NCBI GenBank assembly: GCA_944388565.1
Contig: CALXJG010000001.1
Coordinates: forward strand, 20,313-84,312
Direction of reading: 5' to 3'
DNA from: an uncultured Clostridia bacterium
Lineage (GTDB): Bacteria; Bacillota; Clostridia; TANB77; CAG-465
DNA length: 64,000 nucleotides
Shown here: positions 1 through 64,000 of the stretch, one piece after another
Layout: each line of letters begins with the position of its first letter
Numbering within the stretch: position 1 is the first letter of the stretch
The notes under the pieces: generated by a model
Seen by the model: only the letters and a program-made list of their open reading frames with translations
What the model was told of the DNA's origin: nothing
Database searches by the model: none
Position numbers and translations under genes: made by a program

Positions 1-1741
1 AAATGTTTTTGAAGACGAGGCTAATTTAGAAATAATTAGACATACAACTTCACATATAATGGCACAAGCAGTAAAAAGATTATATCCTGATGCAAAACTT
101 GCAATAGGACCTGCAATTGAAAATGGTTTTTATTATGATTTTGATAATCTTGATATTAAACAAGAAGATTTAGAAAAAATCGAATTAGAAATGAAGAAAA
201 TTATAAAAGAAAATTTAAAAATAGAATCTTTTAAATTACCAAGAGATGAAGCAATAAAGCTTATGGAATCTAAAGGAGAAATCTATAAAGTAGAATTAAT
301 AAATGATTTCGAAGATGGCGAAGAGATATCATTTTTTAAACAAGGCGAATATGTTGATTTATGTGTAGGACCACATTTAATTTATACAAAAGCAGTAAAG
401 GCATTTAAATTATTAAATATTACTGGAGCATATTGGAGAGGCAATGAAAACAATAAAATGCTTACAAGAATATATGGAACTGCTTTTGATACAAAAGAAG
501 CTTTAGATGAATACTTATATGTGTTAGAAGAATCTAAAAAAAGAGATCATAGAAAACTTGGTAAAGAATTAGAATTATTTTTCTTTGATGAAAGTGCACC
601 TGGTATGGCATATTGGTTACCTAAGGGTATGAAAATGCTAAATGTTTTAATTGACTTTTGGAGAAAAATACATGAAGAAAGAGGATATCAAGAGTTTTCT
701 GGCCCTCAATTAAATAGTAGTTCTTTATGGAAGACATCTGGACATTGGGATCATTACAAAGAAGATATGTTTGTACTTACAGATGCTGATGGAAATGAAC
801 AGGCGTTAAAGCCAATGAACTGTCCTAACTCAATAAAAGTATATGCTTCAAAACTTAGAAGTTACAAAGATTTACCACTAAGATTTAGTGATATAGATGT
901 AATACATAGAAATGAAAAATCAGGTCAATTAAACGGACTATTTAGAGTTAGAATGTTTAGGCAAGATGATTCACATAACTATATTACAGAAGAACAAATT
1001 AGTTCTGAAATTAAAGATATAATTGAAATTGCAAAAAATCTATATGGAATATTTGGCCTTGAATTTAAACTTACACTATCAACAAGACCAGATGATTATA
1101 TGGGTGAAATTGAAGTATGGAATAAAGCAGAAGCTGATTTAAAGTCTGTCTTAGATGAAATTTGTGGAGAAAATAATTATACTGTAAATGAAGGAGATGG
1201 AGCTTTTTACGGCCCAAAAATTGATATAAAAATGAAAGATTGTCTTGGAAGAGAATGGCAAATGGGAACTGTACAACTTGACTTCCAACTTCCAATGAGA
1301 TTTAATATATCATACATTGATAAAAACGGTGAAAAGAAAACTCCAATATTAGTTCATAGAGCAATATTTGGTTCATTTGAAAGATTTATTGGTATACTTA
1401 CAGAGCATTATGCAGGAACATTTCCATTATGGTTATCACCTGTACAAGTTAAGATACTGTCTTTATCTGAAAATGAAATTGAATATGCAAATGATATAAA
1501 GAAAAAATTAGAAAAAGCAGGATTTAGAGTTGAAGTTGATAGCTCTGATGAAAAAATTGGATATAAAATACGTCAGGCACAATTAGAAAAATTACCATAT
1601 ATGATTATTCTAGGAAAAAATGAAGTAGAAAACAATAATATTTCTGTAAGAGCAAGAAATGGTGAGAAGATAGATGGTATTTTACTAGATGAATTTATAT
1701 CAAAATTAAATAAAGAAGTTGAAGAAGTTTTAAAAAAATAA
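1..1741 (+). CDS. thrS: threonyl-tRNA synthetase, 5'-truncated by window edge (frame open from nt 2; first in-frame ATG at 59 is internal)
   Basis: Translation ...RHTTSHIMAQAVKRLYP..., class II aaRS motifs (FRQDDSH, GAFYGPKIDI), C-terminal anticodon-binding domain; ORF has no stop upstream to window start. Confidence 0.9.
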   Translation, partial: NVFEDEANLEIIRHTTSHIMAQAVKRLYPDAKLAIGPAIENGFYYDFDNLDIKQEDLEKIELEMKKIIKENLKIESFKLPRDEAIKLMESKGEIYKVELINDFEDGEEISFFKQGEYVDLCVGPHLIYTKAVKAFKLLNITGAYWRGNENNKMLTRIYGTAFDTKEALDEYLYVLEESKKRDHRKLGKELELFFFDESAPGMAYWLPKGMKMLNVLIDFWRKIHEERGYQEFSGPQLNSSSLWKTSGHWDHYKEDMFVLTDADGNEQALKPMNCPNSIKVYASKLRSYKDLPLRFSDIDVIHRNEKSGQLNGLFRVRMFRQDDSHNYITEEQISSEIKDIIEIAKNLYGIFGLEFKLTLSTRPDDYMGEIEVWNKAEADLKSVLDEICGENNYTVNEGDGAFYGPKIDIKMKDCLGREWQMGTVQLDFQLPMRFNISYIDKNGEKKTPILVHRAIFGSFERFIGILTEHYAGTFPLWLSPVQVKILSLSENEIEYANDIKKKLEKAGFRVEVDSSDEKIGYKIRQAQLEKLPYMIILGKNEVENNNISVRARNGEKIDGILLDEFISKLNKEVEEVLKK

Positions 1742-1748
1742 TATGTTA

Positions 1749-1777
1749 GGAATAGGCATTTAACCTATTCCTTTTTG
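1749..1777 (+). terminator. rho-independent terminator of thrS
   Basis: hairpin ggaatagg-cattta-acctattcc followed by TTTTT. Confidence 0.7.
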
Positions 1778-1995
1778 TATGTGTGAATAAAAATAAATTT
1801 GATATATCGGATGAGTCATCTTTTACTGTAATATTTCCAAATAAAGGTTATAGTCCGGTTTTAGAGTTAAATAGTCCGGTAAAAACCGTATAAACTAAAT
1901 TTTATATCATTATTATTGTTATTAATTAGATTTTAAAAATTAACATTATATTATTTTTATAGTTTTATTTTTTATTATAAAAATCTTTAAAGTAC

Positions 1996-2024
1996 TTGCA
2001 TTTTTATTACCTTTTATATATAAT
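1996..2024 (+). promoter_or_regulatory. sigma-A-like promoter upstream of spoVS (-35 ttgcat, 17-nt spacer, -10 tataat)
   Basis: ttgcat at 1996-2001 and tataat at 2019-2024 with exact 17-nt spacer. Confidence 0.45.
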
Positions 2025-2078
2025 TAATTGTGTAGTAACAAACGTTACAGACAAATGAAAAATCATAGGAGGTATAAA

Positions 2079-2342
2079 ATGGATATTTTAAAAGTATCAG
2101 CAAAATCTAGTCCAAATTCTGTAGCAGGAGCTATTGCAGGACTAGTAAAAGAAAATGGAAAAGCAGAAATGCAAGCTATAGGTGCAGGAGCTATTAATCA
2201 AGCAGTAAAGGCTGTTGCAATAGCTAGAGGTTTTGTTGCTCCAACAGGTGTAGAACTAGTTTGTTCTCCAGCATTTACTGAAGTAAAAATAGATAATGAA
2301 GACAAAACTGGAATTAGATTTACAATAGAACAAAAGTTATAA
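2079..2342 (+). CDS. spoVS: stage V sporulation protein S
   Basis: MDILKVSAKSSPNSVAGAIAGLVKENGKAEMQAIGAGAINQAVKAVAIARGF... matches SpoVS nearly end to end; AGGAGG RBS at 2067-2072; upstream part of ORF-track call (2028) is leader. Confidence 0.9.
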   Translation: MDILKVSAKSSPNSVAGAIAGLVKENGKAEMQAIGAGAINQAVKAVAIARGFVAPTGVELVCSPAFTEVKIDNEDKTGIRFTIEQKL

Positions 2343-2456
2343 TATATATGTATGATTAGCTCAAAAAGTAGATTAAAATACTATCTTTTTGGGTTTTTTT
2401 GTGATATAATTTAGCACATAAAGCAATAATATATAATAAGCAAAGTGGGTGAAAAA

Positions 2457-4199
2457 ATGAGTGCTAATATTATTAATTCACATAGATACAAAAAAACGAC
2501 TAGGAAAAAAGCAAATGAAAATAAAGAAAGAATAAAAGCAAATCAAAAGTATAAAAAAGAAAAATTAAAGAATTTAAAAGAAAAAAGAAAAAATGAAGTT
2601 AAAGATAGTTATATTAAATTAAATAATAATTTTAATAGTAATTATAATACTAATTTAAATAATAATACTAACAAAAATAAAAAGAAAACTAGAAAACATA
2701 ATTTTCCAGGTCTTTTAAAAATAATAGGGCTAGTAGCTTGTATAGCACTTATTGCTATTATATCTAGAATAATTGTTAAAAAGGAAAATGAACCAGTTGT
2801 TCAAGCTGATTTTAATACAGAAAAAAAAGTTTCTTTAGTTCAAGATTATAATTTTAAAATAGGAATGTCAAAACTTGACAGTACAAATTATTTAAATTCT
2901 AAAAATATAATTCTAAATGAACTTGTAAGCTCTTTAAGTAATAAGCTTATAAGTATTAATAAGGATTATTCTATCAACTATATAGTTGCAAAAAGTATAA
3001 AGAAAGTAAGTAATAAACAATATTTTATTGAGTTAAATCCTGATTATAATGTAAAAGTTGAAGATATAAAAAATACAATAAATGAAATTAAAAGCGTAGG
3101 AGACAAAAATATATATTATGAATGTATAAACAATATTTGGAGTATTGACGAGCAAGGTAAAAATGAGTTTAGTATTACTTTAAAACAAGATAATCCATAT
3201 TTTGTATATAATCTTACATTTCCTATAGTAAACACAGGAAATAATTATCCATATGATATAAAAAATGAAGGAGAAAGTAGTTTTTTATTTACAAGAAAAA
3301 AATCAAATTCTACTTTAAGTACTATAAGGTTTACTGGCTATAGTGATATAGATAATTTAATTGAAGATTTTAAAAATGGTAAGATTGATATGTTTACAGC
3401 ATCATCAGATAGTATAATGCAACTTATAGGTAAATACGAATATAATGTGAAAAAATATCGTGATGGTCAAAATATATTTTTACTTGGAAACAAAGATTCA
3501 AAAGTATTTTCTCAAAAAGAAGTAAGGCAAGCTTTACTTTATTCTTTAAATAGAGAAGAAATAGTAAAAAAAATAAATTCTACATTTTCTGAAGTGATTG
3601 ATATACCATATATATACAGTAGTATAAGATATAAATATGATATAGTTGGAGCCAAAAATATACTTATACAATATGGTTGGAAAAATGAAAAAGGAATGAA
3701 TAAAAAAACAGTTGGAGAAGAAGAATTAACTTTAGAATTAACACTACTTGTAAATGAAAAAGATAATACTAAAGTAAAAATTGCAGATATGATTAAAGAT
3801 ATGGCTGAAAATGTAGGAATAAGAATTAATATAAAAAAAGCAAAGGATGCTAAGCTTACAGAATTAATAAAAAATAAATCTTATGATATTATACTTGCGG
3901 ATGTATATGTAAATGATAAGCCAGATATAACTTACCTTGAGGAATATATAAATATAAACGATAAAGTAAATAGTGCTTTAAATATTGTAAAACAAAGTAG
4001 TATAGAAGATTTACCTAAAAATATTGCTACATTACAAGATGTAATTTCAGATGAAATTGCTTGTATTGGAATACTTGCAAGAAATACAAATGTTGTTTAT
4101 CAGAAAAACATTAATGGCTTTGAAGATATAAATTATATGAAAGTATTCTATAATTTAGAGAATATTGGAAAAATACAAGAGGTAAAAACTGATATATAA
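2457..4199 (+). CDS. membrane-anchored protein with lysine-rich cytoplasmic N-terminus, one TM (LLKIIGLVACIALIAII) and extracytoplasmic solute-binding-protein family 5-like domain
   Basis: ATG at 2457; TM segment then region with SBP_bac_5-like motif (KEVRQALLYSLNREEI); no adjacent permease genes. Confidence 0.45.
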   Translation: MSANIINSHRYKKTTRKKANENKERIKANQKYKKEKLKNLKEKRKNEVKDSYIKLNNNFNSNYNTNLNNNTNKNKKKTRKHNFPGLLKIIGLVACIALIAIISRIIVKKENEPVVQADFNTEKKVSLVQDYNFKIGMSKLDSTNYLNSKNIILNELVSSLSNKLISINKDYSINYIVAKSIKKVSNKQYFIELNPDYNVKVEDIKNTINEIKSVGDKNIYYECINNIWSIDEQGKNEFSITLKQDNPYFVYNLTFPIVNTGNNYPYDIKNEGESSFLFTRKKSNSTLSTIRFTGYSDIDNLIEDFKNGKIDMFTASSDSIMQLIGKYEYNVKKYRDGQNIFLLGNKDSKVFSQKEVRQALLYSLNREEIVKKINSTFSEVIDIPYIYSSIRYKYDIVGAKNILIQYGWKNEKGMNKKTVGEEELTLELTLLVNEKDNTKVKIADMIKDMAENVGIRINIKKAKDAKLTELIKNKSYDIILADVYVNDKPDITYLEEYININDKVNSALNIVKQSSIEDLPKNIATLQDVISDEIACIGILARNTNVVYQKNINGFEDINYMKVFYNLENIGKIQEVKTDI

Positions 4200-4216
4200 T
4201 GGGGGGGATTTTTTTA

Positions 4217-5224
4217 ATGTATGATGGAATTTTACAAACTATAGTTGAAATGGCAAAAAGCAAGAAAAGGAAAATTGTTTTGCCAGAAAGTAATGATAAA
4301 AGAATATTAGAAGCAGCAACTATTATTCAAGAAAACAATATTGCTGATATAGTATTAATAGGAAATAAAGAAGAAATTTTAGATAATATTGCTAAATTTA
4401 ATATTAATAATTTTAGTAACAATATTAGTATAATTGATCCAAATAATTATATTAAAAAAGAAGAATACATTAATACACTATATGAATTAAGAAAACAAAA
4501 AGGTATGACAATTAATCAAGCAACTGAACTTGTAAAAGATTATATATATTTTGCTACAATGATGATTAAATGTAATGATGCTGATGGAATGGTATGTGGT
4601 GCAGTTCATTCAACTTCTGATACATTAAGACCTGCACTTCAAATTATAAAATCAAAAGAAGGAATTGATACTGTATCTGCATTTTTCTTAATGGAAAGTA
4701 AACATAAAGAATTTGGGGAAAATGGAGTATTTATATTTGCTGATTGTGGTTTAAATCCTACACCAGATGTTACACAACTTTGTGACATTACAATAGAATC
4801 TGTAAATAGTTTTAGAAAGCTTGTAAACGCAAATCCAAAAGTTGCATTACTTTCATACTCTACTAAAGGTAGTGCAAAAGGAGAAAATATTGATAAAACT
4901 TTGGCAGTATTAAATAAATTACAAAGTATGAATATAGACTTTGATGTAGATGGTGAGCTACAACTTGATGCTGCAATAGTTGAAGAGGTTGCAAAATTAA
5001 AAGCACCTAATAGCAAAGTTGCAGGAAAAGCAAATATATTAATATTCCCAGATTTAGAAGCTGGAAATATAGGATATAAAATTGCTCAAAGATTTGGGGA
5101 TATGTTAGCACTTGGTCCAATAACACAAGGACTTAATAAACCAGTAAATGATTTATCAAGAGGATGTAATGTAGATGATATTGTAGGTGCAGTTGCAATT
5201 ACTTGTGTACAAGTAGAAGATTAG
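4217..5224 (+). CDS. pta: phosphate acetyltransferase
   Basis: MYDGILQTIVEMAKSKKRKIVLPESNDKRILEAA... typical Pta; GGGGGA RBS before ATG 4217; followed by ackA. Confidence 0.9.
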   Translation: MYDGILQTIVEMAKSKKRKIVLPESNDKRILEAATIIQENNIADIVLIGNKEEILDNIAKFNINNFSNNISIIDPNNYIKKEEYINTLYELRKQKGMTINQATELVKDYIYFATMMIKCNDADGMVCGAVHSTSDTLRPALQIIKSKEGIDTVSAFFLMESKHKEFGENGVFIFADCGLNPTPDVTQLCDITIESVNSFRKLVNANPKVALLSYSTKGSAKGENIDKTLAVLNKLQSMNIDFDVDGELQLDAAIVEEVAKLKAPNSKVAGKANILIFPDLEAGNIGYKIAQRFGDMLALGPITQGLNKPVNDLSRGCNVDDIVGAVAITCVQVED

Positions 5225-5278
5225 TAGTTATTTTGTTAATTTTAAATTAACTTAATATATTTTTAAGGGGGAAATAAA

Positions 5279-6493
5279 ATGAAGATTTTAGTAATTAATT
5301 GTGGTAGTTCAACAATTAAATTTCAATTCTTGGACATGGAAAAAGGACAAGTTATCGCAAAGGGAAGATGTGATAAAATAGGTTATGATAGTTCTAATTT
5401 AATATATAAAAATATGTTAAATGGTAAATCAATAGATGAAGTACCTGTAAAAATGGTAAATCATAAAGAAGGTATGAAAGCTCTACTTGATGCATTAATG
5501 GATAAAGAATTAGGTGTTATATCTTCTATAGATGAGATATATGCAATTGGTCATAGAGTAGTACATGGTGGAGAGTTATTTGTAAAACCAACTTTAGTTA
5601 CAAAAGAACTTTTAAGTGGCCTTGAAGATATAATTTCACTTGCTCCATTACATAATCCAGGAGCAATTATGGGTGTAGAAGCTATAATGGAAGTAGCACC
5701 AAATCTAAAAAATGTTGTAGTGTGTGATACAGCATTTCACCAAACAATACCAGACTTTAATTATTTATATGCTATTGATAAGAAATATTACGATAAATAT
5801 AGAATAAGAAAATATGGATTCCATGGAACATCTTATCAATATATTTTAGGAAGATTATCTGAAATACTAAATAAACCAAAAGATGAAATTAATGCAATTG
5901 TTTGCCATGCTGGTGGCGGTGCAAGTATATGTGCTATAAAAAATGGAAAATCATATGATACATCAATGGGCTTTACTCCACTTGAAGGTTTAGTAATGGA
6001 AACAAGATCTGGTGATATAGACCCTGCTTGTGTAACAAAAATAATGAAAGAAGAAAATCTTACTCCAGATGAAATGGATGATATATTAAATAAAAAATCT
6101 GGTAGACTTGGACTTTCTGGAATAGGCGATTTTAGATTAATGAAAGAAGCTGCAATAAATGGTAATGAAGATGCAATACTTGCAAGAAAAATACAAGCAA
6201 ATAGAACAAAGAAATATATAGGAGCATATATGGCAGAATTAAATCGCGTTGATGCCATAGTATTTACTGGTGGTGTTTGTGAAAATAATCCAGATGAAAG
6301 AGAAATGTCTGTAAGTGATATGGATTGTTTAGGTGTAATACTAGATAAGGATAGAAACAATTTAGTAACACCTGGTTCTGGAAAAGAAGGATTAATATCT
6401 TCTGATGATTCAAAGGTAAAGATATTTGTAATACCTACTGATGAAGAATTAGAAATTGCAAAGCAAACTATGGATGTGGTATCTAAATGTTAG
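5279..6493 (+). CDS. ackA: acetate kinase
   Basis: MKILVINCGSSTIKFQ..., HRVVHGG, GFHGTSY motifs of acetate/propionate kinase family. Confidence 0.95.
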   Translation: MKILVINCGSSTIKFQFLDMEKGQVIAKGRCDKIGYDSSNLIYKNMLNGKSIDEVPVKMVNHKEGMKALLDALMDKELGVISSIDEIYAIGHRVVHGGELFVKPTLVTKELLSGLEDIISLAPLHNPGAIMGVEAIMEVAPNLKNVVVCDTAFHQTIPDFNYLYAIDKKYYDKYRIRKYGFHGTSYQYILGRLSEILNKPKDEINAIVCHAGGGASICAIKNGKSYDTSMGFTPLEGLVMETRSGDIDPACVTKIMKEENLTPDEMDDILNKKSGRLGLSGIGDFRLMKEAAINGNEDAILARKIQANRTKKYIGAYMAELNRVDAIVFTGGVCENNPDEREMSVSDMDCLGVILDKDRNNLVTPGSGKEGLISSDDSKVKIFVIPTDEELEIAKQTMDVVSKC

Positions 6494-7710
6494 TAAGAGT
6501 ACAAGAACTATTAAAAAAATATAATAAAAAAGTATGGGTATTATATAATGATGATGGTTCTGATAAAATATTTTGTAGATATTTTTCAAATAATTTGAAT
6601 TCATCTACAATATGTTTTGTAACAGATACAAAAATATTTTTGTTAGTAAATGCTTTAGATGAACAAAACATTGAGTCATTTAAAAAGAATAATAAGGATA
6701 TAGTATCAATAATGTATAGTAGTAATAAAGAGTTAAGTGTTGCAGTAGAAGAAGTAATCGCAAAACTCAATTTCCCAAAAGATATAGCTTTATCATACTC
6801 TACTATGAATGATACTAATGTTGATATATTAACACATGGTGAATATGTATATTTAAGTAAACTTTTAAAGGCACCATATAAAAAATATGGAAAGAAAGTA
6901 TCTTTTTCTTCTGCAGAAAAAATAATATATGAAATTGCCTCAAGAAGAACAGATAAACAAATTAATAGATTAAAGATTTTAGCAGATATTACAGATGAAA
7001 TATTAGATACTACTTTTAAAGAGATTAAATGTGGTATGACTGAAAAAGAAATAGTTAGTTTAACTAATGAAGTTACTGATAAAATAATGAAAGACGTAAT
7101 TAATAACAGGAATCTGGGAATAATAGGGTTTAATATGGCTTGGGCAAACTGTCCTATAGTTTTAACAGGAGTAAATCTCGCAAAAGGTGGACATTCTTTG
7201 CCAAGTGATAAGAAACTTATTAAAGGTGATACAATATATTTTGACTTTGGAATAAAAGGTGTTTTTAGTGATCAAGAGGTATTATATACTGATATGCAAC
7301 GTATGGGCTATGCTTTAAAGAAAAATGAAACTAAAGCTCCTAAATCTGTACAAAAAGTTTTTGATACTTTAGTAAATTCAATTGAAGATGGAATTGATGA
7401 ATTAAAACCTGGTGTTAAGGCATATGTTATAGACAATGTAGTAAGACAAAAGATTTTAAAAGCTGGTTTCCCTGATTATATGCATGCAACTGGGCATCCG
7501 GTTGGTCTTAAAGTTCATGATATAGGTGCAATAATAAGCTTAAAAACTAGTAAAAGAGCAAATCTTGAAATTATAGAAAATTGTATTTATACATTAGAAC
7601 CAAGAGTAAATATAGCAAATGGTGGTTCAATTGAAGAAATGATACTTGCTACTAAATTTGGTGGAATTCCTTTATGTAAAAAACAAACAAAAATTTATTT
7701 AGTAAAGTAA
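6487..7710 (+). CDS. M24 family metallopeptidase (Xaa-Pro aminopeptidase/creatinase-like)
   Basis: C-terminal pita-bread motifs (HATGHPVGLKVHDIG), creatinase-like N-domain; start overlaps ackA stop by 7 nt. Confidence 0.65.
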   Translation: MLVRVQELLKKYNKKVWVLYNDDGSDKIFCRYFSNNLNSSTICFVTDTKIFLLVNALDEQNIESFKKNNKDIVSIMYSSNKELSVAVEEVIAKLNFPKDIALSYSTMNDTNVDILTHGEYVYLSKLLKAPYKKYGKKVSFSSAEKIIYEIASRRTDKQINRLKILADITDEILDTTFKEIKCGMTEKEIVSLTNEVTDKIMKDVINNRNLGIIGFNMAWANCPIVLTGVNLAKGGHSLPSDKKLIKGDTIYFDFGIKGVFSDQEVLYTDMQRMGYALKKNETKAPKSVQKVFDTLVNSIEDGIDELKPGVKAYVIDNVVRQKILKAGFPDYMHATGHPVGLKVHDIGAIISLKTSKRANLEIIENCIYTLEPRVNIANGGSIEEMILATKFGGIPLCKKQTKIYLVK

Positions 7711-7769
7711 ATACTTTTTAATATTTTAGGGCATTTAGTAAATAATAATAATGAAAGTAGGTAGATTAT

Positions 7770-9152
7770 ATGGAATTAAAGTATGAGAAGAAGGATATAT
7801 ATAGTACTTTAAATAAAAAAGAAATAGAACAAGTAGATGTATATTCAAAAGAGTATATGAAGTTTTTAAATTCTTCAAAAACAGAAAGACTTTGCGTTGA
7901 AAATGCAGTAGAGATATTAAATGAAAATGGATTTTCTGATATATCAAAAAAGAGAAGTCTAAAAGCAGGAGACAAAGTTTATTTAGTAAATAAACAAAAA
8001 TCAATATTTGCTGCTGTTATTGGTAAGAAAGACTTAATATATGGAACAAATATAATAGGTTCACATATTGATAGTCCAAGACTTGATTTAAAACCAATGC
8101 CTTTATATGAAAATCATGATGTTGCTGTATTAAAGACACAATATTATGGAGGTATAAAAAAATATCAATGGATGTCAATTCCACTAGCAATGTATGGAGT
8201 TGTATATAATGAGAAAGGTGAGAAAATAAAAATAGCTATAGGTGATACAAATGATGATACAACTTTTACAATAGCAGACCTATTGCCTCATCTTGCAAAA
8301 GATCAACTGAAAGCAAATGCTAATGAATTTATTGATCCTGAGAAAATGTCAGTTATTATTGGCAATATAAAAGATAAAGAGGCAAAAGATAGTAAAGTAA
8401 AAACTACAGTTTTAAAATTATTAAATGAAAAATACGGAATAAAAGAGATAGATTTTGCTAGAGCAGAAATAGAGTTTGTACCAGCGTTTGATGCAAAATT
8501 TGTTGGAATAGATAGAAGTATGATAGGTGGTTATGGACAGGATGATAGAGTTTGCTCATATGCAAATTTAAGAGCTATAGTTGATTTAGTTAAAGAAAAT
8601 CATACATTTGATAAAACTGTAATTTCACTAATAGTTGATAAAGAAGAAATAGGAAGTACAGGAAATACATCAATGACTTCACAAGTTTTTGATATGTTTA
8701 TAAATATGTTGTTACAAAAAACAGGAAGTAAAGCAGATAGATTAAATGTATATTATAATTCTAAAATGTTATCTGCTGATGTTGCAACAGCTGTAGATCC
8801 AGTTTATGATGATGTTTCAGATATACAAAATAGTAATATACTAGGTTCTGGTATTGCACTTGAAAAATATAGTGGAAGTGGCGGAAAATATAGTTCAAGT
8901 GATGCTAATGCAGAATTTATGTCTGAAGTTATGAAAATATTTAATGATAATAAAGTTATGTATCAAATAGGAACTCTTGGTAAGATAGGAAAAGGTGGAG
9001 GAGGAACTATTGCATATATACTAGCAGATAAAGGTGTAGATGTGGTAGATTGTGGTACAGCAGTACTAGCAATGCATTCACCATATGAGGTTTCTTCAAA
9101 GTTTGATGTATATATGACATATCTTGCTTATAAAGCATTTTTTAAATCATAG
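7770..9152 (+). CDS. M18 family aminopeptidase (aminopeptidase 1-like)
   Basis: GSHIDSPRLDLKP motif, size 460 aa, DGGGGT region typical of M18/M42 zinc aminopeptidases. Confidence 0.7.
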   Translation: MELKYEKKDIYSTLNKKEIEQVDVYSKEYMKFLNSSKTERLCVENAVEILNENGFSDISKKRSLKAGDKVYLVNKQKSIFAAVIGKKDLIYGTNIIGSHIDSPRLDLKPMPLYENHDVAVLKTQYYGGIKKYQWMSIPLAMYGVVYNEKGEKIKIAIGDTNDDTTFTIADLLPHLAKDQLKANANEFIDPEKMSVIIGNIKDKEAKDSKVKTTVLKLLNEKYGIKEIDFARAEIEFVPAFDAKFVGIDRSMIGGYGQDDRVCSYANLRAIVDLVKENHTFDKTVISLIVDKEEIGSTGNTSMTSQVFDMFINMLLQKTGSKADRLNVYYNSKMLSADVATAVDPVYDDVSDIQNSNILGSGIALEKYSGSGGKYSSSDANAEFMSEVMKIFNDNKVMYQIGTLGKIGKGGGGTIAYILADKGVDVVDCGTAVLAMHSPYEVSSKFDVYMTYLAYKAFFKS

Positions 9153-9275
9153 GAATTAAAAAAGTAAAGTATATTAATATAAATATATTTTACTTTTCTT
9201 GTCTATTTATATATCTTTAATTGAAAAAATGCAAAAAAAATTGTATAATAATACGCAGAAAAAAGGTGATGATAT

Positions 9276-10394
9276 TTGTTTAAAACATTATTAAAAAATA
9301 CTGATTATATTATACTTATATGTGTACTAATTCTGTTTGCTATAGGAGTAGTTGCAATATTTTCTGCTGGTTATAACACAGAGGTTAATAAAGATGAGTA
9401 TATAAAACAATTAATATGGTTTGGTGCTTCTATAATTGTAATGATTATAATTTGGATGCTAGACTATAATATGTTTGACATAGGTGGGTATATTATTTAT
9501 GGTGTAAGTTTAGTCTTGCTTGTTGCAGTTTTATTTACTTCGGGACTTATGGGTGCTAAGAGCTGGTTTAACTTAGGAGGCTTTTTGTACCAACCTTCTG
9601 AGCTTATGAAAATAGGTGTAATACTATGCAGTGCTAAAGCTTTTTCAATATACAAGAATAATATATCACAAACAAATAAAAAGAAAAAAATAATAATAAT
9701 TGCAATAATTGTACTTCTATTTGCAATACCTGTAATTCTTATATTATTACAACCAGACTTTGGTACAGCAATGGCATTCTTCTTTATTTGTGCATTTATG
9801 TTATTTAAAAGTGGAATTAAGTATAGATATATATTTGCTGGTGTTTTGTTAATAATTATAATGATACCGATTGTATATTTCTTTGTATTAAATCCTACAC
9901 AGCAACAAAGAATTAAGGTCTTCTTAAATCCAGAACTTGACCCTCTAGATAGTGGATATAACGCGATTCAATCTAAAATTGCAGTAGGTTCAGGTATGTT
10001 ATTTGGAACAGGACTATTAAAAGGAGCTCAAACACAATATGGTTATCTTCCAATAAAATCTTCTGACTTTATATTCTCGGTAATATCTGAAGAAATGGGA
10101 TTTATAGTTTCAGCTTTGCTAGTTATAATTTATTCTGTTTTACTTATTAGAATTATAGCTGTTTCAAAGAATGCAAGAGATGATTTCTCTAGCTTTATTG
10201 CAATTGGGGTTGCTGGAATGTTCTTTTTCCATTTTGTACAAAATATTGGTATGACAATTGGACTTTTACCAATAACCGGTGTACCTTTACCTTTTGTAAG
10301 TTATGGTGGAAGTAGTATGTTAACTAATGTAATAGCAATAGCTATTGTATTAAATATATCAGCAAGAAAATCACAAAATATGTTTTTAGATTAA
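9276..10394 (+). CDS. FtsW/RodA/SpoVE (SEDS) family cell-cycle protein, RodA-like
   Basis: 10 predicted TM segments, conserved SEDS regions (PDFGTAM, GLLPITGVPLPFVSYGGSS); TTG start after AGGTGA RBS. Confidence 0.8.
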   Translation: MFKTLLKNTDYIILICVLILFAIGVVAIFSAGYNTEVNKDEYIKQLIWFGASIIVMIIIWMLDYNMFDIGGYIIYGVSLVLLVAVLFTSGLMGAKSWFNLGGFLYQPSELMKIGVILCSAKAFSIYKNNISQTNKKKKIIIIAIIVLLFAIPVILILLQPDFGTAMAFFFICAFMLFKSGIKYRYIFAGVLLIIIMIPIVYFFVLNPTQQQRIKVFLNPELDPLDSGYNAIQSKIAVGSGMLFGTGLLKGAQTQYGYLPIKSSDFIFSVISEEMGFIVSALLVIIYSVLLIRIIAVSKNARDDFSSFIAIGVAGMFFFHFVQNIGMTIGLLPITGVPLPFVSYGGSSMLTNVIAIAIVLNISARKSQNMFLD

Positions 10395-10418
10395 AGCTCT
10401 AATTTAGAGCTTTTTTCT
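10395..10418 (+). terminator. rho-independent terminator
   Basis: agctcta-att-tagagct then TTTTTT. Confidence 0.6.
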
Positions 10419-10512
10419 TTTATTTGAATAAAAGTTTGTAAGATTACATAAGATGTGATATAATAGTTTAAAATACAAAAATCCAAAAATAATTTTTAAG
10501 GAGGAATTTTTT

Positions 10513-12162
10513 ATGACTAATGTTATTAAGGTAAATTTTAAAGATGATTTGACACTTACTGTTAAAAAGGGAACGAAGGCAAAAGATGTAATTAAAAGAT
10601 TAAGCGGTGAGTACGTAAATATTATGGGAATAAGAGTAGACAATAAAGTCCATATGCTAAACTATTCATTTAGTAGAGATTGTAACTGTGAAATTGTTGA
10701 TTATTATAGTGCACAGGGACATAATATCTATGCAAGAAGTGTAAAGCTTTTGTTTATTGCTGCGATTAGAGAAGTTTTTCCAGACTTAAAATACGTTATT
10801 GAAAATAAGATTGGTGAACATTATTATATAAGCACAGAAAAAAAACTTACCAGTAGTCAAATAGCAAAAATTGAAGAAAAGATGAAAGAATTTGTCGATG
10901 CTAAATATAGCATTACAAAAGAAAGAGTTACATTTACTGAGTTAAAAGAAATATATACTAAAATTGGAAATGAAGAGGCTCTAGAAAATTTACGCAGTAG
11001 CCTTGAGGTGTTATTTAGTGTATATAACATAAACGATAAATATTACCCTTGGCTATACGGTAGAGTAGTTCACTCAACAGAAGTTATTACTAGTTTTGCA
11101 CTTGAAAGTTATAATGAAGGAATACTTTTAAAGCTTCCATATAGAGATGATATTAACTGCATTGAAAAAGAAGTACATGCAAATGCAGTACATCATACTT
11201 TTAAGCGGGAGATGCGACTTCCTGAAACTTTAGGTGTAAAAAGTATTCATGATCTTAACAAAAAAGCTTATGATGAAAAAGAGTTAGAAAGAATAATCTT
11301 AATGGCAGAAGAAAGACAGAATAAGCAGATATATAAAATTACAGACAATATATTATCTAGAGGTAATATACGTGTTATATTTATATCTGGACCTTCATCA
11401 TCTGGCAAAACAACATTTGCACAAAGACTACAAATAAGTCTTGAATGTGAAGGAATAAGTACAGTTCTTTTAAACATGGATGATTATTTTAAAAATGCAA
11501 GTATCTCAAAAGATTATGAGTCTTTTAATCATCTTGACTATGAATTCTTTAAAACTCAAGTAAATGAACTTTTTTTAGGTAAAACTATAAATCTTCCATT
11601 GTATAATTTTAAAAATAATGGAGGAACAAGGGAAGATAGCGGTAAAAAAGCAAGTCTTCCATCAAACGGCATATTACTTGTAGAAGGAATTCATGGATTA
11701 AATCCAAAGATTTCTGATTTTATTCCAAAAGAAAATGTTTTCAAGGTGTATATAGCTCCCCTTGTAACATTAAGTTTTGATAGTTATACTAAAATTTCTT
11801 CAAATAATGTAAGATTGTTAAGAAGAATTGTAAGAGACTATCAAGATAGAAAAGTAAAACTTTTGGATACACTTACTAGATGGAATAGTGTTATACATGC
11901 TGAAAAAGAAAATATATTTAAGTATGTAGATGAAGCTGATGTGATATTTAACAGTATGCTAATCTATGAAATAGGTGTATTAAAAGTTTTTGCAGAACCA
12001 ATTTTTAGGGACTCAATAGATGCTGCAAATCCAAATGAACATTTTTCTACAATACGTGAAATGTGTTCAATGCTTTCTTCTTTTGAGCCAATACACACAG
12101 ATAAAATTCCAAATAATTCTATACTTAAAGAATTTGTTGGAAGCGGTTGTTTTAAACGTTAA
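10513..12162 (+). CDS. fusion protein: ThrRS-like N-terminal TGS domain + uridine kinase/phosphoribulokinase-family P-loop NTPase
   Basis: N-terminus resembles ThrRS TGS (VIKVNFKDDLTLTVKKGTKAKDV); Walker A ISGPSSSGKTTFAQ and uridine-kinase-like core. Confidence 0.55.
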   Translation: MTNVIKVNFKDDLTLTVKKGTKAKDVIKRLSGEYVNIMGIRVDNKVHMLNYSFSRDCNCEIVDYYSAQGHNIYARSVKLLFIAAIREVFPDLKYVIENKIGEHYYISTEKKLTSSQIAKIEEKMKEFVDAKYSITKERVTFTELKEIYTKIGNEEALENLRSSLEVLFSVYNINDKYYPWLYGRVVHSTEVITSFALESYNEGILLKLPYRDDINCIEKEVHANAVHHTFKREMRLPETLGVKSIHDLNKKAYDEKELERIILMAEERQNKQIYKITDNILSRGNIRVIFISGPSSSGKTTFAQRLQISLECEGISTVLLNMDDYFKNASISKDYESFNHLDYEFFKTQVNELFLGKTINLPLYNFKNNGGTREDSGKKASLPSNGILLVEGIHGLNPKISDFIPKENVFKVYIAPLVTLSFDSYTKISSNNVRLLRRIVRDYQDRKVKLLDTLTRWNSVIHAEKENIFKYVDEADVIFNSMLIYEIGVLKVFAEPIFRDSIDAANPNEHFSTIREMCSMLSSFEPIHTDKIPNNSILKEFVGSGCFKR

Positions 12163-12170
12163 TAAAAAGG

Positions 12171-12204
12171 TATTCCAGATTTTTTTCTGGAATATCTTTT
12201 TTTC
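12171..12204 (+). terminator. rho-independent terminator
   Basis: attccaga-ttttttt-tctggaat then T-run. Confidence 0.65.
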
Positions 12205-12258
12205 CTTGCTAAAAGTTTTAGTTTGATGTAATATATTTATATAAAGGGGTTGTATAGT

Positions 12259-13602
12259 ATGTCTAAAAGATCAATCATTATTATTGTAGTATTAAGTATA
12301 GTATTTGTTTTATGTATTACTGCATTTGTACTTATTCTAGTGCAAAGTAAAACACCAACAGATGATATATATGTTATAACGCAAAATGGTAGTATTAAGT
12401 CTACAAGAGGAGCATATAAGTGGAAAAGTATAACAAGTGAATATTTAGCTGATACTGAAAATCCATATAACATAGCAATTAAATCATCTAAAGCAAGTGC
12501 ATATCAATTTGAGAAAGTTACCATCTCTACTAGTACACTAAAAGGACGCTTATTAAATGATATATCTAATATACAGTTATATATGCTATTAGATGAGACA
12601 AATTCATATGAAATAGATATAGAAAAAAGCAGTAGAGAGGCTACTTTTATTGCACCAAAAGATATGGGGGATTATTACTACAAACTTGTATTAAATTATA
12701 AAAATGGAAGTATAGTTGAATATGAATTTGGGTTAACTGTTGGTAAAAGAACAATTGATGCTAAACTTTTAAATGAAATTATACAAAATTATGACGGAAA
12801 ATATGTTGGAGATAATTCATCAATAGTTAATTTGACAAATGATATAAATTCAAAAATAAACCCTATAAATATAATATATGATGATGTTAAATTTCAAATA
12901 CTAGATAAAAACTTGGTAGTAAATTATTATGTAAGTGATAAATATTTGTTAAATGAAGATTACCTAAAAGAATGGAGCTTAAGTTATGCTGTAACCATGT
13001 TTTCACTTATACAAAATATAGAGGGATTACAAGTAAAAGTTATAGATGAAAATAGTAAAGAAGTATATGTTAATAATATTACTAAAGAAGATATAGAAAA
13101 GATATATAGTTGTAAAGTAGAAGATATAGATTTGTATGAAATTTTCTTAGATAATATAAATGATGCAAACTACAAAGTACTAGATATAGATAAAGTATAC
13201 ACTCCGCCTATACTTTATGCAAATGGAATACAAAGTTTAGAAAGAACTACTTTTAGTTGGGCCGATAACAATAATAATATGATACATGTTGATACAATAC
13301 CACCTGAAGATATTGTAAAAGATAAAGAAAGTTTTAATGTTAATAGTAAACTATATATTACTTTAAATGAGAGAAATAGTAAAAAAGAGTTATATAAGCT
13401 ACCTGAAAATGCAGTGCTTGAGTATAAAATATTAGGTGAAGATGAATATAAAGAGGCTAAGAAGTTAAAAGATGGTTCATTCTTAGTTGATTTACCAGAT
13501 GAATCAGGAGAATATATATATGAGTTTAATTTATCATTTACAGGAATAAATGGTATGCACTCAAGTTATGTTATAAAAATAAATTATCAAAGTAATTACT
13601 AA
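12259..13602 (+). CDS. hypothetical signal-anchored/secreted protein
   Basis: ATG 12259 after AAAGGGG; N-terminal TM (IIIIVVLSIVFVLCITAFVLILV); no recognisable domains. Confidence 0.5.
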   Translation: MSKRSIIIIVVLSIVFVLCITAFVLILVQSKTPTDDIYVITQNGSIKSTRGAYKWKSITSEYLADTENPYNIAIKSSKASAYQFEKVTISTSTLKGRLLNDISNIQLYMLLDETNSYEIDIEKSSREATFIAPKDMGDYYYKLVLNYKNGSIVEYEFGLTVGKRTIDAKLLNEIIQNYDGKYVGDNSSIVNLTNDINSKINPINIIYDDVKFQILDKNLVVNYYVSDKYLLNEDYLKEWSLSYAVTMFSLIQNIEGLQVKVIDENSKEVYVNNITKEDIEKIYSCKVEDIDLYEIFLDNINDANYKVLDIDKVYTPPILYANGIQSLERTTFSWADNNNNMIHVDTIPPEDIVKDKESFNVNSKLYITLNERNSKKELYKLPENAVLEYKILGEDEYKEAKKLKDGSFLVDLPDESGEYIYEFNLSFTGINGMHSSYVIKINYQSNY

Positions 13603-13649
13603 AAGTTAAATTTTGTTGAAACTTGCGTTGAAAAAATAGAATAAAAACA

Positions 13650-13678
13650 TTTACAAACGTTTGTTTATGTGGTATAAT
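13650..13678 (+). promoter_or_regulatory. candidate sigma-A promoter (-35 tttaca / 17 nt / -10 tataat) ~250 nt upstream of 13930 gene
   Basis: tttaca 13650-13655, tataat 13673-13678. Confidence 0.4.
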
Positions 13679-13929
13679 ATTATCTTAGAAGTTATAAAAA
13701 TTAAAATGAATGCACAATTAATTTAAGTTAGATATGAAGAAGAAAATATATGGTTATAATGAATCGGAAGAAAATTCAACTATTAGGAATTTCCTAATAG
13801 TTCAAAAATAAGGAAATAGAGAAGTACAGATATGTGTAAATAATATTGATTTTTAAAATATAATTGCATAAAAGTGAATTCATGATATTATAGATTTAAA
13901 ATAATTATGAAAAAAGGCGGGAAGTATTT

Positions 13930-15372
13930 ATGGAAGAAAATATAAAAAATATTATTTTATTAGGAGAAAATGTTAACACAGAATTAAAAGAGGCAACTAA
14001 TGGATTACCTAAAAGTGTATTTGAATCTGTATGTTCATTTTTAAATACTACGGGCGGATATATTATTTTAGGTGTAAATGATAAAAAAGAAATTATTGGA
14101 ATAAAAGAAGAGCTAATAGAGAAAATAAAAAAAGATTACACAACGCAGTGTAATAATAAAGGAGTTATAAGCCCAACTATTTTATCAGAATTACATGAAA
14201 TTAAAATAGAAGGAAAAATAATTTTATATACTCATATTGAAGAAGCAACAGAAATTCATAAATGTAAGGGAAAAGTCTTTGTTCGTAATTATGAAGGTGA
14301 TTTTGATATATCAAATAATATTCCTCTAATTGCAAGTATTCACAATAAAAAACGAAAAATATTTGATGAAGATACAATTTATCCATATGTTTCAGTAGAG
14401 GAAGATTTAAGACATGATTTAATAGAAAAAGCAAGAAGGTTAGCTAATTCGAATGTTAAGAAAAGACATATTTGGATGGATATGACAGATTTTGAATTGC
14501 TAAAAAGTGCAGGACTATATAAAGTGGACAAAGAAACAGGTAAACAAGGTGTAACACTTGCCGGAGTTATGTTATTTGGAAAAGATGAAGTGATTTCAAA
14601 CATTAATCCATATTGTAGAACAGACGCTTTATATAGAGTAGATGATTTAGATAGGTATGATGATAGAGATTTTGTAGAAACTAATCTAATAGATATGTAT
14701 GACAGGCTAATTGATTTTATAGCAAAATATACAATGGACAGATTTGCTTTAGATGAAAAAGCAAGAAGAGTGAGCCCAAGAAATGTAATGGTACGTGAAA
14801 TAGTTTTGAATACACTTATGCATAGAGATATAACAGATGGCCATACAAGTAGAGTAATTATTTATAAAGATAAATTGATATGTGAAAATCCAAATTCATT
14901 TAGCACAAATGGATTGCTAACTATAAAAAATTATACACCATTTGCAAAAAATCCAACGATTGCAAAATTTTTTAGAGAAATAGGATATGCAGATGAATTA
15001 GGTAGTGGTTTTATAAAAATCACAAAAAATTCATATTTATATTCAGGGAAACCACCTATTTTTGAAGATAAAGAAATGTTTAGAGTGACAATTCCACTAT
15101 TAAGAGATGAAAAATTAGATGAAAAAGATTTGATTAATTTAGCAAATGGCACTTTAAATGGCACTTTAAATGGCACTTTAAATGGCACTTTAAATTTAAT
15201 ATTAAACGAATTAAAAAATAAGAATAATATAACTCAACAGGAGTTATCTGAAAAAACAGGAATGTCTTTACGAACAATAAAACGAAATATTGATATGTTA
15301 AAAGAAGAGAGATTCATTGAAAGAGTTGGCTCTAAAAAGACCGGACATTGGAAAATATTAAAAAATGATTAA
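13930..15372 (+). CDS. putative transcriptional regulator, AlbA_2 (Schlafen-like divergent AAA) + HATPase_c_4-like + C-terminal wHTH
   Basis: N-terminus LGENVNTELKEATNGLP...GGYIILGV (AlbA_2-like), C-terminus QQELSEKTGMSLRTIKRNIDMLKEERFIERVGSKKTGHWKI (wHTH); contains in-frame (NGTL)x4 repeat. Confidence 0.55.
   Translation: MEENIKNIILLGENVNTELKEATNGLPKSVFESVCSFLNTTGGYIILGVNDKKEIIGIKEELIEKIKKDYTTQCNNKGVISPTILSELHEIKIEGKIILYTHIEEATEIHKCKGKVFVRNYEGDFDISNNIPLIASIHNKKRKIFDEDTIYPYVSVEEDLRHDLIEKARRLANSNVKKRHIWMDMTDFELLKSAGLYKVDKETGKQGVTLAGVMLFGKDEVISNINPYCRTDALYRVDDLDRYDDRDFVETNLIDMYDRLIDFIAKYTMDRFALDEKARRVSPRNVMVREIVLNTLMHRDITDGHTSRVIIYKDKLICENPNSFSTNGLLTIKNYTPFAKNPTIAKFFREIGYADELGSGFIKITKNSYLYSGKPPIFEDKEMFRVTIPLLRDEKLDEKDLINLANGTLNGTLNGTLNGTLNLILNELKNKNNITQQELSEKTGMSLRTIKRNIDMLKEERFIERVGSKKTGHWKILKND
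15146..15195 (+). repeat. perfect 12-bp tandem repeat x4 (ggcactttaaat) inside CDS, encoding (NGTL)4 linker
   Basis: direct reading of sequence 15146-15195. Confidence 0.9.
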
Positions 15373-15578
15373 TAGAATTAAACTAACAACTTTGCATCTT
15401 AGTTTGTTGTTAACTACACGTATTAGGATTTGAGCTTTGTCAAAAAACATAGAATTAGTAGAAGGGAGATTTGAAAATAAATTTTCTTTCTTTATTTCTC
15501 TTATCTTTTTAATAAATTGAATAGATAAGAGTTACAAAATTATAGTAAATGGAATGGTATTAATTGAGTAAAAAATAA

Positions 15579-15728
15579 AGTAGAATTCGTTTCAGTGAAG
15601 CCAAAATAAAAGAACTCACAGCAGCCAAATCAAGATGTATTCCTTTTGAACAAGAACACATAGATGACAAATGTGTATGTTGTGGTAAAAAAGCAGATAA
15701 GATGGTAGTATGGGGAAGGCAATATTAA
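15579..15728 (+). pseudogene. 3' gene remnant (49 codons) resembling C-terminal zinc-binding tail of archaeal-type prolyl-tRNA synthetase
   Basis: translation [49 protein letters not shown]; Cys cluster and terminal Tyr; no start/RBS, upstream stop at 15576. Confidence 0.35.
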
Positions 15729-15790
15729 AAAACTAAATGATAAAAGGTATTGCAATGAAAAAGAAAATAATTATGTTAGAAGAGGTTGCT

Positions 15791-15846
15791 AAAAAAAAGA
15801 GGCACAACTTGAAATAATTTCGAGTTGTGCTTAAGCTTATTTTTAA
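15791..15846. terminator. bidirectional rho-independent terminator between proS-like remnant and rluA-family gene
   Basis: A-run, hairpin gcacaact-tgaaataatttcg-agttgtgc, T-run. Confidence 0.65.
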
Positions 15847-15859
15847 TTGTAACATTCCC

Positions 15860-16774
15860 TTATAGGTGATTAATGATTAGATTTAACATATCATCTGGTA
15901 TAGGAGCTTGTATCTTAATAAACTTATTAGTTATAGGATGAAAAAAAGATACTTCTTTACAGTGTAGAGCTTGTCTAGATATAAGCTTCCTAATGTTAGG
16001 TATGTTGTATTCATTTGCATATAAATCATCACCAAGTAATACATGACTAATTGAACTCATATGAACTCTAATTTGATGTGTTCTTCCGGTATGCAATATT
16101 ATTTTTAAAATTGAATAATTATTTATATAATCTCTTTTTAAAGTATAGTATTCTGTTTTAGCATAATCTCCATTTTCATTTACTTCCCTTAATATTATGG
16201 TATTATCTTTTCTTGCTATATTTTTTTCTATTATATCATGTTCTTTTTTTACAATCCCATTTACAATACAAAGATACTCTTTATATAGTTTTACTTCTTC
16301 TTTTTTCCTAATAAATAATTCTTGTATATATTTATTCTTTGCAAATATACAAATACCAGATGTATCTTTATCAAGTCTAGTAATTATATGAATTCCTTTT
16401 ATACCTTTTTCTTCAAGATAATATGCTACAATATTTGCAAGTGTGTTATCATAATTTCCACTACTTGGATGAACAGGCATATGTGCTGGTTTATTTACTA
16501 CTAGTAAATATTCATCTTCAAAAAGTATGTTAGGTTTTTCATTAACCAATTTAAATTTATCTGAAAATTTATTTTTTTCACTTGGGATTATAACTTTAAC
16601 TTCATCATTTTCTTTTAGTATATAATTTATAAAAGTTATTTTACCATTTACTAATATACCACCGCTTTCTTTTAGTCTAGTAAGTAATATATTAGAAATG
16701 TATAATCTTTCTTTTAATATTTCTTTTAGTTTCTTTCCATTATCATTTGTACTTGCTATATAGTTTAATTCCAC
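15860..16774 (-). CDS. RluA-family 23S rRNA pseudouridine synthase (RluD-like)
   Basis: HTGRTHQIRVHM catalytic motif, S4-like N-terminus. Confidence 0.8.
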   Translation of the reverse strand: MELNYIASTNDNGKKLKEILKERLYISNILLTRLKESGGILVNGKITFINYILKENDEVKVIIPSEKNKFSDKFKLVNEKPNILFEDEYLLVVNKPAHMPVHPSSGNYDNTLANIVAYYLEEKGIKGIHIITRLDKDTSGICIFAKNKYIQELFIRKKEEVKLYKEYLCIVNGIVKKEHDIIEKNIARKDNTIILREVNENGDYAKTEYYTLKRDYINNYSILKIILHTGRTHQIRVHMSSISHVLLGDDLYANEYNIPNIRKLISRQALHCKEVSFFHPITNKFIKIQAPIPDDMLNLIINHL

Positions 16775-16858
16775 TTACTTCACCATAACTATTATATCAG
16801 ATCAAGTCAAGTTGAAAAATACTTAAAATTATTATATAATATACAAAGTGAGGAATTT

Positions 16859-17605
16859 ATGGAAAAAGAAAGAATAGATGATTTAGGAATAGATAATCTA
16901 AAGATAATTCAAAACAAAGATTATTTTTGCTTTGGTATAGATAGCGTCTTACTTGCAAATTTTGTTGTATCGAATAATAACAGAAATGTGATTGTTGACT
17001 TATGTTCTGGAAGTGGTGTTATTCCTGTAATAATATCAGCAAAGAAAAAATACTCAAAAATATTTGGAGTCGAATTACAAGATGAGATGTATGATTTGCT
17101 AAAAAGAAATATATCTTTAAACTCTTTAGAAGATAAAATTATACCAATACATGATGATATAAAAAGCATAGAAAAAATAAGAAAAAAAGTAATTGAGGTT
17201 ACTGGTAATGGAGCGATTGATATTATTGTATGTAACCCACCATATAAAAAAACTAAAACAGGAATAAGTAATCCAAATAATGTTAAGTATATTGCAAGAC
17301 ATGAAATTATGTGTAATCTTGAAGATGTTTTTAAAACAGCATCTTTACTTTTAAACAATAAAGGGAAGTTATATATTGTACATAAACCTGAAAGGTTAGT
17401 AGATTTACTTGAAATTGCAAGAAGATATAAACTAGAAGCAAAAAGGCTTAAATTAGTACAACCAAACTTAGAATTAAAGCCAAGTATTGTTTTAATTGAA
17501 TATGTAAAAAATGGTGGAAATGAAATAATTGTTGAAAAGCCAATTATAGAATATACAGAAAGTGGAGAATATACTAAGGAAATATATGATATATATGGTA
17601 TGTAA
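16859..17605 (+). CDS. tRNA (adenine37-N6)-methyltransferase-like SAM-dependent MTase (YfiC/TrmN6 family)
   Basis: NPPY motif (IVCNPPYKK), GSG SAM-binding motif, size 248 aa. Confidence 0.65.
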   Translation: MEKERIDDLGIDNLKIIQNKDYFCFGIDSVLLANFVVSNNNRNVIVDLCSGSGVIPVIISAKKKYSKIFGVELQDEMYDLLKRNISLNSLEDKIIPIHDDIKSIEKIRKKVIEVTGNGAIDIIVCNPPYKKTKTGISNPNNVKYIARHEIMCNLEDVFKTASLLLNNKGKLYIVHKPERLVDLLEIARRYKLEAKRLKLVQPNLELKPSIVLIEYVKNGGNEIIVEKPIIEYTESGEYTKEIYDIYGM

Positions 17606-17663
17606 GAATTGCAAAAATAACATGTTTATTATATAATTTAGCTATAAATTAGGAGAATTTGAA

Positions 17664-18524
17664 ATGGAAAAAGATAAAAAAGGAACGTTATATATTGTGG
17701 GGACTCCAATTGGGAATCTTGGAGATATAACTATAAGAGCAATTGAGACTTTAAAAAGCGTGGATGTAATACTTGCTGAGGATACAAGACAAACTTTGAA
17801 GCTTTTAAATCACTTTAATATACAAAAGCATTTAGTTAGTTATCATAGACATAATGAAGATGAAAAAATAAAAAATGTAGTGGATTTTTTAGATTCAGGA
17901 AAAGATTTAGCTTTAGTTTCTGATGCCGGTATGCCAGTTATATCTGACCCAGGACAAAACTTAATAAAATATTTAGTTGCAAATAATTATAATATTGTAA
18001 CTATTCCTGGTGTTACAGCAGTTATAACAGCTATTGTAAAAAGTGGATTAGATTCAACCAGATTTACATTTGAAGGCTTTTTATCTATTAACAAAAAGCA
18101 AAGAAAGCAAAGATTAGAAAGTCTAAAAAATGAAGAAAGAACTATGGTTTTTTATGAGGCGCCACATAAGTTACTTGCAACTTTAAAAGATATGTATGAA
18201 GTATTTGGTAAAAGAAATATATGTATAGCAAGAGAACTTACAAAACTTCATGAAGAGTATATACATACAACTTTTGAAGAGGCAATTTCAAAAATAGAAC
18301 AGTTTGGTATAAAAGGTGAAATTGTTTTACTTATAGAAGGAAAAGATTTAAGTGTATTAGAACAAGAAATAAAAGAAAAACAAAATAAAATTGACTCTGT
18401 AACCTTAGTAAAAGAATATATGTCAAAAGGTATTAGTAAAAAAGAGGCAATTAAACAAGTAGCCAAACAAAAAGGTGTTACTAAAAACGAAGTCTACCAA
18501 GAATGTATAGATATAAAGGAGTAG
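17664..18524 (+). CDS. rsmI: 16S rRNA (cytidine1402-2'-O)-methyltransferase
   Basis: GTLYIVGTPIGNLGDITIRAIETLKSVDVILAEDTR tetrapyrrole-methylase fold typical of RsmI. Confidence 0.85.
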   Translation: MEKDKKGTLYIVGTPIGNLGDITIRAIETLKSVDVILAEDTRQTLKLLNHFNIQKHLVSYHRHNEDEKIKNVVDFLDSGKDLALVSDAGMPVISDPGQNLIKYLVANNYNIVTIPGVTAVITAIVKSGLDSTRFTFEGFLSINKKQRKQRLESLKNEERTMVFYEAPHKLLATLKDMYEVFGKRNICIARELTKLHEEYIHTTFEEAISKIEQFGIKGEIVLLIEGKDLSVLEQEIKEKQNKIDSVTLVKEYMSKGISKKEAIKQVAKQKGVTKNEVYQECIDIKE

Positions 18525-18525
18525 T

Positions 18526-19152
18526 ATGAAGGAACAAGAGTTAAATAGATTAAAAAATATGCTTGAAATTGAAGATAAACTTTATTCTGAAGGATATAAT
18601 TTTGTATGTGGTGTAGATGAAGCAGGAAGAGGACCTCTATGTGGACCAGTTGTAGCTGCTGCTGTAATACTCCCTAAAGATGAATATATAGAAGGTGTAA
18701 ATGATTCAAAAAAGCTTACTGAGAAAAAAAGAGAAAAATTATATGATGATATAATGAAAAAAGCTGTTGCCGCTAGCATTGGTATTAGTGATGTTGATGT
18801 TATAGAAAAAGTTAATATTTTAAATGCAACAAAACTTGCAATGAAACAAGCAATAGAAAAATTAAGTATTAAACCAGATTATGTATTAATAGATGGTAAT
18901 CAAATGATAGATATTAATATAAAAGCAGAAACTGTAGTATCTGGAGATGCAAAGTCTGAATCAATTGCTGCAGCTTCAATTATAGCTAAGGTTACAAGGG
19001 ATCGTATGTTAATAGAATTTGATAAAAAATATCCAGAGTATGGATTTGCAAAACATAAGGGGTATGGAACAAAATCACATATTGAAGCGATACAAAAATA
19101 TGGACTAACAGATATACATAGACCAAGCTTTTGCAAAAAGTTTGTAAAATAA
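18526..19152 (+). CDS. rnhB: ribonuclease HII
   Basis: GVDEAGRGPLCGPVVAAAVIL motif. Confidence 0.9.
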   Translation: MKEQELNRLKNMLEIEDKLYSEGYNFVCGVDEAGRGPLCGPVVAAAVILPKDEYIEGVNDSKKLTEKKREKLYDDIMKKAVAASIGISDVDVIEKVNILNATKLAMKQAIEKLSIKPDYVLIDGNQMIDINIKAETVVSGDAKSESIAAASIIAKVTRDRMLIEFDKKYPEYGFAKHKGYGTKSHIEAIQKYGLTDIHRPSFCKKFVK

Positions 19153-19163
19153 AGGAGGATATA

Positions 19164-19919
19164 ATGAAATTAATATCATGGAATGTAAATGGATTAAGAG
19201 CTTGTATTACAAAAGGATTTTCTTTATTTTTTAAATCAATAGATGCAGATATTTTTTGTATACAAGAAACAAAAATGCAAGAAGAACAAGCAAAAGAAAT
19301 AGAGTATGAAGGCTATTATAAGTATATGAACAGTGCCGAAAAAAAAGGTTATTCAGGTACAGCTATTTTTACTAAAATAATGCCTATTAATGTATCGTAT
19401 GGAATAGGTATAGAAGAACATGATAAAGAAGGAAGAGTAATAACCCTTGAATTTGATAAGTTTTTCTTAGTTAACTGCTATACACCAAATTCTAAACGTG
19501 AGCTTGAAAGACTTGCATATAGAAAGATATGGGAAGATGAATTTAGAAATTATCTAATTAAATTAGATAAAGTAAAACCAGTTATATTATGTGGGGACTT
19601 AAATGTAGCACATAAAGAAATTGATTTAAAAAATCCATCTACTAATCATCATAATGCTGGGTTTACAGATGAAGAAAGAGAGAAGATGACTAAACTTTTA
19701 GAAAGTAATTTTACAGATACTTTTAGATATTTATACCCAGATAAAAAAGATGCATATTCATGGTGGTCATATATGTTAAAATCAAGAGAAAGAAATATAG
19801 GGTGGAGAATCGATTATTTTATAGTATCAAATAGCATAAGAGATGAAATAAAAGATGCAATAATACATAGTGAAGTATTAGGTAGTGATCACTGCCCTAT
19901 TGAACTAGATATATTTTAA
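19164..19919 (+). CDS. xth: exodeoxyribonuclease III
   Basis: MKLISWNVNGLRA..., AAGGAGG RBS 19152-19158; ORF-track start 19131 is upstream leader. Confidence 0.9.
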   Translation: MKLISWNVNGLRACITKGFSLFFKSIDADIFCIQETKMQEEQAKEIEYEGYYKYMNSAEKKGYSGTAIFTKIMPINVSYGIGIEEHDKEGRVITLEFDKFFLVNCYTPNSKRELERLAYRKIWEDEFRNYLIKLDKVKPVILCGDLNVAHKEIDLKNPSTNHHNAGFTDEEREKMTKLLESNFTDTFRYLYPDKKDAYSWWSYMLKSRERNIGWRIDYFIVSNSIRDEIKDAIIHSEVLGSDHCPIELDIF

Positions 19920-19979
19920 TATACTATTGCAAAACTGTAAATAATATAGTAAAATAAAATAAATTTGGGAGATGATGTA

Positions 19980-21371
19980 ATGTTTTCTAAGAGTAATGAA
20001 AATTTATATAATGAATTAAAAAAAAGAAAAAAGGATAATAATTTAATAACGGCTTCTGATATTGATGAAATGACAAGAAACACATCAGATGAAAATATGT
20101 CTATGTTACTTGACTATTATGAAGAAAAGACGGGTAAAGATTTCTTTAGTGATACTAATGAAGAGTTTACTAAGAAGGAGAATATTGAAGAAGAGATAAA
20201 TAAAGCTGAAATAGAGGAAGCAAATAGTAAAGTAGCAGGTGAAAATGATTTAGTTGTAGATCAAAAAGTAAAAGCTGAAATTGAAAAAGAAGAGGAAGAA
20301 AAGAAAAGACCTTTAACTGAAAATGAAAGACTTGCTATATTGCTTAAAGCACAATTTCTTGCTAATTTAGAAAGATATACATCTAATGTATTAAAAGCAC
20401 AAAATGCTCAAATAGCAAGAAATAGTTTTGCTATGGAAGATAAGATTAATACAAGGGTAGTATTAGAAAGAGCATATGGTGACTCTAGAGCAGTCGCATA
20501 TCAAAATGTCACAGGTAAATCATTAATGGAAGATCCAGAAGTTAAAGAGGCTGTTAAAGATTGTGAGTCTAAATTAATTACTGGAAATAAAGTTATAAAT
20601 CAAAACATGGAAAAAGATATAGCAAGAGTAAATGAGTTAGAAGAAAGAATTAGATACATAAAAGATAAAATTTCTGAACTTTCTGCAAAAGCAAATCAAA
20701 AAGATAATAACGAATTTGAATTGGAAATGGAAAATTTATCTAAGGAGTTAAACGATGCTGAATTAGAGTTAAGAGGATTAACTCCAGATGCGGTTGATTT
20801 AGAACGTGATTTAGAGATAGAAAATAGAAATAATGAATTTGAAGATAGAAGAGATTTAGGTTACTATAACAGTACTGTTCCACATTATGAATTAGTAGAA
20901 AAAGATGCAAGGGAAATGAAAGATGGCTATAGTAATAAAGATGAAATGGTAGAAGAGTTTGAGGAAAAAAATATTGAAGATAGTAAGACTGAAATTTATT
21001 ATACTTCTGAAACTCTAGATAATATAGAAAAATTAATAGATAATGCTACAAATATGGGTGATATAGAAAATATATATTTAGCATTGCAACAAATTGATAA
21101 TAGTATATCAATAGATGAATTTGAAGATATACAAAAAGACACTGGTGTTAAAGCAAGTAATGAAGAAGTAAAATCTGATCGCCAAGAAAATGATATGCAA
21201 AGTGAAAAAGAATTTAGTGATGAAGTAGGTGCTTCAGCTCAGGATAGAAGAGTTGTTGCAGCAAAAGATTGCTTAAGAGAACATGTAAATGAACTTAGAG
21301 GAAGATTAAATATTCAAAAAGGACAAACAAAAGAACAAGAGCTAAGTAGTAAAAGTAGATCAATGTATTAA
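19980..21371 (+). CDS. hypothetical acidic coiled-coil protein (E/K/D-rich, no TM)
   Basis: ATG 19980 after GGGAGA; low-complexity charged composition, no recognisable domain. Confidence 0.5.
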   Translation: MFSKSNENLYNELKKRKKDNNLITASDIDEMTRNTSDENMSMLLDYYEEKTGKDFFSDTNEEFTKKENIEEEINKAEIEEANSKVAGENDLVVDQKVKAEIEKEEEEKKRPLTENERLAILLKAQFLANLERYTSNVLKAQNAQIARNSFAMEDKINTRVVLERAYGDSRAVAYQNVTGKSLMEDPEVKEAVKDCESKLITGNKVINQNMEKDIARVNELEERIRYIKDKISELSAKANQKDNNEFELEMENLSKELNDAELELRGLTPDAVDLERDLEIENRNNEFEDRRDLGYYNSTVPHYELVEKDAREMKDGYSNKDEMVEEFEEKNIEDSKTEIYYTSETLDNIEKLIDNATNMGDIENIYLALQQIDNSISIDEFEDIQKDTGVKASNEEVKSDRQENDMQSEKEFSDEVGASAQDRRVVAAKDCLREHVNELRGRLNIQKGQTKEQELSSKSRSMY

Positions 21372-21388
21372 AGAAAGAGGTAGATAAT

Positions 21389-22333
21389 ATGGGATTAGTT
21401 ACAACTAAGGAAATGTTAGAAAAGGCATATAAGGGTGGTTATGCTGTTGGTGCATTTAATGTAAATAATATGGAGATTATACAAGGAATAATGGAGGCTG
21501 CAACAGAACAAAATGCACCAGTTATTTTGCAAGTGTCAGCTGGCGCAAGAAAATATGCAAATCCAATATATTTAAAGAAATTAGTCGAAGCAGCTGTAGA
21601 ATGTAGTAAATTGAGTGGTAAAGATATACCAGTAGCCCTACATTTAGATCATGGACCAGATTTTGAAACATGTAAAGCGTGCATTGATAGTGGTTTTACT
21701 TCTGTTATGATTGATGGTTCAAAATATAGTTTTGAAGAAAATGTAGAACTTACTAAAAAAGTTGTTGAATATGCACATCCAAGAGGTGTAGTAGTAGAAG
21801 CAGAAATTGGAAAACTTGCTGGTATTGAAGATGATGTAAATGTATCTGATACTGATGCAATGTATACAAATCCTGATGAAGCAGTAGAGTTTGTTAAAAG
21901 GACAGGTTGTGATTCTTTGGCAATTGCAATTGGAACAAGCCATGGTGCATATAAATTTAAAGGAGAACCAAAGTTAAGGTTTGATATATTAAAAAAAGTT
22001 CAAGAAAAATTACCAGGCTTTCCTATCGTTTTACATGGTGCTTCTTCTGTACCACAAGAATTTGTTGAAATGTGTAATGAATATGGTGGTAATATACCAG
22101 GTGCAAAGGGAGTGCCAGAAGAAATGCTTAAAGAGGCTGCAACTATGGCAGTATGCAAAATAAATATTGATAGTGATATACGTCTTGCAATGACTGCCAA
22201 TATACGTAAATGTTTTGTAGAAGAGCCAGAAGTATTTGATCCTAGAACCTATCTTGGAAAAGCAAGAGAGGCTGTTAAAAATATGGTATCACATAAAATA
22301 GTTAATGTTCTTGGATGTAATAATAAAGCATAG
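21389..22333 (+). CDS. fba: class II fructose-bisphosphate aldolase
   Basis: MGLVTTKEMLEKAYKGGYAVGAFNVNNME..., HLDHG, GTSHGAYK motifs. Confidence 0.9.
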   Translation: MGLVTTKEMLEKAYKGGYAVGAFNVNNMEIIQGIMEAATEQNAPVILQVSAGARKYANPIYLKKLVEAAVECSKLSGKDIPVALHLDHGPDFETCKACIDSGFTSVMIDGSKYSFEENVELTKKVVEYAHPRGVVVEAEIGKLAGIEDDVNVSDTDAMYTNPDEAVEFVKRTGCDSLAIAIGTSHGAYKFKGEPKLRFDILKKVQEKLPGFPIVLHGASSVPQEFVEMCNEYGGNIPGAKGVPEEMLKEAATMAVCKINIDSDIRLAMTANIRKCFVEEPEVFDPRTYLGKAREAVKNMVSHKIVNVLGCNNKA

Positions 22334-22506
22334 AAAGGTAAGAGTGTATAGCTCTTACCTTTTTTATGTATACAATTACTTGCTTATACCTTACTATATA
22401 CGATAAAATAAATTTAAAATAAACTTATATAATTGCAAAAAATTTGTTGACTTTAAAAACTATTTATATTATAATATATATTATAGAGTTAAAAGAGGGA
22501 TTGTAT

Positions 22507-24150
22507 ATGGCAAGTAGAAGAAGTAATGAAATAGATTTAAATGGCTTGAGTGAAAAAGAAGCTATTGAAAAATTAAAAAAAGAAATAAAAAGTTTAAAAA
22601 GAAGTATTTTTTCTTCTCAACTTGGGTTAAATGAATATTGTAATAGGCAAGATGTAGGGCGTGAAGAAAAAGAAAAACAGCTAAAAGCTAAGTTAGAAAG
22701 AGCAAAAAAGAAAATAGCTAGTTATTATGACTTGCAAGAAAAGCTAAAAAATATAACTTTAGAGGGAAATAGTACTCCTATAGAAATAGAATCTTTAAGT
22801 AAAAGAATGGAGATTTCTCCTTTTTTACAAAATTATGTTACTACATTTGATAACAGCTATGATATTAAAAATGTAAAAAGAAGTGAGGATGATTACAAGG
22901 AAATACCTGAAGAAAAAAAATTAGTTATGACTGGTTCTGCACTTTATTATATGCTTAAATATAGTCCTGAAAATGCCGGAAAAACAGAAGAAGAAATAAA
23001 AGAAGAAGCTTTAAAGATGATGGCTGAAAAAGGGATACAGAAAAGAAAACATAATCATAAATCAAAAAAAGCAAAAGATAATGTAGATGAAAACGTGCAA
23101 AAAGTTGAAGAAGTAAAAGAGCCAGAAATTGTAACTGAAAGGTTAGAACCTACAGGTGATGAAATATATAAAATAGAAGAAGAGGCAATAATTCCAGAAG
23201 ATACTTCTAAGGTAGAGGAACAAGAAGTACAAACGGAGGCAAAAGAAACTGAAAATATTGAGCAAGCTCCAGATGAAACTGTAGAAAAAAAGACAGACGA
23301 TTTTGAAGATATTTCTTCTAGGAACGATTCTGAAAATGAACCTATTATTACAGATTCACAAGAAATAGGAGAAAACAAAAAAGAAAGTGTAATAAATCCT
23401 GAAATCGATGATGTATATTATGAGCCGGAAGATCAAGCTAAAGATACATATATAGACGTTGAAGATGAAATTTCTAAACCTGATATTAGTGCTAAAGAGA
23501 AAGTAGAAGAAGAAAAAGAAGAGATAGAGCAAGGTGATACTACTAAACAACCAGATATCAATGAAGATAAATATGATTATAGAAAAAATTTACCTAGCAT
23601 AATATATTCAGATATTGAACATGTAGATAAAGTCCAAAAGGGTATACAAAGTAAGATATGTGATAATAAAGGTAGATTTATAAGCTCTGAAAGTGGTAGA
23701 GTAAGAAATGCTATAAGAAGAGTTGCTATAGCAACAAATTCAAAAGATATAGATGCTACAAAATTGTTAAATGGGTTATATGAAAAAAGAGGCTTATTTA
23801 CTAAAGATAAGAAGATATTTTCAAAGTCATTACCTAGAGAATTAGAGGGCAGTTTTAAAAGTTTTGAAAGTCAATTTTATGCAGCAATTGATAATGGTAA
23901 TTTATCAAAAGAAGATCAAGATATAATATATGAATATATGATAAAACCACGTGAGTTAGCTAGTATAAAAGAGGAGATAAAAAACGGAAATGTAGTTGTT
24001 GATGACAGTGAGAAAGAACAATCTTTAAATAGTAGTAATGAGTTCTTTAAAGATCTAAGTTCTAAAACTAAACAACCTGGAATCGATATAGAAGATAGAA
24101 CAGGTGAACAAAGAAGAACTAGAGATGATATAGGAAAAGAAATTAAATAG
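22507..24150 (+). CDS. hypothetical highly acidic protein (E/D/K-rich low complexity)
   Basis: ATG 22507 after AAGAGGGA RBS; no TM or known domain. Confidence 0.5.
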   Translation: MASRRSNEIDLNGLSEKEAIEKLKKEIKSLKRSIFSSQLGLNEYCNRQDVGREEKEKQLKAKLERAKKKIASYYDLQEKLKNITLEGNSTPIEIESLSKRMEISPFLQNYVTTFDNSYDIKNVKRSEDDYKEIPEEKKLVMTGSALYYMLKYSPENAGKTEEEIKEEALKMMAEKGIQKRKHNHKSKKAKDNVDENVQKVEEVKEPEIVTERLEPTGDEIYKIEEEAIIPEDTSKVEEQEVQTEAKETENIEQAPDETVEKKTDDFEDISSRNDSENEPIITDSQEIGENKKESVINPEIDDVYYEPEDQAKDTYIDVEDEISKPDISAKEKVEEEKEEIEQGDTTKQPDINEDKYDYRKNLPSIIYSDIEHVDKVQKGIQSKICDNKGRFISSESGRVRNAIRRVAIATNSKDIDATKLLNGLYEKRGLFTKDKKIFSKSLPRELEGSFKSFESQFYAAIDNGNLSKEDQDIIYEYMIKPRELASIKEEIKNGNVVVDDSEKEQSLNSSNEFFKDLSSKTKQPGIDIEDRTGEQRRTRDDIGKEIK

Positions 24151-24162
24151 GTGGTGTATATT

Positions 24163-24294
24163 ATGGGATTAGAAAAGATTGATGAGCTTTTTGATATGAT
24201 TGATAAAAATAATGAAGTAATTGAAGAATGTAATGAAAATATAGAAGCTATAGAAAAATTATATAAAAAAATTGTAGAAAGTGATGGTGAATAA
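24163..24294 (+). CDS. small acidic protein (43 aa), translationally coupled between two acidic-protein genes
   Basis: GGTGGTG RBS 24151-24157, ATG 24163, stop 24292; next gene ATG at 24297. Confidence 0.35.
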   Translation: MGLEKIDELFDMIDKNNEVIEECNENIEAIEKLYKKIVESDGE

Positions 24295-24296
24295 AT

Positions 24297-25859
24297 ATGG
24301 CAGTAGATAAAAGTAGAATTAAAACAGATAATACAGAATTTTTAAATGCTACAAATCAAAGAATTGCCGAAAGAGACGCAGCAAATGATGAATTAAATGC
24401 TTTTTTAGATCCTTTAGTTACAGAATTAGGTGGTGATCCTAATCATCTAAAGTTCGCTGCTAAAAAAATAAATTATATTTTAGAGAATGAAAATGAATGG
24501 GCTTCTAGTGATACACTTAAAAGTATAATGTTTAATTATGAACAACGATTAAAAGCAGTAAGAAGGTTGGCAAAGCTAGTAGAAGATCAAATTAAAATTA
24601 GAGAAAATGAACTAAAAGGAAATGATGAAATTTTTGAACAAATTGGGGTAGAATTACAAACTGATAGAGAACAAAATCTTAAAATACAACAAGAAAATGC
24701 GGCTATTGAAGCTAAAATTAAAGCATATGAAGAGACTGTTGAGTCTATAGATAAGGAAATTGAATCTTTAAATAATCAAAATGAAAGTAATAATAACAAT
24801 AAAAATAGAGTAAATTATAACATTATTAAAAGTACAATGGAAAGAAAAACAGCTACTTTAGATAAAATAGCTGAACTTAAAGGAAACTTAGAATCAAATA
24901 AGCTTAAACTTGTTTCAGATGCAGATATTACAGCTCGTCAGAATGAATTATTAGATTTTCGAAGAAAACAAATGGAAGCACGTACTGGAGTACAAGAACA
25001 AAAAATTTATTTGATTAATGAATTTAAAAAAGATAAAATAGATTTAAATTTAACTGATTCTGTAGATGTACCAGAAAAGGCAGAAGAGCAAGCAAAAGAA
25101 GAAAAACAACAACAGGTAAAAGGTGGTGGGGCTGGCGGAGTAGTTGCGGCTCCAGCTATAGAAACACAGACAGATAGTAGAACAACAAAACAACTTGTTG
25201 ACGATATGTATAAAAGATTAACTGAGAATGGTAAAATTGACGCCGAGACTCGTAAAAGAATTTTATCAGGCATGGGATATAGTGATTTAATTGATATGGC
25301 AAGTAAAATGTCTATGTGGAAAAGACATAATGTTAATAAACTACTAGATGCTACTTTAAAAGATCTTGGTAGATTAGATAACGCTAAAGCATTAAAACTT
25401 GATGAGTTATTATTTGATAAATTTGGTGTTGCAGATGCATATTCTGCTTTAGCTGAAGGTGATTTTTCTAAATTATCTGAAGAACAATTAAGTGATATTA
25501 AAAAGATTATAGATACATTTAATGATAATCCAGATAATTATACTAGAGAAGAACAAATATTAATTGATGAATTTGCAAAAAGAGTAAGTCTTAAGTCTTT
25601 AAGTTATCAAATGAAAAGAGCCGGTGTATTTGGTAGAGTAGCAGAATGTTTTACTCCTGGAAGACAAAGCAGAAGAGATGTGCATGCTTCATTTAATACA
25701 TTTGCCAAAACTAAGTCAAATAGAGTAAAAAATGTTGCAAATAGTGATTTTGCTTTAGAAATGAAAGCTAATGTAAGAACAGATGATGAAATTTCTATGT
25801 CTCCTAGTAGTTCATTACAAGATAAGCAAAGACAATATAGTAGAGGAGAAAGAAGTTAA
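24297..25859 (+). CDS. hypothetical coiled-coil protein with Gly/Ala-rich linker (GGGAGGVVAAPA)
   Basis: ORF, charged coiled-coil N-half, no known domain. Confidence 0.5.
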   Translation: MAVDKSRIKTDNTEFLNATNQRIAERDAANDELNAFLDPLVTELGGDPNHLKFAAKKINYILENENEWASSDTLKSIMFNYEQRLKAVRRLAKLVEDQIKIRENELKGNDEIFEQIGVELQTDREQNLKIQQENAAIEAKIKAYEETVESIDKEIESLNNQNESNNNNKNRVNYNIIKSTMERKTATLDKIAELKGNLESNKLKLVSDADITARQNELLDFRRKQMEARTGVQEQKIYLINEFKKDKIDLNLTDSVDVPEKAEEQAKEEKQQQVKGGGAGGVVAAPAIETQTDSRTTKQLVDDMYKRLTENGKIDAETRKRILSGMGYSDLIDMASKMSMWKRHNVNKLLDATLKDLGRLDNAKALKLDELLFDKFGVADAYSALAEGDFSKLSEEQLSDIKKIIDTFNDNPDNYTREEQILIDEFAKRVSLKSLSYQMKRAGVFGRVAECFTPGRQSRRDVHASFNTFAKTKSNRVKNVANSDFALEMKANVRTDDEISMSPSSSLQDKQRQYSRGERS

Positions 25860-25863
25860 ATTA

Positions 25864-26601
25864 ATGAATAAGACTGTATTAATAACAGGAGCTGCAAAAG
25901 GGATAGGTGCACAGATTGCAAGAGATTTTGCAAAAGAAGGATATAATGTATTAATAAATTATAATTCTTCACATAATGAAGCTTTAAGACTAAAGCAAGA
26001 GTTACTTGAAAATGGTTCTAATGTAGAAATATATCAGGCTGATATATCAAATCGAGCAAAAGTAGATGAGATGGTAGAATTTTGTATATCTAGATTTGAT
26101 AGTATAGATGTTTTGGTAAATAATTCTGGTATTTGTGAATATAAACTTTTTACTGATATAACAAATGAAGATTTTATTAATATGCTTAATGTTAATGTAA
26201 TAGGAAACTTTAATGTAACGCAATCTGCACTTAAACATTATATGTTAAATAAAAAAGATGGAGTAATTATTAATATTTCTTCAATTTGGGGGATGGTAGG
26301 TGCATCATTAGAAGTAAATTATTCTACTTCAAAGGCAGCTATTATTGGTATGAGCAAGGCCTTAGCAAAAGAACTTGCACCATCTAATATACGAGTAAAT
26401 GTGGTTGCACCAGGTGCTATAAAAACTGATATGATGAAGGATTTGTCTAAAGAAGATATTGAAGAATTTAGAAAAGAGATTCCTCTTGAAAGAATTGGAG
26501 AAGTAGAAGATATATCAGGAGTGGTGTTATTCCTTGCTTCTGATAAAGCTACATATATAACAGGGCAGGTTATAAGTCCAAATGGTGGAATTGTAATTTG
26601 A
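25864..26601 (+). CDS. SDR-family oxidoreductase (3-oxoacyl-ACP reductase-like)
   Basis: TGAAKGIGAQIA Rossmann motif, YxxxK, NNSG; ATG 25864. Confidence 0.75.
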   Translation: MNKTVLITGAAKGIGAQIARDFAKEGYNVLINYNSSHNEALRLKQELLENGSNVEIYQADISNRAKVDEMVEFCISRFDSIDVLVNNSGICEYKLFTDITNEDFINMLNVNVIGNFNVTQSALKHYMLNKKDGVIINISSIWGMVGASLEVNYSTSKAAIIGMSKALAKELAPSNIRVNVVAPGAIKTDMMKDLSKEDIEEFRKEIPLERIGEVEDISGVVLFLASDKATYITGQVISPNGGIVI

Positions 26602-26605
26602 TTTT

Positions 26606-26642
26606 AAAATGAGTTGATTAAATAAAATCAACTCATTTTTCT
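26606..26642 (+). terminator. rho-independent terminator
   Basis: aatgagttgatt-aaataaa-atcaactcatt + TTTTT. Confidence 0.7.
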
Positions 26643-26782
26643 ATATAAATTTTATCATTATATTTGCAATAAAAAATAATATATTGTATAATAAATACCG
26701 GCAAACTTTGTACTGTTAATCTAATTAGAAAACAAGGACTTTATAGTATATAATAATTATTATAGAAGGTGAGGTAAGATAA

Positions 26783-27577
26783 ATGCTTAAAAACGTTCAA
26801 ATGTATGTTAACAATGCAAAAAGAAATGCGTTAGACCTTTCTATGAAAGTACGGCAGGAACTGATCTCATCAGGTTATAAAATTATTGAAGATGGTGTTC
26901 AAATACCTGATTTAGTAATAGGATTTGGTGGAGATGGTACGCTATTAAAATGGTTAAGTAGTAGAGACTATGATACAACTGCAAAATATATTGGAGTTAA
27001 TTGTGGAACTTTAGGTTTTATGCAAGATTTTAAGGTGACAGATGCTAAGGAGTTTGTATCTAACATTCCAAACTATGTTGAGCAAAAACTTAACTTTGTT
27101 TATCTTGAACTTGTAACTGAAGAAAAAATTTCAAAGCATTATGCTTTAAATGAATTTGACATTTTAAGTAGTGAGGATAAAACTTTTAAAACCAATGTTA
27201 AAGTAGCTGACGAATTCCTTGAAAATTTTGCAGGTACTGGACTTATTTTTTGTAGTCCTACTGGTTCTACTGCTCATAATATTTCTTCCATAGGAAGTGT
27301 AATGTTTCCGGGTGTTGAAGCAATGCAGATGACACCAAGTGAGGCAATTGTTAATAGAAGGTTAAGATGTCTACCAAAAAGTATTTGTGTTCCAAAAGGA
27401 ATATCTGTTACACTTACCTCCATTAACAATGATAAGATTAAGATTATTGCTGATGGAAAGAAAATATATGATGGTGAATATATAAAAATAAGGATTAGAT
27501 ATTCAAATTCATATATGATAAAGTTAACAGATAGAAAACATAGTTTTGTTCAAACTGTAAAAGAAAAGTTAATATAA
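26783..27577 (+). CDS. nadK: NAD(+) kinase
   Basis: GGDGTLL motif, size 264 aa. Confidence 0.85.
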   Translation: MLKNVQMYVNNAKRNALDLSMKVRQELISSGYKIIEDGVQIPDLVIGFGGDGTLLKWLSSRDYDTTAKYIGVNCGTLGFMQDFKVTDAKEFVSNIPNYVEQKLNFVYLELVTEEKISKHYALNEFDILSSEDKTFKTNVKVADEFLENFAGTGLIFCSPTGSTAHNISSIGSVMFPGVEAMQMTPSEAIVNRRLRCLPKSICVPKGISVTLTSINNDKIKIIADGKKIYDGEYIKIRIRYSNSYMIKLTDRKHSFVQTVKEKLI

Positions 27578-27579
27578 AA

Positions 27580-27626
27580 GAGTATGCTCTAAAATCAATA
27601 TTTGATTTAGAGCATATTCTTTATTT
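27580..27626. terminator. bidirectional terminator hairpin
   Basis: agagtatgctctaaa...tttagagcatattct 15-bp stem. Confidence 0.65.
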
Positions 27627-27845
27627 ACTGTTATTCATTTTTTCCCATTCTTTTAATTTCATCTTATATTCAAGTAACTGAGTTAAGTATCTGTAATACA
27701 TATACTGTTGTTCATAATACATTGCTGGATTAATTGGATTATCAATTGCAGGATTCATATCTTGTGGTGGCATATTTGTATTATGAGGAATATGTTGTTG
27801 CATAGTAAAATTATATGGGTCAAAAAAGTTTTGATTTTTATCCAT
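27621..27845 (-). CDS. small Q/P/N/Y-rich protein (possible spore-coat-like), 74 aa
   Basis: AGGAGG RBS 8 nt upstream of ATG on minus strand (27856-27851); composition-biased. Confidence 0.5.
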   Translation of the reverse strand: MDKNQNFFDPYNFTMQQHIPHNTNMPPQDMNPAIDNPINPAMYYEQQYMYYRYLTQLLEYKMKLKEWEKMNNSK

Positions 27846-27940
27846 TTAAAATACCTCCTAAAAATGTATAAAAAAATTATTTTGAGTTATAATACTAATG
27901 TAAACGTTTTAGTTTACCCCCCTTCTTTGATATTAGTAGT

Positions 27941-29119
27941 CTATTTTAATAGACTACTTTTATTTTTTTTTCTTTTTTTATTTATATATAGTATAATTCT
28001 ATATATCAAAAGAGAAAGGATAATAAGTAGTGTAGATATTAAATAGTAAAACTTCATATTAGAAAAATATGAATCTGTAACTTGACTTTCCTCAATATTT
28101 GAGAATACACTAACAGTTGTTACATCAGATATTGTTATAAACCTTAATAAAATATATGTAATAAAACATGAAATTATGCCATGAAAAACTTTTGGTATAA
28201 AAATATCTTTAAGTTTAAATTTAGATTCACAAACAGTTGAATATACTTGACATATTATGCATAATCCACTAAATCCAAGTGCAAATGAAGTAAGTAAAAT
28301 TTTAGCATTTAAATTAATTGACATGTTATTAATATTATGTGCACCTTTTGTAACTTCAAATATAGATGATATAAATTTAAGAATATTACTGTCTATATTT
28401 GCTTTGCTAGATATAGTAAATATAATATTAAATAAAAGATTAAATATGATTATAAAGCCTAAAATATTAGCAAGTGTTTTAAAGGCACTCAATATGGACA
28501 TTTTTATTATTTCAAAGGTAGATAAGTTTTTTAGCCTTTTATTTGTTTTTTCGTTAAAAGTATTTAAAAAATTAGTTTTTTCGTGTATAATATCATTATG
28601 ATATATTCTAGAATATATCACACCAATTAATATAGATGAAAATATATGTGATATAAGTAATATGATTCCAATTTGCATGTTATAAAATACGGCTATTCCC
28701 ACAGTAGATAGTATAAAAGCAGGATTACAATTATTTACAAAACTAAGTAGAACTTTGGCATCTCGTCTTGATATTTTATTTTGCATATATAATGTATTTA
28801 CCGTTTTTGAACCCATTGGGAAACCACATAGGAAACCTATAATAACCGCAGAGGTTGAGTTTTTATTTACTTTAAATACTTTGGATATAATGTTTCCAAA
28901 TATACGTGATAGGATATCAATTATATTAGTATGTAAAATTACTTCTGTAAAGAATATAAATGGAAACAGAGATGGAAGTACACTAGTTATAAAAATAATT
29001 ACACTGTCCTTTACTGATTCAAAATTTTGCTTTGACAGTATAAGTAATATAAGTAATGTAATTATAAATAGTATAAATTTTATTATATTTTTCATGTTAT
29101 ATGTTTTGTATAATTTCAT
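27941..29119 (-). CDS. polytopic membrane protein, YlbJ-like sporulation integral membrane protein (nucleoside-recognition/Gate domain family) candidate
   Basis: ~10 TM segments, size 392 aa; assignment by size/topology only. Confidence 0.4.
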   Translation of the reverse strand: MKLYKTYNMKNIIKFILFIITLLILLILSKQNFESVKDSVIIFITSVLPSLFPFIFFTEVILHTNIIDILSRIFGNIISKVFKVNKNSTSAVIIGFLCGFPMGSKTVNTLYMQNKISRRDAKVLLSFVNNCNPAFILSTVGIAVFYNMQIGIILLISHIFSSILIGVIYSRIYHNDIIHEKTNFLNTFNEKTNKRLKNLSTFEIIKMSILSAFKTLANILGFIIIFNLLFNIIFTISSKANIDSNILKFISSIFEVTKGAHNINNMSINLNAKILLTSFALGFSGLCIICQVYSTVCESKFKLKDIFIPKVFHGIISCFITYILLRFITISDVTTVSVFSNIEESQVTDSYFSNMKFYYLISTLLIILSLLIYRIILYINKKRKKNKSSLLK

Positions 29120-29159
29120 TTTAACACCTAATAGATTTTATGAATAAGGAGTATATATT

Positions 29160-30029
29160 ATGCGATTTAGTAATGATTTTAAAGATTATGAATTACTTGA
29201 TATGGCATCAGGTGAAAAACTTGAAAGATGGGGAGATTATATATTAATTAGACCTGATCCACAAATTATTTGGAATAAAAAAACTAATCCTAAGCTATGG
29301 GAAAAAGCTCATGCTAGATATATAAGAAGTAGTAAAGGTGGAGGCCATTGGGAAAGACTAAAAAAAATAAATGACTCTTGGAAAGTTAAATATAAAGATT
29401 TAACTTTTAATATAAAACCGATGGGATTTAAGCATACTGGACTTTTTCCAGAACAAGCTACTAATTGGGACTATATGATTAACAAAATTTCTAAAGAAGT
29501 AAAAAATGGTAGAGAGGTTAAAGTTTTAAATCTTTTTGCATATACTGGTGGTGCTACAGTAGCATGTCTTTATGCAGGGGCTAGTGTTTGCCATGTTGAT
29601 TCTTCACAAGGAATGACTACTTGGGCTAAAGAAAATGTTATATCTAGTGGACTTAAGGATAAACCAGTAAGATATATTGTTGATGATGTAATAAAATTTA
29701 TAAAAAGAGAGATAAGGCGCGGTAATAAATATGATGCTATAATTATGGATCCACCTTCTTATGGAAGAGGAGCAAAAGGTGAGGTTTGGAGTATAGAAAA
29801 AGATTTTTCTAATTTAATTGAGCTTTGTTCTAATTTGCTAAGTGATAATCCTTTATTTGTTATAGTAAATACATATACAGGTGGTTTATCTGGTACAGTT
29901 ATATCCAATGTTTTAAATATGGAGATAAGTAAAAAGATAAAAAATATTTCATTTGATGAAATAGGTATTAAGCAAAAAAATTCTAATGTATTTTTACCTT
30001 GTGGAATAACAACTATATGTGAATTTTAA
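29160..30029 (+). CDS. class I SAM-dependent methyltransferase (RlmI/YccW-like C-terminal domain)
   Basis: AYTGGATVA SAM motif I, IIMDPPSYGRG motif IV. Confidence 0.6.
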   Translation: MRFSNDFKDYELLDMASGEKLERWGDYILIRPDPQIIWNKKTNPKLWEKAHARYIRSSKGGGHWERLKKINDSWKVKYKDLTFNIKPMGFKHTGLFPEQATNWDYMINKISKEVKNGREVKVLNLFAYTGGATVACLYAGASVCHVDSSQGMTTWAKENVISSGLKDKPVRYIVDDVIKFIKREIRRGNKYDAIIMDPPSYGRGAKGEVWSIEKDFSNLIELCSNLLSDNPLFVIVNTYTGGLSGTVISNVLNMEISKKIKNISFDEIGIKQKNSNVFLPCGITTICEF

Positions 30030-30033
30030 ATGA

Positions 30034-30063
30034 TAAACTCCCCAGATTTCTGGGGAGTTTAAA
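30034..30063. terminator. bidirectional terminator
   Basis: aaactccccaga-tttc-tggggagttt. Confidence 0.7.
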
Positions 30064-30064
30064 C

Positions 30065-30778
30065 TTACACTTTAAAGATTACTTCCTTTTTCCCGTTAAC
30101 ATATACAGAAATTTCAGAGCGAGTAATTCTCATGATTGTTTTCCACGGGAATAGCTCTACCGGAACATTGCAGTAATTAGCAACTTTTAAAAGAAGTTCT
30201 GTAGGACCATAGTCGCTGCAAAGGGAAGTGTTGCCGTAGCGTTCAATTTCGTTTTCAATTTCATTGGATAGCTTTTTTACAAACTCATTTAAGCTTTCTT
30301 CTGAAACGTTTGCATACTTTGCTCTAGCAACAGCAAGTTTGCTTAAAATGTCACTAGTATCAGATTTTTCACCATTGCTATATTTGGAAAAATCTGTTTC
30401 AAGTAGCCTATCTTTCCACCATTTTGCTGCAACTTCGCTATACTTCATTATGTTTTCCTCCTTGTAAAGTTTGTACTCTTTATATGAACAAGAAAAAATC
30501 TCTTGATCATTTACAGGTATGTCTAAGGCTTTTAATATTTCAATAGTACCAAGAGGTCCTATTCCTCTATATCCAGCACTTACATCTGTAATATAAAACC
30601 TAACATCTCCTGTTTGGATTTGTAAAGGATATGTCTTGGGATTATTTGGATTTATTTTACTTGCATCATAATTAATACAAGCTGTAATATTTCCTTTTTT
30701 TCCCCACCGATTGATAGCAGCTATTGCTCTTTTAACGCTGTCTTTTGTGTTTCCAGTTCTAATACTTATCTTTTGCAT
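30065..30778 (-). CDS. hypothetical two-domain protein; N-terminal ~100 aa paralogous to adjacent 113-aa protein
   Basis: ORF in compositionally distinct (GC-richer) segment; shared motif PL.I.T.D..F...D..AGY.G.GP.GT.E.LK.LD. Confidence 0.6.
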   Translation of the reverse strand: MQKISIRTGNTKDSVKRAIAAINRWGKKGNITACINYDASKINPNNPKTYPLQIQTGDVRFYITDVSAGYRGIGPLGTIEILKALDIPVNDQEIFSCSYKEYKLYKEENIMKYSEVAAKWWKDRLLETDFSKYSNGEKSDTSDILSKLAVARAKYANVSEESLNEFVKKLSNEIENEIERYGNTSLCSDYGPTELLLKVANYCNVPVELFPWKTIMRITRSEISVYVNGKKEVIFKV

Positions 30779-30791
30779 ATATAAATCCTTT

Positions 30792-31133
30792 CTATCTTCT
30801 AATTAACAGATTTGTAATACCATTTTCACGTCGCCGATAAATTTCATTTTCATCAAACGTCATGTCAAGGTATTTTAAAACTTCTACTGTTCCTTGTGGA
30901 CCGGTTCCACCATAACCAGCGGTACAATCTGCAAGGCAGAATACGTAGTCATCAGTGTATATCGTAAGCGGAAATGTTAAGGGATCTTGCTCGTAGGAGA
31001 TAAGTTCGTTTACATTGTAGTAAACCTTTGCATATCTAACTTTATCATTAGATAAACAAAGTTTTTTGAAAATCTCCATAAAAGATTTAATAGTTCTTTC
31101 AGTTGAACCTTCCATGATTGCAATTGTTTTCAT
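30792..31133 (-). CDS. hypothetical protein (113 aa), single-domain paralog of N-terminal domain of 30065-30778 product
   Basis: ORF; motif DCTAGYGGTGPQGTVEVLKYLD aligns to DVSAGYRGIGPLGTIEILKALD. Confidence 0.6.
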   Translation of the reverse strand: MKTIAIMEGSTERTIKSFMEIFKKLCLSNDKVRYAKVYYNVNELISYEQDPLTFPLTIYTDDYVFCLADCTAGYGGTGPQGTVEVLKYLDMTFDENEIYRRRENGITNLLIRR

Positions 31134-31322
31134 TTTACATCCTCCATAATTATATATTTGGTATAAAACAATACTATAAATATTATACCACTTTTCTTTA
31201 TTTATGTCAACAATAGTGATTAAAAGTATATTAAACAGAATGTTACATTAAATTGATTATATATACTATATTTTTATTTAATTTTATGATATAATAAAAA
31301 ATATTTTATTTGAGGTGGTTTT

Positions 31323-31862
31323 ATGAAATTATTATTAACCAGACATGGAGAAACAAATTGGAATAAAGAAGGAAAAATACAAGGTATAACAGATATAGAG
31401 TTAAATGATAATGGAAGAGAGCAAGCAATTAAAACTAGTGATAAGCTAAAAGATGAAGAAATTGACTTAATTCTTTCATCACCTTTAAAAAGAGCAAGAG
31501 AAACAGCTGAGATAATTTCAAAGAATAATAATATACCTATCATTATTTGTGATGAACTTAAAGAAAGAACTTTTGGAAACTTTGAAGGTAAAACTAAGTA
31601 TGATTTTAATTTTAAAGAAATATTTAATTATAAATTAAATGTTAATTACGAAGGTATTGAAAGTATGGGAGATTTATTTCATAGAGTGCATGGTTTTATC
31701 GAAAAAATAAAAGATGAATATGGTGAGAAAAATATATTACTTGTGACACATGGTGGAGTAGCTGTTGCAGTTAGAATATATTTTGAGGGGATTCCTGAAG
31801 GAATGGAAGTAATAGAAGGTTTTGGTATTAAAAATTGTGAAGTAATAAAATATGAAATATGA
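31323..31862 (+). CDS. histidine phosphatase family protein (phosphoglycerate-mutase-like)
   Basis: LLTRHGETNWN catalytic RHG motif. Confidence 0.8.
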   Translation: MKLLLTRHGETNWNKEGKIQGITDIELNDNGREQAIKTSDKLKDEEIDLILSSPLKRARETAEIISKNNNIPIIICDELKERTFGNFEGKTKYDFNFKEIFNYKLNVNYEGIESMGDLFHRVHGFIEKIKDEYGEKNILLVTHGGVAVAVRIYFEGIPEGMEVIEGFGIKNCEVIKYEI

Positions 31863-31988
31863 TTTAAGTCTATATGCTATAATAACGTAAAGTTACATAT
31901 AGTGTAGTAAATTTAACTAAAAATCGTTGTATAAATTAGTAAAATGTGATAAAATATATTGTATAGTTTTGAAAGGGGAAGTTTAATT

Positions 31989-32252
31989 ATGTTAGCAAAT
32001 CCAAATATATCACAAATTATGCCAAAGGCTGGAAATAGATATCAATCAGCTTTAGCTATTGCAAAAAGAGCTAGAAGTATTGAAAACAGAAGATTAATAG
32101 AAGGAGATAGAGATATACATGATGCAGTAGATGTTGCATCAGAAGAGATTGTTTCTGGTAAAGTAAAAGTATTAATAAACGGTGAATATGTAGATAAAAC
32201 TGTTAATTCTAATATAATTAGTGATGAAGTAAAAGATATTGTTGAGGAGTAA
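31989..32252 (+). CDS. rpoZ: DNA-directed RNA polymerase subunit omega
   Basis: NRYQSALAIAKRARSI matches RpoZ core; AAAGGGGA RBS before ATG 31989. Confidence 0.6.
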   Translation: MLANPNISQIMPKAGNRYQSALAIAKRARSIENRRLIEGDRDIHDAVDVASEEIVSGKVKVLINGEYVDKTVNSNIISDEVKDIVEE

Positions 32253-32254
32253 TT

Positions 32255-32818
32255 ATGGTAAATAAGCATATAATTTCATTAGCAGGAGATTTAGCAAGTG
32301 GGAAAGGTACTGTTTCGTTATTATTAAAAGAAGATTTAGGATATACTATATATAGAAATGGTGACTATGTAAGAGCTCTTGCAAAAGAAAAAAACATGTC
32401 AATAACTGAATTTAACATATATCTAGAATCACATCCACAGATAGATATTCAAATTGAAAAAAGTGCAGCTGAATATGCCAAAAATAATGATAATTTAATA
32501 ATAGATGCTCGTTTAGGTTGGTATGCTGTTCCACATTCATTTAAGGTATATCTAAAAGTAGATATAGATGTTTCTGCAAAAAGAGCCTTTAATGATCCAA
32601 AAAGAAAGGCAACTGAAAGTTTTAATACTATAGAAGAACAAAAACAAGATATAATAAAAAGATATAATTTAGAAAATGAAAGATATTTTAAGCTTTATGG
32701 TATCAGAAAAGATGACATGTCAAACTACGATTTAGTAATAGATACTACTAATATGACAGCAAAAGAGACAAGCGATAAAATAAAAGAAGAGTATTTTAAA
32801 TGGCTAGATAAACAGTAG
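32255..32818 (+). CDS. cytidylate-kinase-like P-loop kinase family protein
   Basis: atypical Walker A LAGDLASGKGT; region IDARLGWYAVPHSFKVYLKVDIDVSAKRA parallels CMK lid. Confidence 0.5.
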   Translation: MVNKHIISLAGDLASGKGTVSLLLKEDLGYTIYRNGDYVRALAKEKNMSITEFNIYLESHPQIDIQIEKSAAEYAKNNDNLIIDARLGWYAVPHSFKVYLKVDIDVSAKRAFNDPKRKATESFNTIEEQKQDIIKRYNLENERYFKLYGIRKDDMSNYDLVIDTTNMTAKETSDKIKEEYFKWLDKQ

Positions 32819-32838
32819 TTATTTTTAGGAGGTTTTTT

Positions 32839-34203
32839 ATGAGAAAATATTTCGGTACTGATGGTATTAGAAGAATTGCAAATACAGAACTTTCACCAGA
32901 ATTAGTTTTTAGAGTTGCTAAGGCTGGGGCATATGTTTTATCAAAACATACAGATCATATGCCAACAATTCTTATAGGAAGAGATACTAGAATATCTGGT
33001 ACTTTAATTGAGAGCTCTATGATATCAGGTTTTTTAAGTTATGGAGCAAATGTTAAAACTTTAGGGGTATTACCAACTCCTGCTGTTGCATATTTAACCA
33101 AAAAATTAAATGCAGATGCAAGTGTTGTTATATCAGCATCACATAACACATATGAGTTTAATGGAGTTAAATATTTTAGCAATAAAGGTATGAAAATACC
33201 AGATTCTATTGAAGAAGAAATAGAAGAAGTAATGGATTCTGACAAGATGAGTGAACTTGTAGCTGTCAATGAAAATATAGGTATTTCAGAATCAGGAGAA
33301 GAACTTGTATATGAATACATATATTTTATAGAGGGAATATTTAGAGACAGCTTATTAAAAAATGCAAATAAAGATTTTAAAGTAGTTATAGATACTGCAA
33401 ATGGTGCAACTTCACAAATAGCTGAAAAGATATTCTCAGATTTAGGAATTAACTTTACAATAATAAATAATAAACCAAATGGGGTAAATATTAATGATAA
33501 TTGTGGCTCTACACATTTAGAAGGACTTAGAAAATATGTACTTGAAAATGGTTATGATTTGGGTATAGCATATGATGGAGATGGAGATAGATGTCTTGCA
33601 ATAGATGAAAATGGTGATTTAATTGACGGAGATAAAATACTTGCTGTTTCTTCTAAATATCTAAAAGAAAATAACAAACTTTCAAAGGATACGATTGTAG
33701 CTACTGTTATGAGTAATCTTGGATTAAATGTATATGCTAAAAATAATAACTTAAATCTAATACAAACAAAAGTTGGAGATAGATATGTGTTAGAAGAGAT
33801 GCTAGAAAATGGTTATAATATCGGTGGTGAGCAATCTGGCCATATAATCTTTTTAGACTACAATCCAACTGGAGATGGAATACTTACTTCATTAATGCTT
33901 TTACAAATTATACTTGAGAAAAAAGTAAGTGCATCTAAACTTTGTGATATTATAGATATTTATCCTCAAGTCCTTGTAAATGCTAAGGTAAGTAATGATA
34001 GAAAGTATGATTTTGATAAAGATGAAGAAATCGTTAAGCAAATAAAAGAAGTGGAAGAAGAATTTGCTGGAAATGGAAGAGTCCTTATTAGAACATCTGG
34101 AACTGAACCATTAGTTAGAGTTATGATTGAAGGTAAAGATCAAGAATATATAACTAAAAAAGCAAATGATATTGCAAAATTAATAGAAGAAAGATTAAAA
34201 TAA
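32839..34203 (+). CDS. glmM: phosphoglucosamine mutase-like phosphohexomutase
   Basis: active-site Ser motif ISASHNTYEFNGVKYF, metal loop DGDGDR, size 454 aa. Confidence 0.6.
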   Translation: MRKYFGTDGIRRIANTELSPELVFRVAKAGAYVLSKHTDHMPTILIGRDTRISGTLIESSMISGFLSYGANVKTLGVLPTPAVAYLTKKLNADASVVISASHNTYEFNGVKYFSNKGMKIPDSIEEEIEEVMDSDKMSELVAVNENIGISESGEELVYEYIYFIEGIFRDSLLKNANKDFKVVIDTANGATSQIAEKIFSDLGINFTIINNKPNGVNINDNCGSTHLEGLRKYVLENGYDLGIAYDGDGDRCLAIDENGDLIDGDKILAVSSKYLKENNKLSKDTIVATVMSNLGLNVYAKNNNLNLIQTKVGDRYVLEEMLENGYNIGGEQSGHIIFLDYNPTGDGILTSLMLLQIILEKKVSASKLCDIIDIYPQVLVNAKVSNDRKYDFDKDEEIVKQIKEVEEEFAGNGRVLIRTSGTEPLVRVMIEGKDQEYITKKANDIAKLIEERLK

Positions 34204-34338
34204 TAAAAATATAGCGCTCCAAATAACATGGAGCGTTATATTTATGCCTTGATATAATATTGACTAATATTGATATGTATGATATAATGTTAACATAATG
34301 TAAATAAAATCCAATGTATAATTAAGGAGGAAAGACCG

Positions 34339-34605
34339 GTGGGATTCATCGTAAATATTGTAGCATTGCTTGGGTTAATTGCATTTTTTGTGGTTAAGAT
34401 ATTTGTCTATCTTATCAGTGGAAATGTAAACCTAACATCTACATTTGCTATTTCAGGCTTTGTATCTCTAATCTTATTTATTACTAACAAGATAGGAGGA
34501 ATTGATACATTTATATTTGTTTTCTTTGTGCTTTCAATATTCTTTTTGGGAGGACTTTTAAGTGAAATTTATAGAAAAGGAAATAGATATAAAGATATGA
34601 AATGA
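34339..34605 (+). CDS. small membrane protein (3 TM), function unknown
   Basis: ORF with hydrophobic segments. Confidence 0.4.
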   Translation: MGFIVNIVALLGLIAFFVVKIFVYLISGNVNLTSTFAISGFVSLILFITNKIGGIDTFIFVFFVLSIFFLGGLLSEIYRKGNRYKDMK

Positions 34606-34698
34606 GAAATGGACATTTCAGGGATAATACCTTGAAATGTTTTTTTCTTTCCTTGACATGCAAACTAGTGTTTAGTATAATATATTTGAGGTAATAAT

Positions 34699-36960
34699 AT
34701 GAAAATTGCTAAAGTTTTGATTAATACGTCTGTAAAGAGTTTAAATAAAGTATATGATTATCTTGTGCCAGAAAAAATGGAACAGGATATTAAAATAGGT
34801 AAGCGAGTTTTAGTTTCATTTGGTAAAGGCAGAAGTGATGAAGAAGCAATAATTGTAAAAATAGAAGAAAAAACAGCTGAGGAATTAAAAAGTTATAATT
34901 ACAAGTTAAAGGAGATAATTGAGATTCTTGACGAAGTATCATATATAAATGAGTCAAGATTAAAGCTTGCAAAATATATTTCTTTTTTGTATTTTTGTAA
35001 TGTATATGATGCATTAAAGTTAATGTTACCTCCCGGTACAAAATCTAAAAATACCAAAAAAAGCTTAAATACTAAGCAAAATACGTTAGTAAAGCTTATA
35101 AAAAATCAAGAAGAGATTATGGAAGATATAGAAAATAATGTTATAACTAGTGCTAAACATATAAAACTATTAACTTTTTTAATGTACAATGATTATGTGT
35201 TAATAAATGATATTATCGATGGTTTAGAGATATCTAGACAGGTTATAAATACAGTAGAAAAAAATGGATATATTACTTTAGAAAAAGTGGACATAAAGCC
35301 AGATTTTTTAACAGAATTTAAAGTTTCACCTACAGAGCCTAAAAAGCCAACACCCGAACAAGAATTTGCAATTGATAGAATAAATAGTTATATAGATAGT
35401 AATGAATACAAACAATGTCTATTGTTTGGAGTAACTGGAAGCGGAAAAACTGAAGTGTATTTACAAGTAATAAAAAGAGTTTTGGAAAAAGGAAAAAGGG
35501 CAATAGTACTTGTTCCTGAAATTTCTCTTACTTACCAGACAGTTAATAGGTTTGTATCAAGATTTGGAAATAATATAGCAATTCTTCATAGTAAAATGAC
35601 AGTTTCTAAAAGAAAAGAAGAGTATAAAAGAATAAAAAATGGTGAAGTTGATATAATAATAGGAGCTAGATCTGCTATTTTTGCACCAGTTGATAATTTA
35701 GGTCTTGTAATTATAGATGAAGAACATGATGGAAGTTATTATTCTCAGACTACTCCTAAATATTCAACTAAAGAAGTTGCTTCATATATATGTAAAGAGA
35801 ATAATGCAACTTTAATACTTGGTTCTGCGACACCAGAAATATCATCATTTTATAAAGCACAAGCTGGTATAATGGATATAGTTACAATGGAAAATAGACC
35901 AGGTACTGCTGTTATGCCAAAAATTGAAATTGTAAATATGAAATATGATAGAGTTTTAGGAAATACCTCTGATATTAGCTTAAGATTAAAAGAAGAAATT
36001 AAGAAAAATATTGATAAAAATGAGCAGACGATGATATTTTTAAATAGAAGAGGATATCTTTCATATTTAAGATGTAATGAATGTTCGTATATATTTAAGT
36101 GCCCAAATTGTGATGTTGCTTTTGTTTATCATAAAACTAGTAATTTATTACATTGTCATTATTGTTCACATGTTGAAAGAAATGTACATAAATGTCCTTG
36201 TTGTGGAAGCGAAAATATATCTAGTAGTACAATTGGTACACAAAGGTTAGAAGAAGAATTAAAGGAAATATTTCCAGGAGTTACCACTTTAAGAATGGAT
36301 GCTGATACAACTGTTGCTAAAGATTCACATCAAAAAATATTAGATAAATTTAAAAATGAGAATATAAATATATTAATTGGGACACAAATGATAAGTAAAG
36401 GACATGATATTGAAAATGTTACCCTAGTTGGAATATTAGGTGTAGATACAATGCTTGGAATGGATGACTATTTGTCATCTGAAAGAGCTTTTTCAAATAT
36501 TTCACAAGTATCAGGAAGAGCTGGACGAGCAAAACTTCCAGGAAGAGTATTAATCCAAACTAATGATCCAGATAATTATATATTAAATGCAGTTATAAAT
36601 AATTCATATATTGAATTTTATGAAAAAGAGATTAAGCATAGAAAAAAATTTGGTTATCCTCCATTTATAGATATTGTGTTATTTGAGATAAGTGGAAGAA
36701 ATTTTTATTTAGTAAAGTCTGAAATAGATAGATTATACAATATTTTAAATAGTGAAAATACAGGTATATATAAAGTGTTTAATCCTAAGGCACCATTTAT
36801 ACAGAAAATTAATAATAAGTTTAGAGTTAATATAATTGTAAAGACTAAATTAAATACTAATAGTTATAATAAGTTATATGAGAAAATAAATATATTTAGT
36901 AAAACAAAGAAAAATGGCGTTAATATGGTAGTTACAAGAAACCCTATATTTATAGGATAG
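34699..36960 (+). CDS. priA: primosomal protein N' (replication restart helicase)
   Basis: Walker A GVTGSGKTEVY, DEEH, Cys-rich Zn-finger (CNECSY...CPNCD...CHYCSH...CPCCGS). Confidence 0.9.
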   Translation: MKIAKVLINTSVKSLNKVYDYLVPEKMEQDIKIGKRVLVSFGKGRSDEEAIIVKIEEKTAEELKSYNYKLKEIIEILDEVSYINESRLKLAKYISFLYFCNVYDALKLMLPPGTKSKNTKKSLNTKQNTLVKLIKNQEEIMEDIENNVITSAKHIKLLTFLMYNDYVLINDIIDGLEISRQVINTVEKNGYITLEKVDIKPDFLTEFKVSPTEPKKPTPEQEFAIDRINSYIDSNEYKQCLLFGVTGSGKTEVYLQVIKRVLEKGKRAIVLVPEISLTYQTVNRFVSRFGNNIAILHSKMTVSKRKEEYKRIKNGEVDIIIGARSAIFAPVDNLGLVIIDEEHDGSYYSQTTPKYSTKEVASYICKENNATLILGSATPEISSFYKAQAGIMDIVTMENRPGTAVMPKIEIVNMKYDRVLGNTSDISLRLKEEIKKNIDKNEQTMIFLNRRGYLSYLRCNECSYIFKCPNCDVAFVYHKTSNLLHCHYCSHVERNVHKCPCCGSENISSSTIGTQRLEEELKEIFPGVTTLRMDADTTVAKDSHQKILDKFKNENINILIGTQMISKGHDIENVTLVGILGVDTMLGMDDYLSSERAFSNISQVSGRAGRAKLPGRVLIQTNDPDNYILNAVINNSYIEFYEKEIKHRKKFGYPPFIDIVLFEISGRNFYLVKSEIDRLYNILNSENTGIYKVFNPKAPFIQKINNKFRVNIIVKTKLNTNSYNKLYEKINIFSKTKKNGVNMVVTRNPIFIG

Positions 36961-37055
36961 TATATTTTGTCATTTATGCTTTAATTTTTTAAGTTTACTT
37001 GAAAATTATTTTGTTTTATTATACAATTATTATATGGTTAAAGGGGTTTGATAAT

Positions 37056-38669
37056 ATGAATATTACTTTTTATGGTGCTGCTAGGTCTGTAACAGGCTCA
37101 TGTCATTTAGTAGATGCATGCGGGAAAAAATTTTTAATAGATTGTGGTATGTTTCAAGGAAAACTTACAGATCAAATATTAAATTATGAAGATTTTCCTT
37201 TTGATATAAATTCTATAGATTTTGTTGTATTAACACATGCTCATATAGATCATAGTGGGAGAATACCGAAGTTATATAAACAAGGTTATACAGGAACTAT
37301 ATATGCAACAAGTGCTACTTTAGATTTATGTAGTATAATGCTTGCAGATAGTGGACATATACAAGAAAAGGAAATAGAATGGGTAAATAGAAAAAGAAAA
37401 AGGGCAGGAAAAAAAGAAAATGAAGCTATGTATACTGCTCAAGATGGTATTGATTCTTTAAAATTATTTAAAGGTGTCGAGTATAATGAGGAAGTTATTA
37501 TAGATGACAATATATCTTTTAAATTTGTTGATGCAGGTCATATGTTAGGATCAGCAATTGTAGAGTTATATGTTAATGAAGACGGTAAAAAACAAAAAAT
37601 CGTATTTTCTGGTGATTTAGGTAATCTAAATATGCCAATAATAAATGATCCAACATATATTGATGGTACTGATTATTTAGTAATGGAGTCAACTTATGGA
37701 GATAGACTACATGGAGAAATTAAAGACCAATCAAGTGAGCTTATAAATATAATGATTGATACTTATGAAAGAGGCGGAAATTTAATAATACCTTCATTTG
37801 CTGTAGGAAGGACACAGGAAATACTATATGAAATAAATAAATATGCGGCAACAACAGAAATTGGTGCGAAACTTGCAAAAATACCTGTATATGTTGATAG
37901 TCCTCTTGCTGTAAGTGCAACTAAGATATTTGAAGAAAATCCAGAATATTATGATGAAGATGCACTAAGATATCTTTTAAAAGGAGACAATCCATTAGAG
38001 TTTTCTAATTTACATTTTGTAGAGTCTTCAGAAGAGTCTAAGGCTTTAAATGAAGATAAATCTCCAAAAGTTATAATATCTGCTAGTGGTATGTGTGAAG
38101 TTGGTAGAATAAAACATCACTTAAAACATAATTTATATAGACCTGAAAGTACAATTCTTTTCGTAGGTTTCCAAGCCGAAGGAACTTTGGGTAAAAGAAT
38201 CTTAAGCGGTGAAAGAATTGTAAAAATATTTGGTGAAGAAATAGCTGTAAATGCTGAAGTAAGATATTTGGATGCTTTCTCTGGTCATGCGGATAAAAAT
38301 GGGCTTTTAGAGTGGATTAGAAAAATGAATAAAAAACCAAGTAATATATTCTTAGTACATGGAGAATATAGTGGTCAACAGGCGTTAAAAGCTTCTATTG
38401 AAGAAGAATTTGGAATAAAAACAATAATTCCAGACTTTGAAGAAACTTATACAGCAGATGGTAAATTACTTGAAGGTGTAATGCCTAAATATCAATCTAC
38501 TAGATTTGATATACTTGAAATGTTATCTTATCTAAAACAAGATGTTGATGATGTATCTAATACAGTAAAGGCTGAGATTAAGAATAATCCAGATGAAAAT
38601 GATTTATTAAAAATACTAAGAAAACTTGAAGAAGTAAAAGCAGCTTTAGTAAATGTAAGAGAAAAATAA
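37056..38669 (+). CDS. MBL-fold beta-CASP RNA-processing exonuclease (COG1236 / TTHA0252-like)
   Basis: MNITFYGAARSVTGSCHLV..., HAHIDHSGRIP metallo-beta-lactamase motif; ATG 37056 after AAAGGGG. Confidence 0.7.
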   Translation: MNITFYGAARSVTGSCHLVDACGKKFLIDCGMFQGKLTDQILNYEDFPFDINSIDFVVLTHAHIDHSGRIPKLYKQGYTGTIYATSATLDLCSIMLADSGHIQEKEIEWVNRKRKRAGKKENEAMYTAQDGIDSLKLFKGVEYNEEVIIDDNISFKFVDAGHMLGSAIVELYVNEDGKKQKIVFSGDLGNLNMPIINDPTYIDGTDYLVMESTYGDRLHGEIKDQSSELINIMIDTYERGGNLIIPSFAVGRTQEILYEINKYAATTEIGAKLAKIPVYVDSPLAVSATKIFEENPEYYDEDALRYLLKGDNPLEFSNLHFVESSEESKALNEDKSPKVIISASGMCEVGRIKHHLKHNLYRPESTILFVGFQAEGTLGKRILSGERIVKIFGEEIAVNAEVRYLDAFSGHADKNGLLEWIRKMNKKPSNIFLVHGEYSGQQALKASIEEEFGIKTIIPDFEETYTADGKLLEGVMPKYQSTRFDILEMLSYLKQDVDDVSNTVKAEIKNNPDENDLLKILRKLEEVKAALVNVREK

Positions 38670-38671
38670 CA

Positions 38672-38705
38672 TAAGTGACAACTAGTAAAAACTGGTTGTC
38701 ATTTT
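38672..38705 (+). terminator. rho-independent terminator
   Basis: tgacaac-loop-gttgtca + TTTTTT. Confidence 0.6.
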
Positions 38706-38849
38706 TTGTCGATTTATTTATTGTAAATATTGATTTTTAAAACTATGGGTGATAAAATAAAAACAAAGAATTTGAAAAAAATAGGGATAATTTCATTATT
38801 TAGCTTTATAAAAAATGTATTATTAATAAATAGTTAAGGAGGAGTAGTA

Positions 38850-39365
38850 ATGGAAAAAATAGAAACTTGGAATGCTATAGTAAAAGAGCAATGTAATATT
38901 GCAGATAAGTTTATTGAGATTGCTACTGACTCTCTAAGACTTCAAACAAGAATGAGGTTCTTATGTCGGGAAGTTATAGAGTATTTAAAAGAAGAAGGCT
39001 TTGAAGTGATTTTAAAGGATTGTTACTTACCTAATTTAGATATTTATAACATATATTGGGAAAATAGTACTTTTGGAAAAGCCAAAAAAGCTAGAGACAT
39101 AGTAGTAAATTCTCAATATGATAAACTTAAAGCATGTATTAAGATTAAGCAAAAAGAAAATCCATCATTAATTTCTATTATAGGGATTAATTGCTGCTAT
39201 GAAGTTATAAGACGCATTGCAGAAGATGGATTCGATGTAGAATTTACAAGAAATATTAATAACGCAAAAGAAATTTATTGTGTTAATCTTAGGGCAATTG
39301 ATTTTAATAGAAAGAATTTTGGGGCAATAACAGAAGTTAATGTAAAAGATGTTAAAGTAGGATGA
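38850..39365 (+). CDS. hypothetical protein
   Basis: ORF with AGGAGG RBS; followed by hairpin terminator 39361-39392. Confidence 0.5.
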   Translation: MEKIETWNAIVKEQCNIADKFIEIATDSLRLQTRMRFLCREVIEYLKEEGFEVILKDCYLPNLDIYNIYWENSTFGKAKKARDIVVNSQYDKLKACIKIKQKENPSLISIIGINCCYEVIRRIAEDGFDVEFTRNINNAKEIYCVNLRAIDFNRKNFGAITEVNVKDVKVG

Positions 39366-39432
39366 CTAGTTTATACTAGTCATCTTTTTTCTAAATTTAA
39401 TAATAACTACATATTATATAATAGGTGATATA

Positions 39433-40377
39433 ATGAAAGGTATAATTGTAGATGGACATTGTGATAGCTTAAATGAGGCATATAAGCAAAAAAAGAACTT
39501 AGATGATATAAATTTAATGTTTAATATAAAAATAGCTAAGAAACCATATTTGCAATTTCTAGCCACATTTATAAACGATGAAATATTAAAAGATAATATA
39601 AATAATGGATATAGGTATGGAAATAATGTAATCAATTATTTTTACAATCAGTATAACATATTAAAAGAAAAATATAACTTAGAAATAATAAAATCTAAAA
39701 ATGACTTAGAAAACATTGATAAAGATACTTTAGGAATATTACTTTCTACAGAAAATGGAGGAATTATTGGTAATGATAAAGAAAATATTGTAAGGTTATA
39801 TAAAAAAGGAATTAGAGTTATGGGTATTACATGGAATAACGATAACTTACTTGGATGTGGTGCACTTACAAAAAAAGATACAGGACTTACTGAATTTGGA
39901 AAAGAGTGTATTAAAGTTATGAATGAGCTTGGAATTATAGTTGATGTGTCGCATACTTCATATAATACTTTTTATGACATAATTAATATTTCAAAGAAAG
40001 TTTTAGCCACTCATTCCAATGTATATAATATAAAAAATCATCCTAGAAATTTAAGTGATAATCAAATATGTGAAATAGCAAAATTAGATGGAATTATAGG
40101 AATTTGTTTATGTAAAGATTTTCTAGGAGATAACAATGTTACTATTTATGATATAGTAAAACATATAGATTACATTGTAAATTTAGTTGGAATAAACCAT
40201 GTTGCAATTGGTACTGATTTTGATGGAGTAGAAAAAGAAGATTTACCTACTGGTATAAATAATGTTAAAGATATATATAAGATTAAAGATGCATTAAAAG
40301 AAAATTCATATGATGATGAAAGTATATATAAAATTATGGGAGGGAATTATATAAGATATTTAAAAGATAATATATAA
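39433..40377 (+). CDS. membrane dipeptidase (peptidase M19) family protein
   Basis: MKGIIVDGHCDSL N-terminal motif, HxD..., size 314 aa. Confidence 0.75.
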   Translation: MKGIIVDGHCDSLNEAYKQKKNLDDINLMFNIKIAKKPYLQFLATFINDEILKDNINNGYRYGNNVINYFYNQYNILKEKYNLEIIKSKNDLENIDKDTLGILLSTENGGIIGNDKENIVRLYKKGIRVMGITWNNDNLLGCGALTKKDTGLTEFGKECIKVMNELGIIVDVSHTSYNTFYDIINISKKVLATHSNVYNIKNHPRNLSDNQICEIAKLDGIIGICLCKDFLGDNNVTIYDIVKHIDYIVNLVGINHVAIGTDFDGVEKEDLPTGINNVKDIYKIKDALKENSYDDESIYKIMGGNYIRYLKDNI

Positions 40378-40562
40378 ATAAATGAGTATTAGAAAAAATT
40401 TAATACTCATTTCAGACTGGTGATAAAGTAATTTTAGAAATGGTATTTTCGTTTCTTAAAAAGTGTGATAAAATATAAATATGAGTAAAGGAATCTTCTA
40501 ACACCAATTTGAGCCTTTTACTCTTTGTATATACTATGTATATACAAAAGAAGTTGATAAAA

Positions 40563-40724
40563 ATGAGAACTACTATTCAAAAATGGGGGAATAGCCAAGG
40601 AGTAAGGATACCAAAAAGGCAAAAAAACAGAAAAAATCTTAAAGAACTTTTTAAGGATTATAATGGAGAGTATGAGTCAGTAGAAATTGACTGGGGTGAA
40701 GCAAAAGGAAAAGAAATATGGTAA
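40563..40724 (+). pseudogene. MazE/AbrB-family antitoxin-like remnant with internal deletion, no cognate toxin gene
   Basis: IQKWGNSQGVRIPK (SpoVT/AbrB swapped-hairpin) and C-terminus VEIDWGEAKGKEIW resemble MazE ends; middle ~30 aa absent. Confidence 0.4.
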
Positions 40725-40957
40725 AACAAGGAACAATAATAAATTTTAACCTATAGATGTCGTTTATTCTGAAATAGAACTAATAGAAGCGGACTAAAAA
40801 GGTCTAGCTTCTTTTTTCGATGTTACATAAGGTATACAAATACAGTACTTGCTCGGAGAATAAAAATAATTTATTGTAAATTATCAAAAAAATAGTCAAG
40901 TTTGAAATTTAAACTTAACTATTATTTTATATGTAATTTTTTTACAGCCCAAAATTT

Positions 40958-41587
40958 TTATGCAAAAAATCTGTTATATAATTCTTCTGCTTTCTTAAAA
41001 TTAAGCACACTAAAAAAGTTATCAATATATTCATTTCTTCTATTGTTGTATTTTAAGTAATAAGCGTGTTCCCAAACATCAATAACTAGTACAGGGTATA
41101 GATTTAATTCAAGTGGTGTATTTTGATTTGCTGTAGTTATTATTTTTAGATTTTTATTCCTATCAATTACTAGCCAAGCATAACCTGAACCAAACCTGCT
41201 CAAAGCTGCTTCTTTAAATTTTTCTTTAAAATTTTCATATGAGCCAAAATCTTTTTCTATTTTTTCTGCTAGATTTCCTATAGGTATAGAATTTGTATCT
41301 TTACTACTTAATAAGCTAAAAAACAAATTATGGTTATATACACCACCAGCATTATTTCTAATAGGCGTTTGTAAATTATTTGGAAGACTATGTATATTAC
41401 ATAAAAAAGTCTCCAAATACCAATTATGAAATTCAGGATATGGTCCAACTATTTCATTTAACTTATCAACATAAGCTTTTAAATGTTTATCATGGTGTAG
41501 TTTCATTGTTGCCTCATCAATATGTGGCTCTAATGCGTTATATTCATAAGGTAAAGGTTTTAATTCAAAAGGGTATCTATTACTCAT
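40958..41587 (-). CDS. Fe/Mn superoxide dismutase
   Basis: FELKPLPYEYNALEPHIDEATMKLHHDKH..., DVWEHAYY motif. Confidence 0.9.
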   Translation of the reverse strand: MSNRYPFELKPLPYEYNALEPHIDEATMKLHHDKHLKAYVDKLNEIVGPYPEFHNWYLETFLCNIHSLPNNLQTPIRNNAGGVYNHNLFFSLLSSKDTNSIPIGNLAEKIEKDFGSYENFKEKFKEAALSRFGSGYAWLVIDRNKNLKIITTANQNTPLELNLYPVLVIDVWEHAYYLKYNNRRNEYIDNFFSVLNFKKAEELYNRFFA

Positions 41588-41696
41588 ATTTCATCACTCC
41601 ATAGTTTAAATATATGTTAGCCAAGCTAATTTATGAAAAATATATTTGTTAAATAAAAAAGAATATGATAAAATATATATGATATAGGTGGTATTT

Positions 41697-42416
41697 ATGG
41701 ATATAAAAGATTATAAATTAATTGCACATAGAGGGTTATATAACAATAAAGAGGGAATAGTAGAAAATACAATTAAAGCTTTTAACAAGGCAATAGAAAA
41801 AGGTTATGCGATAGAATTAGATGTACAAATTTTAAAAGATGGTAATTTAATTGTATTTCATGATGATAACTTATTAAGGCTTACAGGGATAAATAAAAGG
41901 GTATATGACTCAACATTAGAATATATAAAGAGTGTAAATTTATTAAATACTAATGAAAAAATTCCGACACTTAAAGAAGTTCTTGACACAGTTTTAGGTA
42001 AAGTTCCACTAGTTATAGAAATAAAAAGTGGTATATTTTCACATGGTATAGAAAAAAAGTTATATGATGTATTAAAAGAGTATAATGGTAAATTTTGTAT
42101 AGAATCTTTTAATCTTTTTAATGTATTATGGTTTAAAAATAATGCACAGTCAATTCCAAGAGGCTTACTTACTACAAAAGATTACTCAACACTCAGAAGG
42201 CTTTTAATATCTATAACAAATAATTTAAGTTTTGCGGATAAATTGTTAAAATTAGATTTCTTAGCTTGTAATTACAAAAATATTAATCCTAAATTAATAA
42301 AAAGAATTAAAAATTCTAATATCCATCTATTTGCTTGGACTATAAATAATGAAGAAGAGTATGAAAGATTAAAAAATCTATGTGATGGAATTATTTTTGA
42401 AAATTTTATTCCTTAA
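41697..42416 (+). CDS. glycerophosphodiester phosphodiesterase family protein
   Basis: IAHRGLYNN...ENT, IELDVQILKDGNLIVFHD. Confidence 0.75.
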   Translation: MDIKDYKLIAHRGLYNNKEGIVENTIKAFNKAIEKGYAIELDVQILKDGNLIVFHDDNLLRLTGINKRVYDSTLEYIKSVNLLNTNEKIPTLKEVLDTVLGKVPLVIEIKSGIFSHGIEKKLYDVLKEYNGKFCIESFNLFNVLWFKNNAQSIPRGLLTTKDYSTLRRLLISITNNLSFADKLLKLDFLACNYKNINPKLIKRIKNSNIHLFAWTINNEEEYERLKNLCDGIIFENFIP

Positions 42417-42582
42417 ATTTAAGATATATGTAAAATAACTTGCTAGTTATATCTTACATATATTTTTTTGTCATATTTTGTCATATTTTTTGTAATAAAA
42501 TTGTAAGGAAAATAAAATAAAAATTGCTTGAAATGAAAAAATCATTGTAATATAATCATAGTATTATGTATGGGGTGATTTT

Positions 42583-44055
42583 ATGAAAATTGGTTTTGAT
42601 AACGAAAAATATTTAGATGTACAAAGTAAAAAAATAAGAGAAAGAATCGAAATGTTTGATAGCAAACTTTATCTTGAATTTGGAGGAAAATTGTTTGATG
42701 ATTATCATGCAAGTAGAGTATTACCAGGTTTTAAGCCAAATGCAAAGATTGAAATATTAAGACAATTTAAAGATGATGCAGAGGTTATATTTTGTATAAA
42801 TGCAAGAGATATTGAAAAGAAAAAAATAAGGGCAGACTACGGTATAACTTATGATAGAGATTTAATAAGATTAATAAAAGAATTAAGAAAACTTAAAATA
42901 TTTGTAAGTAGTGTAGTAATAACATTATATACTGGACAAGCAAGTGTAGAAAAATTTAGAGAAGAGCTTGAGGAGATGAAAATAAATACATATATACATA
43001 CTCCTACAAAAGGATATCCAACAGAAATTGATACTATAGTTAGTGATGAAGGTTATGGAAAAAATGAGTATATAAAAACTACTAGAAAACTTGTTGTAGT
43101 AACTGCTCCTGGCCCAAATAGCGGTAAACTTGCTACTTGTTTATCACAACTTTATCATGAATATAAAAGGGGAATAAAGGCAGGTTATGCAAAATTTGAA
43201 ACATTTCCAGTTTGGAATTTATCACTTCGTCACCCAGTAAATGTTGCATACGAAGCTGCTACTTGTGATTTAAAAGATGTTAATATGATTGATTCATTTC
43301 ATTTAGATGCATATGGAATTAGTGCGGTAAATTATAACAGAGATATTTCGACTTTTCCAATTTTAAAGAATATTTTATTTAAAATAACTGGAGAAGATAT
43401 ATATAAATCACCTACAGATATGGGAGTAAATATGGTAAAAGATTGTATTATAGATGATGAAGTAGTAAAAAAAGCTGCTTGTGATGAAATTATAAGAAGA
43501 TATTATGCTGCATTATGTGATTACAAACAAGAAAAAGTAGATGAGGATGCTCCAAAGTCTATCAAAGTTTTAATGAATGAATTAAATCTTTCAATTGAAG
43601 ATAGAGACGTTGTTGCTCCTGCTTTACAAAAAGCAGAACTTGAAGATAAGGATGTAATTTCTTTAAAATTACCAAATGGAAAAATTATTACAGGCAAAAA
43701 AACGGATATATTAAGTCCTGCTAGTTCTTTGATAATTAATGCAATAAAAGAGTTAACTAAGATACCAGATGAAATGTTTTTATTATCACCAAGTGTACTT
43801 GATCCTATACTAAAATTAAAAGAAAAAACAATATATAAAAAACAAACTTGTCTAAATTTACAAGAAGTTTTAATTGCTCTTAGTATATGTTCTGTTACAA
43901 ATTCCATAATTGTAAAAGCACTAAATAATATAGATAAATTAAAAGGATGTGAAGCACATTCTACTTGTATGTTAAAGGAAGATGAATTAAGGATATTTAA
44001 GAATCTTAAAATTAATTTAACATGTGAACCAATTTTTCCAAATGAATTAAATTAA
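42583..44055 (+). CDS. DUF1846/UPF0371 family protein
   Basis: size 490 aa, N-terminal GFDNEKYL...YHASRVLPG typical of UPF0371. Confidence 0.55.
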   Translation: MKIGFDNEKYLDVQSKKIRERIEMFDSKLYLEFGGKLFDDYHASRVLPGFKPNAKIEILRQFKDDAEVIFCINARDIEKKKIRADYGITYDRDLIRLIKELRKLKIFVSSVVITLYTGQASVEKFREELEEMKINTYIHTPTKGYPTEIDTIVSDEGYGKNEYIKTTRKLVVVTAPGPNSGKLATCLSQLYHEYKRGIKAGYAKFETFPVWNLSLRHPVNVAYEAATCDLKDVNMIDSFHLDAYGISAVNYNRDISTFPILKNILFKITGEDIYKSPTDMGVNMVKDCIIDDEVVKKAACDEIIRRYYAALCDYKQEKVDEDAPKSIKVLMNELNLSIEDRDVVAPALQKAELEDKDVISLKLPNGKIITGKKTDILSPASSLIINAIKELTKIPDEMFLLSPSVLDPILKLKEKTIYKKQTCLNLQEVLIALSICSVTNSIIVKALNNIDKLKGCEAHSTCMLKEDELRIFKNLKINLTCEPIFPNELN

Positions 44056-44128
44056 ATTGTTTTAAATAGACTTTACTTTATTTTATTTTCATGCTATTAT
44101 ATATATTATAGTAAGGGGATTGATATAA

Positions 44129-45160
44129 ATGGGAAGATATGAAGATATTATAAAAGATATAAATATATTACTTGCTGATGATGATGAAGATTATATGATG
44201 ATGACTTATTCCTTTTTAAAGCAATTAGGATATAATGTAGATAAAGCTTATGATGGTAAAACAGCTTTAGAAATGTTACAAACAAATAAATATCAAATAA
44301 CTTTATTAGACTATTTTATGCCAGAATTAAATGGTGAAGAAGTTATAAATAAAATAAGAGAGACTAATAAAGAGATAATTATAATATTGCAGACTGGATT
44401 TTCTGGACAAAAGCCACCAATTGAAACAATGAAAAAACTAAATATTCAAAATTATCATGATAAAACAGAAGGTATTGATAGATTAAATTTAGAGCTTATA
44501 TCTGCTGTTAAAATATTTAATCAACAAAGTGAAATAGAATTAACTAAATATAAAACAAGAGCAATTGGTGAACTTATATTTGGAGTTGCACAGGAAATAA
44601 AGTCAAATCTTCTTTCTGTTGGTGCAAGTCTTGAATATACAAATATGTTAATACAACAAAAAAATGAGACTTTTAGCAAAGACCATTTAGAAAAATTAAA
44701 TAAATATTATACTGGAAATAAAGAATCATTACAAAGGGTTGATAAGGTTTTATCTTCAATAATAAATCAGTCTACTGAAAATACTGATTATATTATGGAT
44801 GATAAAGATGTTATGGATATAATATCGCTAGTATTAAAAAATCAATCAAGAACTAGTGGAATAAATTTAAATACTAAAATTTCTTTAAAAGCTGCAAGTT
44901 ATATAAAAGGTGGAATAAATGATGCAATATTTATAATCTGCGAGATTATAAAAGAATTGATGGAGTTAGAAGAAAAAGGAAAAAGTATTGATTTAGTATT
45001 AACTGAAGATGAAAGTTTTTGGTATTTTAATATAAGCAGTGATAAGGTAAATAGTTTACCACCTTCACAATATTATATATTAAATAAGGTAGTAATATCT
45101 ATGCCTGGAACTAATATATATAAAGATGAAAATAAAATAGTTTTATCAATAAATAAATAA
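44129..45160 (+). CDS. response-regulator receiver domain protein with uncharacterised C-terminal domain
   Basis: ILLADDDEDYMMMTYSFLKQLGYNV...LLDYFMPELNG REC motifs. Confidence 0.65.
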   Translation: MGRYEDIIKDINILLADDDEDYMMMTYSFLKQLGYNVDKAYDGKTALEMLQTNKYQITLLDYFMPELNGEEVINKIRETNKEIIIILQTGFSGQKPPIETMKKLNIQNYHDKTEGIDRLNLELISAVKIFNQQSEIELTKYKTRAIGELIFGVAQEIKSNLLSVGASLEYTNMLIQQKNETFSKDHLEKLNKYYTGNKESLQRVDKVLSSIINQSTENTDYIMDDKDVMDIISLVLKNQSRTSGINLNTKISLKAASYIKGGINDAIFIICEIIKELMELEEKGKSIDLVLTEDESFWYFNISSDKVNSLPPSQYYILNKVVISMPGTNIYKDENKIVLSINK

Positions 45161-45223
45161 CTTGCAAATAAAAATAATTTGTAATATAATATAAATGTAT
45201 AAAACAAAAGAAAAGGTGAAATT

Positions 45224-45277
45224 ATGGTAACAAAAGGACGTACAAACAGCATCGAACTACACACACACACACACAAG
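45224..45277 (+). other. micro-ORF MVTKGRTNSIELHTHTHK (17 aa) whose 3' half is an (AC)7 repeat in the loop of a hairpin
   Basis: AGGTGA RBS 45210-45215, ATG 45224; hairpin gaactac-(ac)7a-gtagttc. Confidence 0.3.
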
Positions 45278-45426
45278 TAGTTCTTTATTAAAAAATGAAA
45301 AAATAGAAGAGGTAAAAATTGTAAAAAAAGAAAAATATATAGAGAAGCTAGTTTAAAATAGAAATATTTTAAGCTGGCTTTTTGTACGTAAAAAACCATA
45401 ATGAACCAAAAGAAGGAGGAAAAAAA

Positions 45427-46287
45427 GTGAAAGAAAAGAAAGGAATAAGTCTAATAACATTAGTAATAACAATAATAGTAATAATAATCCTTGCAGCAGC
45501 AGTAATATTAACATTAAATAACAATAACCCAATAGAAAATGCAAAAGAAGCAACATTTAAATCAGATGTAAAAACATTACAATCAGAATTAACAATGTAT
45601 ATAGCAAAACAAACAGCAGATACATTAGGAGGATTTAAAGCAGAAGAATTAAACTTAAGTGAAACAACAACCCCAAAGATAGAAGAAATATTAACAAGTA
45701 TAAAAAGTAGTGGATTAGAAGGTAAAGTAGAAGTACAAAATGGAAAGTTAGTATATACAGGAACAATAGAAAAAGAAGAAAAATGGTTTAAAGAGATAAT
45801 GGGAGAAAGTGTAGTGACACCACCAGAAGAGGAAGATAAAATACCAATAGATAAAGAAACAGAAAAAATAGGATATTATGCAGATGTAGATGGAAATGGA
45901 ACCGTAGATGGAGTAATATATGCAGATTTAGCTTTTTCTAAAAGTGGGCAATGGACTAATGCAAATGGAGCATATTCTTACACAGCAAAAACAAATACAA
46001 AAGATTATTATATAAGTCAAACAAATTATAAAGGAGATTTTGGAACAAAAGATGTATTAACAGCAATAGATGGAGATGGAGAAGATAGATTTTATGTAAT
46101 GGCATTAAAATCATTTAATGATGGAAATGGATTAGAGTATTTTTGGTATGAAGATGCACATGGAAATATGAGTGATTATGCAACAGCGACTTCGATAGAC
46201 TTTGGAACTGGAAGAAGAAATACAGAGACAATGGTGAAAAAGTGGAATAATAGCGCATATGGTGCGCAAAATGCTGGTAAACGGTGA
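45427..46287 (+). CDS. pilin/pseudopilin-like protein with non-canonical class-III-like signal (MKEKKG/ISLITLVITIIVIIILAAAVI) and C-terminal DUF1566; reading frame broken (+1) near 46259-46287, continues 46259-46558
   Basis: GTG 45427 after AAGGAGG; hydrophobic N-terminal helix; frame-2 ORF 46259-46558 encodes GWFVPSRGEWGAF...YWSSSQYS...YVRLS DUF1566 signature. Confidence 0.55.
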   Translation: MKEKKGISLITLVITIIVIIILAAAVILTLNNNNPIENAKEATFKSDVKTLQSELTMYIAKQTADTLGGFKAEELNLSETTTPKIEEILTSIKSSGLEGKVEVQNGKLVYTGTIEKEEKWFKEIMGESVVTPPEEEDKIPIDKETEKIGYYADVDGNGTVDGVIYADLAFSKSGQWTNANGAYSYTAKTNTKDYYISQTNYKGDFGTKDVLTAIDGDGEDRFYVMALKSFNDGNGLEYFWYEDAHGNMSDYATATSIDFGTGRRNTETMVKKWNNSAYGAQNAGKR

Positions 46288-46558
46288 TATATATGACGCC
46301 TTAGATGTGTGGGGAGTAATCCAAAATAAAGTAGCAGAAGGTTGGTTTGTTCCATCAAGAGGTGAATGGGGAGCATTTGGAGATAATTTAAGAATAACAG
46401 AAAATAATTCATTACCCGGACTTACTTACAACTATTGGTCATCGTCTCAATATTCTGATGCTCTTGTGTGGTACATGAGGTCTAGTACTAGGGAGATGAG
46501 ATACTACGCAATAGGTACTAACGGCACATTTTATGTGCGTTTAAGTACAACTTTCTAA
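46259..46558 (+). pseudogene. DUF1566 C-terminal segment, out of frame (+1) relative to upstream pilin-like ORF
   Basis: DUF1566 hallmark W-VPS--EW.....YWSS.......W.........YVR..; lacks own RBS and N-terminal part of domain. Confidence 0.5.
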
Positions 46559-46582
46559 TTTTGTAAATATTTAAAAGTTAAG

Positions 46583-46612
46583 GAGTTAAAGTTTTTCTTT
46601 AACTCTTTTTTC
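46583..46612 (+). terminator. rho-independent terminator; also the likely target hairpin of the downstream group II intron
   Basis: gagttaaag-ttttt-ctttaactc + TTTTTT. Confidence 0.7.
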
Positions 46613-46613
46613 T

Positions 46614-48478
46614 GTATGATGGGCATGTCATAAATCTAGGGTGAAAGTCCCAAGAGACGTATTTGTCGCGAACTCAATAGCAACTTGCAAAGCATAAACC
46701 AGTAATGGAGTGTGAAAAGAAGCAATAGCGAAATCGTGGCTCTATGAATAAGAACTTGATATTAAGGCTTATTAGACGGATAAGTTGCCAGAATACAACG
46801 AAGTCCAAAAGACAAACGTAAATCTAATGAGTAAATCAAGAGAGTAAACGAGGAAAGAGTTATGGCTTATCCCATGAGGTCCTATAAACGAATCAGTAGT
46901 AACAACGAATTATAGGAAGTCAGCAGAGGTCATAGTAGGAACTATTATCCGAAGGACCGAACAATTTATAAGACTATGAAAATCTTGAAATCTCTTGCAA
47001 TTAATCAGAATAAATAAAGATGATAGGTTTAAGCGTATCTTAAATGGGTAATCCAAAAGATGGTATTGCAAGATAACGAAAAGAAAGGAAGTAGACAAGC
47101 TATGAAAGAAGATATTATTACAAAAATACTTGACCGAAACAATTTAAATGAGGCCTATAAAAATGTTAAAGCAAATAAAGGAGCAAGTGGAATTGACGAT
47201 TTATCAATTGAGGAAACAGCAGAATACATAAGACAAAATAAGGCTACCATTGTATGGCAATTGTATAATCGTAAATATCAACCACAGCCAGTGCGTAGAG
47301 TAGAAATACCAAAACCAAATGGTGGAATAAGGAAATTGGGTATACCAATAGTGCTAGACAGAATTATCCAGCAAGCAATGGTGCAAGTATTAGCTCCAAT
47401 GTTTGAACCATATTTTAGTGAATACAGTTATGGATTTAGACCAAAAAGAAGTTGTCAACAAGCTATAATTAAAGCACTAGAATACATGAACGACGGGTAT
47501 GAATGGATAGTAGACATTGACCTAGAGAAATTCTTTGATAATGTGCCACACGACAGATTATTAAGACTAGTAAGTGATGTAGTAAAAGATGGAAATGTAG
47601 TTTCATTGGTAAATAAATTTCTTAAAGCAGGAGTAATGATAAAAGGTAATTATGAAGAGACTACAATAGGAACACCACAAGGAGGACCTTTATCACCATT
47701 ACTATCAAATATTATGCTTAATTTACTAGATAAGGAATTAGAGGCAAGAAATTTACATTTTACAAGATATGCAGACGATACAATAATTTTAGTTAAAAGT
47801 GAAAAGGCAGCAAATAGAATAATGACATCAATAACAAAATTTATTGAAAATAAACTAAAACTAAAAGTTAATATAACAAAAACAAAAGTATGCACACCTT
47901 GGAATTTAAAATATCTAGGTTTTGGATTTTGCAAAATGAAGAAATGGGAATGTATACCCCATAAAGAAAGTAAAAAGAAATTTCAAAGAGCATTAAAACG
48001 ACTAACAAATAGAAGTAAAAATATGTCACTAGACAGAAGAATAGAACAATTAAATTGGACTATTAGAGGTTGGGTAAATTATTTTAGGATTGGAAAAATG
48101 AAGAAATTTCTAGAACGCACAGATGAACACTTACGTGCAAGAATTAGAGTAATTATTTGGAAACAGTGGAAAACACCAAAGACCCAAATAAAGAACCTAG
48201 TCAAATGTGGACTTTCACTAAATAATGCTAGAGGATTAGCCTATTGTAGAAGAGGATATACATTTGTAGCACATTCACAAATTTTGCAAACGGCTATTTC
48301 GAAAGAAAGACTACAAAAACCAAATAATAATCTAAAACGCAGAGGATTAGTCCTTGCTTTAGATTACTATCTAGCTTGAAATAAACTTATAAATTGAACC
48401 GCCCATTGCCGAACGGCACGATGTGGTGGTGTGAGAGGGGATGAAAATTTTATTTAATAAAATTTTCTACTCTACTCG
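46614..48478 (+). mobile_element. group II intron (bacterial class C-like, endonuclease-less IEP); boundaries approximate
   Basis: begins right after terminator T-run with gtatgatgggcatgtcataaatctAGGGTGaAAGTCccAAG (cf. Ll.LtrB 5' GTGCGCCCAGATAGGGTGTTAAGTCAAG); RT/maturase ORF in domain IV; candidate domain V 48399-48429 with CGC triad; perfect 11-bp hairpin 48443-48467. Confidence 0.75.
47102..48379 (+). CDS. group II intron reverse transcriptase/maturase (IEP), no HNH endonuclease domain
   Basis: RT motifs (GIDDLSIEE, PKPNGGIRKLGIP, FRPKRS, IVDIDLEKFFDN, GTPQGGPLSPLLSNI, YADD), domain X (RGWVNYFRIGKM); alternative ATG at 47060. Confidence 0.85.
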   Translation: MKEDIITKILDRNNLNEAYKNVKANKGASGIDDLSIEETAEYIRQNKATIVWQLYNRKYQPQPVRRVEIPKPNGGIRKLGIPIVLDRIIQQAMVQVLAPMFEPYFSEYSYGFRPKRSCQQAIIKALEYMNDGYEWIVDIDLEKFFDNVPHDRLLRLVSDVVKDGNVVSLVNKFLKAGVMIKGNYEETTIGTPQGGPLSPLLSNIMLNLLDKELEARNLHFTRYADDTIILVKSEKAANRIMTSITKFIENKLKLKVNITKTKVCTPWNLKYLGFGFCKMKKWECIPHKESKKKFQRALKRLTNRSKNMSLDRRIEQLNWTIRGWVNYFRIGKMKKFLERTDEHLRARIRVIIWKQWKTPKTQIKNLVKCGLSLNNARGLAYCRRGYTFVAHSQILQTAISKERLQKPNNNLKRRGLVLALDYYLA

Positions 48479-48539
48479 ATTAATAGTTGAAAAAAATTAT
48501 TACATACTATATAATAAAATATATAGATGTGGTGAGATT

Positions 48540-49337
48540 ATGGAAAAAATTGCAATTATTTCGGATGTACATGGTAATATTACAGCATTAAAAGCTGTTT
48601 TTGATGATATAGAAAAAAGAAATATTAAAAGAGTATTTTGTTTAGGTGATATTACTGCTAAATTGCCTAATTCTGATCTTGTAATAGATATGATAAAAGA
48701 AAAATGTGAAGTAGTACTAAAAGGCAATTGTGATGAAATTATTTCATCACCAGAAATAAAAAAAGGAAGATTTTGGACTAGGGATAGAATTGGTGAAAAA
48801 AGAGCTGAATACTTATATAATTTACCAGTTATGTATGAATTTTATTTGAGTGGTCATCTAATAAGACTTTTTCATTCATCACCATTTAGCTTGTCACATA
48901 TTTTTAATCCAATGTTTAAAAATATAAATACTAAGTATAAAGATATACAAATTTCAAGCCCAGATAAGTTATTCGAAAATACAGAGTTTATAGGTAAAAC
49001 TAGTGATGATAAAATACCAGATATGATTGGGTATGGTCATTTACATACGCCAAATATTTTTAGATGGAAAAATAAAACAATTTTTAATCCTGGAAGTGTT
49101 GGTGCGCCTACTGAGATGTTAAATGATTATGAAGTAGATGAAACATCTAAATTTTCTACAATGGCTTCATATATTATATTGGAGGGAGAATATGATTCAA
49201 AAAGTTTAAGTGGAATTTCAATTAATTTAGTAAGAGTTCCATACGACATAGAAAAAGAGATAGAAAATTTAAGAAAATCAGATATGCCAGGTAAGGAAGA
49301 TTCAATACAAATGTTACGTTCTGCTTGGCCTTATTAG
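48540..49337 (+). CDS. metallophosphoesterase (calcineurin-like phosphoesterase family)
   Basis: MEKIAIISDVHGN, GDI, GNCD, GHLH motifs; GGTGAG RBS before ATG 48540. Confidence 0.7.
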   Translation: MEKIAIISDVHGNITALKAVFDDIEKRNIKRVFCLGDITAKLPNSDLVIDMIKEKCEVVLKGNCDEIISSPEIKKGRFWTRDRIGEKRAEYLYNLPVMYEFYLSGHLIRLFHSSPFSLSHIFNPMFKNINTKYKDIQISSPDKLFENTEFIGKTSDDKIPDMIGYGHLHTPNIFRWKNKTIFNPGSVGAPTEMLNDYEVDETSKFSTMASYIILEGEYDSKSLSGISINLVRVPYDIEKEIENLRKSDMPGKEDSIQMLRSAWPY

Positions 49338-49360
49338 TGTATATATTTAGAGGGTGAAAT

Positions 49361-50611
49361 ATGAATAAATATAGAAGTGTAGTTAAACTCTTAAAAAAAT
49401 ATAATCAAGAGCAAGTGCTTGCTTTTTATAATACTTTACCAAAGGAAGAAAAAGAGTTACTACTTGATCAAGTGTTAAATATTGATTTTGAAAAATTAAT
49501 ATCGTTATATAATGAATTTCAAAAAGATGTATCATATACAGATGCGGTAATTACGCCTCTTGAACATGTTGAAGAGACAAAGTTATCATCATATATTAAA
49601 AGTAAATATGTTAAAAAAGGAGAAGAAATTATAGAAAATGGAGGACTTGCTGTAATAACTCTTGCAGGAGGTCAGGGAACAAGACTTGGACTTAGCTTAC
49701 CAAAGGGATTTTTTGAAGTTGAAACTAATCCCAAAAAATCTTTATTTCAGATACAATGTGAAACTTTGCAAATAGCAAATATTAAATATAATACGGTAAT
49801 ACATTGGTATATAATGACAAGTCCAGATAATGATAGTATTACTAAAGTATATTTTGAAGATAAGAAGTATTTTGGATATGGTAAAGAGAATGTAACATTT
49901 TTTAAACAAGATACATTGCCTGTTTTAGACTTTAACTCAAAATTAATTTTAGATAAAGCATATAAAGTAAAAGAAGTATCAAATGGTAATGGTGATGTTT
50001 TTTCTTCTTTACAAAGATATGGTTTAATTGAAGATATGGAGAAAAAAGGAATTAAATATGTTTTTATTGGAGGTATAGATAATATACTCTTAAAAACTGT
50101 AGATCCTCTATTTATTGGGCTTTGTGATATCGGAAATTGTAAAGTTGCATCTAAAACAATTACAAAAAATGAGAACGAAAAGGATGAATGGGTTTTTGCA
50201 AGAAGAGATGGAAAACCATCTATTGTTTCTAGTAAGAGAATTACAAAGGAAATGGAAGATAAGAAAGATGAAAACGGAAAATATTTATATAAAGAGATAA
50301 ACATACTTGCTCATCTTTTTTCAATTGATTCGTTAAAGCTTTGTGCAAATATTGACTTACCTTATCATTTAGCTGAAAAGAAGAATGATTATCTTAATGA
50401 TGAGGGTGTTAAAATTATGCCAAAATCACCTAATACATACAAATATGAGCAATTTATATTTGATGTATTCCCATATTTTGATAATATACTTCTTCTTAGT
50501 GTTAAAAGAGAAAGAGAATTTGCACCTATTAAATCTTTTACAGGTATACATACACCTGAAAGAGCTTTAGAGTTATATTTAAATGAGAGAAGAAATAGTA
50601 TAAAGGGATAA
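49361..50611 (+). CDS. UDPGP-family UDP-sugar pyrophosphorylase (UAP1-like uridylyltransferase)
   Basis: LAVITLAGGQGTRLGLSLPKG nucleotide-binding loop. Confidence 0.7.
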   Translation: MNKYRSVVKLLKKYNQEQVLAFYNTLPKEEKELLLDQVLNIDFEKLISLYNEFQKDVSYTDAVITPLEHVEETKLSSYIKSKYVKKGEEIIENGGLAVITLAGGQGTRLGLSLPKGFFEVETNPKKSLFQIQCETLQIANIKYNTVIHWYIMTSPDNDSITKVYFEDKKYFGYGKENVTFFKQDTLPVLDFNSKLILDKAYKVKEVSNGNGDVFSSLQRYGLIEDMEKKGIKYVFIGGIDNILLKTVDPLFIGLCDIGNCKVASKTITKNENEKDEWVFARRDGKPSIVSSKRITKEMEDKKDENGKYLYKEINILAHLFSIDSLKLCANIDLPYHLAEKKNDYLNDEGVKIMPKSPNTYKYEQFIFDVFPYFDNILLLSVKREREFAPIKSFTGIHTPERALELYLNERRNSIKG

Positions 50612-50618
50612 TATTTAT

Positions 50619-50652
50619 ATAAGAATGGGTTAAGCACTCATTCTTTATTTTT
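50619..50652 (+). terminator. rho-independent terminator
   Basis: aagaatg-ggttaagcact-cattctt + T-run. Confidence 0.6.
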
Positions 50653-50813
50653 TAAAAATGAGTTGACATAAATATAAAAATGTGATATAATATATATTAG
50701 TAGTGATTGATGATTAGGATTTAAATAAAGACTAATGAAACAAACTAGCTAAAAGTTTATTTTTCTTTATTATCTTATTCATCTTTCTAAATATTATATA
50801 AAGGAGCGGCATT

Positions 50814-51650
50814 ATGGCAAAGAAGTATTTTAGCATTAGAGAGGCAATCCGTCTTGCAGAGTCCGGTATGACACGGCAGGAGCTGATTGAGTATTTTGGG
50901 CTTACAGAGTCCGAATACAAGAAAAAGTTTGCCAGCTTTTCTGAGGCAAACAGAAAGCGGCTTAAGTGTTTGCTTATTGCTGCAAGTGGTAAGAAAAAGA
51001 AGAAGCCGATTGAAAAACCGGTTATTCTGGAGGTAAACAAGAATAAAGAAGAAGTAATGGAGGTATGGGATACCTCATATATTCTCCATATTGCAAATCT
51101 TGAAGGGGATATGTCAAATGTAGTTATCCTTCCTGAGGTATACCAGCAGCTGGCGTATCACGAAAGGAGAGGAAATGGAAAGATTTGTCGTCTTTTCCAT
51201 ATGATCTTAGATGGAAGAGCTAAGGTAAACCTGGTAGCCGAATCTTTTGTCCCCGATAATGTCCCTAAGGATGAAGACCCGGCAGATTATGAGTTGTACG
51301 AGTATGTAAGACAGCATAAAAATACTGTTTTGTATACTTGCGATAAGTCACTTGCAATTAAGTGCCTTAGAGCAAATCTCCCTTATAAGTTTTTTAATAG
51401 GGGAGAGTATGGTACAAAAAGAGAAGAAGGACTGATTATAAGAAGGGGAAAGCTCTTTGGGGTCAATCCTAATCGAAAAGATGTCCTGGTGTTCGATAGA
51501 GCAAACAGGATTAAAAGAATGAACAAGCATTTTTTGATTCCTGTTCAGTACGGCGATATCGTCGTATGCGGAGATAAGACCTATATGGTCTTAAATTCAG
51601 AAGGAAAGATGGAGGAGATAGAAGGTAAAAAGAATAATAGGTTAGCGTAA
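50814..51650 (+). CDS. hypothetical protein of foreign composition; candidate PIN-like nuclease domain with N-terminal HTH-like segment
   Basis: much GC-richer than flanks; VWDTSYILHI...VVILPEVYQQL...YTCDKSLAIKCL resembles PIN motifs. Confidence 0.45.
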   Translation: MAKKYFSIREAIRLAESGMTRQELIEYFGLTESEYKKKFASFSEANRKRLKCLLIAASGKKKKKPIEKPVILEVNKNKEEVMEVWDTSYILHIANLEGDMSNVVILPEVYQQLAYHERRGNGKICRLFHMILDGRAKVNLVAESFVPDNVPKDEDPADYELYEYVRQHKNTVLYTCDKSLAIKCLRANLPYKFFNRGEYGTKREEGLIIRRGKLFGVNPNRKDVLVFDRANRIKRMNKHFLIPVQYGDIVVCGDKTYMVLNSEGKMEEIEGKKNNRLA

Positions 51651-51666
51651 CAACATTTAGCATCCA

Positions 51667-51710
51667 AAAGGCCACATATGTGTTTACATATGTGGTCAAT
51701 TTTTTTCTTT
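51667..51710. terminator. bidirectional terminator hairpin
   Basis: ggccacatatgt-gttt-acatatgtggtc + T-run. Confidence 0.65.
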
Positions 51711-52151
51711 TAAATATGCAATGGTAACTCCGTAACTTCCTTCAAAGTAATCTGCTAACTGGTATTTATCTATATATGGACTAGAACTTAAGTATTTATG
51801 AACTGCTTTTCTAAGAATTCCACCATGTCTACCATGTATAATTCTCACACGTTTTGCTCTATGAGCTATAGCATCACTAATGAATACATCAAGATTATAT
51901 AATGCTACTTCAACAGTTTGATGTCTAAGCATTATTTCTTCATTAAAATCATCACTGTTTAATGTATATTTTATATTAACATTATTTTTGTTATCTATTT
52001 TCTTGTTTGATAATCTAATTTTATCTTCACTAGTTTTTAAAATACTAGAGTTTGGAATTATCTTTATAGTATAGATATTATTATTTTTTCTTATTATTTT
52101 TCCAATTAAATTAGTATTAATAATTTCAACTAAATCTCCTATATTGTACAT
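51696..52151 (-). CDS. Smr-domain protein
   Basis: C-terminus LRHQTVEVALYNLDVFISDAIAHRAKRVRIIHGRHGGILRKAVHKYL matches Smr/MutS2 C-terminal nickase domain. Confidence 0.7.
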   Translation of the reverse strand: MYNIGDLVEIINTNLIGKIIRKNNNIYTIKIIPNSSILKTSEDKIRLSNKKIDNKNNVNIKYTLNSDDFNEEIMLRHQTVEVALYNLDVFISDAIAHRAKRVRIIHGRHGGILRKAVHKYLSSSPYIDKYQLADYFEGSYGVTIAYLKEKN

Positions 52152-52250
52152 AACAAAATTCCTTTCGCACTTATTATATCATAATTTAAATTATTTTACA
52201 ATTATATAAAAAAAGAGCGCCACTTTAATTTAAAGTGACACCCTATTTAA

Positions 52251-52976
52251 TTAAAAATCGTACTCGATGAACATAGCAGCCTCTTCTGTATTAAAGGTTT
52301 TTGTTTCTTTTAATACTAAGCCCTCGTCATAAATCTCCAATTCTGTAGGGGAATTCCAGACAAGGTAGTCATTGCGGTCTGTCCTAAAAATATACCACTT
52401 CCATTTTTTGAATACAAACTTACCACTATTAGTGTCTAATATATTATAATCAATATAATTCTCATCTCTAGCACCTAAAATCGCATAAGGATCAATTTCA
52501 TCTCCAATTAGGCTTAAATCCTCCTTAAAGAGAGGAGTGAAATTTGGAGATACAATGTTGTAGGTTTCTTCACGAGGCTTTTTTATAAGAATATTTCCAT
52601 TTTCACATATTCTCAAAGGTATAAAGTCATCAAGATTTTTCATAAGCTTAGTAACTTCAGTAAGTTCTCCACTTACATTCAGAAAAAACCAGTCTTCCTT
52701 TATTTTTAATGCTGCAATGAAGTCTTTCATATTCATTTCAACAATTTCGGTTGCGTTTATGCCCATAATAATGAAACCAAAACCTGCTTTATACACGGAG
52801 TGAGTATTATCATTCTTAATGATATAAACATAATCTTCATTATCTAAGAAGCAAGCGTAAATACATCCTAATATTAAAGTTTTAACTTTCCGAATGTAAT
52901 CAATGATGATTGTATTTCCATCAGCGTAATGGAATCCGAGAGTACCAATTGTGTTTCTTTTTTCGTTTGTCTTCAT
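52251..52976 (-). CDS. hypothetical protein (241 aa)
   Basis: ORF, moderately GC-enriched vs surroundings. Confidence 0.45.
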   Translation of the reverse strand: MKTNEKRNTIGTLGFHYADGNTIIIDYIRKVKTLILGCIYACFLDNEDYVYIIKNDNTHSVYKAGFGFIIMGINATEIVEMNMKDFIAALKIKEDWFFLNVSGELTEVTKLMKNLDDFIPLRICENGNILIKKPREETYNIVSPNFTPLFKEDLSLIGDEIDPYAILGARDENYIDYNILDTNSGKFVFKKWKWYIFRTDRNDYLVWNSPTELEIYDEGLVLKETKTFNTEEAAMFIEYDF

Positions 52977-53226
52977 GATGTAAACCCTCCTAAAGGTATA
53001 AATTATATTACTATTATAGCAAAAAAAAATATTTATGTCAAGTCTTCTGCTTAAAACATTTTAAGAACTAGTAAAAATAATTCAAATCTTATACATTTGG
53101 TATATAAAATATATTTTATTGTTATAAATACATTTCATCAAATTTTCACATTTAAACTATTTACAAATAATTATTTCTGTGTTAAAATATTTCCTATTGC
53201 AAAACATTATTTGCAGGAGGTAGGAT

Positions 53227-53685
53227 ATGCCAAATATTAAACTTGCTAATGAACTTATGGACACATTTATGTGTATAAAAAATCAACAATTTCATAAAAT
53301 TATAGAAGTTGATGGTTATACTCATAATGAAAAACTTGTACTATTTATTTTACATGATATATATCTAGAAACAGGAGAAAACAAAATATTGTTATCTACT
53401 TTAAGAGATAGAATTAAACTTGCACCATCTACAATTACACCTTTAATTTCATCTCTTGAGAAAGATGGACTTATTGAAAGAGTAATAGTAAAAGAGGATA
53501 GAAGAAATATATATCTAAAATTATCCAAAAAAGGTATTAATTTTACAAATGAAGCTCATACCAATTTATATAATAATATAAATAGATATATAGAATATAT
53601 GGGTGAAGATGATACAAAAGAATTCATAAGATTATTAACAAAAACAAAGCAGTTTTTTAATGAAAGAAAGGAGAATAATATATGA
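53227..53685 (+). CDS. MarR-family transcriptional regulator
   Basis: wHTH region LSTLRDRIKLAPSTITPLISSLEKDGLIERV; precedes ABC exporter pair. Confidence 0.75.
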   Translation: MPNIKLANELMDTFMCIKNQQFHKIIEVDGYTHNEKLVLFILHDIYLETGENKILLSTLRDRIKLAPSTITPLISSLEKDGLIERVIVKEDRRNIYLKLSKKGINFTNEAHTNLYNNINRYIEYMGEDDTKEFIRLLTKTKQFFNERKENNI

Positions 53686-55427
53686 AGAAAACTTTACAAT
53701 GCCTAAAACCTTTTGCCCCTATGATTATACTTGGTATTATATTAACATTTACACAATCTATGTTAAGTTTATATTTACCAAATTTAATGTCTAGTATAGT
53801 AAATAATGGTATAGTAGGGCAAGACTTAGATGAAGTGTTTAGATATGGTAGATATATGCTATATGTTACACTTGGATTTATGGCATGTGCTATTAGTGCC
53901 ACTTTCGTTGCTTCAAGAGTTTCAGCAGGTTTTGCTAACAAACTTAGAAATGCAATATATAGTAAAGTGCAAAAATTTTCATTAACAGAGTATAAGAAGA
54001 TATCTACATCATCTTTAATAACAAGAACTACTAACGATGTTACTCAAGTACAACAACTTACTTTAATGTCTATGCGTATGATGGTACAAGCACCACTTAT
54101 GTGTATAGGTGGAATTATAATGGCATTATCAAAGAATAAACAATTATCATTCTTATTTGTAATTGTTATACCATTATTACTTGTAGCAATTATATTACTC
54201 GCTAAAAAGATATTACCATTATTTACAAAATTACAAAAACTTACAGATAGAATTAATCAGGTTATACGTGAAAAACTAACAGGTGTAAGAGTAATTCGTG
54301 CATTTGCTACACAAGGTTATGAAAGAAAAAGATATGACAAAGCAAACAAAGATATATATGAAGTATCTTTAAAAGCTTCATATAGAATGGCAATACTAAT
54401 GCCAGTAGTTATGTTTGTAATAAATATGTCTAGTGTTGCTGTTGTTTGGTTTGGTTCTCATTTAGTTGGTGATGGAGCTATGCAAATTGGTGATATGATG
54501 GCATTTATGCAATATGCAATACAAGTATTATTTTCAATACTTGCCGTTACAATGCTATTTGTTATGATACCAAGAGCTATGGTTTCAGTAAAGAGAATAA
54601 ATGAAGTTTTAGATACAGAATCTGTTATAAAAGAAAAAACAGAATTTGTTCCTAAAGAGAAATTTACAAAACCAGGTGAAATTGAATTTATAAATGCAAC
54701 ATTTAAGTATTTAGATGGTGATGAACCAGTATTAAGTGATATGAACTTTAAAATTGAAAAAGGTCAGACAGTTGCAATTCTAGGTGGAACTGGTTCAGGT
54801 AAAACTAGTCTTCTTAGCCTTATAATGAGATTTTATGATATAACTTCTGGTACTATTAAAGTTGGTGGTGTAGATATAAAAGATATACCACTTGAACAAT
54901 TAAGAGATATGATGGGTTATGTTCCACAAAAATCAGTATTGTTTTCTGGAACAATTGAAAGCAATATAAAATATGGAAAACAAGATGCAACTGAAGAAGA
55001 AATGATAAGAGCTGCTAAGATATCTCAAAGTTACGACTTTATCAATTCTTTAGATGAGAAATTTAATGCTCCTGTTGCTCAAGGAGGAACTAACTTCTCT
55101 GGAGGACAAAAACAAAGATTATCTATTGCAAGAGCTATTGTAAAAAATCCTGATATTTATTTATTTGATGATAGCTTTTCAGCACTTGATTTCCAAACTG
55201 ACAAAAAGTTAAGAGAAGCTTTAGCGGAAAATGTAAGTGGTGCTACTGTTGTAATAGTTGCACAACGTGTAAGTACTGTTTTAAATGCTGATAAAATATT
55301 ATTTATAGATGAAGGTAAAATAATTGCACAAGGTACACATAAAGAATTGTATAATTCATGTGAAGAATACAGAGAAGTTGTATTATCACAAATTACTGAG
55401 GAGGAGGCGATAAATGGTGGAAAATAA
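53682..55427 (+). CDS. ABC transporter permease/ATP-binding protein (heterodimeric multidrug-exporter subunit)
   Basis: 6 TM + NBD; Walker A GGTGSGKTS, signature FSGGQKQRLSIARA, Walker B IYLFDDSFSALD. Confidence 0.85.
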   Translation: MKKTLQCLKPFAPMIILGIILTFTQSMLSLYLPNLMSSIVNNGIVGQDLDEVFRYGRYMLYVTLGFMACAISATFVASRVSAGFANKLRNAIYSKVQKFSLTEYKKISTSSLITRTTNDVTQVQQLTLMSMRMMVQAPLMCIGGIIMALSKNKQLSFLFVIVIPLLLVAIILLAKKILPLFTKLQKLTDRINQVIREKLTGVRVIRAFATQGYERKRYDKANKDIYEVSLKASYRMAILMPVVMFVINMSSVAVVWFGSHLVGDGAMQIGDMMAFMQYAIQVLFSILAVTMLFVMIPRAMVSVKRINEVLDTESVIKEKTEFVPKEKFTKPGEIEFINATFKYLDGDEPVLSDMNFKIEKGQTVAILGGTGSGKTSLLSLIMRFYDITSGTIKVGGVDIKDIPLEQLRDMMGYVPQKSVLFSGTIESNIKYGKQDATEEEMIRAAKISQSYDFINSLDEKFNAPVAQGGTNFSGGQKQRLSIARAIVKNPDIYLFDDSFSALDFQTDKKLREALAENVSGATVVIVAQRVSTVLNADKILFIDEGKIIAQGTHKELYNSCEEYREVVLSQITEEEAINGGK

Positions 55428-57432
55428 AAAAGATATAAGAAAACATCATGGTGGTCCAATGGGTAAAGGCCCTGGATTTGCTGGCGTAGCAGATAAGCCA
55501 AAGGATTTTTCGAAAACTTTAAAAAGATTAATAAAATATATTGGAAAATATAATAAAGTTATACTTTTAGTTGTATTTGTATTAATATGTTCTACTATTT
55601 TATCAACACTTTCTCCTAAAGTACTTGGTAAAGCTACAACAGAACTTGGAAATAATGTTATACAAAAGGTTGGATATTCACAAATTCAAGGTTATCTTGC
55701 AAATTTACCTGAACAAGTAAGAAATCAAATCCCAGAAGGTGCTACAATACAAACACTTATTGATATGAATTTAATATCTGCTGATGTAGCTGAAAAATTA
55801 CCTGTTATTGCAAGAGATATTTCATTAACTGTAGAACCAACTATAAACTATAACTATATAGGAAAAATATTATTGATAATACTTGCTATGTACTTTACAA
55901 GTGCATTATTTACATATATATCTACTAGAAGTATGGCATATATTGCTCAAAAAGTTACATATAGCTTAAGAAAAGAAATTGATGAAAAATTAGATAGATT
56001 ACCATTAAAATTTTTTGATAAACATACTCATGGTGAAATACTAAGCCGTGTTACAAGTGATGTTGATATGGTAAGTAGTACACTTGAACAAACTATAGTT
56101 CAAATATTACAATCAGTATTTACTATTATCGGTATTTTAGTTATGATGATTTCAATAAGTTTGAGTATGGCTGGAGTTGCTATATTAATAGTCCCAGTAA
56201 GTCTTATATTTATAAGTGGTATAATTAAAATATCACAAAAGTACTTTATAAGACAACAGAAAGTAATTGGTGAACTTAATGGTCAAGTAGAAGAAACATA
56301 TTCTGGTAATTTAGTTATACAGGCTTTCAATATGCAAGATGAAGAAATAAAACAATTTGGAAAAATTAATAATGAACTATATAGATGTGGATGGAAATCA
56401 CAATTCTTATCTGGTCTTATGATGCCAATTATAAATGGTATTAGTAATCTTGGATATGTTGGAATTTGTATTTTAGGTGCTAAACTTGCTATAGATGGAA
56501 AGATGACAATAGGTGATATTCAAGCTTTTGTTCAATATACACATCAATTTACACAACCAATAGGTCAAACTGCTAATATGTTAAATTTAGTTCAAGGAGC
56601 TGTTGCAGCTGCTGAGCGTGTATTTGAAATATTAGATGAAAAAGAAGAAGAACCAGATACAAATACTCCTGTAAAAATAGAAAGAAAAGCTAAAGTAGTT
56701 GAATTTGATAAAGTAGAATTTAGTTATGAAAAAGGTCAAAAATTAATCGAAGATTGGAGTTTAACTGTAAATGAGGGTGAAACAGTAGCTATTGTTGGAC
56801 CTACAGGTGCAGGAAAAACTACAATTGTAAATCTACTTATGAGATTCTATGAAATAAATGGAGGTCAGATTAGAATAAATGGAGTATCTACAAAAGATAT
56901 GACAAGAGATGACCTTAGAACTATGTTTTCAATGGTTTTACAAGATACATGGCTATTTAATGGAACAATAAAAGAAAACTTAAGGTATGGAAGACAAGAT
57001 GCTACTGATGAAGAAATATATGAAGCAGCAAAACTTGCACATGCACATCACTTTATAAAAGCTTTACCTGGTGGCTATGATTTTGTATTAAATGAAGAAG
57101 CAAATAACGTATCACAAGGTGAGAAACAATTACTTACAATTACAAGAGCTATTGTTGCAAATTCTCCAATATTAATACTTGATGAAGCAACAAGTAATGT
57201 TGATACAAGAACAGAAGAAATAATCCAAAAAGCTATGAATAAGCTTATGGAAGGTAGAACAAGTTTTGTTATTGCACATAGACTATCAACTATTAGAAAT
57301 GCAGATGTAATATTATTTATGGATCATGGTAGAATAATTGAACGTGGTAAACATGAAGAATTACTTGCTAAAAATGGTGCATATGCAAAATTATATAATA
57401 GTCAATTTACTGAAGAAATGGAAGAGGCTTAA
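55414..57432 (+). CDS. ABC transporter permease/ATP-binding protein (second subunit of heterodimeric exporter)
   Basis: GPTGAGKTT, VSQGEKQLLTITRA, ILILDEATS, H-loop IAHRLST. Confidence 0.85.
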   Translation: MVENKKDIRKHHGGPMGKGPGFAGVADKPKDFSKTLKRLIKYIGKYNKVILLVVFVLICSTILSTLSPKVLGKATTELGNNVIQKVGYSQIQGYLANLPEQVRNQIPEGATIQTLIDMNLISADVAEKLPVIARDISLTVEPTINYNYIGKILLIILAMYFTSALFTYISTRSMAYIAQKVTYSLRKEIDEKLDRLPLKFFDKHTHGEILSRVTSDVDMVSSTLEQTIVQILQSVFTIIGILVMMISISLSMAGVAILIVPVSLIFISGIIKISQKYFIRQQKVIGELNGQVEETYSGNLVIQAFNMQDEEIKQFGKINNELYRCGWKSQFLSGLMMPIINGISNLGYVGICILGAKLAIDGKMTIGDIQAFVQYTHQFTQPIGQTANMLNLVQGAVAAAERVFEILDEKEEEPDTNTPVKIERKAKVVEFDKVEFSYEKGQKLIEDWSLTVNEGETVAIVGPTGAGKTTIVNLLMRFYEINGGQIRINGVSTKDMTRDDLRTMFSMVLQDTWLFNGTIKENLRYGRQDATDEEIYEAAKLAHAHHFIKALPGGYDFVLNEEANNVSQGEKQLLTITRAIVANSPILILDEATSNVDTRTEEIIQKAMNKLMEGRTSFVIAHRLSTIRNADVILFMDHGRIIERGKHEELLAKNGAYAKLYNSQFTEEMEEA

Positions 57433-57451
57433 ATTTAAAATATAATTTATA

Positions 57452-57526
57452 AATAACCCTGATTAGTTATATGTAATATTTTCTACTTCATATACTAATT
57501 AGGGTTATTATTTTTTATTAATTTTC
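57452..57526 (+). terminator. long-stem rho-independent terminator
   Basis: aataaccctgattagt...actaattagggttatt + TTTTTT. Confidence 0.65.
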
Positions 57527-57599
57527 CAAAAATTAAAACCATTTATTGAACTTAGATAAAATATATATTATAATAAAAATAAGTTTATATGGTGAAATT

Positions 57600-58094
57600 A
57601 TGAATAAAAAAATATTTATATTATTAATTGTATTAATTTTAATTATTATATTGCTTAGTGTAGTTTTTATAATTTTTTGCAACAAAAAAAACGAAGGAAA
57701 TGAAATTGCCGCAATCAATTTGTATGAAGAATTAATTGATAAGATTTTAGAAAATAGTGTATATGAAAGCGATAATTATATATCAATAGATACGACTTCT
57801 TTTATAGATCCATTAAATAACAACATTCTTTCTGAAAACGCACAAACAGAGATATTAGATTATTGTAGAAAATATAACAAAGTGATTTACAAAAGTAATG
57901 GTATAGATTTAAAAGATGAGTCCTTAGAAGGAGTTAAAATCACTTTTAATATTAGAAAGAAGAAAAAAGAAACAATAAACATTGATGTTAATTGTTATAG
58001 ATCTAATTTAGGTAGTGGTGGTAGGGAGTATATTTGTACTTATAGTAATAATACATGGAATATATCAAATGGTACTACTGTATGGAGTTCTTAA
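57600..58094 (+). CDS. hypothetical signal-anchored protein
   Basis: ATG 57600 after GGTGAA; N-terminal TM IFILLIVLILIIILLSVVFIIF. Confidence 0.45.
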   Translation: MNKKIFILLIVLILIIILLSVVFIIFCNKKNEGNEIAAINLYEELIDKILENSVYESDNYISIDTTSFIDPLNNNILSENAQTEILDYCRKYNKVIYKSNGIDLKDESLEGVKITFNIRKKKKETINIDVNCYRSNLGSGGREYICTYSNNTWNISNGTTVWSS

Positions 58095-58306
58095 ATAAAA
58101 AGGGTAAAGGAGAATCATTTTTGATTCTCTTTTTAGTATATATAATTTTTTTATTATATATTTTGTTATTTTGTAGATATATAAATGAACATAATTAGTC
58201 GTATAATAATAGATATATTAAATATAATATTACTAAATAATATTTGACAAAATAAGTTATATAGAATATAATTTATACATATAAGATATGTTTAAAGGGG
58301 AAAGTA

Positions 58307-59446
58307 ATGAAAATAGAAGATAAAAAATTTGATTTTAAGTTTTTAAATTTCATGATGTACTTTGGTTTTGCTGTTGCAATATATTTTTTACTTAAAAATA
58401 TAGGTATGCTGGATAAAATAATAGAATCGATTGTTGCATTAACACCTGTTTTTTTAGGTATTATACTTTGTTGGATTTCAACACCACTTACAAATAAATT
58501 AAGAAAAATTGGACTTAGTAAAAATTTATCTGCCATATTATCTCTTATTTTAATATTTGGATTGATAATAGTTGTGTTTTCTATGATTGTTCCAATTTTT
58601 ATATCTCAGTTTAGCAATTTAATTAAAGATTTTCCTAGCATTTATGATGACATAGTAGATAAATTAAATCCATTTTTAAATGAAAATTTAAATATTGATG
58701 CAAATATAAAACATTTTAATGAAATAATATCAAAAGATATTATATTAGATAATTTAGATAATATACTTACTTATTCTATATCAACATTGCAAAGTGTATT
58801 TTCAGTTTTAGTTACTATAGGTACAACAATTGTAGTTTCTTTCTTTATGGTAAAAGATATGGATAAATTTAAAGAAAGAATAATTATGTTTTTTTCTAGA
58901 AATGGAAAAGGTGGAAAAACATATAAGATGTTATCAGAAATTGATGCTGCTGTAATGTCTTATGTTAAAGGAACAATACTTGATAGTATAATAGTTGGTA
59001 TTTTAACAACTATAGTTTGTTTGATATTAGGACTTGATTATGCAATTGTTTTTGGAATCCTTATAACTATATTAAATTTAATACCATATATAGGAGCTTT
59101 ACTTTCAGAATTAATAGTTGCCCTTTATGCTTTAACAGTAGGTGGCCCTATATTTGCTATAGTAACATTTGCTTGTTTACTTCTTGTACAAATAATTGAT
59201 GCTAATATATTACAACCAAATATAATAGGTAAATCTGTAAATTTACATCCAGTTGTCGTAATTGGTGGACTTATTGTATTTAATCTTTTGTTTGGAATTG
59301 TTGGTATGATAATTGCTATGCCAATACTTGCAATACTTAAAATAATAATTGAATATAAATTTAGTGTTCAATTTGATGAAATAGAGACAAAAGAGGATAT
59401 AGCAAAAAACAAGAAAATTCTAAAAGCAAAAAGTAAGGAAAAGTAA
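58307..59446 (+). CDS. AI-2E family transporter (PerM/YhhT-like)
   Basis: 8 TM topology, conserved IPYIGALLS... region, size 379 aa. Confidence 0.75.
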   Translation: MKIEDKKFDFKFLNFMMYFGFAVAIYFLLKNIGMLDKIIESIVALTPVFLGIILCWISTPLTNKLRKIGLSKNLSAILSLILIFGLIIVVFSMIVPIFISQFSNLIKDFPSIYDDIVDKLNPFLNENLNIDANIKHFNEIISKDIILDNLDNILTYSISTLQSVFSVLVTIGTTIVVSFFMVKDMDKFKERIIMFFSRNGKGGKTYKMLSEIDAAVMSYVKGTILDSIIVGILTTIVCLILGLDYAIVFGILITILNLIPYIGALLSELIVALYALTVGGPIFAIVTFACLLLVQIIDANILQPNIIGKSVNLHPVVVIGGLIVFNLLFGIVGMIIAMPILAILKIIIEYKFSVQFDEIETKEDIAKNKKILKAKSKEK

Positions 59447-59469
59447 TAATTATAATGAGGGGGATAAAT

Positions 59470-59901
59470 ATGTTAAGTAACAAAAGAGGTATATCGTTAA
59501 TAGTACTTGCAATTACTATAGTAATAATTACTATTTTAGCTGTTGCAGTAATATTATCTTTTAACAGTAATAATCCTATAGATAATGCTTATGAGGCTAC
59601 TTTTAAATCTAATATAAGGAATATGTATGAAGAACTAAATGTATATTTTTCAGATTTGGATAATGAGTCTTATGGAGAATTTGATCCATCCAAATTTTCA
59701 GCAGATTTTTCTAGTGTGTCATATACTGGAAGAGGAGTTGAAATTGAAGAAAAAAACATAACAGAAATAATAACTGTATTAAATCAATTACCAGATTATA
59801 GAGATGCTGTTTTTATAATTAACGGAAAATTAACATTAGATTCAACTAGATTTTCTGAAGAACAAATGAACTGGGCAAGAGAAGTGTTAGAAAATAAATA
59901 A
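59470..59901 (+). CDS. pilin/pseudopilin-like protein, paralog of 45427 gene N-terminal domain (MLSNKRG/ISLIVLAITIVIITILAVAVI...NNPIDNAYEATFKS)
   Basis: GAGGGGGA RBS, ATG 59470; ~55-aa N-terminal region closely similar to 45427 product. Confidence 0.55.
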   Translation: MLSNKRGISLIVLAITIVIITILAVAVILSFNSNNPIDNAYEATFKSNIRNMYEELNVYFSDLDNESYGEFDPSKFSADFSSVSYTGRGVEIEEKNITEIITVLNQLPDYRDAVFIINGKLTLDSTRFSEEQMNWAREVLENK

Positions 59902-59932
59902 TTTAAAAGGACAAAGTTTTCTTTGCCCTTTT

Positions 59933-60827
59933 TTATATTATTGTTCCTCCATTTACATGTATTGTTTGTCCTGTTACATATTTTGAATCATTTTCACATG
60001 CTAAATATAAATATGCAGGAGCAACTTCAAAAGGTTGACCGGCCCTTTTTAATGTAACATCACAACCGAAGTTTTCTACATCTTCATCTGTAAAAGAACC
60101 ATATATAAGGGGTGTCCATATTGGACCTGGTGCTACAGCATTTACCCTTATCTTTTTACATGCCAAAGATTTTGCCATTGACTTTGTAAAATTTGTAATA
60201 GCAGCTTTACTTGCAGAATAATCAATTAATCTTTCGTTCCCTTGATATGAAGTTACAGATGATGTATTTATTATACATGAACATTCTTTTAAATGTGGAA
60301 GTACTGCTTTTGTAAGATAGAAGTATGAAAAGAAGTTTGTTTCAAATGTGCGTAATAATTGATCAGTAGTTATATCTAGTATACTATTTTGTGGTGCTTG
60401 ATATCCACAGTTATTTACTAGAATATCAATTTTACCATATTCATTAATTACTTTATCTACTATTTCTTTAGATGTTTCTTCTTTTCTTAAATCTCCTGGT
60501 AGTAATAAGCACTTTCTACCATAATTTTCGATATATTTTTTAGTCTCATTTGCATCATCATTTTCATTTAAATATGAAATTGCTATATCACAACCTTGTT
60601 TTGCAAATAGTATGGCAACAGCTTTACCAATTCCGCTATCACCACCAGTAATTAAAGCAACCTTATCTTTTAGTTTATTACCAGTTTTCCCCTCTTTGTT
60701 ATCAAATATTGGTAATGGAGTAGCTGAACTTTCAGAACATGGTTGTTTATCTTGATGTTGTTTTGGAAATCTAATTTCGATTTCTTCTTTTTTTCTTTTT
60801 TACCTAAACTTGGTATTTCTGGATACA
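59933..60827 (-). pseudogene. SDR-family oxidoreductase (YhdF/general-stress-protein-39-like), reading frame broken in T7/A7 homopolymer at 60787-60800
   Basis: ATG (60827-60825) + MYPEIPSLGKKEKK in one frame; rest (…IEIRFPKQHQDKQPCSESSATPLPIFDNKEGKTGNKLKDKVALITGGDSGIGKAVA…NGGTII) in -1 frame; inserting one A in A7 run restores a continuous 298-aa SDR. Confidence 0.7.
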
Positions 60828-60952
60828 TATATAATAACCCCCTTTATATTTAGTATTATGTGATATTTTTAATTAATTATTTATATTTTGTATTTCTATT
60901 GAAAAAATGTTCTTTTTGTAATATAATAAACTAAAAAATCAAGGGTGGAAAT

Positions 60953-63136
60953 ATGAAAATAGAAGGAAAAGTTGCAACAATTATATTTAAAAATCCTACT
61001 AATTCTTGGACTGTAATTTTACTAAAACGTGGCAAAGGTTATATAACTGCAGTAGGTGAAACTCAAGATTTAGAAGTTGGCGATGAACTTGAGTTAGATG
61101 GAGAAGAGACAACTCATAAAATATACGGTGAGCAATTTAAGTTTACAACATACAAAAAAGTATTACCAAAAACAGAGTCTGCTTTAATTGAGTATATAGC
61201 AGATAATGTAAAAGGAGTAGGTAAGAAAACAGCCTCTTTAATAATAGGTTTATTTGGAGAAGACGCAGTTGATGTTATTAGATATACCCCAAGCAAATTA
61301 AATGAGATAAAAGGGCTAAACGAAGCTAAAATTTACGAATTAAATAGATTTTTTAATGAAGAATGGGAAAAATGGAATATAATAGAATATTTGAGTGGAT
61401 TTAATATATCTGTTGTTACGGCAAATAAAATATATCAAACGTTAGGCACAGATACAATAACTATAGTAAAACAAAATCCATATAGTTTAATGAGTTTTGT
61501 AAAAAAATTAGATTTTAAAACCGTTGATGAAATTGGTAAAAATCTAGGGATAAATCTTGATAGTGAAGAAAGAGTAGACACAGGTATAATATATGCAATT
61601 AATAAAATAACTGAATTTGGGCATACATGTGTAGAAAAAGAAAATTTAGTTAAATATGCATCAAATATACTAGAAGTTGGAACAAAAGATATAGAAAATG
61701 GAATAACTAGACTTGTATTAAATGACAAGCTATATATACAAAAAATGAATGATAAAGATTTTGTATTTAGAAGGAGTTTTTATTTAGCAGAAGATAACAT
61801 TGCAAAAAATATAGTAATTAGGACAAAAGAAAATGTAAAAACTAAAAATTATGATAAGTTAATAGAAAAGGTTAGCAAGAAAAACAATATAGTTTTATCA
61901 GATGAACAAAAAGAAGCTATTTCTACTTCTTTAAACAACAATATTACAATAATTACAGGTGGGCCTGGTACAGGTAAGACAACTATAATAAAATGTATAA
62001 TAGATATATTAGAAGATATTAAAAAAGAATATGTGCTATGTGCTCCAACAGGTAGGGCAACAAAAAGAATAAAAGAAACAACAGGTAAAGAGGCAAAGAC
62101 ATTGCATAGGTTGCTAGAGATTACAAAAGTTGATGATAATGATATAGATATGTTTTATGAATTACCAGTTACACCTATAGATACTGATGTAGTAATAGTA
62201 GATGAAGCTTCTATGATAGATTGTATGCTTATGAATAATTTATTTAAGGCATTAAATTCATCTACAAAGGTAATAATGGTTGGAGATGTAAATCAATTGC
62301 CTTCTGTTGGGCCTGGAAGCGTTTTAAAAGATATAATTAATTCTAATGCTACAAATGTTGTATATTTAAAACAAATATATAGACAAAGTGCCATGAGTGA
62401 TATAATTGTAAATGCGCATAGAGTAAATGAAGGAATATATCCTGAATTTAAAACAAAAGATACTGATTTATTTTATATAAAAACAGATAGTATTGAATCT
62501 ACACTTGCTGAAATATCGTCACTTGTATCATATAGAATTGAAAGTTTTGCAAAATTAGATATATTAAAGGATTTACAGGTATTAACACCAATGAAAAAAA
62601 CTCAACTTGGTACAATAGAGTTAAATACATTATTGCAAAATGTTTTAAATCCAAAATCATCTTCCAAAAAAGAAAAAGAATTTAATAATAGGATATTTCG
62701 TGAAGGTGATAAAGTAATGCAAATAGTAAATAATTATGATAAAAAGTTTTCAATAAACGGTGAGCATTTTGATGGTATATATAACGGTGATATTGGCTAT
62801 ATAAAAGAAGTGGATAATTTAAATCAAAGATTAATAGTTTTATTTGATGAAGAAAAAGAAGTTATTTATGAATTTGATGAATTAGATCAATTAGAACATG
62901 CTTTTGCTGTTACAATACATAAATCTCAAGGAAGTGAGTTTGATTATGTTATTTTACCTTTATATACGGGCTATCAGAAATTATTTACTAGAAATTTATT
63001 ATACACTGCTATGACTAGAGCAAAGAAAATGTTAGTTATTGTTGGTAGTACTAATATAATTAATTTTATGGTAGATAATGTTGAGTCTAAAAATAGAATG
63101 ACTGGACTTACAAGTAAAATATTAGAAAAAATATAA
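60953..63136 (+). CDS. recD2: ATP-dependent RecD-like DNA helicase (RecD2/YrrC)
   Basis: Walker A ITGGPGTGKTT, DEASM, SF1B motifs, N-terminal HhH. Confidence 0.85.
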   Translation: MKIEGKVATIIFKNPTNSWTVILLKRGKGYITAVGETQDLEVGDELELDGEETTHKIYGEQFKFTTYKKVLPKTESALIEYIADNVKGVGKKTASLIIGLFGEDAVDVIRYTPSKLNEIKGLNEAKIYELNRFFNEEWEKWNIIEYLSGFNISVVTANKIYQTLGTDTITIVKQNPYSLMSFVKKLDFKTVDEIGKNLGINLDSEERVDTGIIYAINKITEFGHTCVEKENLVKYASNILEVGTKDIENGITRLVLNDKLYIQKMNDKDFVFRRSFYLAEDNIAKNIVIRTKENVKTKNYDKLIEKVSKKNNIVLSDEQKEAISTSLNNNITIITGGPGTGKTTIIKCIIDILEDIKKEYVLCAPTGRATKRIKETTGKEAKTLHRLLEITKVDDNDIDMFYELPVTPIDTDVVIVDEASMIDCMLMNNLFKALNSSTKVIMVGDVNQLPSVGPGSVLKDIINSNATNVVYLKQIYRQSAMSDIIVNAHRVNEGIYPEFKTKDTDLFYIKTDSIESTLAEISSLVSYRIESFAKLDILKDLQVLTPMKKTQLGTIELNTLLQNVLNPKSSSKKEKEFNNRIFREGDKVMQIVNNYDKKFSINGEHFDGIYNGDIGYIKEVDNLNQRLIVLFDEEKEVIYEFDELDQLEHAFAVTIHKSQGSEFDYVILPLYTGYQKLFTRNLLYTAMTRAKKMLVIVGSTNIINFMVDNVESKNRMTGLTSKILEKI

Positions 63137-63202
63137 TAAAAAGCCGATATTTTAGTAAATATCGGCATTTTTGTCATAAGTTAAAACCAAAAATAAAGAT
63201 GA

Positions 63203-63781
63203 TTACTTATCTATAGATAAAGGCAATAACTCATTTAACACATTTTCGATTCTATCACAAAATTTTGCAAGTCCAATCTTTGTTACCTTTGAATAGTTCT
63301 TTGAAATTGCATCAAGAACTGTGTAGATTTGAAATTCAAAATGTTGCAAAAAGTAAAGCGGAACATCTGTTTTGCTCTCCAGCAACCGTTCTAAATCTCT
63401 TTTGTTTTCTACTTTTTTTATAGCAGCAAGTAATCTGAACAATTTGCCAAGATCGCCTCTTAGGCAACTTCTGGTATTAATGATATCAATACTATCCAAA
63501 GCTTTTTTCATTTCCAGAAACGAAATTATATCAGAATAAGAATAGTTTGTAATAGACCTAAAAAGATTAAATTCTCTAACGATATCTTCAAGACTGTATT
63601 TTATCATTAATTCTGATGGAGAAGCAATATTGCAAGTATTATTCGAAGCCTTACTATTTTCTATAGCTTTTTTAATACTCTTTACCTCTTCAATTTGCCG
63701 TTCTGTTTCTTCTATGCTAAGGGTTGCTTTTTCGATTTTTTGTGTAATGAAGTCCTTAAAAATTTGTACTGTTCTTTCCAC
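63203..63781 (-). CDS. hypothetical protein (192 aa)
   Basis: ORF; no recognisable domain. Confidence 0.4.
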   Translation of the reverse strand: MERTVQIFKDFITQKIEKATLSIEETERQIEEVKSIKKAIENSKASNNTCNIASPSELMIKYSLEDIVREFNLFRSITNYSYSDIISFLEMKKALDSIDIINTRSCLRGDLGKLFRLLAAIKKVENKRDLERLLESKTDVPLYFLQHFEFQIYTVLDAISKNYSKVTKIGLAKFCDRIENVLNELLPLSIDK

Positions 63782-63957
63782 TTACATTTCCTCCCATATT
63801 TGCAATTGCATTTATATTTATGTATGGCTACCTTATATATTATATAACATAATATCTGTTTTGTAAAGTATAGCATATAATTTTACATAAATTGACAAGA
63901 AAAGTTTGAATATTTTTATATTATATGTTACAATTACTATATGTTTGAGGTGATACT

Positions 63958-64000
63958 ATGGAAGAGTTGATAGAATGCATATGTGATTATATTAGAAAGC
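63958..64000 (+). CDS. 5' end of an ORF (MEELIECICDYIRK...) truncated by window edge
   Basis: ATG 63958 after GAGGTGA RBS. Confidence 0.3.
   Translation, partial: MEELIECICDYIRK

Follow-up and report, generated by a model that had tools for sequence, protein, structure and literature searches.

A strain-variable two-gene cassette of uncultured gut Clostridia encoding a glycine-loop domain and a predicted BTG/Tob-fold domain

Just past an rRNA-methyltransferase-like gene of an uncultured Clostridia bacterium lie two small minus-strand genes whose products find no match in Pfam or NCBIfam, and which an initial annotation, made from the sequence, had read as a compositionally foreign islet of tandem paralogs, typical of immunity, antitoxin or defence cassettes. 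The question raised by this locus is what the two proteins are, how they came to occupy this site, and what role could account for their persistence there. The analysis covered a 64,000-nucleotide stretch of the genome, referred to here as the window, together with alleles from related genomes and with homologues in phages, plasmids and other bacteria.

Organization of the cassette

Both genes were confirmed as open reading frames on the minus strand, precisely where the initial annotation had placed them, and the junctions of the segment that contains them were read base by base (Table 1). With a promoter, a ribosome-binding site (RBS), two genes and a hairpin, the segment from 30030 to 31259 forms a complete transcription unit whose orientation is opposite to that of the neighboring genes, and the two genes read as one operon in which the short gene is followed by the long gene. 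Perfect-consensus promoters occur five times in the 64 kb, compared with 0.08 expected, and the one in the cassette is kept at 12/12 or 11/12 consensus matches, 48 to 58 nt from the start codon, in all eight alleles at the site (8/8), despite saturated synonymous divergence among them; the RBS of the short gene is likewise of the GGAGG type in all alleles. Judged from these sequence elements, transcription of the cassette is probably autonomous, strong and constitutive.

The genes had been described as lying between two terminators, and only the left one holds up. The palindromic hairpin at 30037 to 30063, AAACTCCCCAG-ATTT-CTGGGGAGTTT, has a predicted RNA fold of -21.3 kcal/mol (z=-5.7) and probably acts as a bidirectional terminator for both the cassette and the methyltransferase gene, though its T-tail is too short for the terminator rule of the prediction tool. 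On the other side, the AT-rich region at 31140 to 31320 contains no terminator and instead holds the promoter of the cassette together with that of the histidine-phosphatase gene. The left hairpin is common to the window allele (W) and to alleles L001, L002 and L007, with other hairpins in L005, L008 and L011. The flanks consist of housekeeping genes (the methyltransferase gene, the histidine-phosphatase gene, rpoZ and a cytidylate-kinase-like gene), and there are no defence, toxin, integrase or transposase genes in the neighborhood and no flanking prophage or plasmid remnants.

Table 1. Features of the cassette, with positions in the window.
Feature	Position	Strand	Remarks
Variable segment (islet)	30030..31259		from just past the methyltransferase stop codon to just short of the histidine-phosphatase promoter
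Palindromic hairpin	30037..30063		probable bidirectional terminator
Long gene, 237 aa	30065..30778	minus	N-domain and predicted BTG/Tob-fold C-domain; ORF
C-domain, residues 112-237 of long protein	30065..30445	minus	predicted BTG/Tob (APRO) fold; phrog_8937 family
FPWKTIM block, residues 210-216	30131..30151	minus	aligns with BTG box B (BTG2 LPSELTL)
AAKWW block, residues 117-121	30416..30430	minus	first C-domain helix
N-domain of long protein, residues 1-105	30464..30778	minus	N-family profile E=2e-28; aligns to short protein
Glycine-rich loop AGYRGIGPLGT, residues 68-78 of long protein	30545..30577	minus	between strand 59-67 and helix 75-84
Intergenic spacer, 13 nt	30779..30791	minus	weak RBS AAGGA
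Short gene, 113 aa	30792..31133	minus	N-domain alone; ORF
Glycine-rich loop AGYGGTGPQGT, residues 72-82 of short protein	30888..30920	minus	
RBS GGAGGA	31140..31145	minus	6 nt ahead of short gene ATG
Promoter TTGACA, 17 nt spacer, (TG)TATAAT	31182..31210	minus	12/12 consensus matches

The glycine-loop domain and the predicted BTG/Tob-fold domain

The short protein aligns with residues 1-95 of the long protein in BLASTP at 33% identity (E=2e-16), over a span that includes the AGY-G-GP-GT motif. This bears out the paralogy that had been proposed for the pair, but the implied local duplication is not supported, the N-domain of the long protein being a separate deep clade. In the model of the long protein, the N-domain consists of strand 2-8, helix 11-25, strands 31-36, 52-56 and 59-67, the loop, helices 75-84 and 91-96, and strand 99-104. 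Within the loop of the long protein G69, Y70, G72, G74, P75, G77 and T78 are invariant, and in the short protein, among 33 family members, G73 is invariant and G76, G78 and P79 nearly so. The N-domain belongs to a rare, unnamed family with a near-invariant AGYxGxGPxGT loop, and since its near-invariant residues are only Y, P, G, G, G, P and L, it is apparently non-enzymatic. It has no convincing structural neighbor among solved structures, and the short protein has no sequence match in the PDB. Both proteins match phrog_19231, a family annotated as "unknown function" (E=1.7e-4 for the short and 0.0095 for the long protein), as do 25 of the 33 family members (best E=5e-9).

Among 5.8 billion proteins, homologues amount to three clusters for the long protein and five for the short, so that these are very rare genes and not ubiquitous core genes with conserved synteny. 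N-family members are found in a Bacillus phage, in Bacillus plasmids and in an actinobacterial conjugative element, and the domain is conserved on mobile elements from Clostridia to Actinobacteria. They also occur as lone genes between housekeeping genes, many of them at conserved chromosomal sites, a distribution that fits a host function equally; lone genes are under purifying selection at several such sites, and distant members recur beside MiaB-type, FtsY and rRNA-methyltransferase-type genes. A motif pattern drawn from a tighter subset of the alignment recovered six metagenome loci only and nothing in viral contigs. A 549-aa repeat protein (P0145) that matched the motif region eight times was excluded as unrelated repetitive sequence. 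The N- and C-families were aligned separately, a joint alignment having been dropped when MAFFT stacked N-only rows on C-domain columns.

The C-domain of the long protein, for which no fold had been assigned and which had been described as W-rich and helical, was modeled with AlphaFold2 from an 89-sequence alignment (mean pLDDT 91 for the long protein and 93-98 within the C-domain), replacing an earlier model from six sequences (pLDDT 60) in which the C-domain was unreliable. The model shows an alpha/beta domain of five helices and four strands, and all of the top ten Foldseek matches (10/10) are BTG/Tob proteins; the order of its elements matches the BTG2 topology published in PMC2588512. In sequence comparisons, the C-family profile has BTG2 as its best match among PDB sequences, over nearly the whole domain (E=0.087), hhalign gives E=6.7e-4 at a probability of 27% in the same register, and 5 of 40 family members match Pfam BTG with sub-threshold-type scores (best E=1.8e-5), while the long protein of the window stays short of the curated threshold of PF07742, with no match at E<=1. 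On the strength of the model, we assign the C-domain to the BTG/Tob fold. Its conserved residues are hydrophobic, aromatic, Pro or Gly, and they include P211 and M216 of the FPWKTIM block, nearly invariant in 89 family members, and the nearly invariant A117, W120 and W121 of the AAKWW block. Residues Y65, W103 and D105 of BTG2, which are critical for CAF1 binding (PMC2588512), are replaced by N, R and T in the window protein, and some C-family members carry GY and W at these positions. Because the CAF1-critical residues differ and bacteria lack CCR4-NOT, the analogy with the BTG adaptors is one of fold only, and any partner of the C-domain in bacteria would be a different protein.

The C-domain also matches phrog_8937, again of "unknown function" (E=1.8e-7, residues 115-225 of the long protein). 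About 120 of the best 150 matches, among 377 clusters, belong to the C-family. The family, unnamed in Pfam, appears to number no fewer than a few hundred clusters at 50% identity across phages, plasmids and Firmicutes, which share the BTG/Tob fold and a faint resemblance in sequence. Members were located in 29 IMG/VR contigs with GC contents of 27-71%, beside integrases, Erf, recombinases, regulators and replication genes, as well as in Faecalibacterium phages and C. botulinum plasmids. In most cases the domain forms a phage protein by itself, without an N-family gene in the vicinity, and it also occurs fused to DpnD/PcfM, DUF4116 and other modules. The gene neighborhoods of the homologues place relatives of both domains among runs of early or accessory genes in phages and plasmids, and on a conjugative element. 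Fusions of N- and C-domains turned up in this clade only (P0003, P0009 and the cassette loci of relatives), and since none of the 29 viral loci has an N-family gene within 6 kb of the C-family gene, the fusion has no backing from a conserved neighborhood. In the literature searched, BTG/Tob is treated as an animal family, with Dictyostelium in addition, that adapts the CAF1 deadenylase (PMC2837350, PMC12746107), and the 2008 structure paper on BTG2 found no other fold neighbors (PMC2588512); our literature searches for prokaryotic or phage BTG-like domains returned nothing relevant. Should the prokaryotic BTG/Tob family hold, it would provide a tractable bacterial and phage system in which to ask what the ancestral adaptor binds, and it would mark a widespread phage accessory protein for functional study.

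Variation, selection and base composition at the site

In nine related species the methyltransferase gene and rpoZ are separated by an empty site of 62-116 bp, in three other reference species the site contains unrelated cargo, and the cassette occupies this same site in every relative that carries one. Contigs of the same species (L008-L010) are 96-99% identical to the window up to 30037 and again from 31257, whereas between these two sharp breakpoints only 215 bp can be aligned, at 68%, and a lone 119-aa gene is present instead of the pair. The cargo in relatives, given as protein lengths, comprises 113+237, 114+230, 113+244, 114+232+102, lone 119 and lone 116. With its empty sites, alternative cargo, sharp breakpoints and atypical composition, the locus is a strain-variable accessory islet, as had first been proposed, and behaves like a fast-swapping accessory locus and not a core gene. 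For an uncultured gut lineage, it offers a clean natural case of alleles being replaced at one fixed hotspot on the chromosome. Extra small ORFs near the loci of relatives (L005 4831-5172, L007 5290-5598 and L092 1718-2080) were considered as further paralogs and rejected, as none matched the N- or C-family HMM; those of L007 and L092 had no Pfam match either.

Synonymous divergence is far higher within the cassette than around it. Between W and L001, dS is 0.41 for the short gene and 1.02 for the long gene, compared with 0.047 for the methyltransferase gene, and between W and L008 the short gene has a pS of 0.85 where the flanks have a dS of ~0.055; overall, the cassette alleles exceed the synonymous divergence of the flanks 9-22 fold, and the branching of the allele tree does not follow flank similarity. 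Purifying selection acts on both genes, with dN/dS of 0.09-0.13 for the short gene and 0.12-0.18 for the long gene. The branching of the short and long clades is congruent, so the pair is inherited as a unit; every long gene seen was accompanied by a short gene, and the short or lone form also occurs by itself. Because the same site is used in all carriers and the alleles have co-diverged to synonymous saturation, the cassette is not a recent import.

The unusual base composition seen in the initial annotation is real and stands as a significant difference on calculation. The 1069-bp segment has a GC content of 0.337 against a window mean of 0.273 (z=2.3, top 2.9% in the windowed GC calculation), and the GC3 values of the two genes, 0.256 and 0.272, rank fourth and fifth among the 53 genes of the window (mean 0.148, sd 0.062), which is ~2 sd over the mean and about twice the value of the neighbors. 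The largest shift is for C in two-fold NNY codons (0.35-0.37 vs 0.105), with G and C both raised 2-4 fold at four-fold sites and G raised in NNR codons. The GC3 excess was seen, as a stable property, in every allele recovered elsewhere, and part of it could be the codon bias of a strongly expressed gene. Promoter strength was considered as its sole cause and rejected, because two other genes in the window with perfect promoters have ordinary GC3.

Possible roles and relation to known systems

The explanation that we tentatively favor is that the segment from 30030 to 31259 is an accessory cassette that derives from mobile elements, has long been resident and varies from strain to strain, and that encodes two binding proteins acting in host-element conflict. 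The cassette sits at a recurrent insertion point between the rRNA-methyltransferase-like gene and rpoZ, in a single clade of low-GC, uncultured Clostridia of the gut, and both of its products would be non-enzymatic binding proteins. The 113-aa protein consists of the unnamed domain alone, with a conserved strand, glycine-rich loop and helix (AGYxGxGPxGT) as its feature, and the 237-aa protein joins a distant N-domain paralog to a BTG/Tob-fold domain that otherwise occurs, by itself or in other fusions, in temperate phages and plasmids. The N-domains of the short and long proteins may pair, the glycine loop, lying at the helix N-terminus, may bind an anionic ligand or a partner, and the BTG/Tob-like domain may act as a protein-protein adaptor, as in eukaryotes, by which a partner enzyme, possibly a nuclease, is captured or blocked. 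If the outcome counted in the conflict between host and phage or plasmid, old and divergent alleles might be kept circulating. A bolder form of this proposal, which we regard as a long shot, is a new two-component conflict module in which the glycine-loop domain, both free and as the sensor or dimerization part of the fusion, controls a BTG/Tob-type adaptor, whose target for capture or inhibition would be a nuclease or another enzyme of host or invader. Its corollary would be that the anti-proliferative BTG/Tob domain of animals has a large, overlooked family of phage and plasmid relatives, pointing to an origin in mobile elements or to a very old adaptor fold.

The alternative that the pair are fast-evolving, lineage-specific genes that serve the host in some ordinary way, such as in translation or RNA physiology or in sporulation, appears somewhat unlikely to us. 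It would account well for a chromosomal position between core genes that is the same in all relatives, for purifying selection, for the retention of a perfect promoter and a strong RBS in all alleles, for the company that distant N-family genes keep with MiaB-type, FtsY and rRNA-methyltransferase-type genes, and for the lack of mobility genes nearby; it would also read the high GC3 as codon adaptation to strong expression, of which the C excess in two-fold NNY codons is typical. Translational selection does not, however, predict the excess of G and C at four-fold sites or of G in NNR codons, and the ordinary GC3 of the two other perfect-promoter genes speaks against it as well. Host genes of this kind are also hard to reconcile with presence/absence and cargo polymorphism inside one species, with nine related species having an empty site, with synonymous divergence 9-22 times that of the flanks and an incongruent allele tree, and with the occurrence of both domain families on phages, plasmids and a conjugative element. 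That last distribution, in early and accessory gene runs, might instead suggest a domesticated "moron", a remnant of phage or plasmid anti-defence or host-takeover genes that has no host function now and merely drifts, and the promoter and terminator of its own and the orientation opposite to the neighbors would suit such a remnant. We consider it very unlikely: no prophage or plasmid remnants flank the cassette, and the dN/dS of 0.09-0.18, together with a promoter kept across saturated divergence, indicates continued selection in the chromosomal setting.

An addiction pair resembling a toxin-antitoxin system, in which the long protein inhibits growth through its "anti-proliferative" BTG-like domain and the short paralog counters it, either by pairing with its N-domain or by competing for that domain, would explain the operon order of short then long gene across a 13-nt spacer, the constant presence of a short gene wherever the long one is found (the short form also occurring alone), the co-divergence of the two clades as a unit, the old alleles at a strain-variable locus, and the relatives on phages and plasmids. 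Several observations nevertheless make it improbable. No known toxin fold or catalytic residues were detected in the long protein by Pfam, NCBIfam and PADLOC searches or among its conserved residues, and neither protein of the pair shows them; the short protein has no HTH, RHH or AbrB-type match that could supply a DNA-binding domain for autoregulation, and no operator is evident at the promoter, which is of the constitutive type with a perfect consensus. The C-family is mostly stand-alone in phages, without an N-family partner, which argues against intrinsic toxicity, and because purifying selection maintains N-family genes that stand alone at several chromosomal sites, the short protein has its own function. 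The wider suggestion of an immunity, antitoxin or defence cassette has no direct support, with zero PADLOC-DB v2 families at E<=1 for both proteins, no adjacent toxin gene or immunity array and no Pfam Imm match of the sort expected for polymorphic-toxin immunity, and the short gene standing alone in many genomes.

Type II toxin-antitoxin systems share with the cassette the arrangement of two small-protein genes with the shorter one first, strain variability, relatives on mobile elements, and a downstream gene never found without the upstream one. They differ in that the cassette has no known toxin or antitoxin fold, no upstream DNA-binding domain and no PADLOC or Pfam match, and in that its proteins are paralogs of each other with the upstream gene widespread on its own. 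In the case of the BTG/Tob proteins (BTG2, TIS21, Tob1 and FOG-3; PF07742), eukaryotic anti-proliferative proteins that modulate mRNA decay by binding a DEDD-type deadenylase and/or poly(A)-binding protein, the resemblance lies in a helical bundle followed by four strands with a helix between strands 1 and 2, and in sequence signals that are weak but agree on one register, in which FPWKT.M.I...V.V falls on box B. Identity is only 10-16%, however, and the hosts here are phages and bacteria without CCR4-NOT and poly(A)-binding protein; only the prokaryotic family has the extra conserved AA.WW helix and an F.NGD block, and the C-domain of the cassette sits behind an unrelated N-domain. The phage families phrog_8937 and phrog_19231, both matched by the window proteins, are likewise small proteins from early or accessory phage regions, but there the modules are separate and not neighbors, whereas the cassette is chromosomal and joins them in a fusion with a second N-domain gene beside it.

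Small accessory proteins of phage early regions and of plasmid and ICE leading regions include anti-defence and host-takeover genes and modular "polyvalent" proteins with DpnD/PcfM-type modules. The cassette departs from these in being chromosomal, with housekeeping flanks, a stable position at one site and a consensus promoter of its own, and no anti-defence activity is known for either of its families; it is like them in that both families are small, non-enzymatic and modular and occur in runs of small hypothetical genes.

Cassette anatomy and insertion site

Two minus-strand ORFs, proposed in the initial annotation to be paralogs sharing an AGY-G-GP-GT block, are both present in the variable segment, and in a BLASTP alignment the short protein matches long-protein residues 1-95 at 33% identity (E=2e-16), the glycine-rich block included. 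The unit runs from promoter and ribosome-binding site through the short gene, a 13-nt spacer and the long gene to a hairpin, and its transcription is opposite in direction to that of the genes on either side. It had also been thought to lie between two bidirectional terminators, of which the hairpin is real, but the AT-rich region on the right holds two promoters and no terminator. Perfect consensus promoter sites number five in the window against 0.08 expected, and across all eight alleles the cassette promoter, 48-58 nt from the start codon, matches at 12/12 positions in six and 11/12 in two.

The host belongs to an uncultured low-GC gut Clostridia lineage, with MAGs and 'Clostridium sp. CAG:921/465/389/440' as relatives, and the nearest reference species shows 87% identity in the flanking methyltransferase. 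Among 5.8 billion proteins, full-length relatives form three clusters for the long protein and five for the short protein, and all are encoded at the same site, between a Methyltrans_SAM gene and an rpoZ or histidine-phosphatase gene. The 139-aa P0011 (locus L091) adjoins the same type of methyltransferase gene. In nine reference species the site is empty, with rpoZ 62-116 bp after the methyltransferase, and in three further reference species it carries unrelated cargo; the methyltransferase-rpoZ junction is a recurrent insertion point. On either side of the cassette, the same-species contigs L008-L010 match the window at 96-99% identity, yet homology ends at 30037 and restarts at 31257, and only 215 bp align in between (68%). 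At the base level this break starts directly after the methyltransferase stop codon and stops just before the histidine-phosphatase promoter, and the terminator hairpins differ between allele groups. The histidine-phosphatase gene is itself present or absent: the window and L008-L010 have it, L001 has at its position a 333-aa gene that matches His_Phos_1, and in L002, L005, L007, L011 and the empty-site species it is absent, with rpoZ directly next.

Features of the cassette, its insertion site in relatives, and other outliers (window positions unless a contig is named)
Feature	Position	Strand	Detail
Hairpin	30037-30063		RNA fold -21.3 kcal/mol, z=-5.7
Long gene	30065-30778	-	237-aa ORF
Short gene	30792-31133	-	113-aa ORF
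Ribosome-binding site	6 nt upstream of short gene ATG		GGAGGA
Cassette promoter	31182-31210	-	TTGACA-17-TATAAT, perfect, extended -10 TG
Histidine-phosphatase gene	31323-31862		179 aa
Cargo, window and L001			113+237 aa
Cargo, L002			114+230 aa
Cargo, L005			113+244 aa
Cargo, L007			114+232+102 aa
Third ORF of L007 allele	L007 5290-5598		102 aa, after long gene; no Pfam match, outside N- and C-families
Cargo, L008-L010			lone 119-aa gene
Cargo, L011			lone 116-aa gene
Unrelated junction cargo, other genera	L017 5655-6737		360-aa membrane protein
Unrelated junction cargo, other genera	L035 6922-7845		307-aa multi-pass membrane protein
Unrelated junction cargo, other genera	L022 1640-2074		144-aa gene fragment
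Second mosaic segment	L001 5157-6948 / window 27600-29119
Perfect consensus promoter	34653-34681		downstream gene 34699-36960, ordinary GC3
Perfect consensus promoter	58244-58272		downstream gene 58307-59446, ordinary GC3
ORF just upstream of intron	46259-46558		99 aa, GC3 0.32, no Pfam match
Group II intron	within 46259-48379		RNA domains, then maturase ORF
Intron RNA domains	46696-46957		Rfam RF02001 (100 bits), RF01998
Reverse-transcriptase/maturase ORF	47060-48379		RVT_1, GIIM
Possible second islet	50663-53041
Perfect consensus promoter	50663-50691	+	faces inward
Orphan ORF	50814-51650		278 aa, GC3 0.41, no Pfam match
Orphan ORF	52251-52976		241 aa, GC3 0.30, no Pfam match
Perfect consensus promoter	53013-53041	-	faces inward
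Outlier ORF	63203-63781	-	192 aa, GC3 0.25, no Pfam match

Composition, selection and age of the alleles

The cassette segment has a GC content of 0.337, which places it in the top 2.9% of windows of its size (window mean 0.273, z=2.3), and the shift is located at third codon positions, where the two genes have GC3 values of 0.256 and 0.272 against 0.12-0.18 in their neighbours, ranking fourth and fifth among 53 genes (mean 0.148, sd 0.062). This bears out the compositional difference first noticed, though the "foreign islet" of the initial annotation finds support as an accessory locus, old and exchanging, and not as a recent import: GC3 is 0.26-0.36 in every cassette allele of every lineage compared with 0.09-0.22 in the flanks, and is therefore no fading trace of recent import. 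The use of C in two-fold NNY codons is 0.35-0.37 in the cassette against a background of 0.105, that of G in NNR codons is 0.20-0.30 against 0.158, and C and G at four-fold sites are 2-4 times background. The NNY shift and the perfect promoter suggest codon adaptation to high expression, and the remaining shifts (NNR, four-fold sites) suggest a different mutational history, the two being inseparable in a window that lacks a reference set of highly expressed genes. Elsewhere in the window, the inward-facing promoters of the possible second islet both begin TTGACATAAATA, as does the cassette promoter, and flank two high-GC3 orphan ORFs.

Purifying selection acts on both cassette genes: dN/dS is 0.09-0.13 for the short gene and 0.12-0.18 for the long gene. 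Between the window and L001, dS is 0.047 for the methyltransferase but 0.41 for the short gene and 1.02 for the long gene, and between the window and L008 the flanks have a dS of about 0.055 and the short gene a saturated pS of 0.85; in age, the cassette alleles far exceed the DNA around them. An N-domain tree (the whole short protein and long-protein residues 1-105) places the long genes in one clade (100/100 bootstraps) and the short and lone genes in another (78/100), with all genes at this site monophyletic in only 4/100, and the branching order is the same in the short and long clades: (window, L001), (L002, L007), then L005. The two genes are therefore distant paralogs inherited as a pair, and did not arise by recent tandem duplication. 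The lone allele found in the window's own species has its branching point below those of the short genes that have a partner in other species, and the allele pattern fits either exchange via the conserved flanks or long-term upkeep of alternative alleles. A Gate-domain membrane gene of L001 is the same kind of mosaic, with 73-85% nucleotide identity to the window beside a methyltransferase that is about 99% identical; relative to the window, L001 also carries an insertion of ~2 kb near window 27600, which holds a pair of orphan genes of 206 and 376 aa that lack a Pfam match.

Domain families and the BTG/Tob fold

Searches of Pfam, NCBIfam, PADLOC and PDB sequences gave no match for the two cassette proteins. 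The N-domain belongs to a small family (34 clusters) that is covered by no Pfam family and named in no source, although 25 of 33 members match phrog_19231. Its near-invariant positions (Y39, P55, G73, G76, G78, P79 and L86 of the short protein) include no candidate catalytic residues, and the motif half, L.L.GCTAGYGGEGPHGTL.VLR..GF, recurs in high-GC proteins, one of which is fused to a LexA-type DNA-binding domain. Members occur in the accessory region of a conjugative element from an actinobacterium, on Bacillus and Peribacillus plasmids and in one Bacillus phage, and in low-GC Firmicutes as lone genes oriented opposite to the housekeeping genes on either side, between MiaB-type and FtsY genes or between patatin and Na/Ca exchanger genes. 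The former site, MiaB/RimO-type radical-SAM to ftsY, is conserved in another low-GC lineage (L092, L124, L125, L129, L134), and in L092 an unannotated 120-aa ORF comes before the lone gene.

What stands out most is that the C-domain (long-protein residues 112-237) has a BTG/Tob fold and is a member of a large family of phages and plasmids that carries no name. Residues 115-225 match phrog_8937, a PHROGs family of unknown function, and an exhaustive profile search collected 377 clusters; among the best 150 matches, about 120 are stand-alone proteins, some 130 aa long, whose match is to the C-domain only, and the fusion of N- and C-domains is limited to the clade described here. An AlphaFold2 model built from 89 sequences has a pLDDT of 91 overall and 93-98 over the C-domain, and its ten best Foldseek matches in the PDB are Tob-Caf1, Tob1, BTG2, TIS21 and FOG-3. 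Pfam BTG is matched by 5 of 40 family members (best E=1.8e-5), the best hit of the family profile among PDB sequences is BTG2, covering nearly the whole domain (E=0.087), and hhalign pairs the family with BTG in the same register (E=6.7e-4). The family occurs in 29 IMG/VR viral contigs of 27% to 71% GC, beside integrases, Erf-type and other recombinases, NinI-like phosphatases, regulators, anti-repressors and replication genes, as well as in Faecalibacterium phages and on C. botulinum plasmids within a run of small hypothetical genes; the viral loci contain no N-family gene at a distance of 6 kb or less from a C-family gene. Other fusions join the domain to DUF4116 repeats (P0056 and P0120), to a DpnD/PcfM domain (P0151) or, in a recurrent architecture of ~250 aa, to an unnamed N-terminal module of ~120 aa without a Pfam match (P0051, P0058, P0076, P0086, P0095, P0121 and P0142). 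The searchable literature, whose coverage is incomplete so that an earlier description is possible, gave no account of a link between BTG/Tob and this family.

The accessory-cassette reading and comparison with BTG2

An accessory cassette with mobile-element ancestry, long resident at a single hotspot and kept under selection, is the reading that the anatomy, variability, allele age and family distributions fit. Alternatively, the two genes may be ordinary fast-evolving host genes or a toxin-antitoxin-like pair, or, less probably in view of the continued selection, a drifting mobile-element remnant; the immunity, antitoxin or defence role first suggested is neither supported nor refuted. In the accessory cassette, the products would be binding proteins rather than enzymes. 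No long gene occurs unless the short gene is there too, whereas the short form is often alone, which suggests that the free N-domain protein is a working partner or a regulator of the fusion protein.

An adaptor role for the BTG/Tob-like domain, with an enzyme as partner, would be an analogy of fold only. The order of its structural elements is that of the published description of BTG2, in which Y65, W103 and D105 are critical for CAF1 binding (PMC2588512). Their counterparts in the aligned long protein of the window are N, R and T; the C-domain has the BTG/Tob fold in common with BTG2, but not the CAF1-binding interface.

Follow-up and report, generated by a model that had tools for sequence, protein, structure and literature searches.

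A probable frameshifted pseudogene for a pilin-like, lectin-headed surface protein in a gut Clostridia bacterium

The locus at 45427-46558, on the forward strand of the 64,000-nucleotide stretch of DNA that we analysed (the window), is a single surface-protein gene lying in two open reading frames (ORFs), and its host is an uncultured human-gut Clostridia bacterium. We think it probable that this gene, which encodes a modular surface protein of a family targeted by diversity-generating retroelements (DGRs), was inactivated by a frameshift and is now a fixed pseudogene. Most likely the gene is no more than an ordinary dead member of a large, otherwise intact family, which retroelements hypermutate in related bacteria.

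One gene across two reading frames

ORF1 (45427-46287, + strand) starts with GTG behind the ribosome-binding site (RBS) AAGGAGG and encodes 286 aa ending in AYGAQNAGKR. Its product has a pilin-like N-terminus, then a helical stalk and a middle domain rich in beta structure, and extends ~35 residues into a lectin-fold domain. ORF2 (46259-46558, + strand) lies in the +1 frame and encodes 99 aa, in which VAEGWFVPSRGEWGAF is followed by YNYWSSSQYS and a C-terminal YVRLSTTF. Its homologous part, the frame-2 continuation at 46280..46558 (+ strand), supplies the remainder of an Lcl_C/DUF1566-like C-type-lectin-fold domain. Both sets of coordinates and frames agree with the original prediction, as does the lack of a credible start for ORF2, before which inspection of the sequence revealed no Shine-Dalgarno motif comparable to that of ORF1. 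An intrinsic terminator with a 12 bp stem and a T run (46580..46608, + strand) closes the gene.

The two ORFs belong together. With their conceptual fusion as the query, we retrieved 4064 homologues. Many of these match both ORFs within a single frame, and alignments to more than 40 homologues 313-426 aa in length run unbroken through ORF1 and ORF2 (for example P0002, 369 aa and 77% identity; P0003, of 368 aa; and P0007/P0021, of 316 aa). The continuity of ORF1 with ORF2 exceeds chance by far. The proposal of a single gene divided by a +1 change of frame thus holds, since uninterrupted homologues span both halves, and the alternative of two separate genes was not borne out. Alignment to these homologues also bore out the proposal that the tail of ORF1 supplies the N-terminal portion of the C-terminal domain (DFGTG..NTE.M..WN); their consensus at the junction includes WNSSAYGAQNDNGTYLDMWGAIQDKVAEGWFVPSRGEW. 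No intact allele above 77% identity was found among ~15 billion proteins, using the fused protein, its C-terminal 139 aa and cluster membership as queries. The ORF1 cluster does contain a 369-aa protein (P0124), which resembles P0002 in length and has a C-terminal region closer to the intact relatives than to the window gene. A pattern-level search of species-representative genome contigs returned one distant locus (L004, on the same contig as L017).

Since the frame-2 ORF is open from 46238 only, the shift must fall between 46238 and 46287. The frame-1 context is GGT-AAA-CGG-TGA, in which the last two codons of ORF1, AAA CGG, and its TGA stop (46285-46287) are an out-of-frame reading. In DNA alignments, the frameshift zone (46273..46301, + strand) is a net 13 bases longer than in L002, L021 and L017, three intact loci with one common loop length there. 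Across the family alignment this loop varies in length, and in the structural model the site falls in a confidence dip (pLDDT 68, residues 281-290). Directly after AAA, frame 2 reads AAC GGT, the codons for a conserved Asn-Gly. On these alignments, the most economical lesion would be one extra A adjoining AAC-GGT (46279-46282), and the net 13-base excess would most simply consist of a lineage-specific loop 12 bases longer plus that A. Unlike the break itself, the exact inserted base is something we infer. Short A runs and an (AT)4 tract adjoin the break. We rejected slippage in the (AT)4 tract as a reversible switch, since a frame-1 TGA stands at the start of the tract and gain or loss of AT units cannot reopen the frame. 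UGA reassignment was rejected as well: TGA ends 6 of the 51 window ORFs, and genes are unbroken under table 11.

The break is real and fixed in every sampled representative of the allele. The ORF2 protein is indexed in 44 blocks as a separate gene call; from these, 22 contigs were read and 12 loci aligned. All 12 assemblies, which come from different studies, assemblers and runs, have the same indel state, with no indel difference across 46238-46287, and 10 of the 12 loci are 100% identical over 45745-46613. The two diverged alleles, L015 (2.8% over 973 bases) and L016, share the same break. L015 has TGG in place of the frame-1 TGA beside it, and AAA-CGG is kept in all alleles. In the ORF1 cluster, all six members of 286-288 aa end in AGKR. 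Samples with the allele include ERZ24773307, ERZ1742811, SRR27114645 and ERR4096302. Upstream the contigs differ, with DUF1846/response regulator, DUF1290, an IleS/ValS-type synthetase or SpoIIE as neighbours, a difference that may stem from real recombination between paralogue heads or from short-read chimeras. The gene's 5' third, a multi-copy repeat, confuses assemblers.

Pilin-like anchor, lectin-fold head and retroelement kinship

At its N-terminus the protein has a short basic leader whose last residue is Gly and, after it, a hydrophobic alpha-helix of ~20 residues (KKG before ISLITLVITIIVIIIL; VKEKKG before ISLITLVITIIVIIILAAAVIL), and the AlphaFold2 model places helices at residues 9-32 and 35-66. 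The family profile matches type IV pilins (geopilin 9EGP, E 4e-4; PilE1; PilA) and also 4EPS, and there is a sub-threshold match to the GspG profile TIGR01710 (E 0.004). Modular type IV pilins such as Streptococcus sanguinis PilB (PMC8179133) have the same arrangement: a basic leader ending in Gly, a hydrophobic helix of that length and an appended functional (adhesive) module. The window protein differs from them at mature position +5, where the canonical Glu is replaced by Thr (the family consensus has Ala), and in having no match to N_methyl (PF07963). That motif was detected in 25 of 41 relatives, with a best score of 19.3 bits against a cut-off of 21.2. No prepilin peptidase or pilus machinery was found among the 20 window ORFs scanned. 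The window also encodes a short pilin-like paralogue without a head (148 aa, 59455-59901). A published 'conserved pilin' of TANB77 (PMC11680825) may be linked to the family, which we note as a lead only; in a comparison of AckA, the closest named sequences come from 'Clostridia bacterium' MAGs (85%) and Clostridium sp. CAG:921 (69%). For the middle region, a match to the WWE-domain (RNF146) profile (E 2e-3) found no backing in the fold search and was taken as chance.

Scanned directly against Pfam and NCBIfam, ORF1, ORF2 and the fusion had sub-threshold matches only, and we used family-wide counts and a fold search instead. The 'clear DUF1566 signature' originally reported for ORF2 did not stand as a Pfam assignment: PF07603 (Lcl_C) scores 13.4 bits there against a gathering cut-off of 34.9 (E=0.1), over profile positions 71-115 only. 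On the fused protein, whose alignment to that profile had been suggested, the profile has no match at all. Support for the assignment comes only from weak Lcl_C matches in 15 of 41 family members (best E 8.5e-4) and from the fold search. The AlphaFold2 model has a pLDDT of 80 overall and of about 90 over residues 140-376, and its top Foldseek match in the PDB is 4EPS (prob 0.99, E 1.6e-3), a fimbrial protein from Bacteroides whose C-terminal domain is of the DUF1566 type. Next come the C-terminal domain of Legionella pneumophila Lcl (PF07603, PDB 8Q4E; prob 0.99, E 1e-2, TM 0.49 target-normalised) and then C-type lectins. In the model, the C-terminal domain thus has a C-type-lectin-like fold akin to solved DUF1566/Lcl_C domains, and the stop falls inside this predicted domain, leaving ~35 of roughly 125 residues on ORF1. 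Sequence similarity to Lcl_C is marginal, with weak HMM matches over the C-terminal two-thirds of the profile, and, in contrast to Legionella Lcl, the window protein lacks a collagen-like region.

Sequence comparison places the window gene in a family of DGR variable (target) proteins of gut Clostridia/Bacillota. The gene for P0021 (locus L017), a homologue with 50% identity over its full length, stands upstream of a 153-aa ORF and an RVT_1 reverse transcriptase (RT). Between its variable repeat and its template repeat, 111 of 128 positions agree, and the mismatches lie at template adenines. P0055, a paralogue from the same species with an N-terminus 97-98% identical to that of the window gene, is followed by bAvd and RVT_1; its repeats agree at 109 of 126 positions, and across samples it is hypervariable at the C-terminus. 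That DGRs target DUF1566 domains is documented (PMC4159848, PMC5758913). In the window gene, the equivalent of the DGR variable region lies at 46422..46555 (+ strand; LTYNYWSSSQ...YVRLSTTF) and is homologous to that of P0021, with the scaffold WSSSQ...VRLSxTF present. The adenine fraction is 0.27-0.30 in this tail, against about 0.50 in the remainder of the gene.

It appears that no cognate retroelement is now diversifying the window copy. Its 46422-46555 segment is static: ten of the 12 loci agree throughout, and L015 and L016 differ at 1-4 scattered positions. Within the 64-kb window there is no second copy of 46300-46600 that could be a template repeat, and neither a DGR RT nor Avd turned up in a tblastn search that used the RT and accessory proteins from L003 and L017 as queries; the sole RT in the window belongs to a group II intron. 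For want of all three components in the window, a DGR acting on this copy was rejected. Since DGR targets remote from their retroelement are known (PMC5758913), the absence of a local RT and Avd leaves room for action in trans, which may occur.

Among the closest known counterparts are DGR targets with a DUF1566/Fib_succ_major-type C-type-lectin fold ('category d' or CLec2, such as Legionella LdtA; PMC4159848, PMC5758913, PMC11661182), which have the same C-terminal lectin-fold domain with the WSSSQ...VRLSxTF block and share with the window gene a surface-anchored modular architecture. Human-microbiome members of the DUF1566 type have been modelled on PDB 4EPS, and a GspG-type pilin domain is listed among rare DGR target domains (PMC11661182). 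Unlike these targets, the window copy is frameshifted, static and devoid of template repeat, RT and Avd within 64 kb; it also differs in being anchored by a pilin-like helix instead of a lipoprotein signal and in having a sub-threshold Pfam DUF1566 score. The combination of modules, originally thought unusual in Firmicutes, turned out to be common, with thousands of relatives in gut Clostridia/Bacillota metagenomes, and belongs to a known class, the DGR variable proteins. The context of the gene brings into view a large family without Pfam annotation: pilin-anchored, lectin-headed DGR targets of uncultured human-gut Clostridia.

What the frameshift is likely to mean

The intact protein would have had an N-terminal signal/anchor helix like that of type IV pilins, then a helical stalk, a middle domain rich in beta structure and, at the C-terminus, a head with an Lcl_C/DUF1566-type C-type-lectin fold. 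An indel in a surface loop of the lectin domain would have thrown the last ~92 codons into the +1 frame, and this displaced tail would contain all of the ligand-binding, variable-region part. Translation would stop at the TGA at 46285-46287 and yield at most a 286-aa 'headless' protein. Since ORF2 has neither a ribosome-binding site nor an export signal, it would be unable to provide an extracellular head. The mutation would be old enough to have become fixed, and the window copy would have been uncoupled from its retroelement, in which case it illustrates how DGR targets decay after such uncoupling. Of the options originally raised for the break, an authentic pseudogene is the best fit, and loss of function is what we infer from it. 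Several observations count against this reading: all alleles have kept ORF2 open over its 99 codons, though over a short time, and substitutions are too few to demonstrate relaxed constraint on it. Between L015 and the window, dN/dS for ORF2 is ~0.28-0.37 on few substitutions (3-4 nonsynonymous to 3 synonymous), while L016, chosen because its protein differs, has four nonsynonymous changes and no synonymous ones.

It is also unlikely, if conceivable, that the truncation is tolerated or useful, ORF1 being expressed as a functional 'headless' surface or pilus subunit with ORF2 dead. The promoter, leader, strong RBS and ORF1 are all intact, and a truncated product may therefore be made and used; a short pilin-like paralogue without a head, the 148-aa one, does exist. 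Between L015 and the window, the changes in ORF1 tend to be synonymous, with a dN/dS of ~0.25 on few substitutions (7.5 nonsynonymous to 7.5 synonymous), and six synonymous to three nonsynonymous among single-base changes, but these counts are tiny and part of the variation may stem from recombination between paralogues or chimeric assembly. Such a subunit would moreover drag along the ~35 lectin-domain residues left on ORF1, probably as an unfolded tail. The fixed pseudogene is possibly a surviving headless truncation. An artefact of sequencing or assembly hiding an intact gene is very improbable. Short A runs and the (AT)4 tract do lie beside the break, and the multi-copy 5' third does mislead assemblers, but the break is ~500 bp downstream of that repeated module and the one indel state recurs in all 12 assemblies, including the alleles with substitutions around the site. 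ORF2 was moreover called separately in 44 index blocks and an intact version is absent from the protein collection, which removes sequencing error, one of the options originally listed, from consideration.

Recoding, by which ribosomes would shift +1 at GGT-AAA-CGG-TGA while stalled on the rare CGG or the stop and make a full-length product in a programmed or leaky manner, we regard as improbable. Programmed +1 frameshifting is known in the prfB type (CUU-UGA-C) and the hungry-codon type of Ty1/Ty3, and 'hungry' codons can provoke some +1 slippage. The window shares with these systems a +1 change beside a stop and a rare codon. CGG, the sole rare codon of ORF1, accounts for 10 of 18,210 codons across the window genes and GGT, the +1-frame codon at the junction, is common in them; AAA-CGG is retained in all alleles, ORF2 is still open, and AAA-CGG-TGA sets the rare codon in the A site, from which a low level of full-length product may arise. 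Were the shift to occur, the putative peptides across the junction would be AQNAGKGDIYDALDVWGVIQNK or AQNAGNGDIYDALDVWGVIQNK. Of the features of such sites, however, only the rare CGG fits: there is no slippery codon competent to re-pair (AAA to AAC mismatches at the wobble position), no Shine-Dalgarno stimulator stands in register, and the A runs of 3-4 bases are too short for transcriptional slippage. Since L015 has TGG for the frame-1 TGA, a stop-dependent signal is not conserved, and the conservation of the site among samples follows from their near-clonal identity. No homologue in the family requires a shift, all being single ORFs. The slippery programmed shift once offered as an option finds no support, a slippery motif being absent. 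Under the pseudogene reading, the frameshift itself matters little, and 45427-46558 is best annotated as a single pseudogene rather than as two hypothetical genes.

A repeat-bearing leader shared by paralogues

The (AC)n leader upstream of the gene holds more interest than the frameshift and may be a new type of phase-variation switch. A sigma-70-like promoter for leader and gene, TTGCAA-17-TATAAT (10/12 positions match), lies at 45162..45190 (+ strand); from its -10 box onward the sequence is conserved in paralogue copies, and farther upstream it diverges. A small leader ORF, MVTKGRTNSIELHTHTHK followed by a stop (45224..45280, + strand), holds an (AC)8 tract at 45259-45274, which has 5-16 units in other copies and samples. 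Between this ORF and the gene, a 16-17 bp hairpin (AAGCTAGTTTAAAATA / TATTTTAAGCTGGCTT) is followed by TTTTGT (45345..45386, + strand) and looks like a terminator or attenuator. The hairpin is invariant across all copies, and the leader has a folding energy of -46.1 kcal/mol (z = -7.8). The small ORF reaches or enters the hairpin only when n in (AC)n is a multiple of 3.

We tentatively suggest, as a possibility rather than a likelihood, that the (AC)n leader is an attenuator controlled by its leader peptide and set by slipped-strand changes, which would turn each surface protein ON or OFF independently, the broken copy being silent but able to exchange sequence through the shared head. If true, phase variation would be layered over DGR hypermutation. 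At least 5-6 paralogues in the same species, counting the window gene, have a near-identical promoter, leader and pilin-module 'head' of ~640 bp, and each has its own hypermutable (AC)n tract (n = 5-16) in the small leader ORF, upstream of the hairpin. Their binding heads differ: a DUF1566-like lectin, an FGE-sulfatase-like DGR target and a head that, judged by its C-terminal sequence, looks LRR-like.

Two reading frames, one gene

ORF1 (45427-46287) encodes 286 aa from a GTG start preceded by AAGGAGG and ends in ...WNNSAYGAQNAGKR. The +1 frame, free of stops from 46238, contains the 99-codon ORF2 (46259-46558; ...NGDIYDALDVWGVIQNKVAEGWFVPSRGEWGAF...YNYWSSSQYS...YVRLSTTF, then stop), and ORF2 lacks a ribosome-binding site as good as the one ahead of ORF1. 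Using the conceptual fusion of both as query, we retrieved 4064 homologues. Many of these (313-426 aa) span the whole fusion (100% coverage) in a single ORF, among them proteins P0002 (77% identity), P0003 (71%), and P0007 and P0021 (50%). In the alignments, these homologues run uninterrupted through the break (consensus ...DFGTGKANTEAMIAKWNSSAYGAQNDNGTYLDMWGAIQDKVAEGWFVPSRGEWGAFGDNLGIT...WSSSQ...VRLSATF), so that ORF1 and ORF2 are one gene divided by a +1 frame change. The original prediction of an ORF1 stop, an open +1 frame, and an ORF2 without its own ribosome-binding site was thus borne out, and single-ORF relatives spanning both parts do exist, at up to 77% identity.

The lesion was compared with three intact relatives very unlike in divergence (loci L002, L021, and L017, encoding P0002, P0003, and P0021, respectively). 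These are equal in length at the lesion, and the window has 13 more bases within 46273-46301. The conserved Asn-Gly of the family (NGT/NGE) is found in the window as AAC GGT in frame 2, directly 3' of frame-1 GCT GGT A. The loop concerned varies in length across the family; in the AF2 model the site falls in a loop between helices 262-274 and 294-297, where confidence dips (pLDDT 68 for residues 281-290). The simplest history would be a lineage-specific loop four codons longer, plus one extra A turning GGT-AAC-GGT-GAT into GGT-AAA-CGG-TGA. The CGG in the frame-1 tail is the only rare codon of ORF1 (CGG makes up 10 of 18,210 codons across the genes of the window), which fits a tail translated out of frame.

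Fixation and fate of the broken gene

Forty-four blocks of a public collection contain the exact ORF2 protein, and we read 22 contigs. The ORF1 variants P0001 and P0121-P0126, leaving out P0124, all terminate in AGKR. P0124, the sole full-length member of the ORF1 cluster, has 369 aa, as has P0002, and its C-terminal region is closer to the intact relatives than to the window gene. We aligned 12 loci from human-gut metagenomes (ENA and Logan) produced by different projects and assemblers; the indel state at 46238-46287 does not differ among them, and 45745-46613 is 100% identical in 10 of the 12. The break is also present in two diverged alleles: L015 (2.8% diverged), in which the frame-1 TGA has become TGG and ORF1 extends three codons to the next TGA, and L016, with four substitutions within ORF2. 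This constancy across 12 loci, diverged alleles included, rules out a sequencing error. We found no intact allele of the window gene, the best uninterrupted relatives being 77 and 71% identical, and the mutation is fixed in the lineage sampled.

Among the outcomes originally proposed, the pseudogene holds, sequencing error falls away, and a programmed shift lacks a signal. We consider it likely that the window gene is a fixed pseudogene. Its main rival, a headless truncation still in use, is rather improbable. In the comparison of L015 with the window, dN/dS is about 0.25 for ORF1 and about 0.28-0.37 for ORF2, counts too small to discriminate between the hypotheses, and the four nonsynonymous and zero synonymous changes in L016 come from an allele picked for its protein difference.

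As to programmed +1 frameshifting, there is no slippery codon allowing re-pairing and no SD stimulator, the stop adjoining the site is not kept in L015, and no relative needs such a shift; for transcriptional slippage, the homopolymers at the site are too short. Leaky +1 suppression may occur, the sole suggestive feature being the rare CGG at the A-site position behind AAA. The (AT)4 tract begins only after the frame-1 TGA, so slippage there cannot restore an open frame. Separate translation of ORF2 would presumably yield a cytoplasmic fragment without export signal, no complement for an exported ORF1 product. Decay of a family member is not unique to the fixed pseudogene favored here, since the L029 paralogue ends after 39 codons.

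A pilin-like family with diversified lectin-fold heads

The N terminus, KKG/ISLITLVITIIVIIILAAAVIL, resembles that of pilins. Solved type IV pilins are matched by the family profile (9EGP, E 4e-4; also PilE1 and PilA), TIGR01710 GspG scores E 0.004, PF07963 N_methyl gives weak matches in 25 of 41 relatives, and residues 9-32 and 35-66 form long helices in the AF2 prediction. In contrast to canonical type IV pilins, which have Glu at position +5, Thr or Ala is found here, and no N-terminal pilin HMM scored at or above cut-off. The middle domain starts at 45879-45935 with a YADVDGNGTVDGVIYADL motif (DxDxNGxxD), nearly invariant across the family, which looks like a calcium-binding loop. Further on, at 46087-46230 (fusion residues ~223-260), the family profile weakly matches the RNF146 WWE domain (E about 2e-3; EYxWY...TS..F..GK.NTE); this has no fold-search support and is probably due to chance.

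The "clear DUF1566 signature" first reported for the C terminus stands for the fold and not for the sequence. Pfam Lcl_C (formerly DUF1566) scores 13.4 bits on ORF2 against a cut-off of 34.9 bits, has no match on the fusion in a Pfam scan, and matches 15 of 41 relatives weakly. In the PDB, the best matches of the AF2 model (pLDDT 80 on average and about 90 across residues 140-376) are 4EPS (prob 0.99), a fimbrial protein from Bacteroides ovatus whose C-terminal domain is a DUF1566, and 8Q4E, the C-terminal domain of Legionella Lcl (prob 0.99; TM 0.49 normalized to target); C-type lectins come next. The modeled domain is thus of DUF1566/Lcl_C type at fold level, and the stop removes about 90 of its roughly 125 residues.

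Two relatives adjoin bona fide diversity-generating retroelements (DGRs). P0021, which shares the architecture of the window gene with 50% identity over its full length, lies in a Bacillota MAG (L017), where a 153-aa ORF and an RVT_1 reverse transcriptase come immediately after it. The variable region of P0021 (last ~43 codons; 8821-8948) agrees with the template repeat at 9657-9784 in 111 of 128 positions, the mismatches falling at template adenines; integrase, Mob_Pre, and resolvase genes flank the region that holds this cassette (L017 8001-11010). P0055, whose N-terminal third is 97-98% identical to the window gene, appears to be a paralogue from the same species. Its C terminus is FGE-sulfatase-like (weak PF03781 match), with the last ~45 residues hypervariable between samples. 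Next to P0055, on its downstream side, are bAvd and RVT_1, and the variable and template repeats of this cassette (L003 6001-9800) agree in 109 of 126 positions. DUF1566 is a well-documented DGR target domain, with 4EPS as structural proxy (PMC4159848; PMC5758913, "category d"), and a GspG-type pilin domain appears among the rare targets in one survey (PMC11661182). The architecture, originally thought unusual in Firmicutes, is thus of a known kind and, with 4064 homologues, common.

The window copy is itself not a live DGR target. Searching the 64-kb window by tblastn with the proteins of both DGRs revealed neither RT nor Avd, and the window has no second copy of the variable-region equivalent (46422-46555), which is invariant in 10 of 12 samples. 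The adenine fraction of this region, 0.27-0.30 vs. about 0.5 upstream, is consistent with past DGR mutagenesis.

Leader, paralogues, and genomic surroundings

A leader comprising a promoter, a small ORF with an (AC)n tract, and a hairpin precedes every pilin-like paralogue. In the window, it has a good promoter (45162-45190), a small ORF with (AC)8 starting at 45224, and a terminator-like hairpin of 16-17 bp followed by a T run (45345-45386), and it folds at -46.1 kcal/mol (z -7.8). The segment 45162-45426 also occurs in L001-L003, L005, L007, L008, L019, L020, and L022-L029. The hairpin is invariant across copies, whereas n is 5, 8, 9, 10, 11, 13, or 16 in the others; the window and L005 are identical over 1.46 kb except for the tract (8 vs. 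10 units). The small ORF reaches the hairpin only if n is a multiple of 3: the L007 stop lies 3 nt short of the hairpin, and the L026 stop 17 nt within it. For other values, the stop lies 53-70 nt upstream, and the window copy (n=8) is in this short-ORF state. This dependence on n suggests that the leader may be a phase-variable leader-peptide attenuator. Both the pilin-anchored DGR-target family and this putative switch are worth follow-up.

The window has a GC content of 27%, and the flanking genes are housekeeping. AckA similarity, which is 85% for MAGs labeled "Clostridia bacterium" and 69% for Clostridium sp. CAG:921, places the organism among the uncultured Clostridia of the human gut. 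Several paralogues with different heads share, at about 96% identity, the initial ~640 bp of the locus, which comprise promoter, leader, and N-terminal module. Downstream genes are constant, whereas the upstream neighbors vary by assembly: comparing L005-L008 with window 42583-45160 gave four contexts, namely DUF1846 plus a response regulator (window), DUF881/DUF1290 (dcw cluster), a class I tRNA synthetase, and SpoIIE. The gene's 5' third is where many contigs end, and the 5' ~640 bp are a multi-copy repeat; short-read chimeras across this repeat are the most likely cause, and real recombination between paralogues may be another.

Paralogues L025 and L028 (658-672 aa), L027 (454 aa), and L029 (39 aa) share the leader and pilin head and have other C termini, one of which looks LRR-like by sequence alone, while another ends like the P0055-type lectin head. 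A short pilin-like paralogue (59455-59901; 148 aa; RGISLIVLAITIVIITIL...) lacks an appended head domain and shares 37% identity with residues 1-125 of ORF1; it is flanked by an AI-2E transporter gene and recD2. Exactly 3' of the split gene's terminator hairpin (46580-46608) is a group II intron (46614-48479) with an RT/maturase ORF (47060-48379) and Rfam D1-D4 matches (46696-46957). The window, L011, and L014 carry this intron, and the otherwise 99% identical L001, L005, L007, and L008 lack it. Through the intron's 3' end, the Metallophos ORF that comes next is artificially extended and reads as 298 aa instead of 265.

Follow-up and report, generated by a model that had tools for sequence, protein, structure and literature searches.

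Glu5 is regarded as nearly universal in bacterial major pilins, and current models have it neutralise the N-terminal amine in the filament core. A 64,000-nt stretch of DNA from an uncultured Clostridia bacterium (CAG-465; assembly GCA_944388565.1, contig CALXJG010000001.1), hereafter the window, carries two paralogous genes, A and B, whose products begin like pilins, with Thr or Val at this position. We asked whether these are type IV pilin-class proteins or proteins of another kind that resemble them.

Two homologous genes share a pilin-like N-terminal module

The open reading frame of gene A (45427-46287, with an out-of-frame continuation at 46259-46558) starts at a GTG with AAGGAGG 7 nt upstream, and that of gene B (59470-59901) at an ATG preceded by AGAGGA (Table 1). 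Their products begin MKEKKG/ISLITLVITIIVIIILAAAVILTLNNNNPIENAKEATFKS and MLSNKRG/ISLIVLAITIVIITILAVAVILSFNSNNPIDNAYEATFKS, respectively, the slash marking the predicted cleavage site. Both have M-x-K-[KR]-G/ISLI[TV]L and a hydrophobic helix of 24 residues, followed by an NNP kink and an amphipathic stretch. An earlier note on this DNA had described two homologous genes here with near-identical N-termini. The homology stands and is longer than noted (about 135 aa), covering gene B from end to end and residues 1-134 of gene A (36% identity by BLASTP, E 1e-26), which excludes a chance resemblance; "near-identical" was overstated, with 30 of 41 residues identical from the Gly to the Ser (73%) and 34 in the first 60. 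In the stretch from the Gly to +25, different codons are used at 11 of the 18 identical residues, which excludes a recent gene conversion between A and B. A regex scan found no copy of the motif in the window besides these two. The window also holds no PilB, PilC or PilD homologue, as the earlier note had stated (phmmer with E. coli HofB, HofC, GspE, GspF and GspO as queries), and Pfam and NCBIfam scans of the A and B proteins gave nothing above threshold.

Table 1. Features of the gene A cassette and of gene B (positions in the window; aa, amino acids)
Feature	Position	Strand	Remarks
Sigma-70-like promoter of gene A cassette, TTGCAA-17-TATAAT	45162-45190	+	10/12 matches; consensus match only
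Leader ORF MVTKGRTNSIELHTHTHK with (AC)8 tract at 45259-45274	45224-45280	+	RBS AAAGGTGAAA
Intrinsic terminator hairpin (attenuator) between leader ORF and gene A	45342-45383	+	19-bp stem, dG -20.6 kcal/mol, then U5
Gene A leader peptide M(V)KEKKG, ending in invariant Gly(-1)	45427-45444	+	Gly in 143/143 cluster representatives
Gene A alpha1N-like hydrophobic helix ISLITLVITIIVIIILAAAVILTL, +1 to +24, Thr at +5	45445-45516	+	In register with GspG G/FTLLEIMVVIVIIGVLASLVV
Gene A pilin-like module, ~134 aa (leader, alpha1N, NNP kink, alpha1C, small head)	45427-45830	+	Homologous to entire gene B
Gene A PPEEE linker and first part of DUF1566/FISUMP-like (C-type-lectin-fold) C-terminal domain	45831-46287	+	Premature stop after +1 frameshift
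Gene A out-of-frame 3' part, 99-aa ORF, variable-region-type end of lectin-like domain (...YWSSSQ...YVRLSTTF)	46259-46558	+	Weak Lcl_C (E 0.1), FISUMP (E 0.008)
Terminator of upstream response-regulator gene, displaced to 3' side of inserted gene A cassette	46583-46611	+	100% identical to L091 3546-3574
Gene B, stand-alone pilin-like module, 143 aa	59470-59901	+	Leader MLSNKRG 59470-59490; helix +1 to +24 59491-59562, Val at +5

Gene B is intact and recurs in public assemblies of the organism: P0001, 99% identical to it, represents a cluster of 30 sequences from such assemblies, and an orthologue with 63% identity is present in a related MAG (locus L003). An AI-2E-family transporter gene lies 8 nt upstream, and gene B is probably co-transcribed with it. 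The AlphaFold model of its product, built from a 40-sequence alignment (pLDDT 90.5; a 4-sequence alignment gave an unusable model, pLDDT 46), consists of helix 10-33, the NNP kink, helix 36-66 and a small alpha/beta head; the long N-terminal helix counts 57 residues and the head is compact.

The module defines a large family without Glu5

In an exhaustive profile search (E<=1e-3), the module defines at least 4,649 protein clusters, and gene A as query gave 2,878 matches. Exhaustive profile searching was needed, a word-indexed homology search with gene B returning only 3 proteins. The family was found in uncultured low-GC gut Clostridia; a phage family was ruled out by a scan of viral contigs, which held no relatives. 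The module is N-terminal in all 150 of the matches listed, among which no Pfam domain or source name was found. Pfam and NCBIfam have no model for it, and its motif strings are absent from the literature searched.

Among 143 cluster representatives, the near-invariant positions are G-1 (143), S+2 (142), L+3 (143), L+6 (141) and T+9 (141). Position +5 is occupied by V in 115, T in 13, I in 7, M in 4 and L in 2, and by E in none; the replacement of Glu5 by Thr in A and Val in B, pointed out in the earlier note, is thus borne out across the family. So is the short basic leader ending in Gly and followed by a hydrophobic helix (MKEKKG and MLSNKRG in A and B, with +1 to +24 hydrophobic): leaders are 3-22 aa long (median 7 aa) with a net charge of +2.8, and K or R stands at -2 in 110 of the 143. 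Different codons encode 51% of identical residues, and Ser+2 uses both TCN and AGY, which points to selection on the protein and not to gene conversion.

The module occurs either alone or fused to extracellular binding or adhesin-like domains (LRR_5, Ig-like, Flg_new, Laminin_G_3, FGE-sulfatase, F5/8-C, lectin and others). Many members are pilin-sized and consist of the module alone: of 145 representatives examined, 20 are shorter than 200 aa. Each MAG contains at least 13-16 paralogues, to our knowledge far above any described pilin repertoire, and nearly all members are remote from pilus genes, either in tandem arrays or dispersed among housekeeping genes. The family appears to be a main means by which abundant, uncultured Clostridia of the human gut display proteins on their surface.

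Similarity to type IV pilins lies in the alpha1 helix

We compared a profile of the module with E. coli proteins. GspG was matched with an E value of 4.5e-7 at proteome size over 62 aligned residues, with Gly-1 in register and the register kept across leader, alpha1N and alpha1C. Pilins hold the top five ranks (GspG, then PpdD, GspI, GspH and GspK), and the bitopic membrane-protein controls GspC, GspL and GspM gave no score (E>100). Reciprocally, phmmer with GspG as query against 4,409 ORFs matched family members only. When the profile was split into transmembrane, alpha1C and head parts, none was significant alone against E. coli pilins, and no similarity of the head to known pilin heads was detected. 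Profile searches, which the earlier note had suggested as a check, returned Geobacter PilA-N as best PDB profile match (E 0.01).

At curated thresholds, neither PF07963 N_methyl nor TIGR02532 nor other pilin models matched (no N_methyl at E<=1), and sub-threshold matches were only to GspG, PpdD-like, PilA, GspH and ComG models. Weak matches to TIGR01710 (GspG) and PRK10574 were obtained for 25 and 9, respectively, of 40 members. With TIGR01710, whose cut-off is 88.85 bits, the scores were 17.8 and 13.2 bits, and there is no gsp operon context. Judged from these scores and the gene context, the A and B proteins are GspG-like in alpha1 only and are not T2SS GspG equivalogs.

With GspG and the type IV pilins (IPR012902), the family shares the basic leader running to the Gly, [hydrophobic]-[ST]-L-[IL] from +1 to +4, an alpha1N whose 20-25 residues are hydrophobic and include L+16 and A+17, an A-x-x-A-x-x-D...L-x-x-Y pattern in alpha1C and a head of pilin size. 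It differs in having Val, Thr or Ile instead of Glu at +5 and Ile instead of Phe or Met at +1, in lacking Gly14 and Pro22, and in its invariant Thr+9 and the NNP kink at +27 to +29. The layout of leader, Gly and hydrophobic helix fits the class III signal peptide as defined in the literature, with Glu5 present "often, but not always" (PMC10191384). The type IV pilin-like architecture proposed in the earlier note is supported by sequence, profile, predicted secondary structure and gene context in relatives.

A pilus operon and an apparently split prepilin peptidase in relatives

In two metagenome contigs, L155 and L163, a pilin-sized gene with KG/ISLIVLVITI opens a pilus operon. Behind it come A24_N_bact (8.7e-29), three ORFs for small pilin-like proteins, T2SSE+MshEN (4.8e-100), then another T2SSE and T2SSF, so that the operon encodes a prepilin-peptidase N-domain, minor pilins, PilB, PilT and PilC. 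One of these minor pilins has Glu5 (G/MIAAE, G/MVAIE); the presumed major pilin lacks it. Further family members lie downstream of the operon (L155 9836-11538; L109/L182).

This linkage is exceptional. We covered roughly 240 N-termini of the family with about 2.2 Mb of DNA around them; of these, only the linked arrangement of L155/L163 and its downstream region in L109/L182 lie beside pilus genes, and the metagenome scan alone revealed the linked operon. Regex and phmmer searches for PilB, PilC, PilD and canonical pilins in the initial 1.35 Mb, from genome loci, found a single A24 gene (L061) and a single T2SSE fragment, next to ParA/ParB (L028), and so no general linkage to the machinery.

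Orthologues of a catalytic A24 protein (PF01478 only, 246-250 aa) occur in a conserved tyrS-yqeG-A24-nfo synteny, and one such gene lies 2.4 kb from a family member. The prepilin peptidase thus appears to be split in this lineage into an N-domain gene and a catalytic-domain gene. The earlier note had raised the idea of a divergent peptidase, for which the split A24 enzyme is a concrete candidate.

Gene A is a frameshifted modular protein in a strain-variable cassette

A +1 frameshift near 46270-46287 breaks gene A, the intact homologues of which have 369 aa (P0005) and 378 aa (P0008). The identical frameshifted allele, and with it the truncation, is present in a second assembly (P0004/L101), so that a sequencing error does not account for it. 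The earlier note had overlooked the frameshift, and also the modular make-up of the gene A protein, with its DGR-type lectin domain.

The C-terminal domain of gene A is of the DUF1566/FISUMP (CLec2) class found in DGR variable proteins such as Legionella LdtA. LdtA is displayed by a lipoprotein signal (PMC5758913), whereas display of the gene A domain would go through the pilin-like module. In the homologue P0012 (L001), the end homologous to the gene A 3' part is a proven DGR variable region: it forms a VR/TR pair of 128 nt with 15 of 17 substitutions at template adenines, and an RT is adjacent. A further homologue, P0029, has bAvd and RT downstream. We searched the whole window for a template repeat of 46250-46570 and found none, and the RT beside gene A was ruled out as a DGR RT, being a group II intron maturase (RVT_1+GIIM, Rfam group II domains). 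Hence gene A is a relative of DGR targets and not a demonstrated target.

The surroundings of gene A vary between strains. In L091, the terminator that lies 3' of gene A in the window is found directly 3' of the response-regulator gene (terminator scan and identity), and the cassette promoter is kept at the 5' edge in L002 and other loci. From these comparisons, gene A is a strain-variable cassette. Its leader ORF contains an (AC)n tract of which we found three alleles, with 8 units here, 11 in L101 and 16 in L002. In the present short frame, predicted to be OFF, the leader ORF stops at 45280; the long frame would end at 45354-45356, inside the 5' arm of the terminator hairpin, as does the long frame at all 7 leader-ORF loci checked. 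The leader ORF/terminator layout recurs in L002, L019, L020 (twice), L029 and L051, and 13 of the 34 dinucleotide repeats in 2.2 Mb are located within 400 nt upstream of family genes. The upstream region of gene A has the make-up of a leader-peptide/terminator phase-variation switch, with a predicted effect on expression. Gene A in the window is probably silent and decaying, because the (AC)n tract puts the leader ORF in the short (terminating) frame and the coding region is frameshifted.

The same layout is known from Streptococcus gallolyticus Pil1, where a repeat tract sets the length of the leader ORF and a long leader lets ribosomes disrupt the downstream terminator (PMC3894217); we infer a like function here. 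The two systems differ in the repeat, an (AC)n dinucleotide here versus a GCAGA pentanucleotide, and in what is controlled, pilin-like genes versus a sortase pilus operon. Unlike the Pil1 tract, the (AC)n tract is found before several paralogues of the family, in different MAGs.

Discussion

We consider it likely that A and B encode proteins of the type IV pilin class, in a subclass specific to this lineage and devoid of Glu5, with cleavage and assembly as predictions. The basic leader would stay in the cytoplasm, the helix would insert via Sec/SRP, and the prepilin peptidase, apparently split into the A24 N-domain and the separate catalytic A24 protein, would cut after the invariant Gly. The mature proteins would enter the pilin pool of the membrane, from which a PilB/PilT/PilC machine such as that of L155/L163 would draw them, module-only proteins as filament subunits and modular proteins like gene A as minor or tip subunits, with the binding domain displayed beyond the cell wall.

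The position of nearly all members far from pilus genes, the many paralogues per genome with their diverse cargo and the missing Glu5 would also suit an uncleaved signal-anchor, pilin-derived or convergent, serving as type II membrane anchor and stalk for surface domains with no role in a filament. Weak profile matches of similar strength are obtained with single-pass proteins, FliL among them (among 40 members, FliL models matched as often as some pilin models), and Foldseek against the PDB gave no match at E<=0.001, and so no significant pilin fold match, the best pilins being C. difficile PilW (TMq 0.41, E 5.5) and PAK pilin (E 7.2), both non-significant. We nevertheless judge such an anchor unlikely: it leaves unexplained why a Gly is found at the helix boundary in 143/143 representatives behind leaders of 3-22 residues, and why Ser+2, Leu+3 and Thr+9 are kept invariant through synonymous change. 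Moreover, the in-register GspG match reaches the soluble alpha1C, an identical N-terminus occupies the pilin position of a pilB-pilT-pilC operon, and the leader of P0126 tolerates a (His-Thr)n insert, as expected of a discarded peptide. Secretion after cleavage of an ordinary Sec signal peptide by signal peptidase I would accommodate the positive N-region and the hydrophobic region behind it, and is highly improbable; the sequence, judged by reading it, speaks against it, with a hydrophobic stretch (24-25 residues) that is too long and no conserved A-x-A-type site, NNP-I-x-x-A following instead and the predicted helix running to residue 66, and conservation peaks in the part that would be discarded. 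A lipoprotein was ruled out on the same kind of evidence, there being no Cys.

Within the pilin-class reading, the proteins might be processed and not polymerised. Such a fate would resemble that of the archaeal class III signal proteins, given the missing Glu5, and is in keeping with the large and varied cargo repertoire, with the stand-alone catalytic A24 gene in its housekeeping context and with weak matches to archaeal Pilin_N PF07790 in 2 of 40 members (best E 0.017, below cut-off). However, the same helix, without Glu5, is found in the putative operon pilin, so that the missing residue does not separate assembling from non-assembling members, and pilin-sized module-only proteins abound among the representatives. 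The results do not separate this sub-case from the main reading, and we regard it as rather improbable.

Pilin-class proteins of comparable design are known. Like the modular pilins PilB and PilC of Streptococcus sanguinis, gene A and most family members join a pilin module to an unrelated C-terminal adhesive or binding domain. The S. sanguinis proteins have a canonical Glu5, number two per genome and belong to a pil locus (PMC8179133, PMC9934059, PMC6916266), whereas the present family is numerous, is mostly unlinked to the machinery and lacks Glu5. Type IV filaments have a tip complex capped by a subunit without Glu5 (PMC10191384), and the absence of this residue, which the family shares with GspK/PilK-class tip pilins, fits the display of a binding domain at a filament tip. 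In contrast to known machines, which have one Glu5-less subunit, the presumed operon major pilin lacks it here too, and the family shares no sequence similarity with GspK beyond the helix. The archaeal class III signal proteins (2007, cited in PMC10191384) likewise have a [KR]-G cleavage-type motif without Glu5 and the signal is used on many proteins that do not look like filament subunits and have diverse extracellular domains; the hosts here, however, are bacterial (Clostridia), and the machine has PilT and a bacterial-type A24 N-domain.

A large bacterial family that includes an apparent operon major pilin with Val in place of Glu5 would test the Glu5 model. It would also broaden what pilin-finding tools ought to accept, the family being invisible to PF07963, TIGR02532 and PilFind-type rules. 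A Glu5-less major pilin, a split peptidase and a dozen or more interchangeable modular proteins on one machine, (AC)n-switched and in some cases DGR-hypermutated, may together form a programmable, antigenically variable adhesin display built on a pilus in uncultured low-GC gut Clostridia, a proposal that we put forward tentatively and hold to be somewhat doubtful. One family links three diversification devices, namely cassette gain and loss, slipped-strand switching and DGR hypermutation, and this diversification bears on the host, phage and glycan interactions of these Clostridia.

Results

Genes A and B lie in low-G+C DNA (27.3%) from a chromosome carrying sporulation and housekeeping genes. 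Their products begin MKEKKG/ISLITLVITIIVIIILAAAVILTLNNNNPIENAKEATFKS (gene A) and MLSNKRG/ISLIVLAITIVIITILAVAVILSFNSNNPIDNAYEATFKS (gene B), where the slash marks the presumed cleavage after Gly-1 and positions are counted from the next residue. The Gly-to-Ser stretches are 73% identical, and the alignment (E = 1e-26) spans the first 134 residues of gene A and all 143 of gene B, which is therefore a stand-alone N-terminal module; this confirms the earlier note, which had recognized two related pilin-like genes here. They are the only copies of the module in the window. Gene A continues past the module with a PPEEE linker, then a C-terminal domain; a +1 frameshift near 46270-46287 disrupts the gene. 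Unbroken homologues (P0005, P0008) are 369-378 aa long, and the broken allele recurs in an independent assembly (protein P0004, contig L101). Between gene B and recD2, on the minus strand (59933-60178), lies an 81-aa C-terminal remnant of a short-chain dehydrogenase that is intact (275-298 aa) in other strains (contigs L078, L079, L081 and L082); the truncation is common to L080.

Features of genes A and B, their surroundings and a related pilus operon (window positions unless a contig is named)
Feature	Position	Remarks
Gene A start (GTG)	45427	preceded by AAGGAGG
Last 99 codons of gene A	46259-46558	separate ORF
Gene B start (ATG)	59470	
Gene A cassette (promoter, leader, gene A)	45160-46582	between stop codon and terminator of the response regulator gene
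Leader ORF with (AC)8	45224-45280	upstream of gene A
Strong terminator	about 45342-45383	3' of leader ORF; -20.6 kcal/mol
Response regulator terminator	46583-46611	intrinsic; 3' of the inserted cassette
Group II intron	46612-48479	just after the response regulator terminator; Rfam RF02001, RF01998
RT with GIIM domain	47060-48379	of the group II intron
A24_N_bact-only protein	L155 537-971; L163 610-1050	~145 aa, four Cys, in pilus operon

We searched 1.84 billion representatives exhaustively with a profile of the module and obtained 4,649 clusters at E <= 1e-3, of which 1,153 also passed E <= 1e-10; a search with gene A returned 2,878 proteins, and no Pfam domain or name appears among the matches listed from either search. 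The module is N-terminal in 150 of the 150 matches listed, in proteins of 105 to 1,236 aa. Among 143 representatives clustered at 50% identity, Gly-1 is invariant (143/143), and the further counts are 137 for I+1, 142 for S+2, 143 for L+3, 141 for L+6, 141 for T+9, 132 for N+28 and 120 for P+29. Residue +5 is Val in 115, Thr in 13, Ile in 7, Met in 4, Leu in 2 and Glu in none of the 143, so that the lack of Glu+5 previously claimed for genes A and B extends to all of these representatives. The leaders of these representatives measure 3-22 residues (median 7), with a mean net charge of +2.8. Across 126 distinct DNA versions of the segment from Gly to +25, different codons are used at 51% of identical residues, Ser+2 being encoded by TCN as well as AGY; thus, selection for conservation of the module acts on the protein. 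The cargo domains of 75 longer members (BspA-type LRR, LRR_8, Bsp-like repeats, Ig-like, Flg_new, Laminin_G_3, F5/8 type C, RCC1 propellers and FGE-sulfatase) are of extracellular binding or adhesin types. All genome matches come from uncultured Clostridia or Bacillota MAGs of animal and human guts, Clostridium sp. CAG:465 included, and a scan of viral contigs found no relatives. A search for more paralogues, proposed in the earlier note, yielded many copies per genome (16 or more in JAQUWH01 and 13 or more in JAEWRE01). Tandem arrays are frequent, and arrays are gained and lost at fixed chromosomal sites.

Some family members are directly adjoined by 156-182-aa proteins with an N-terminal membrane helix (contig L013, 13900-14370 and 18318-18788; contig L028, 9482-9955; window, 57546-58094), one of which weakly matches archaeal Pilin_N (E = 0.0045). 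The window genes at 34699-36960 (753 aa) and 36999-38669 (556 aa), from their N-terminal sequence a PriA-type helicase and an RNase J-type gene, are adjacent (34699-38669) without family genes between; in contig L035 (3270-18198) four family genes are inserted between their homologues, with a fifth just upstream.

Curated pilin models did not match the products of genes A and B. Sub-threshold matches of 40 members are dominated by pilin families (GspG 25/40, PpdD-like 9/40, PilA 7/40, GspH 5/40); the FliL model was matched in 17/40, so hydrophobic composition contributes to them. We scored the module HMM against E. coli proteins from the hof and gsp loci. With 28.2 bits and low bias (E = 4.5e-7 at proteome size), GspG ranked first; its alignment covers 62 residues, keeps Gly-1 in register and continues through alpha1C (A-x-x-A-x-SD...L-x-x-Y). 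PpdD, GspI, GspH and GspK came next, and E exceeded 100 for GspC, GspL and GspM, which are bitopic membrane proteins. The reverse search with GspG recovered family members only among 4,409 ORFs of family-bearing genomes. Scored separately, neither the TM part nor the alpha1C part of the module was significant, and no similarity was detected for the head. The best PDB profile match was Geobacter PilA-N (E = 0.01). AlphaFold (40 sequences, pLDDT 90.5) modelled a helix (10-33), the NNP kink and a second helix (36-66), after which come two beta hairpins and two or three short helices. This check for a pilin fold returned the long helix and head; because Foldseek found no significant match in the PDB, the fold evidence is compatible with a pilin, not decisive.

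As had been stated before, the window encodes no PilB, PilC or PilD homologue. Within the first 1.35 Mb of DNA surrounding 125 family genes we found only one A24 (prepilin peptidase family) gene, 2.4 kb upstream of a family member in contig L061 (6823-7572), and one T2SSE fragment, adjoining ParA/ParB in L028. The latter region (14938-20386) encodes ParA and ParB together with a secreted protein of 602 aa, a membrane protein of 129 aa and a T2SSE-family ATPase, at a distance of 2.5-10 kb on the downstream side of a family member. It probably represents a mobile element that carries a secretion ATPase of its own and has no relation to the family. The A24 product (246-250 aa; L061 and contigs L085-L090) has the catalytic domain PF01478 only, without the Cys motif, and the order tyrS-yqeG-A24-nfo is conserved across related Clostridia. 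A metagenome scan produced contig L163, in which the gene for a 130-aa protein, MNKRKG/ISLIVLVITILVMIILAGVVVVSLQKNNPVEKAKEA..., is followed by that for a 146-aa protein whose counterpart in contig L155 matches only A24_N_bact, the peptidase N-domain (PF06750, 8.7e-29). Small pilin-like ORFs come next, KEG/MVAIE (which has Glu5) and KRG/ITVTS, and the L155 operon continues with PilB (T2SSE+MshEN, 4.8e-100), a PilT-like ATPase and PilC (T2SSF). In relatives, this gene order puts a protein with the G/ISLIV N-terminus into the pilin slot of a type IV pilus operon. The prepilin peptidase appears to be split into two genes, with the N-domain in the pilus operon and the catalytic domain in tyrS-yqeG-A24-nfo; the search advised earlier for pilD/comC-like peptidases found none in the window and candidates in relatives (L061, L085-L090, L155, L163). 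Downstream of pilC in L155, at a distance of 3.7 kb, is a family member that has an FGE-like domain, and the genes that follow this pilC also precede an LRR-bearing member (P0199) in L109/L182.

In ten other contigs of the same species (L091-L100), an identical response regulator is followed directly by the metallophosphoesterase gene and the entire gene A cassette, from promoter to stop codon, is missing; in contig L002 the cassette occupies a different site. The group II intron is missing from other strains; bacterial class C introns typically insert beside terminators. The (AC)n tract of the leader ORF translates as (His-Thr)n, and past it two of the three frames stop in 1-6 codons and the third inside the terminator hairpin. 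The layout is found at seven loci from five source sequences (window, L002 and three MAG contigs); besides the window (45224-45383), leader ORF and (AC)n occur in L002, L019, L020 (two), L029, L051 and L101. Three alleles have 8, 11 and 16 units, and 13 of 34 dinucleotide repeats (2.2 Mb) sit <=400 nt upstream of family genes. The arrangement, read here from sequence, agrees with the mechanism demonstrated experimentally for S. gallolyticus Pil1 (PMC3894217), and by analogy looks like a Pil1-type slipped-strand attenuation switch of family genes. Since its leader ORF is in the short frame, the window allele is predicted to be OFF; the tract of paralogue P0029 is interrupted and fixed in the long frame. 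Some members carry the tract within the coding region, just before Gly, either out of frame (22 units; L064 4437-4544) or in frame (P0126, leader HTHTHTHTHTH). This would constitute phase variation of a second kind, acting on translation, and the P0126 leader shows that inserts are tolerated there.

Homologues of the gene A C-terminal domain are targets of diversity-generating retroelements (DGRs). In contig L001, a 128-nt VR/TR pair (10821-10948 and 11657-11784) lies adjacent to an RT, with 15 of 17 changes at template adenines, and bAvd and RT follow P0029 (L102 3242-4395). These targets fit the DUF1566/FISUMP class (PMC5758913). The window contains no template repeat for gene A.

Discussion

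By the published definition, class III signal peptides have a hydrophilic leader whose last residue is Gly or Ala, plus a stretch of 20-25 hydrophobic residues; Glu5 is present 'often, but not always' (PMC10191384). The family fits this definition save for Glu5. A subunit's Glu5 forms a pair with the N-terminal amine of its neighbour, and it is a subunit without Glu5 that caps the tip complex (PMC10191384). The in-register GspG match and the pilus operon of relatives support the pilin interpretation put forward in the earlier note, and we consider it likely that genes A and B encode pilin-class proteins, which would be cut after the invariant Gly and then passed to a PilB/PilT/PilC machine. 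Processing without polymerization, as in archaeal binding proteins, would be a sub-case of this interpretation. That the module instead serves as an uncleaved anchor seems rather improbable to us, and cleavage by SPase I, disfavoured by the sequence, is unlikely.

As pilin-class proteins, those of gene B type would be subunits, and those of gene A type would serve as minor or tip pilins of modular build, comparable to PilB/PilC, the modular pilins of S. sanguinis (PMC6916266). Pilin-like modules displaying DGR-diversified lectin domains seem not to have been described before, save for a passing mention of a 'GspG-type pilin' domain (PMC11661182). The family represents a Glu5-less variant of type IV pilin-class proteins that is both new and unannotated, with processing and assembly as predictions.

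Follow-up and report, generated by a model that had tools for sequence, protein, structure and literature searches.

Group II introns of class C (IIC) lack the EBS2/IBS2 interaction and have an abbreviated domain I. Their EBS1-IBS1 pairing is short (3-4 bp), and they use an EBS3-IBS3 pair as in IIB introns. To our knowledge, class C introns always insert shortly past a transcription terminator or another stem-loop, outside coding sequence. B.h.I1 from Bacillus halodurans is the type example of IIC insertion after terminators (Toor 2006, PMC1702495; Robart 2007). IIC introns carry CGC instead of AGC in domain V, where the distal stem is 2 bp shorter than in IIA and IIB introns, and their epsilon' region is an 11-nt bulge with a conserved AGGAA (PMC1702495). 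The E. rectale (E.r.) IIC intron has been solved in complex with its maturase, MarathonRT (7uim; PMC10190682).

We analyzed a 64,000-nt stretch of contig CALXJG010000001.1 from an uncultured Clostridia bacterium, referred to here as the window. Positions 46614-48480 of the forward strand (1867 nt) constitute a complete bacterial class C group II intron retroelement, a reading to which we assign a probability of about 0.95 (Table 1). The intron is an ordinary, complete example of an already known kind of element.

Table 1. Features of the intron and its surroundings, in window coordinates.
Feature	Coordinates	Strand	Description
Target stem-loop	46583..46605	+	Intrinsic terminator hairpin of the upstream gene, GAGTTAAAG-TTTTT-CTTTAACTC; terminator scan
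T-rich tail TTTTTTCT	46606..46613	+	Separates the stem from the insertion point; read from the sequence
IBS1 UUCU	46610..46613	+	Last 4 nt of the 5' exon
Whole IIC intron	46614..48480	+	1867 nt, 5' GUAUGA to CUCGAU 3'; empty sites and copy comparison
Domain I	46619..46875	+	257 nt; closed by AUGGG/CCCAU; holds the RF02001 match
Epsilon' position AAGAA	46717..46721	+	Alignment with relatives; AGGAA at the same place in other IIC introns
EBS1 AGAA	46790..46793	+	8-nt loop CCAGAAUA of hairpin 46784-46799; 4/4 pairing with IBS1
EBS3 A	46834..46834	+	Middle A of conserved GUAAAU, domain Id coordination loop; pairs with T48481
Domain II	46876..46921	+	Consensus fold, compensatory pairs
Domain III	46928..46958	+	Consensus fold; with J2/3 under the RF01998 match
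Intron-encoded RT/maturase	47102..48379	+	Domain IV; 425 aa; RT, X/thumb and DNA-binding regions; no endonuclease domain
Domain V	48399..48429	+	Triad C48400-G48401-C48402; wobble G48401.U48427; 3-bp distal stem; GAAC loop; bulge A48418-C48419; unpaired U48424
Domain VI	48432..48478	+	Bulged branch-site A48474 (MFE fold), 7 nt from the 3' end; distal 11-bp AT-rich extension
IBS3 T	48481..48481	+	First 3' exon nucleotide; empty-site comparison
Predicted ligated-exon RNA	46613/48481	+	...UUUUUUCU joined to UAAUAG...
Promoter-like site	48487..48515	+	TTGAAA-17-TATAAT, 11/12 matches; starts 7 nt past the intron; consensus scan alone
Downstream metallophosphoesterase gene	48540-49337		Pfam Metallophos_2; promoter-like site 48487..48515 lies ahead of the gene

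The window intron resembles the E.r. intron (7uim/7uin; Chung et al. 2022, PMC10190682) in protein, ribozyme, and target. The two proteins have a common architecture, and their alignment covers nearly the full length, with an identity of roughly 60% as judged by eye from the printed alignment. Both introns hold a 4-mer EBS1 in the terminal loop of domain Id with a C (delta) just before it, and its position in the window matches that of E.r. EBS1 A184-G187 (PMC10190682). EBS3 A46834 is analogous to E.r. A231, each lying in the coordination loop ~40-45 nt downstream of EBS1 (PMC10190682). The E.r. target likewise consists of a DNA stem-loop, then a spacer, the 4-nt IBS1, and T as the +1 nucleotide, whereas EBS1 itself reads AGAA in the window intron and AAAG in E.r.

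Like B.h.I1, the window intron lies outside coding sequence a few nucleotides past an intrinsic terminator hairpin (8 nt, within the 3-11 nt reported; PMC1702495), has a CGC domain V with a distal stem 2 bp shorter and an IBS1-EBS1 pairing of 3-4 bp, and encodes a protein without an endonuclease domain. By published description, it differs in its epsilon' sequence (AAGAA, not AGGAA) and in its 5' end, GUAUG. GsI-IIC RT from Geobacillus stearothermophilus (6ar1), compared as a protein alone, has the same domain order and is more distant. The IIA intron Ll.LtrB from Lactococcus lactis shares the six-domain plan, an RT/maturase, and a 5' AGGGUG..AAGUC..AAG motif, but it differs in having an endonuclease domain and an AGC triad, and in residing inside a relaxase gene. 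It also uses EBS2/IBS2, an interaction that the window intron may lack. A first-pass annotation of the window had described the 5' motif as spaced as in Ll.LtrB. The resemblance stands, but the spacing does not: the motif reads AGGGUG-UU-AAGUC-AAG at nt 13-28 of Ll.LtrB and AGGGUG-A-AAGUC-CC-AAG at nt 25-41 of the window intron, an offset of 12 nt.

The boundaries of the element follow from comparison with intron-free loci, as the first-pass annotation had recommended. Two other metagenome contigs, L082 and L083, have the same flanks fused without the intron, with ...CTCTTTTTTCT running directly into TAATAGTTG... (beginning TAATAG), so the 1867 nt represent an insertion with exactly defined ends. 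The originally proposed interval, 46583-48478, also takes in the target hairpin and ends 2 nt early; the features described in the first pass all lie within 2 nt of the positions given there. Among related copies with 82-95% DNA identity, similarity ends at the intron ends and the flanks differ from copy to copy. A 1-nt ambiguity at the junction (T46613 or T48480) is settled by the variable base that precedes GUAUG in other copies. We considered a 5' end 2 nt farther upstream, given the look-alike starts GUGUAUG in L004 and GAGUAUG in L007. It was dropped: the two bases vary freely among copies, and the empty site sets the junction. The flanks of L082 are 96.6% (upstream) and 99.2% (downstream) identical to those of the window. 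The insertion is thus polymorphic and therefore recent, and the intron, as judged from these comparisons, is recently mobile. No close named copy was present in the plasmid collection, where the ltrA-annotated relatives were all distant (64-67% identical).

Within these ends, the segments on either side of the gene are non-coding and GC-richer than their surroundings, as first described. Positions 46614-47101 (488 nt) have 36.1% GC and 48380-48480 (101 nt) 36.6%, compared with 27.3% for the window, and only ~1% of 488-nt segments outside the intron are as GC-rich as the 5' block. The encoded protein matches RVT_1 (E 2.8e-43) and GIIM (E 1.2e-18) in Pfam, confirming its identification as an RT/maturase. 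No HNH match was obtained, even at E<=1, which agrees with the proposed lack of an endonuclease. The group II RT/maturase model TIGR04416 gave 427 bits against a cut-off of 300. In a search against the PDB, the best solved relatives were the IIC maturases 7uim, 6ar1, 5hhl, and 5hhj, far above IIA and IIB proteins. MarathonRT (7uim) ranked first (E 2.6e-143), with residues 5-424 aligned to residues 6-421 of the 427-aa chain 7uim_D, and GsI-IIC RT (6ar1) ranked second (E 2.5e-107). LtrA (IIA) and the IIB T.el4h maturase reached E 1.9e-46 and 1.1e-39, respectively.

The RNA upstream of the gene carries the expected ribozyme domains. RF02001 matches positions 46696-46866 (100.4 bits, E 2.7e-19) and RF01998 matches 46889-46957 (44 bits, cut-off 35). 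In an RNAalifold consensus built with 18 relatives, compensatory changes were observed in 48/65 pairs of domains I-III. This consensus contains a single domain Id arm, the tip of which is the EBS1 hairpin, and leaves ~50 nt unassigned. A local hairpin, UAUGAU/GUCAUA at 46615-46632, was rejected: the consensus fold pairs these bases long-range as the basal stems of domain I, again with compensatory changes. At the epsilon' position, more distant relatives have CUGAAGGAAG and the window's clade has UGAAAAGAAG in the same alignment. AAGAA is a one-base variant of AGGAA common to this clade, and we counted it against the class C reading.

Domain V lies exactly where the first pass had placed it, although the hairpin as drawn there, with a 4-bp stem and a CG bulge, was one register off; by homology, the bulge is A48418-C48419 and the distal stem is 3 bp. 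The proposed CGC triad with a wobble-paired G is well supported, as both the CGC and the G.U wobble are invariant across the 18 relatives. Across the same set, 94.9% of domain V positions pair, with compensatory changes in 6/13 pairs. The MFE fold has a z of -5.5, and a covariance model built from the relatives found domain V as its sole hit in the window (57.1 bits, E 1.8e-15). U48424 is an extra unpaired U that most relatives lack, and it was likewise counted against the class C reading. MAFFT misplaced this base, producing apparent mismatches at three domain V pairs; reading U48424 as bulged, as in the MFE fold, restores all three. Three separate lineages retain the extra U, with compensatory changes in the surrounding pairs, which indicates selection. 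In domain VI, all relatives share GAGAGG...CCU[A]CUCGAU, and the distal stem varies in sequence while its pairing is kept. Domain VI in the window's clade is ~15-20 nt longer than usual.

No match to the window's domains V and VI was obtained with RF00029, the Rfam model for this region, either at its gathering threshold or with the limit relaxed to E<=10. The first-pass annotation had named the lack of a domain V match as one of several outcomes that would refute its proposal. We judge this result a false negative. It is best viewed as a failure of sensitivity, because even relatives whose domain VI is short reach only 41-47 bits, with the cut-off at 40; the model also misses relatives L004, L010, and L012. 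The extra U, conserved in the window's clade, belongs to the basal helix of domain V, flanked on one side by the partners of the catalytic CGC triad and on the other by the metal-binding AC bulge. If it is tolerated or required for catalysis, it may represent an undescribed domain V variant, a tentative proposal that we consider rather doubtful. Such a variant, if real, would also explain why RF00029 misses these introns, which are abundant in gut metagenomes.

Recognition of the target was assessed over 41 independent insertions of related introns, tabulated with their upstream flanks. These flanks show a hairpin and usually a T-run, and every related copy that we inspected together with its upstream flank follows a hairpin, nearly always with a T-run next. 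EBS1 and IBS1 pair at 156/164 positions across the set, compared with 108 +/- 4.4 for shuffled pairings, and 0/5000 shuffles reach the observed value. At the 3' side, the +1 nucleotide is T in 23/26 tabulated intron copies. EBS3 is an A facing U in these 23 copies; two further copies are compensatory, with GUAUAU and +1 A in L019 and GUAGAU and +1 C in L021, and one copy (L023) is mismatched.

The insertion was originally described as directly following an intrinsic terminator, which is what we find: the stem-loop (46583-46605) leads into TTTTTTCT (46606-46613), after which the intron begins. The insertion point is 8 nt past the stem-loop, and the intron has the orientation of the upstream gene. 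The hairpin has a 9-bp stem (12 bp if G.T pairs are counted) and a 5-nt loop, with a single-stranded DNA fold of -7.2 kcal/mol (z -2.4), and is also present at the L082 and L083 empty sites. It is AT-rich, with a stability only modestly above that of shuffled sequence, and this was counted against the class C reading. The IIC-attC subclass inserts into integron attC sites; here, the target is a terminator hairpin with a T-run, and no integron features were seen in the neighboring genes. The intron occupies an intergenic gap between two ordinary genes, outside any coding sequence, as first proposed. The label "pilin-like" given to the upstream gene lacks Pfam support, a search of the upstream ORFs so described having returned no match. 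We identified no promoter for the intron itself, which was also counted against the class C reading; its expression would thus depend on read-through of the preceding terminator. GC skew on the + strand is +0.14 to +0.30 throughout the window, which makes the intron sense strand leading-strand sequence and, hence, lagging-strand template. The lagging-strand template is the expectation for introns without an endonuclease, by our reading of PMC4424553.

Several other explanations of the locus were weighed. One is a free-standing reverse transcriptase gene (retron, defense-associated RT, or group II-like RT) with ordinary untranslated regions. Retron and DRT models do give weak secondary matches to the protein, but all are far under their cut-offs, whereas TIGR04416 is passed. 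The RNA flanking the gene matches group II ribozyme models with covariation, and the 1867-nt unit is either wholly present or wholly absent, with precise ends. The ribozyme evidence has already refuted this explanation. It is also highly improbable that the locus holds a different class of group II intron (IIA/IIB; IEP class ML, CL, D, E, or F) positioned after a terminator by chance. The Rfam D1-D4 families are not class-specific, and the 5' end GUAUG departs from GUGYG; however, aligned relatives start with GUGCG, GUGUG, or GUUUG. IIC maturases outscore those of IIA and IIB by about 60-100 orders of magnitude, domains I-III span only ~345 nt, and the CGC triad is accompanied by a domain V distal stem 2 bp shorter. 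EBS1 is 4 nt long, and a hairpin is used for exon recognition. The grounds on which class C had been proposed (no endonuclease, CGC in domain V, and post-terminator insertion) all hold.

An element that is class C by descent could also be a dead copy, its splicing or movement abolished by changes such as the additional U of domain V, AAGAA at the epsilon' position, or missense mutations in the protein. The domain V departs from the majority form, RF00029 gives no match, and decayed relatives exist, such as L053, whose ORF DNA aligns to the window as three separated pieces with the intervening stretches missing. This possibility is nevertheless unlikely. The ORF is uninterrupted, contains YADD, and aligns over almost its whole length with an active IIC maturase; all conserved ribozyme elements are present; and EBS1 pairs 4/4 with its own site. 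The extra U, kept in three lineages with compensatory neighbors, points to selection rather than decay, and the polymorphic insertion, lacking in L082, is recent. A complete class C intron remains our preferred reading.

For this class C intron, we infer splicing and mobility from what is established for IIC introns in general (Toor 2006; Robart 2007; Chung 2022). Transcripts reading through the terminator would carry the intron, which the maturase would bind, promoting splicing either with A48474 as the branch point or by hydrolysis and yielding an RNA-protein particle. The particle would recognize single-stranded DNA bearing a terminator-like stem-loop, followed by the 4-nt IBS1 and the 1-nt IBS3, and would reverse-splice into the recognized strand. 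The protein would then copy the intron RNA into DNA. Because it lacks an endonuclease, priming would be expected from the nascent strand at a replication fork. Such retrotransposition is indicated, though indirectly, by the polymorphism of the insertion and by the many different sites that related copies occupy. Lying outside any coding sequence, the intron has little influence on its host and is in essence selfish.

For annotation purposes, the 1.9-kb block should be regarded as a mobile IIC intron instead of a stand-alone "reverse transcriptase" gene between long untranslated regions. The intron protein falls into a 90%-identity cluster of 914 members, and any pipeline that demands an RF00029 hit will under-call such introns, since the model fails on domain V/VI in this clade. 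The protein is fairly close to MarathonRT, suggesting that the family could supply processive reverse transcriptases. Together, the filled and empty sites and the 41-site EBS1/IBS1 table provide a clean record of the IIC target rule. Current understanding of IIC introns is unchanged by the finding. The window intron has minor oddities: domain V contains one additional bulged U, domain VI is long, and AGGAA is replaced by AAGAA.

The class C (IIC) group II intron has relatives with 82-95% DNA identity (85-90% at the protein level) whose similarity to the window ends at 46614 and 48480/48481, and the flanking DNA is different in each of these close relatives. Upon a pattern search for the joined flanks, we retrieved two intron-free metagenome contigs, L082 and L083, both with an empty-site junction in which ...GTTAAAGTTTTTCTTTAACTCTTTTTTCT continues directly into TAATAGTTGAAAAAAATT... 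L082 matches the window with 96.6% identity upstream of the site and 99.2% over 6.2 kb downstream. Given the empty sites and the near-identical L082 flanks, the intron spans 46614-48480 (1,867 nt, GUAUGA to CUCGAU) and is a recent insertion, polymorphic in the population. Among the relatives, L053 (2501-3726) is a decayed copy behind its own terminator: its 5' part is 94.7% identical, but the ORF DNA aligns as three separate pieces, with nothing aligned to window 47318-47424 or 47874-48118.

Features of the intron and its immediate surroundings (window coordinates)
Feature	Position	Strand	Basis or remark
Hairpin and T-run	46583-46613	+	sequence reading, terminator scan
ORF-free block, 488 nt, 5' of intron ORF		+	36.1% GC
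Domain I	46619-46875	+	RNAalifold consensus
EBS1 hairpin in domain Id	46784-46799	+	loop CCAGAAUA
Domain II	46876-46921	+	RNAalifold consensus
Domain III	46928-46958	+	RNAalifold consensus
Intron ORF, 425 codons	47102-48379	+	
ORF-free block, 101 nt, 3' of intron ORF		+	36.6% GC
Domain V	48399-48429	+	fold, relatives' pairing, covariance model
Domain VI	48432-48478	+	bulged A48474, seven nt from 3' end
Promoter-like site, TTGAAA-17-TATAAT, near consensus	48487-48515	+	starts 7 nt past intron 3' end
Metallophosphoesterase gene, downstream of promoter-like site	from 48540	+	

The GC-richer non-coding blocks that the first-pass annotation described around the ORF are real: the hairpin, ORF and non-coding layout is present, GC is 36.1% and 36.6% in the two blocks versus 27.3% in the window, and only ~1% of same-length windows elsewhere match the 5' block. 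The ORF is unbroken and carries the expected YADD motif. Its product was predicted to be a reverse transcriptase/maturase lacking an HNH domain, and Pfam bears this out: RVT_1 matches at E 2.8e-43 and GIIM, the maturase domain of group II introns, at E 1.2e-18, with no hit to HNH or another nuclease even at E<=1. With 427 bits, the protein clears the 300-bit cut-off of NCBIfam TIGR04416 ("group II intron reverse transcriptase/maturase"), and scores for retron and defense-RT models fall far under their cut-offs. The top solved structure, 7uim_D (E 2.6e-143; residues 5-424 aligned with 6-421 of 427), comprises the IIC intron of Eubacterium rectale and its maturase, MarathonRT (PMC10190682). It is followed by the GsI-IIC RT 6ar1 (2.5e-107) and by 5hhl and 5hhj, both fragments of IIC RTs; LtrA (IIA, 1.9e-46) and the T.el4h maturase (IIB, 1.1e-39) are far more distant. 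Clustering at 90% identity puts the protein in a group of 914 members, with no named protein among 40 of them, and the only relatives in a plasmid collection are 64-67% identical and annotated ltrA. The element belongs to the thoroughly characterized IIC class and is not a new kind of element.

The ribozyme was predicted to match Rfam group II models, an expectation that held for domains I-III (RF02001, group-II-D1D4-3, 46696-46866, 100.4 bits; RF01998, group-II-D1D4-1, 46889-46957, 44 bits) and failed for the domain V/VI model RF00029, which gave no match at any threshold tried. As this miss had been named beforehand as a refuting result, we examined the segment directly. Positions 48396-48480 fold as two hairpins (-31.7 kcal/mol, z -5.5), and the segment is recognizable in more than 40 related loci. 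Across 18 distinct domain V sequences, canonical pairing is held at 94.9% of positions, with compensatory changes in 6 of 13 pairs; sliding the partners by 1-3 columns lowers paired positions to 28-50%. Across the 64-kb window, a covariance model built from the relatives' domain V yields a single hit, 48396-48435 (57.1 bits, E 1.8e-15). RF00029 scores relatives with a short domain VI at just 41-47 bits versus a cut-off of 40 and also misses L004, L010, and L012; the miss is therefore a sensitivity problem of the Rfam model. Its failure on this IIC clade, with a margin of just 1-7 bits over the gathering threshold for other IIC relatives, represents a systematic annotation blind spot.

Domain V has the CGC triad that the first-pass annotation had read (C48400-G48401-C48402), with its G in a G48401.U48427 wobble in 18/18 sequences, a 3-bp distal stem with a GAAC loop, and a two-base bulge (A48418-C48419). 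Toor et al. 2006 (PMC1702495) list two such features as IIC hallmarks: CGC, and a distal stem reduced by 2 bp relative to IIA/IIB introns. Folding of 18 aligned 5' segments with RNAalifold gave a domain I-III consensus of 65 pairs, 48 of which stay paired despite changes in both partners. The intron differs from the textbook form in four respects: an 11-bp AT-rich extension on domain VI; an epsilon' motif of AAGAA (46717-46721), where more distant relatives carry AGGAA; a GUAUG 5' end (GUGCG, GUGUG, GUUUG, GUUCG, or GUACG in relatives); and an extra unpaired U48424 on the 3' side of the basal helix in domain V. Such an extra base is lacking in most relatives but conserved in three lineages, namely the window's close relatives (L002-L006, L008), L012, and L073, with compensatory changes in the four pairs above it; that it marks a new functional variant of the catalytic hairpin seems unlikely. 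A domain I motif likened to Ll.LtrB, the Lactococcus IIA intron, is indeed shared, but the proposed common spacing is not: its distance from the 5' end is 12 nt greater in the window intron, and the internal spacing differs (the Ll.LtrB sequence compared is 100% identical to Lactococcus plasmids).

Target recognition could be read from the exon-binding sites. Positions 3-6 of the EBS1 loop, AGAA (46790-46793), at the position of E. rectale A184-G187, complement the exon's final tetranucleotide, UUCU (46610-46613). When the same loop positions were compared with the last four upstream bases at 41 independent insertions among related loci, 144 of 164 positions were Watson-Crick paired and 12 were G.U. 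Alternative loop registers paired 71-106 positions versus 156, and site shuffling 108 +/- 4.4, reaching 156 in 0 of 5,000 shuffles. This pairing is EBS1-IBS1. Likewise, A46834, the middle A of a conserved GUAAAU, is opposite the first 3'-exon base T48481, analogous to E. rectale A231 with dT36; the corresponding bases are A with T in 23 copies, U/A in L019, G/C in L021, and mismatched in one copy, and the pair is EBS3-IBS3. Insertion directly after a terminator, as originally proposed, is evident from the stem ending 8 nt ahead of the intron, within the 3-11 nt reported for the Bacillus halodurans intron B.h.I1 (PMC1702495). In the tabulated upstream flanks of the relatives, a hairpin, mostly with a T-run after it, likewise ends a few bases ahead of the intron.

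Several relatives illustrate variation in targeting. Among copies 82-95% identical overall, the EBS1 loop (46788-46795) differs from that of L002, L004, L005, L007, and L053 at 2-4 of 8 positions, and the variants (CCAGAAUA, CCAAAACA, ACACAACA, ACUAAACA, ACUCAACA) each mostly fit their own 5' exon; the loop thus evolves much faster than the remaining ribozyme. A Chloroflexia MAG (L044) carries tandem IIC introns, at 2465-4345 and from 4347 onward. Because the second (GUGCG at 4347; EBS1 CAAU fits AUUG) starts two bases past the 3' end of the first (CCCGAU), its target stem-loop was apparently the domain VI hairpin of that first intron. A single IIC intron occurs at least 13 times in one Aggregatilineales MAG (L032-L043 and L080; contigs CBDCER010000002/3), nearly all copies behind different hairpins, with EBS1 ACGA throughout and IBS1 UUGU, UCGU, UUAU, or CCGU, a retrotransposition burst tolerating G.U pairs and single mismatches.

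Beyond the anatomy, insertion, and exon pairings established here, the IIC literature suggests how the intron may move. Terminator read-through transcripts would contain the intron, and the maturase would promote its excision. The resulting RNA-protein particle would bind single-stranded DNA folded as a terminator-like stem-loop, check IBS1 and IBS3 via base pairing, and reverse-splice into the stem-loop-bearing strand. Since the protein has no endonuclease, copying of the intron RNA would be primed by a nascent strand at the replication fork. The + strand has strongly positive GC skew throughout window 1-64000 (+0.14 to +0.30); the whole window appears to belong to one replichore, with + as the leading strand, so that the intron sense strand would be leading-strand sequence, i.e., lagging-strand template, consistent with fork-primed copying.

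The gene upstream of the intron consists of two overlapping ORFs in different frames (45382-46287 and 46259-46558, +). Neither has a Pfam match, leaving the first-pass label "pilin-like" unsupported. The identical split in intron-free L082 (6426-7292 and 7264-7563) indicates that it predates the intron, and it is either a frameshift or pseudogene common to both or a true arrangement of two ORFs. In L083 (11785-11830), the split gene is missing and the response-regulator gene (window 44129-45160) runs directly into the terminator it shares with the window. This upstream region is a variable cassette. Across the 64 kb, Rfam matches at gathering thresholds include neither tRNAs nor rRNAs nor riboswitches. 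On the 3' side, the promoter-like site lies so close to the intron that the insertion displaced whatever directly preceded the -35 element of the metallophosphoesterase gene.
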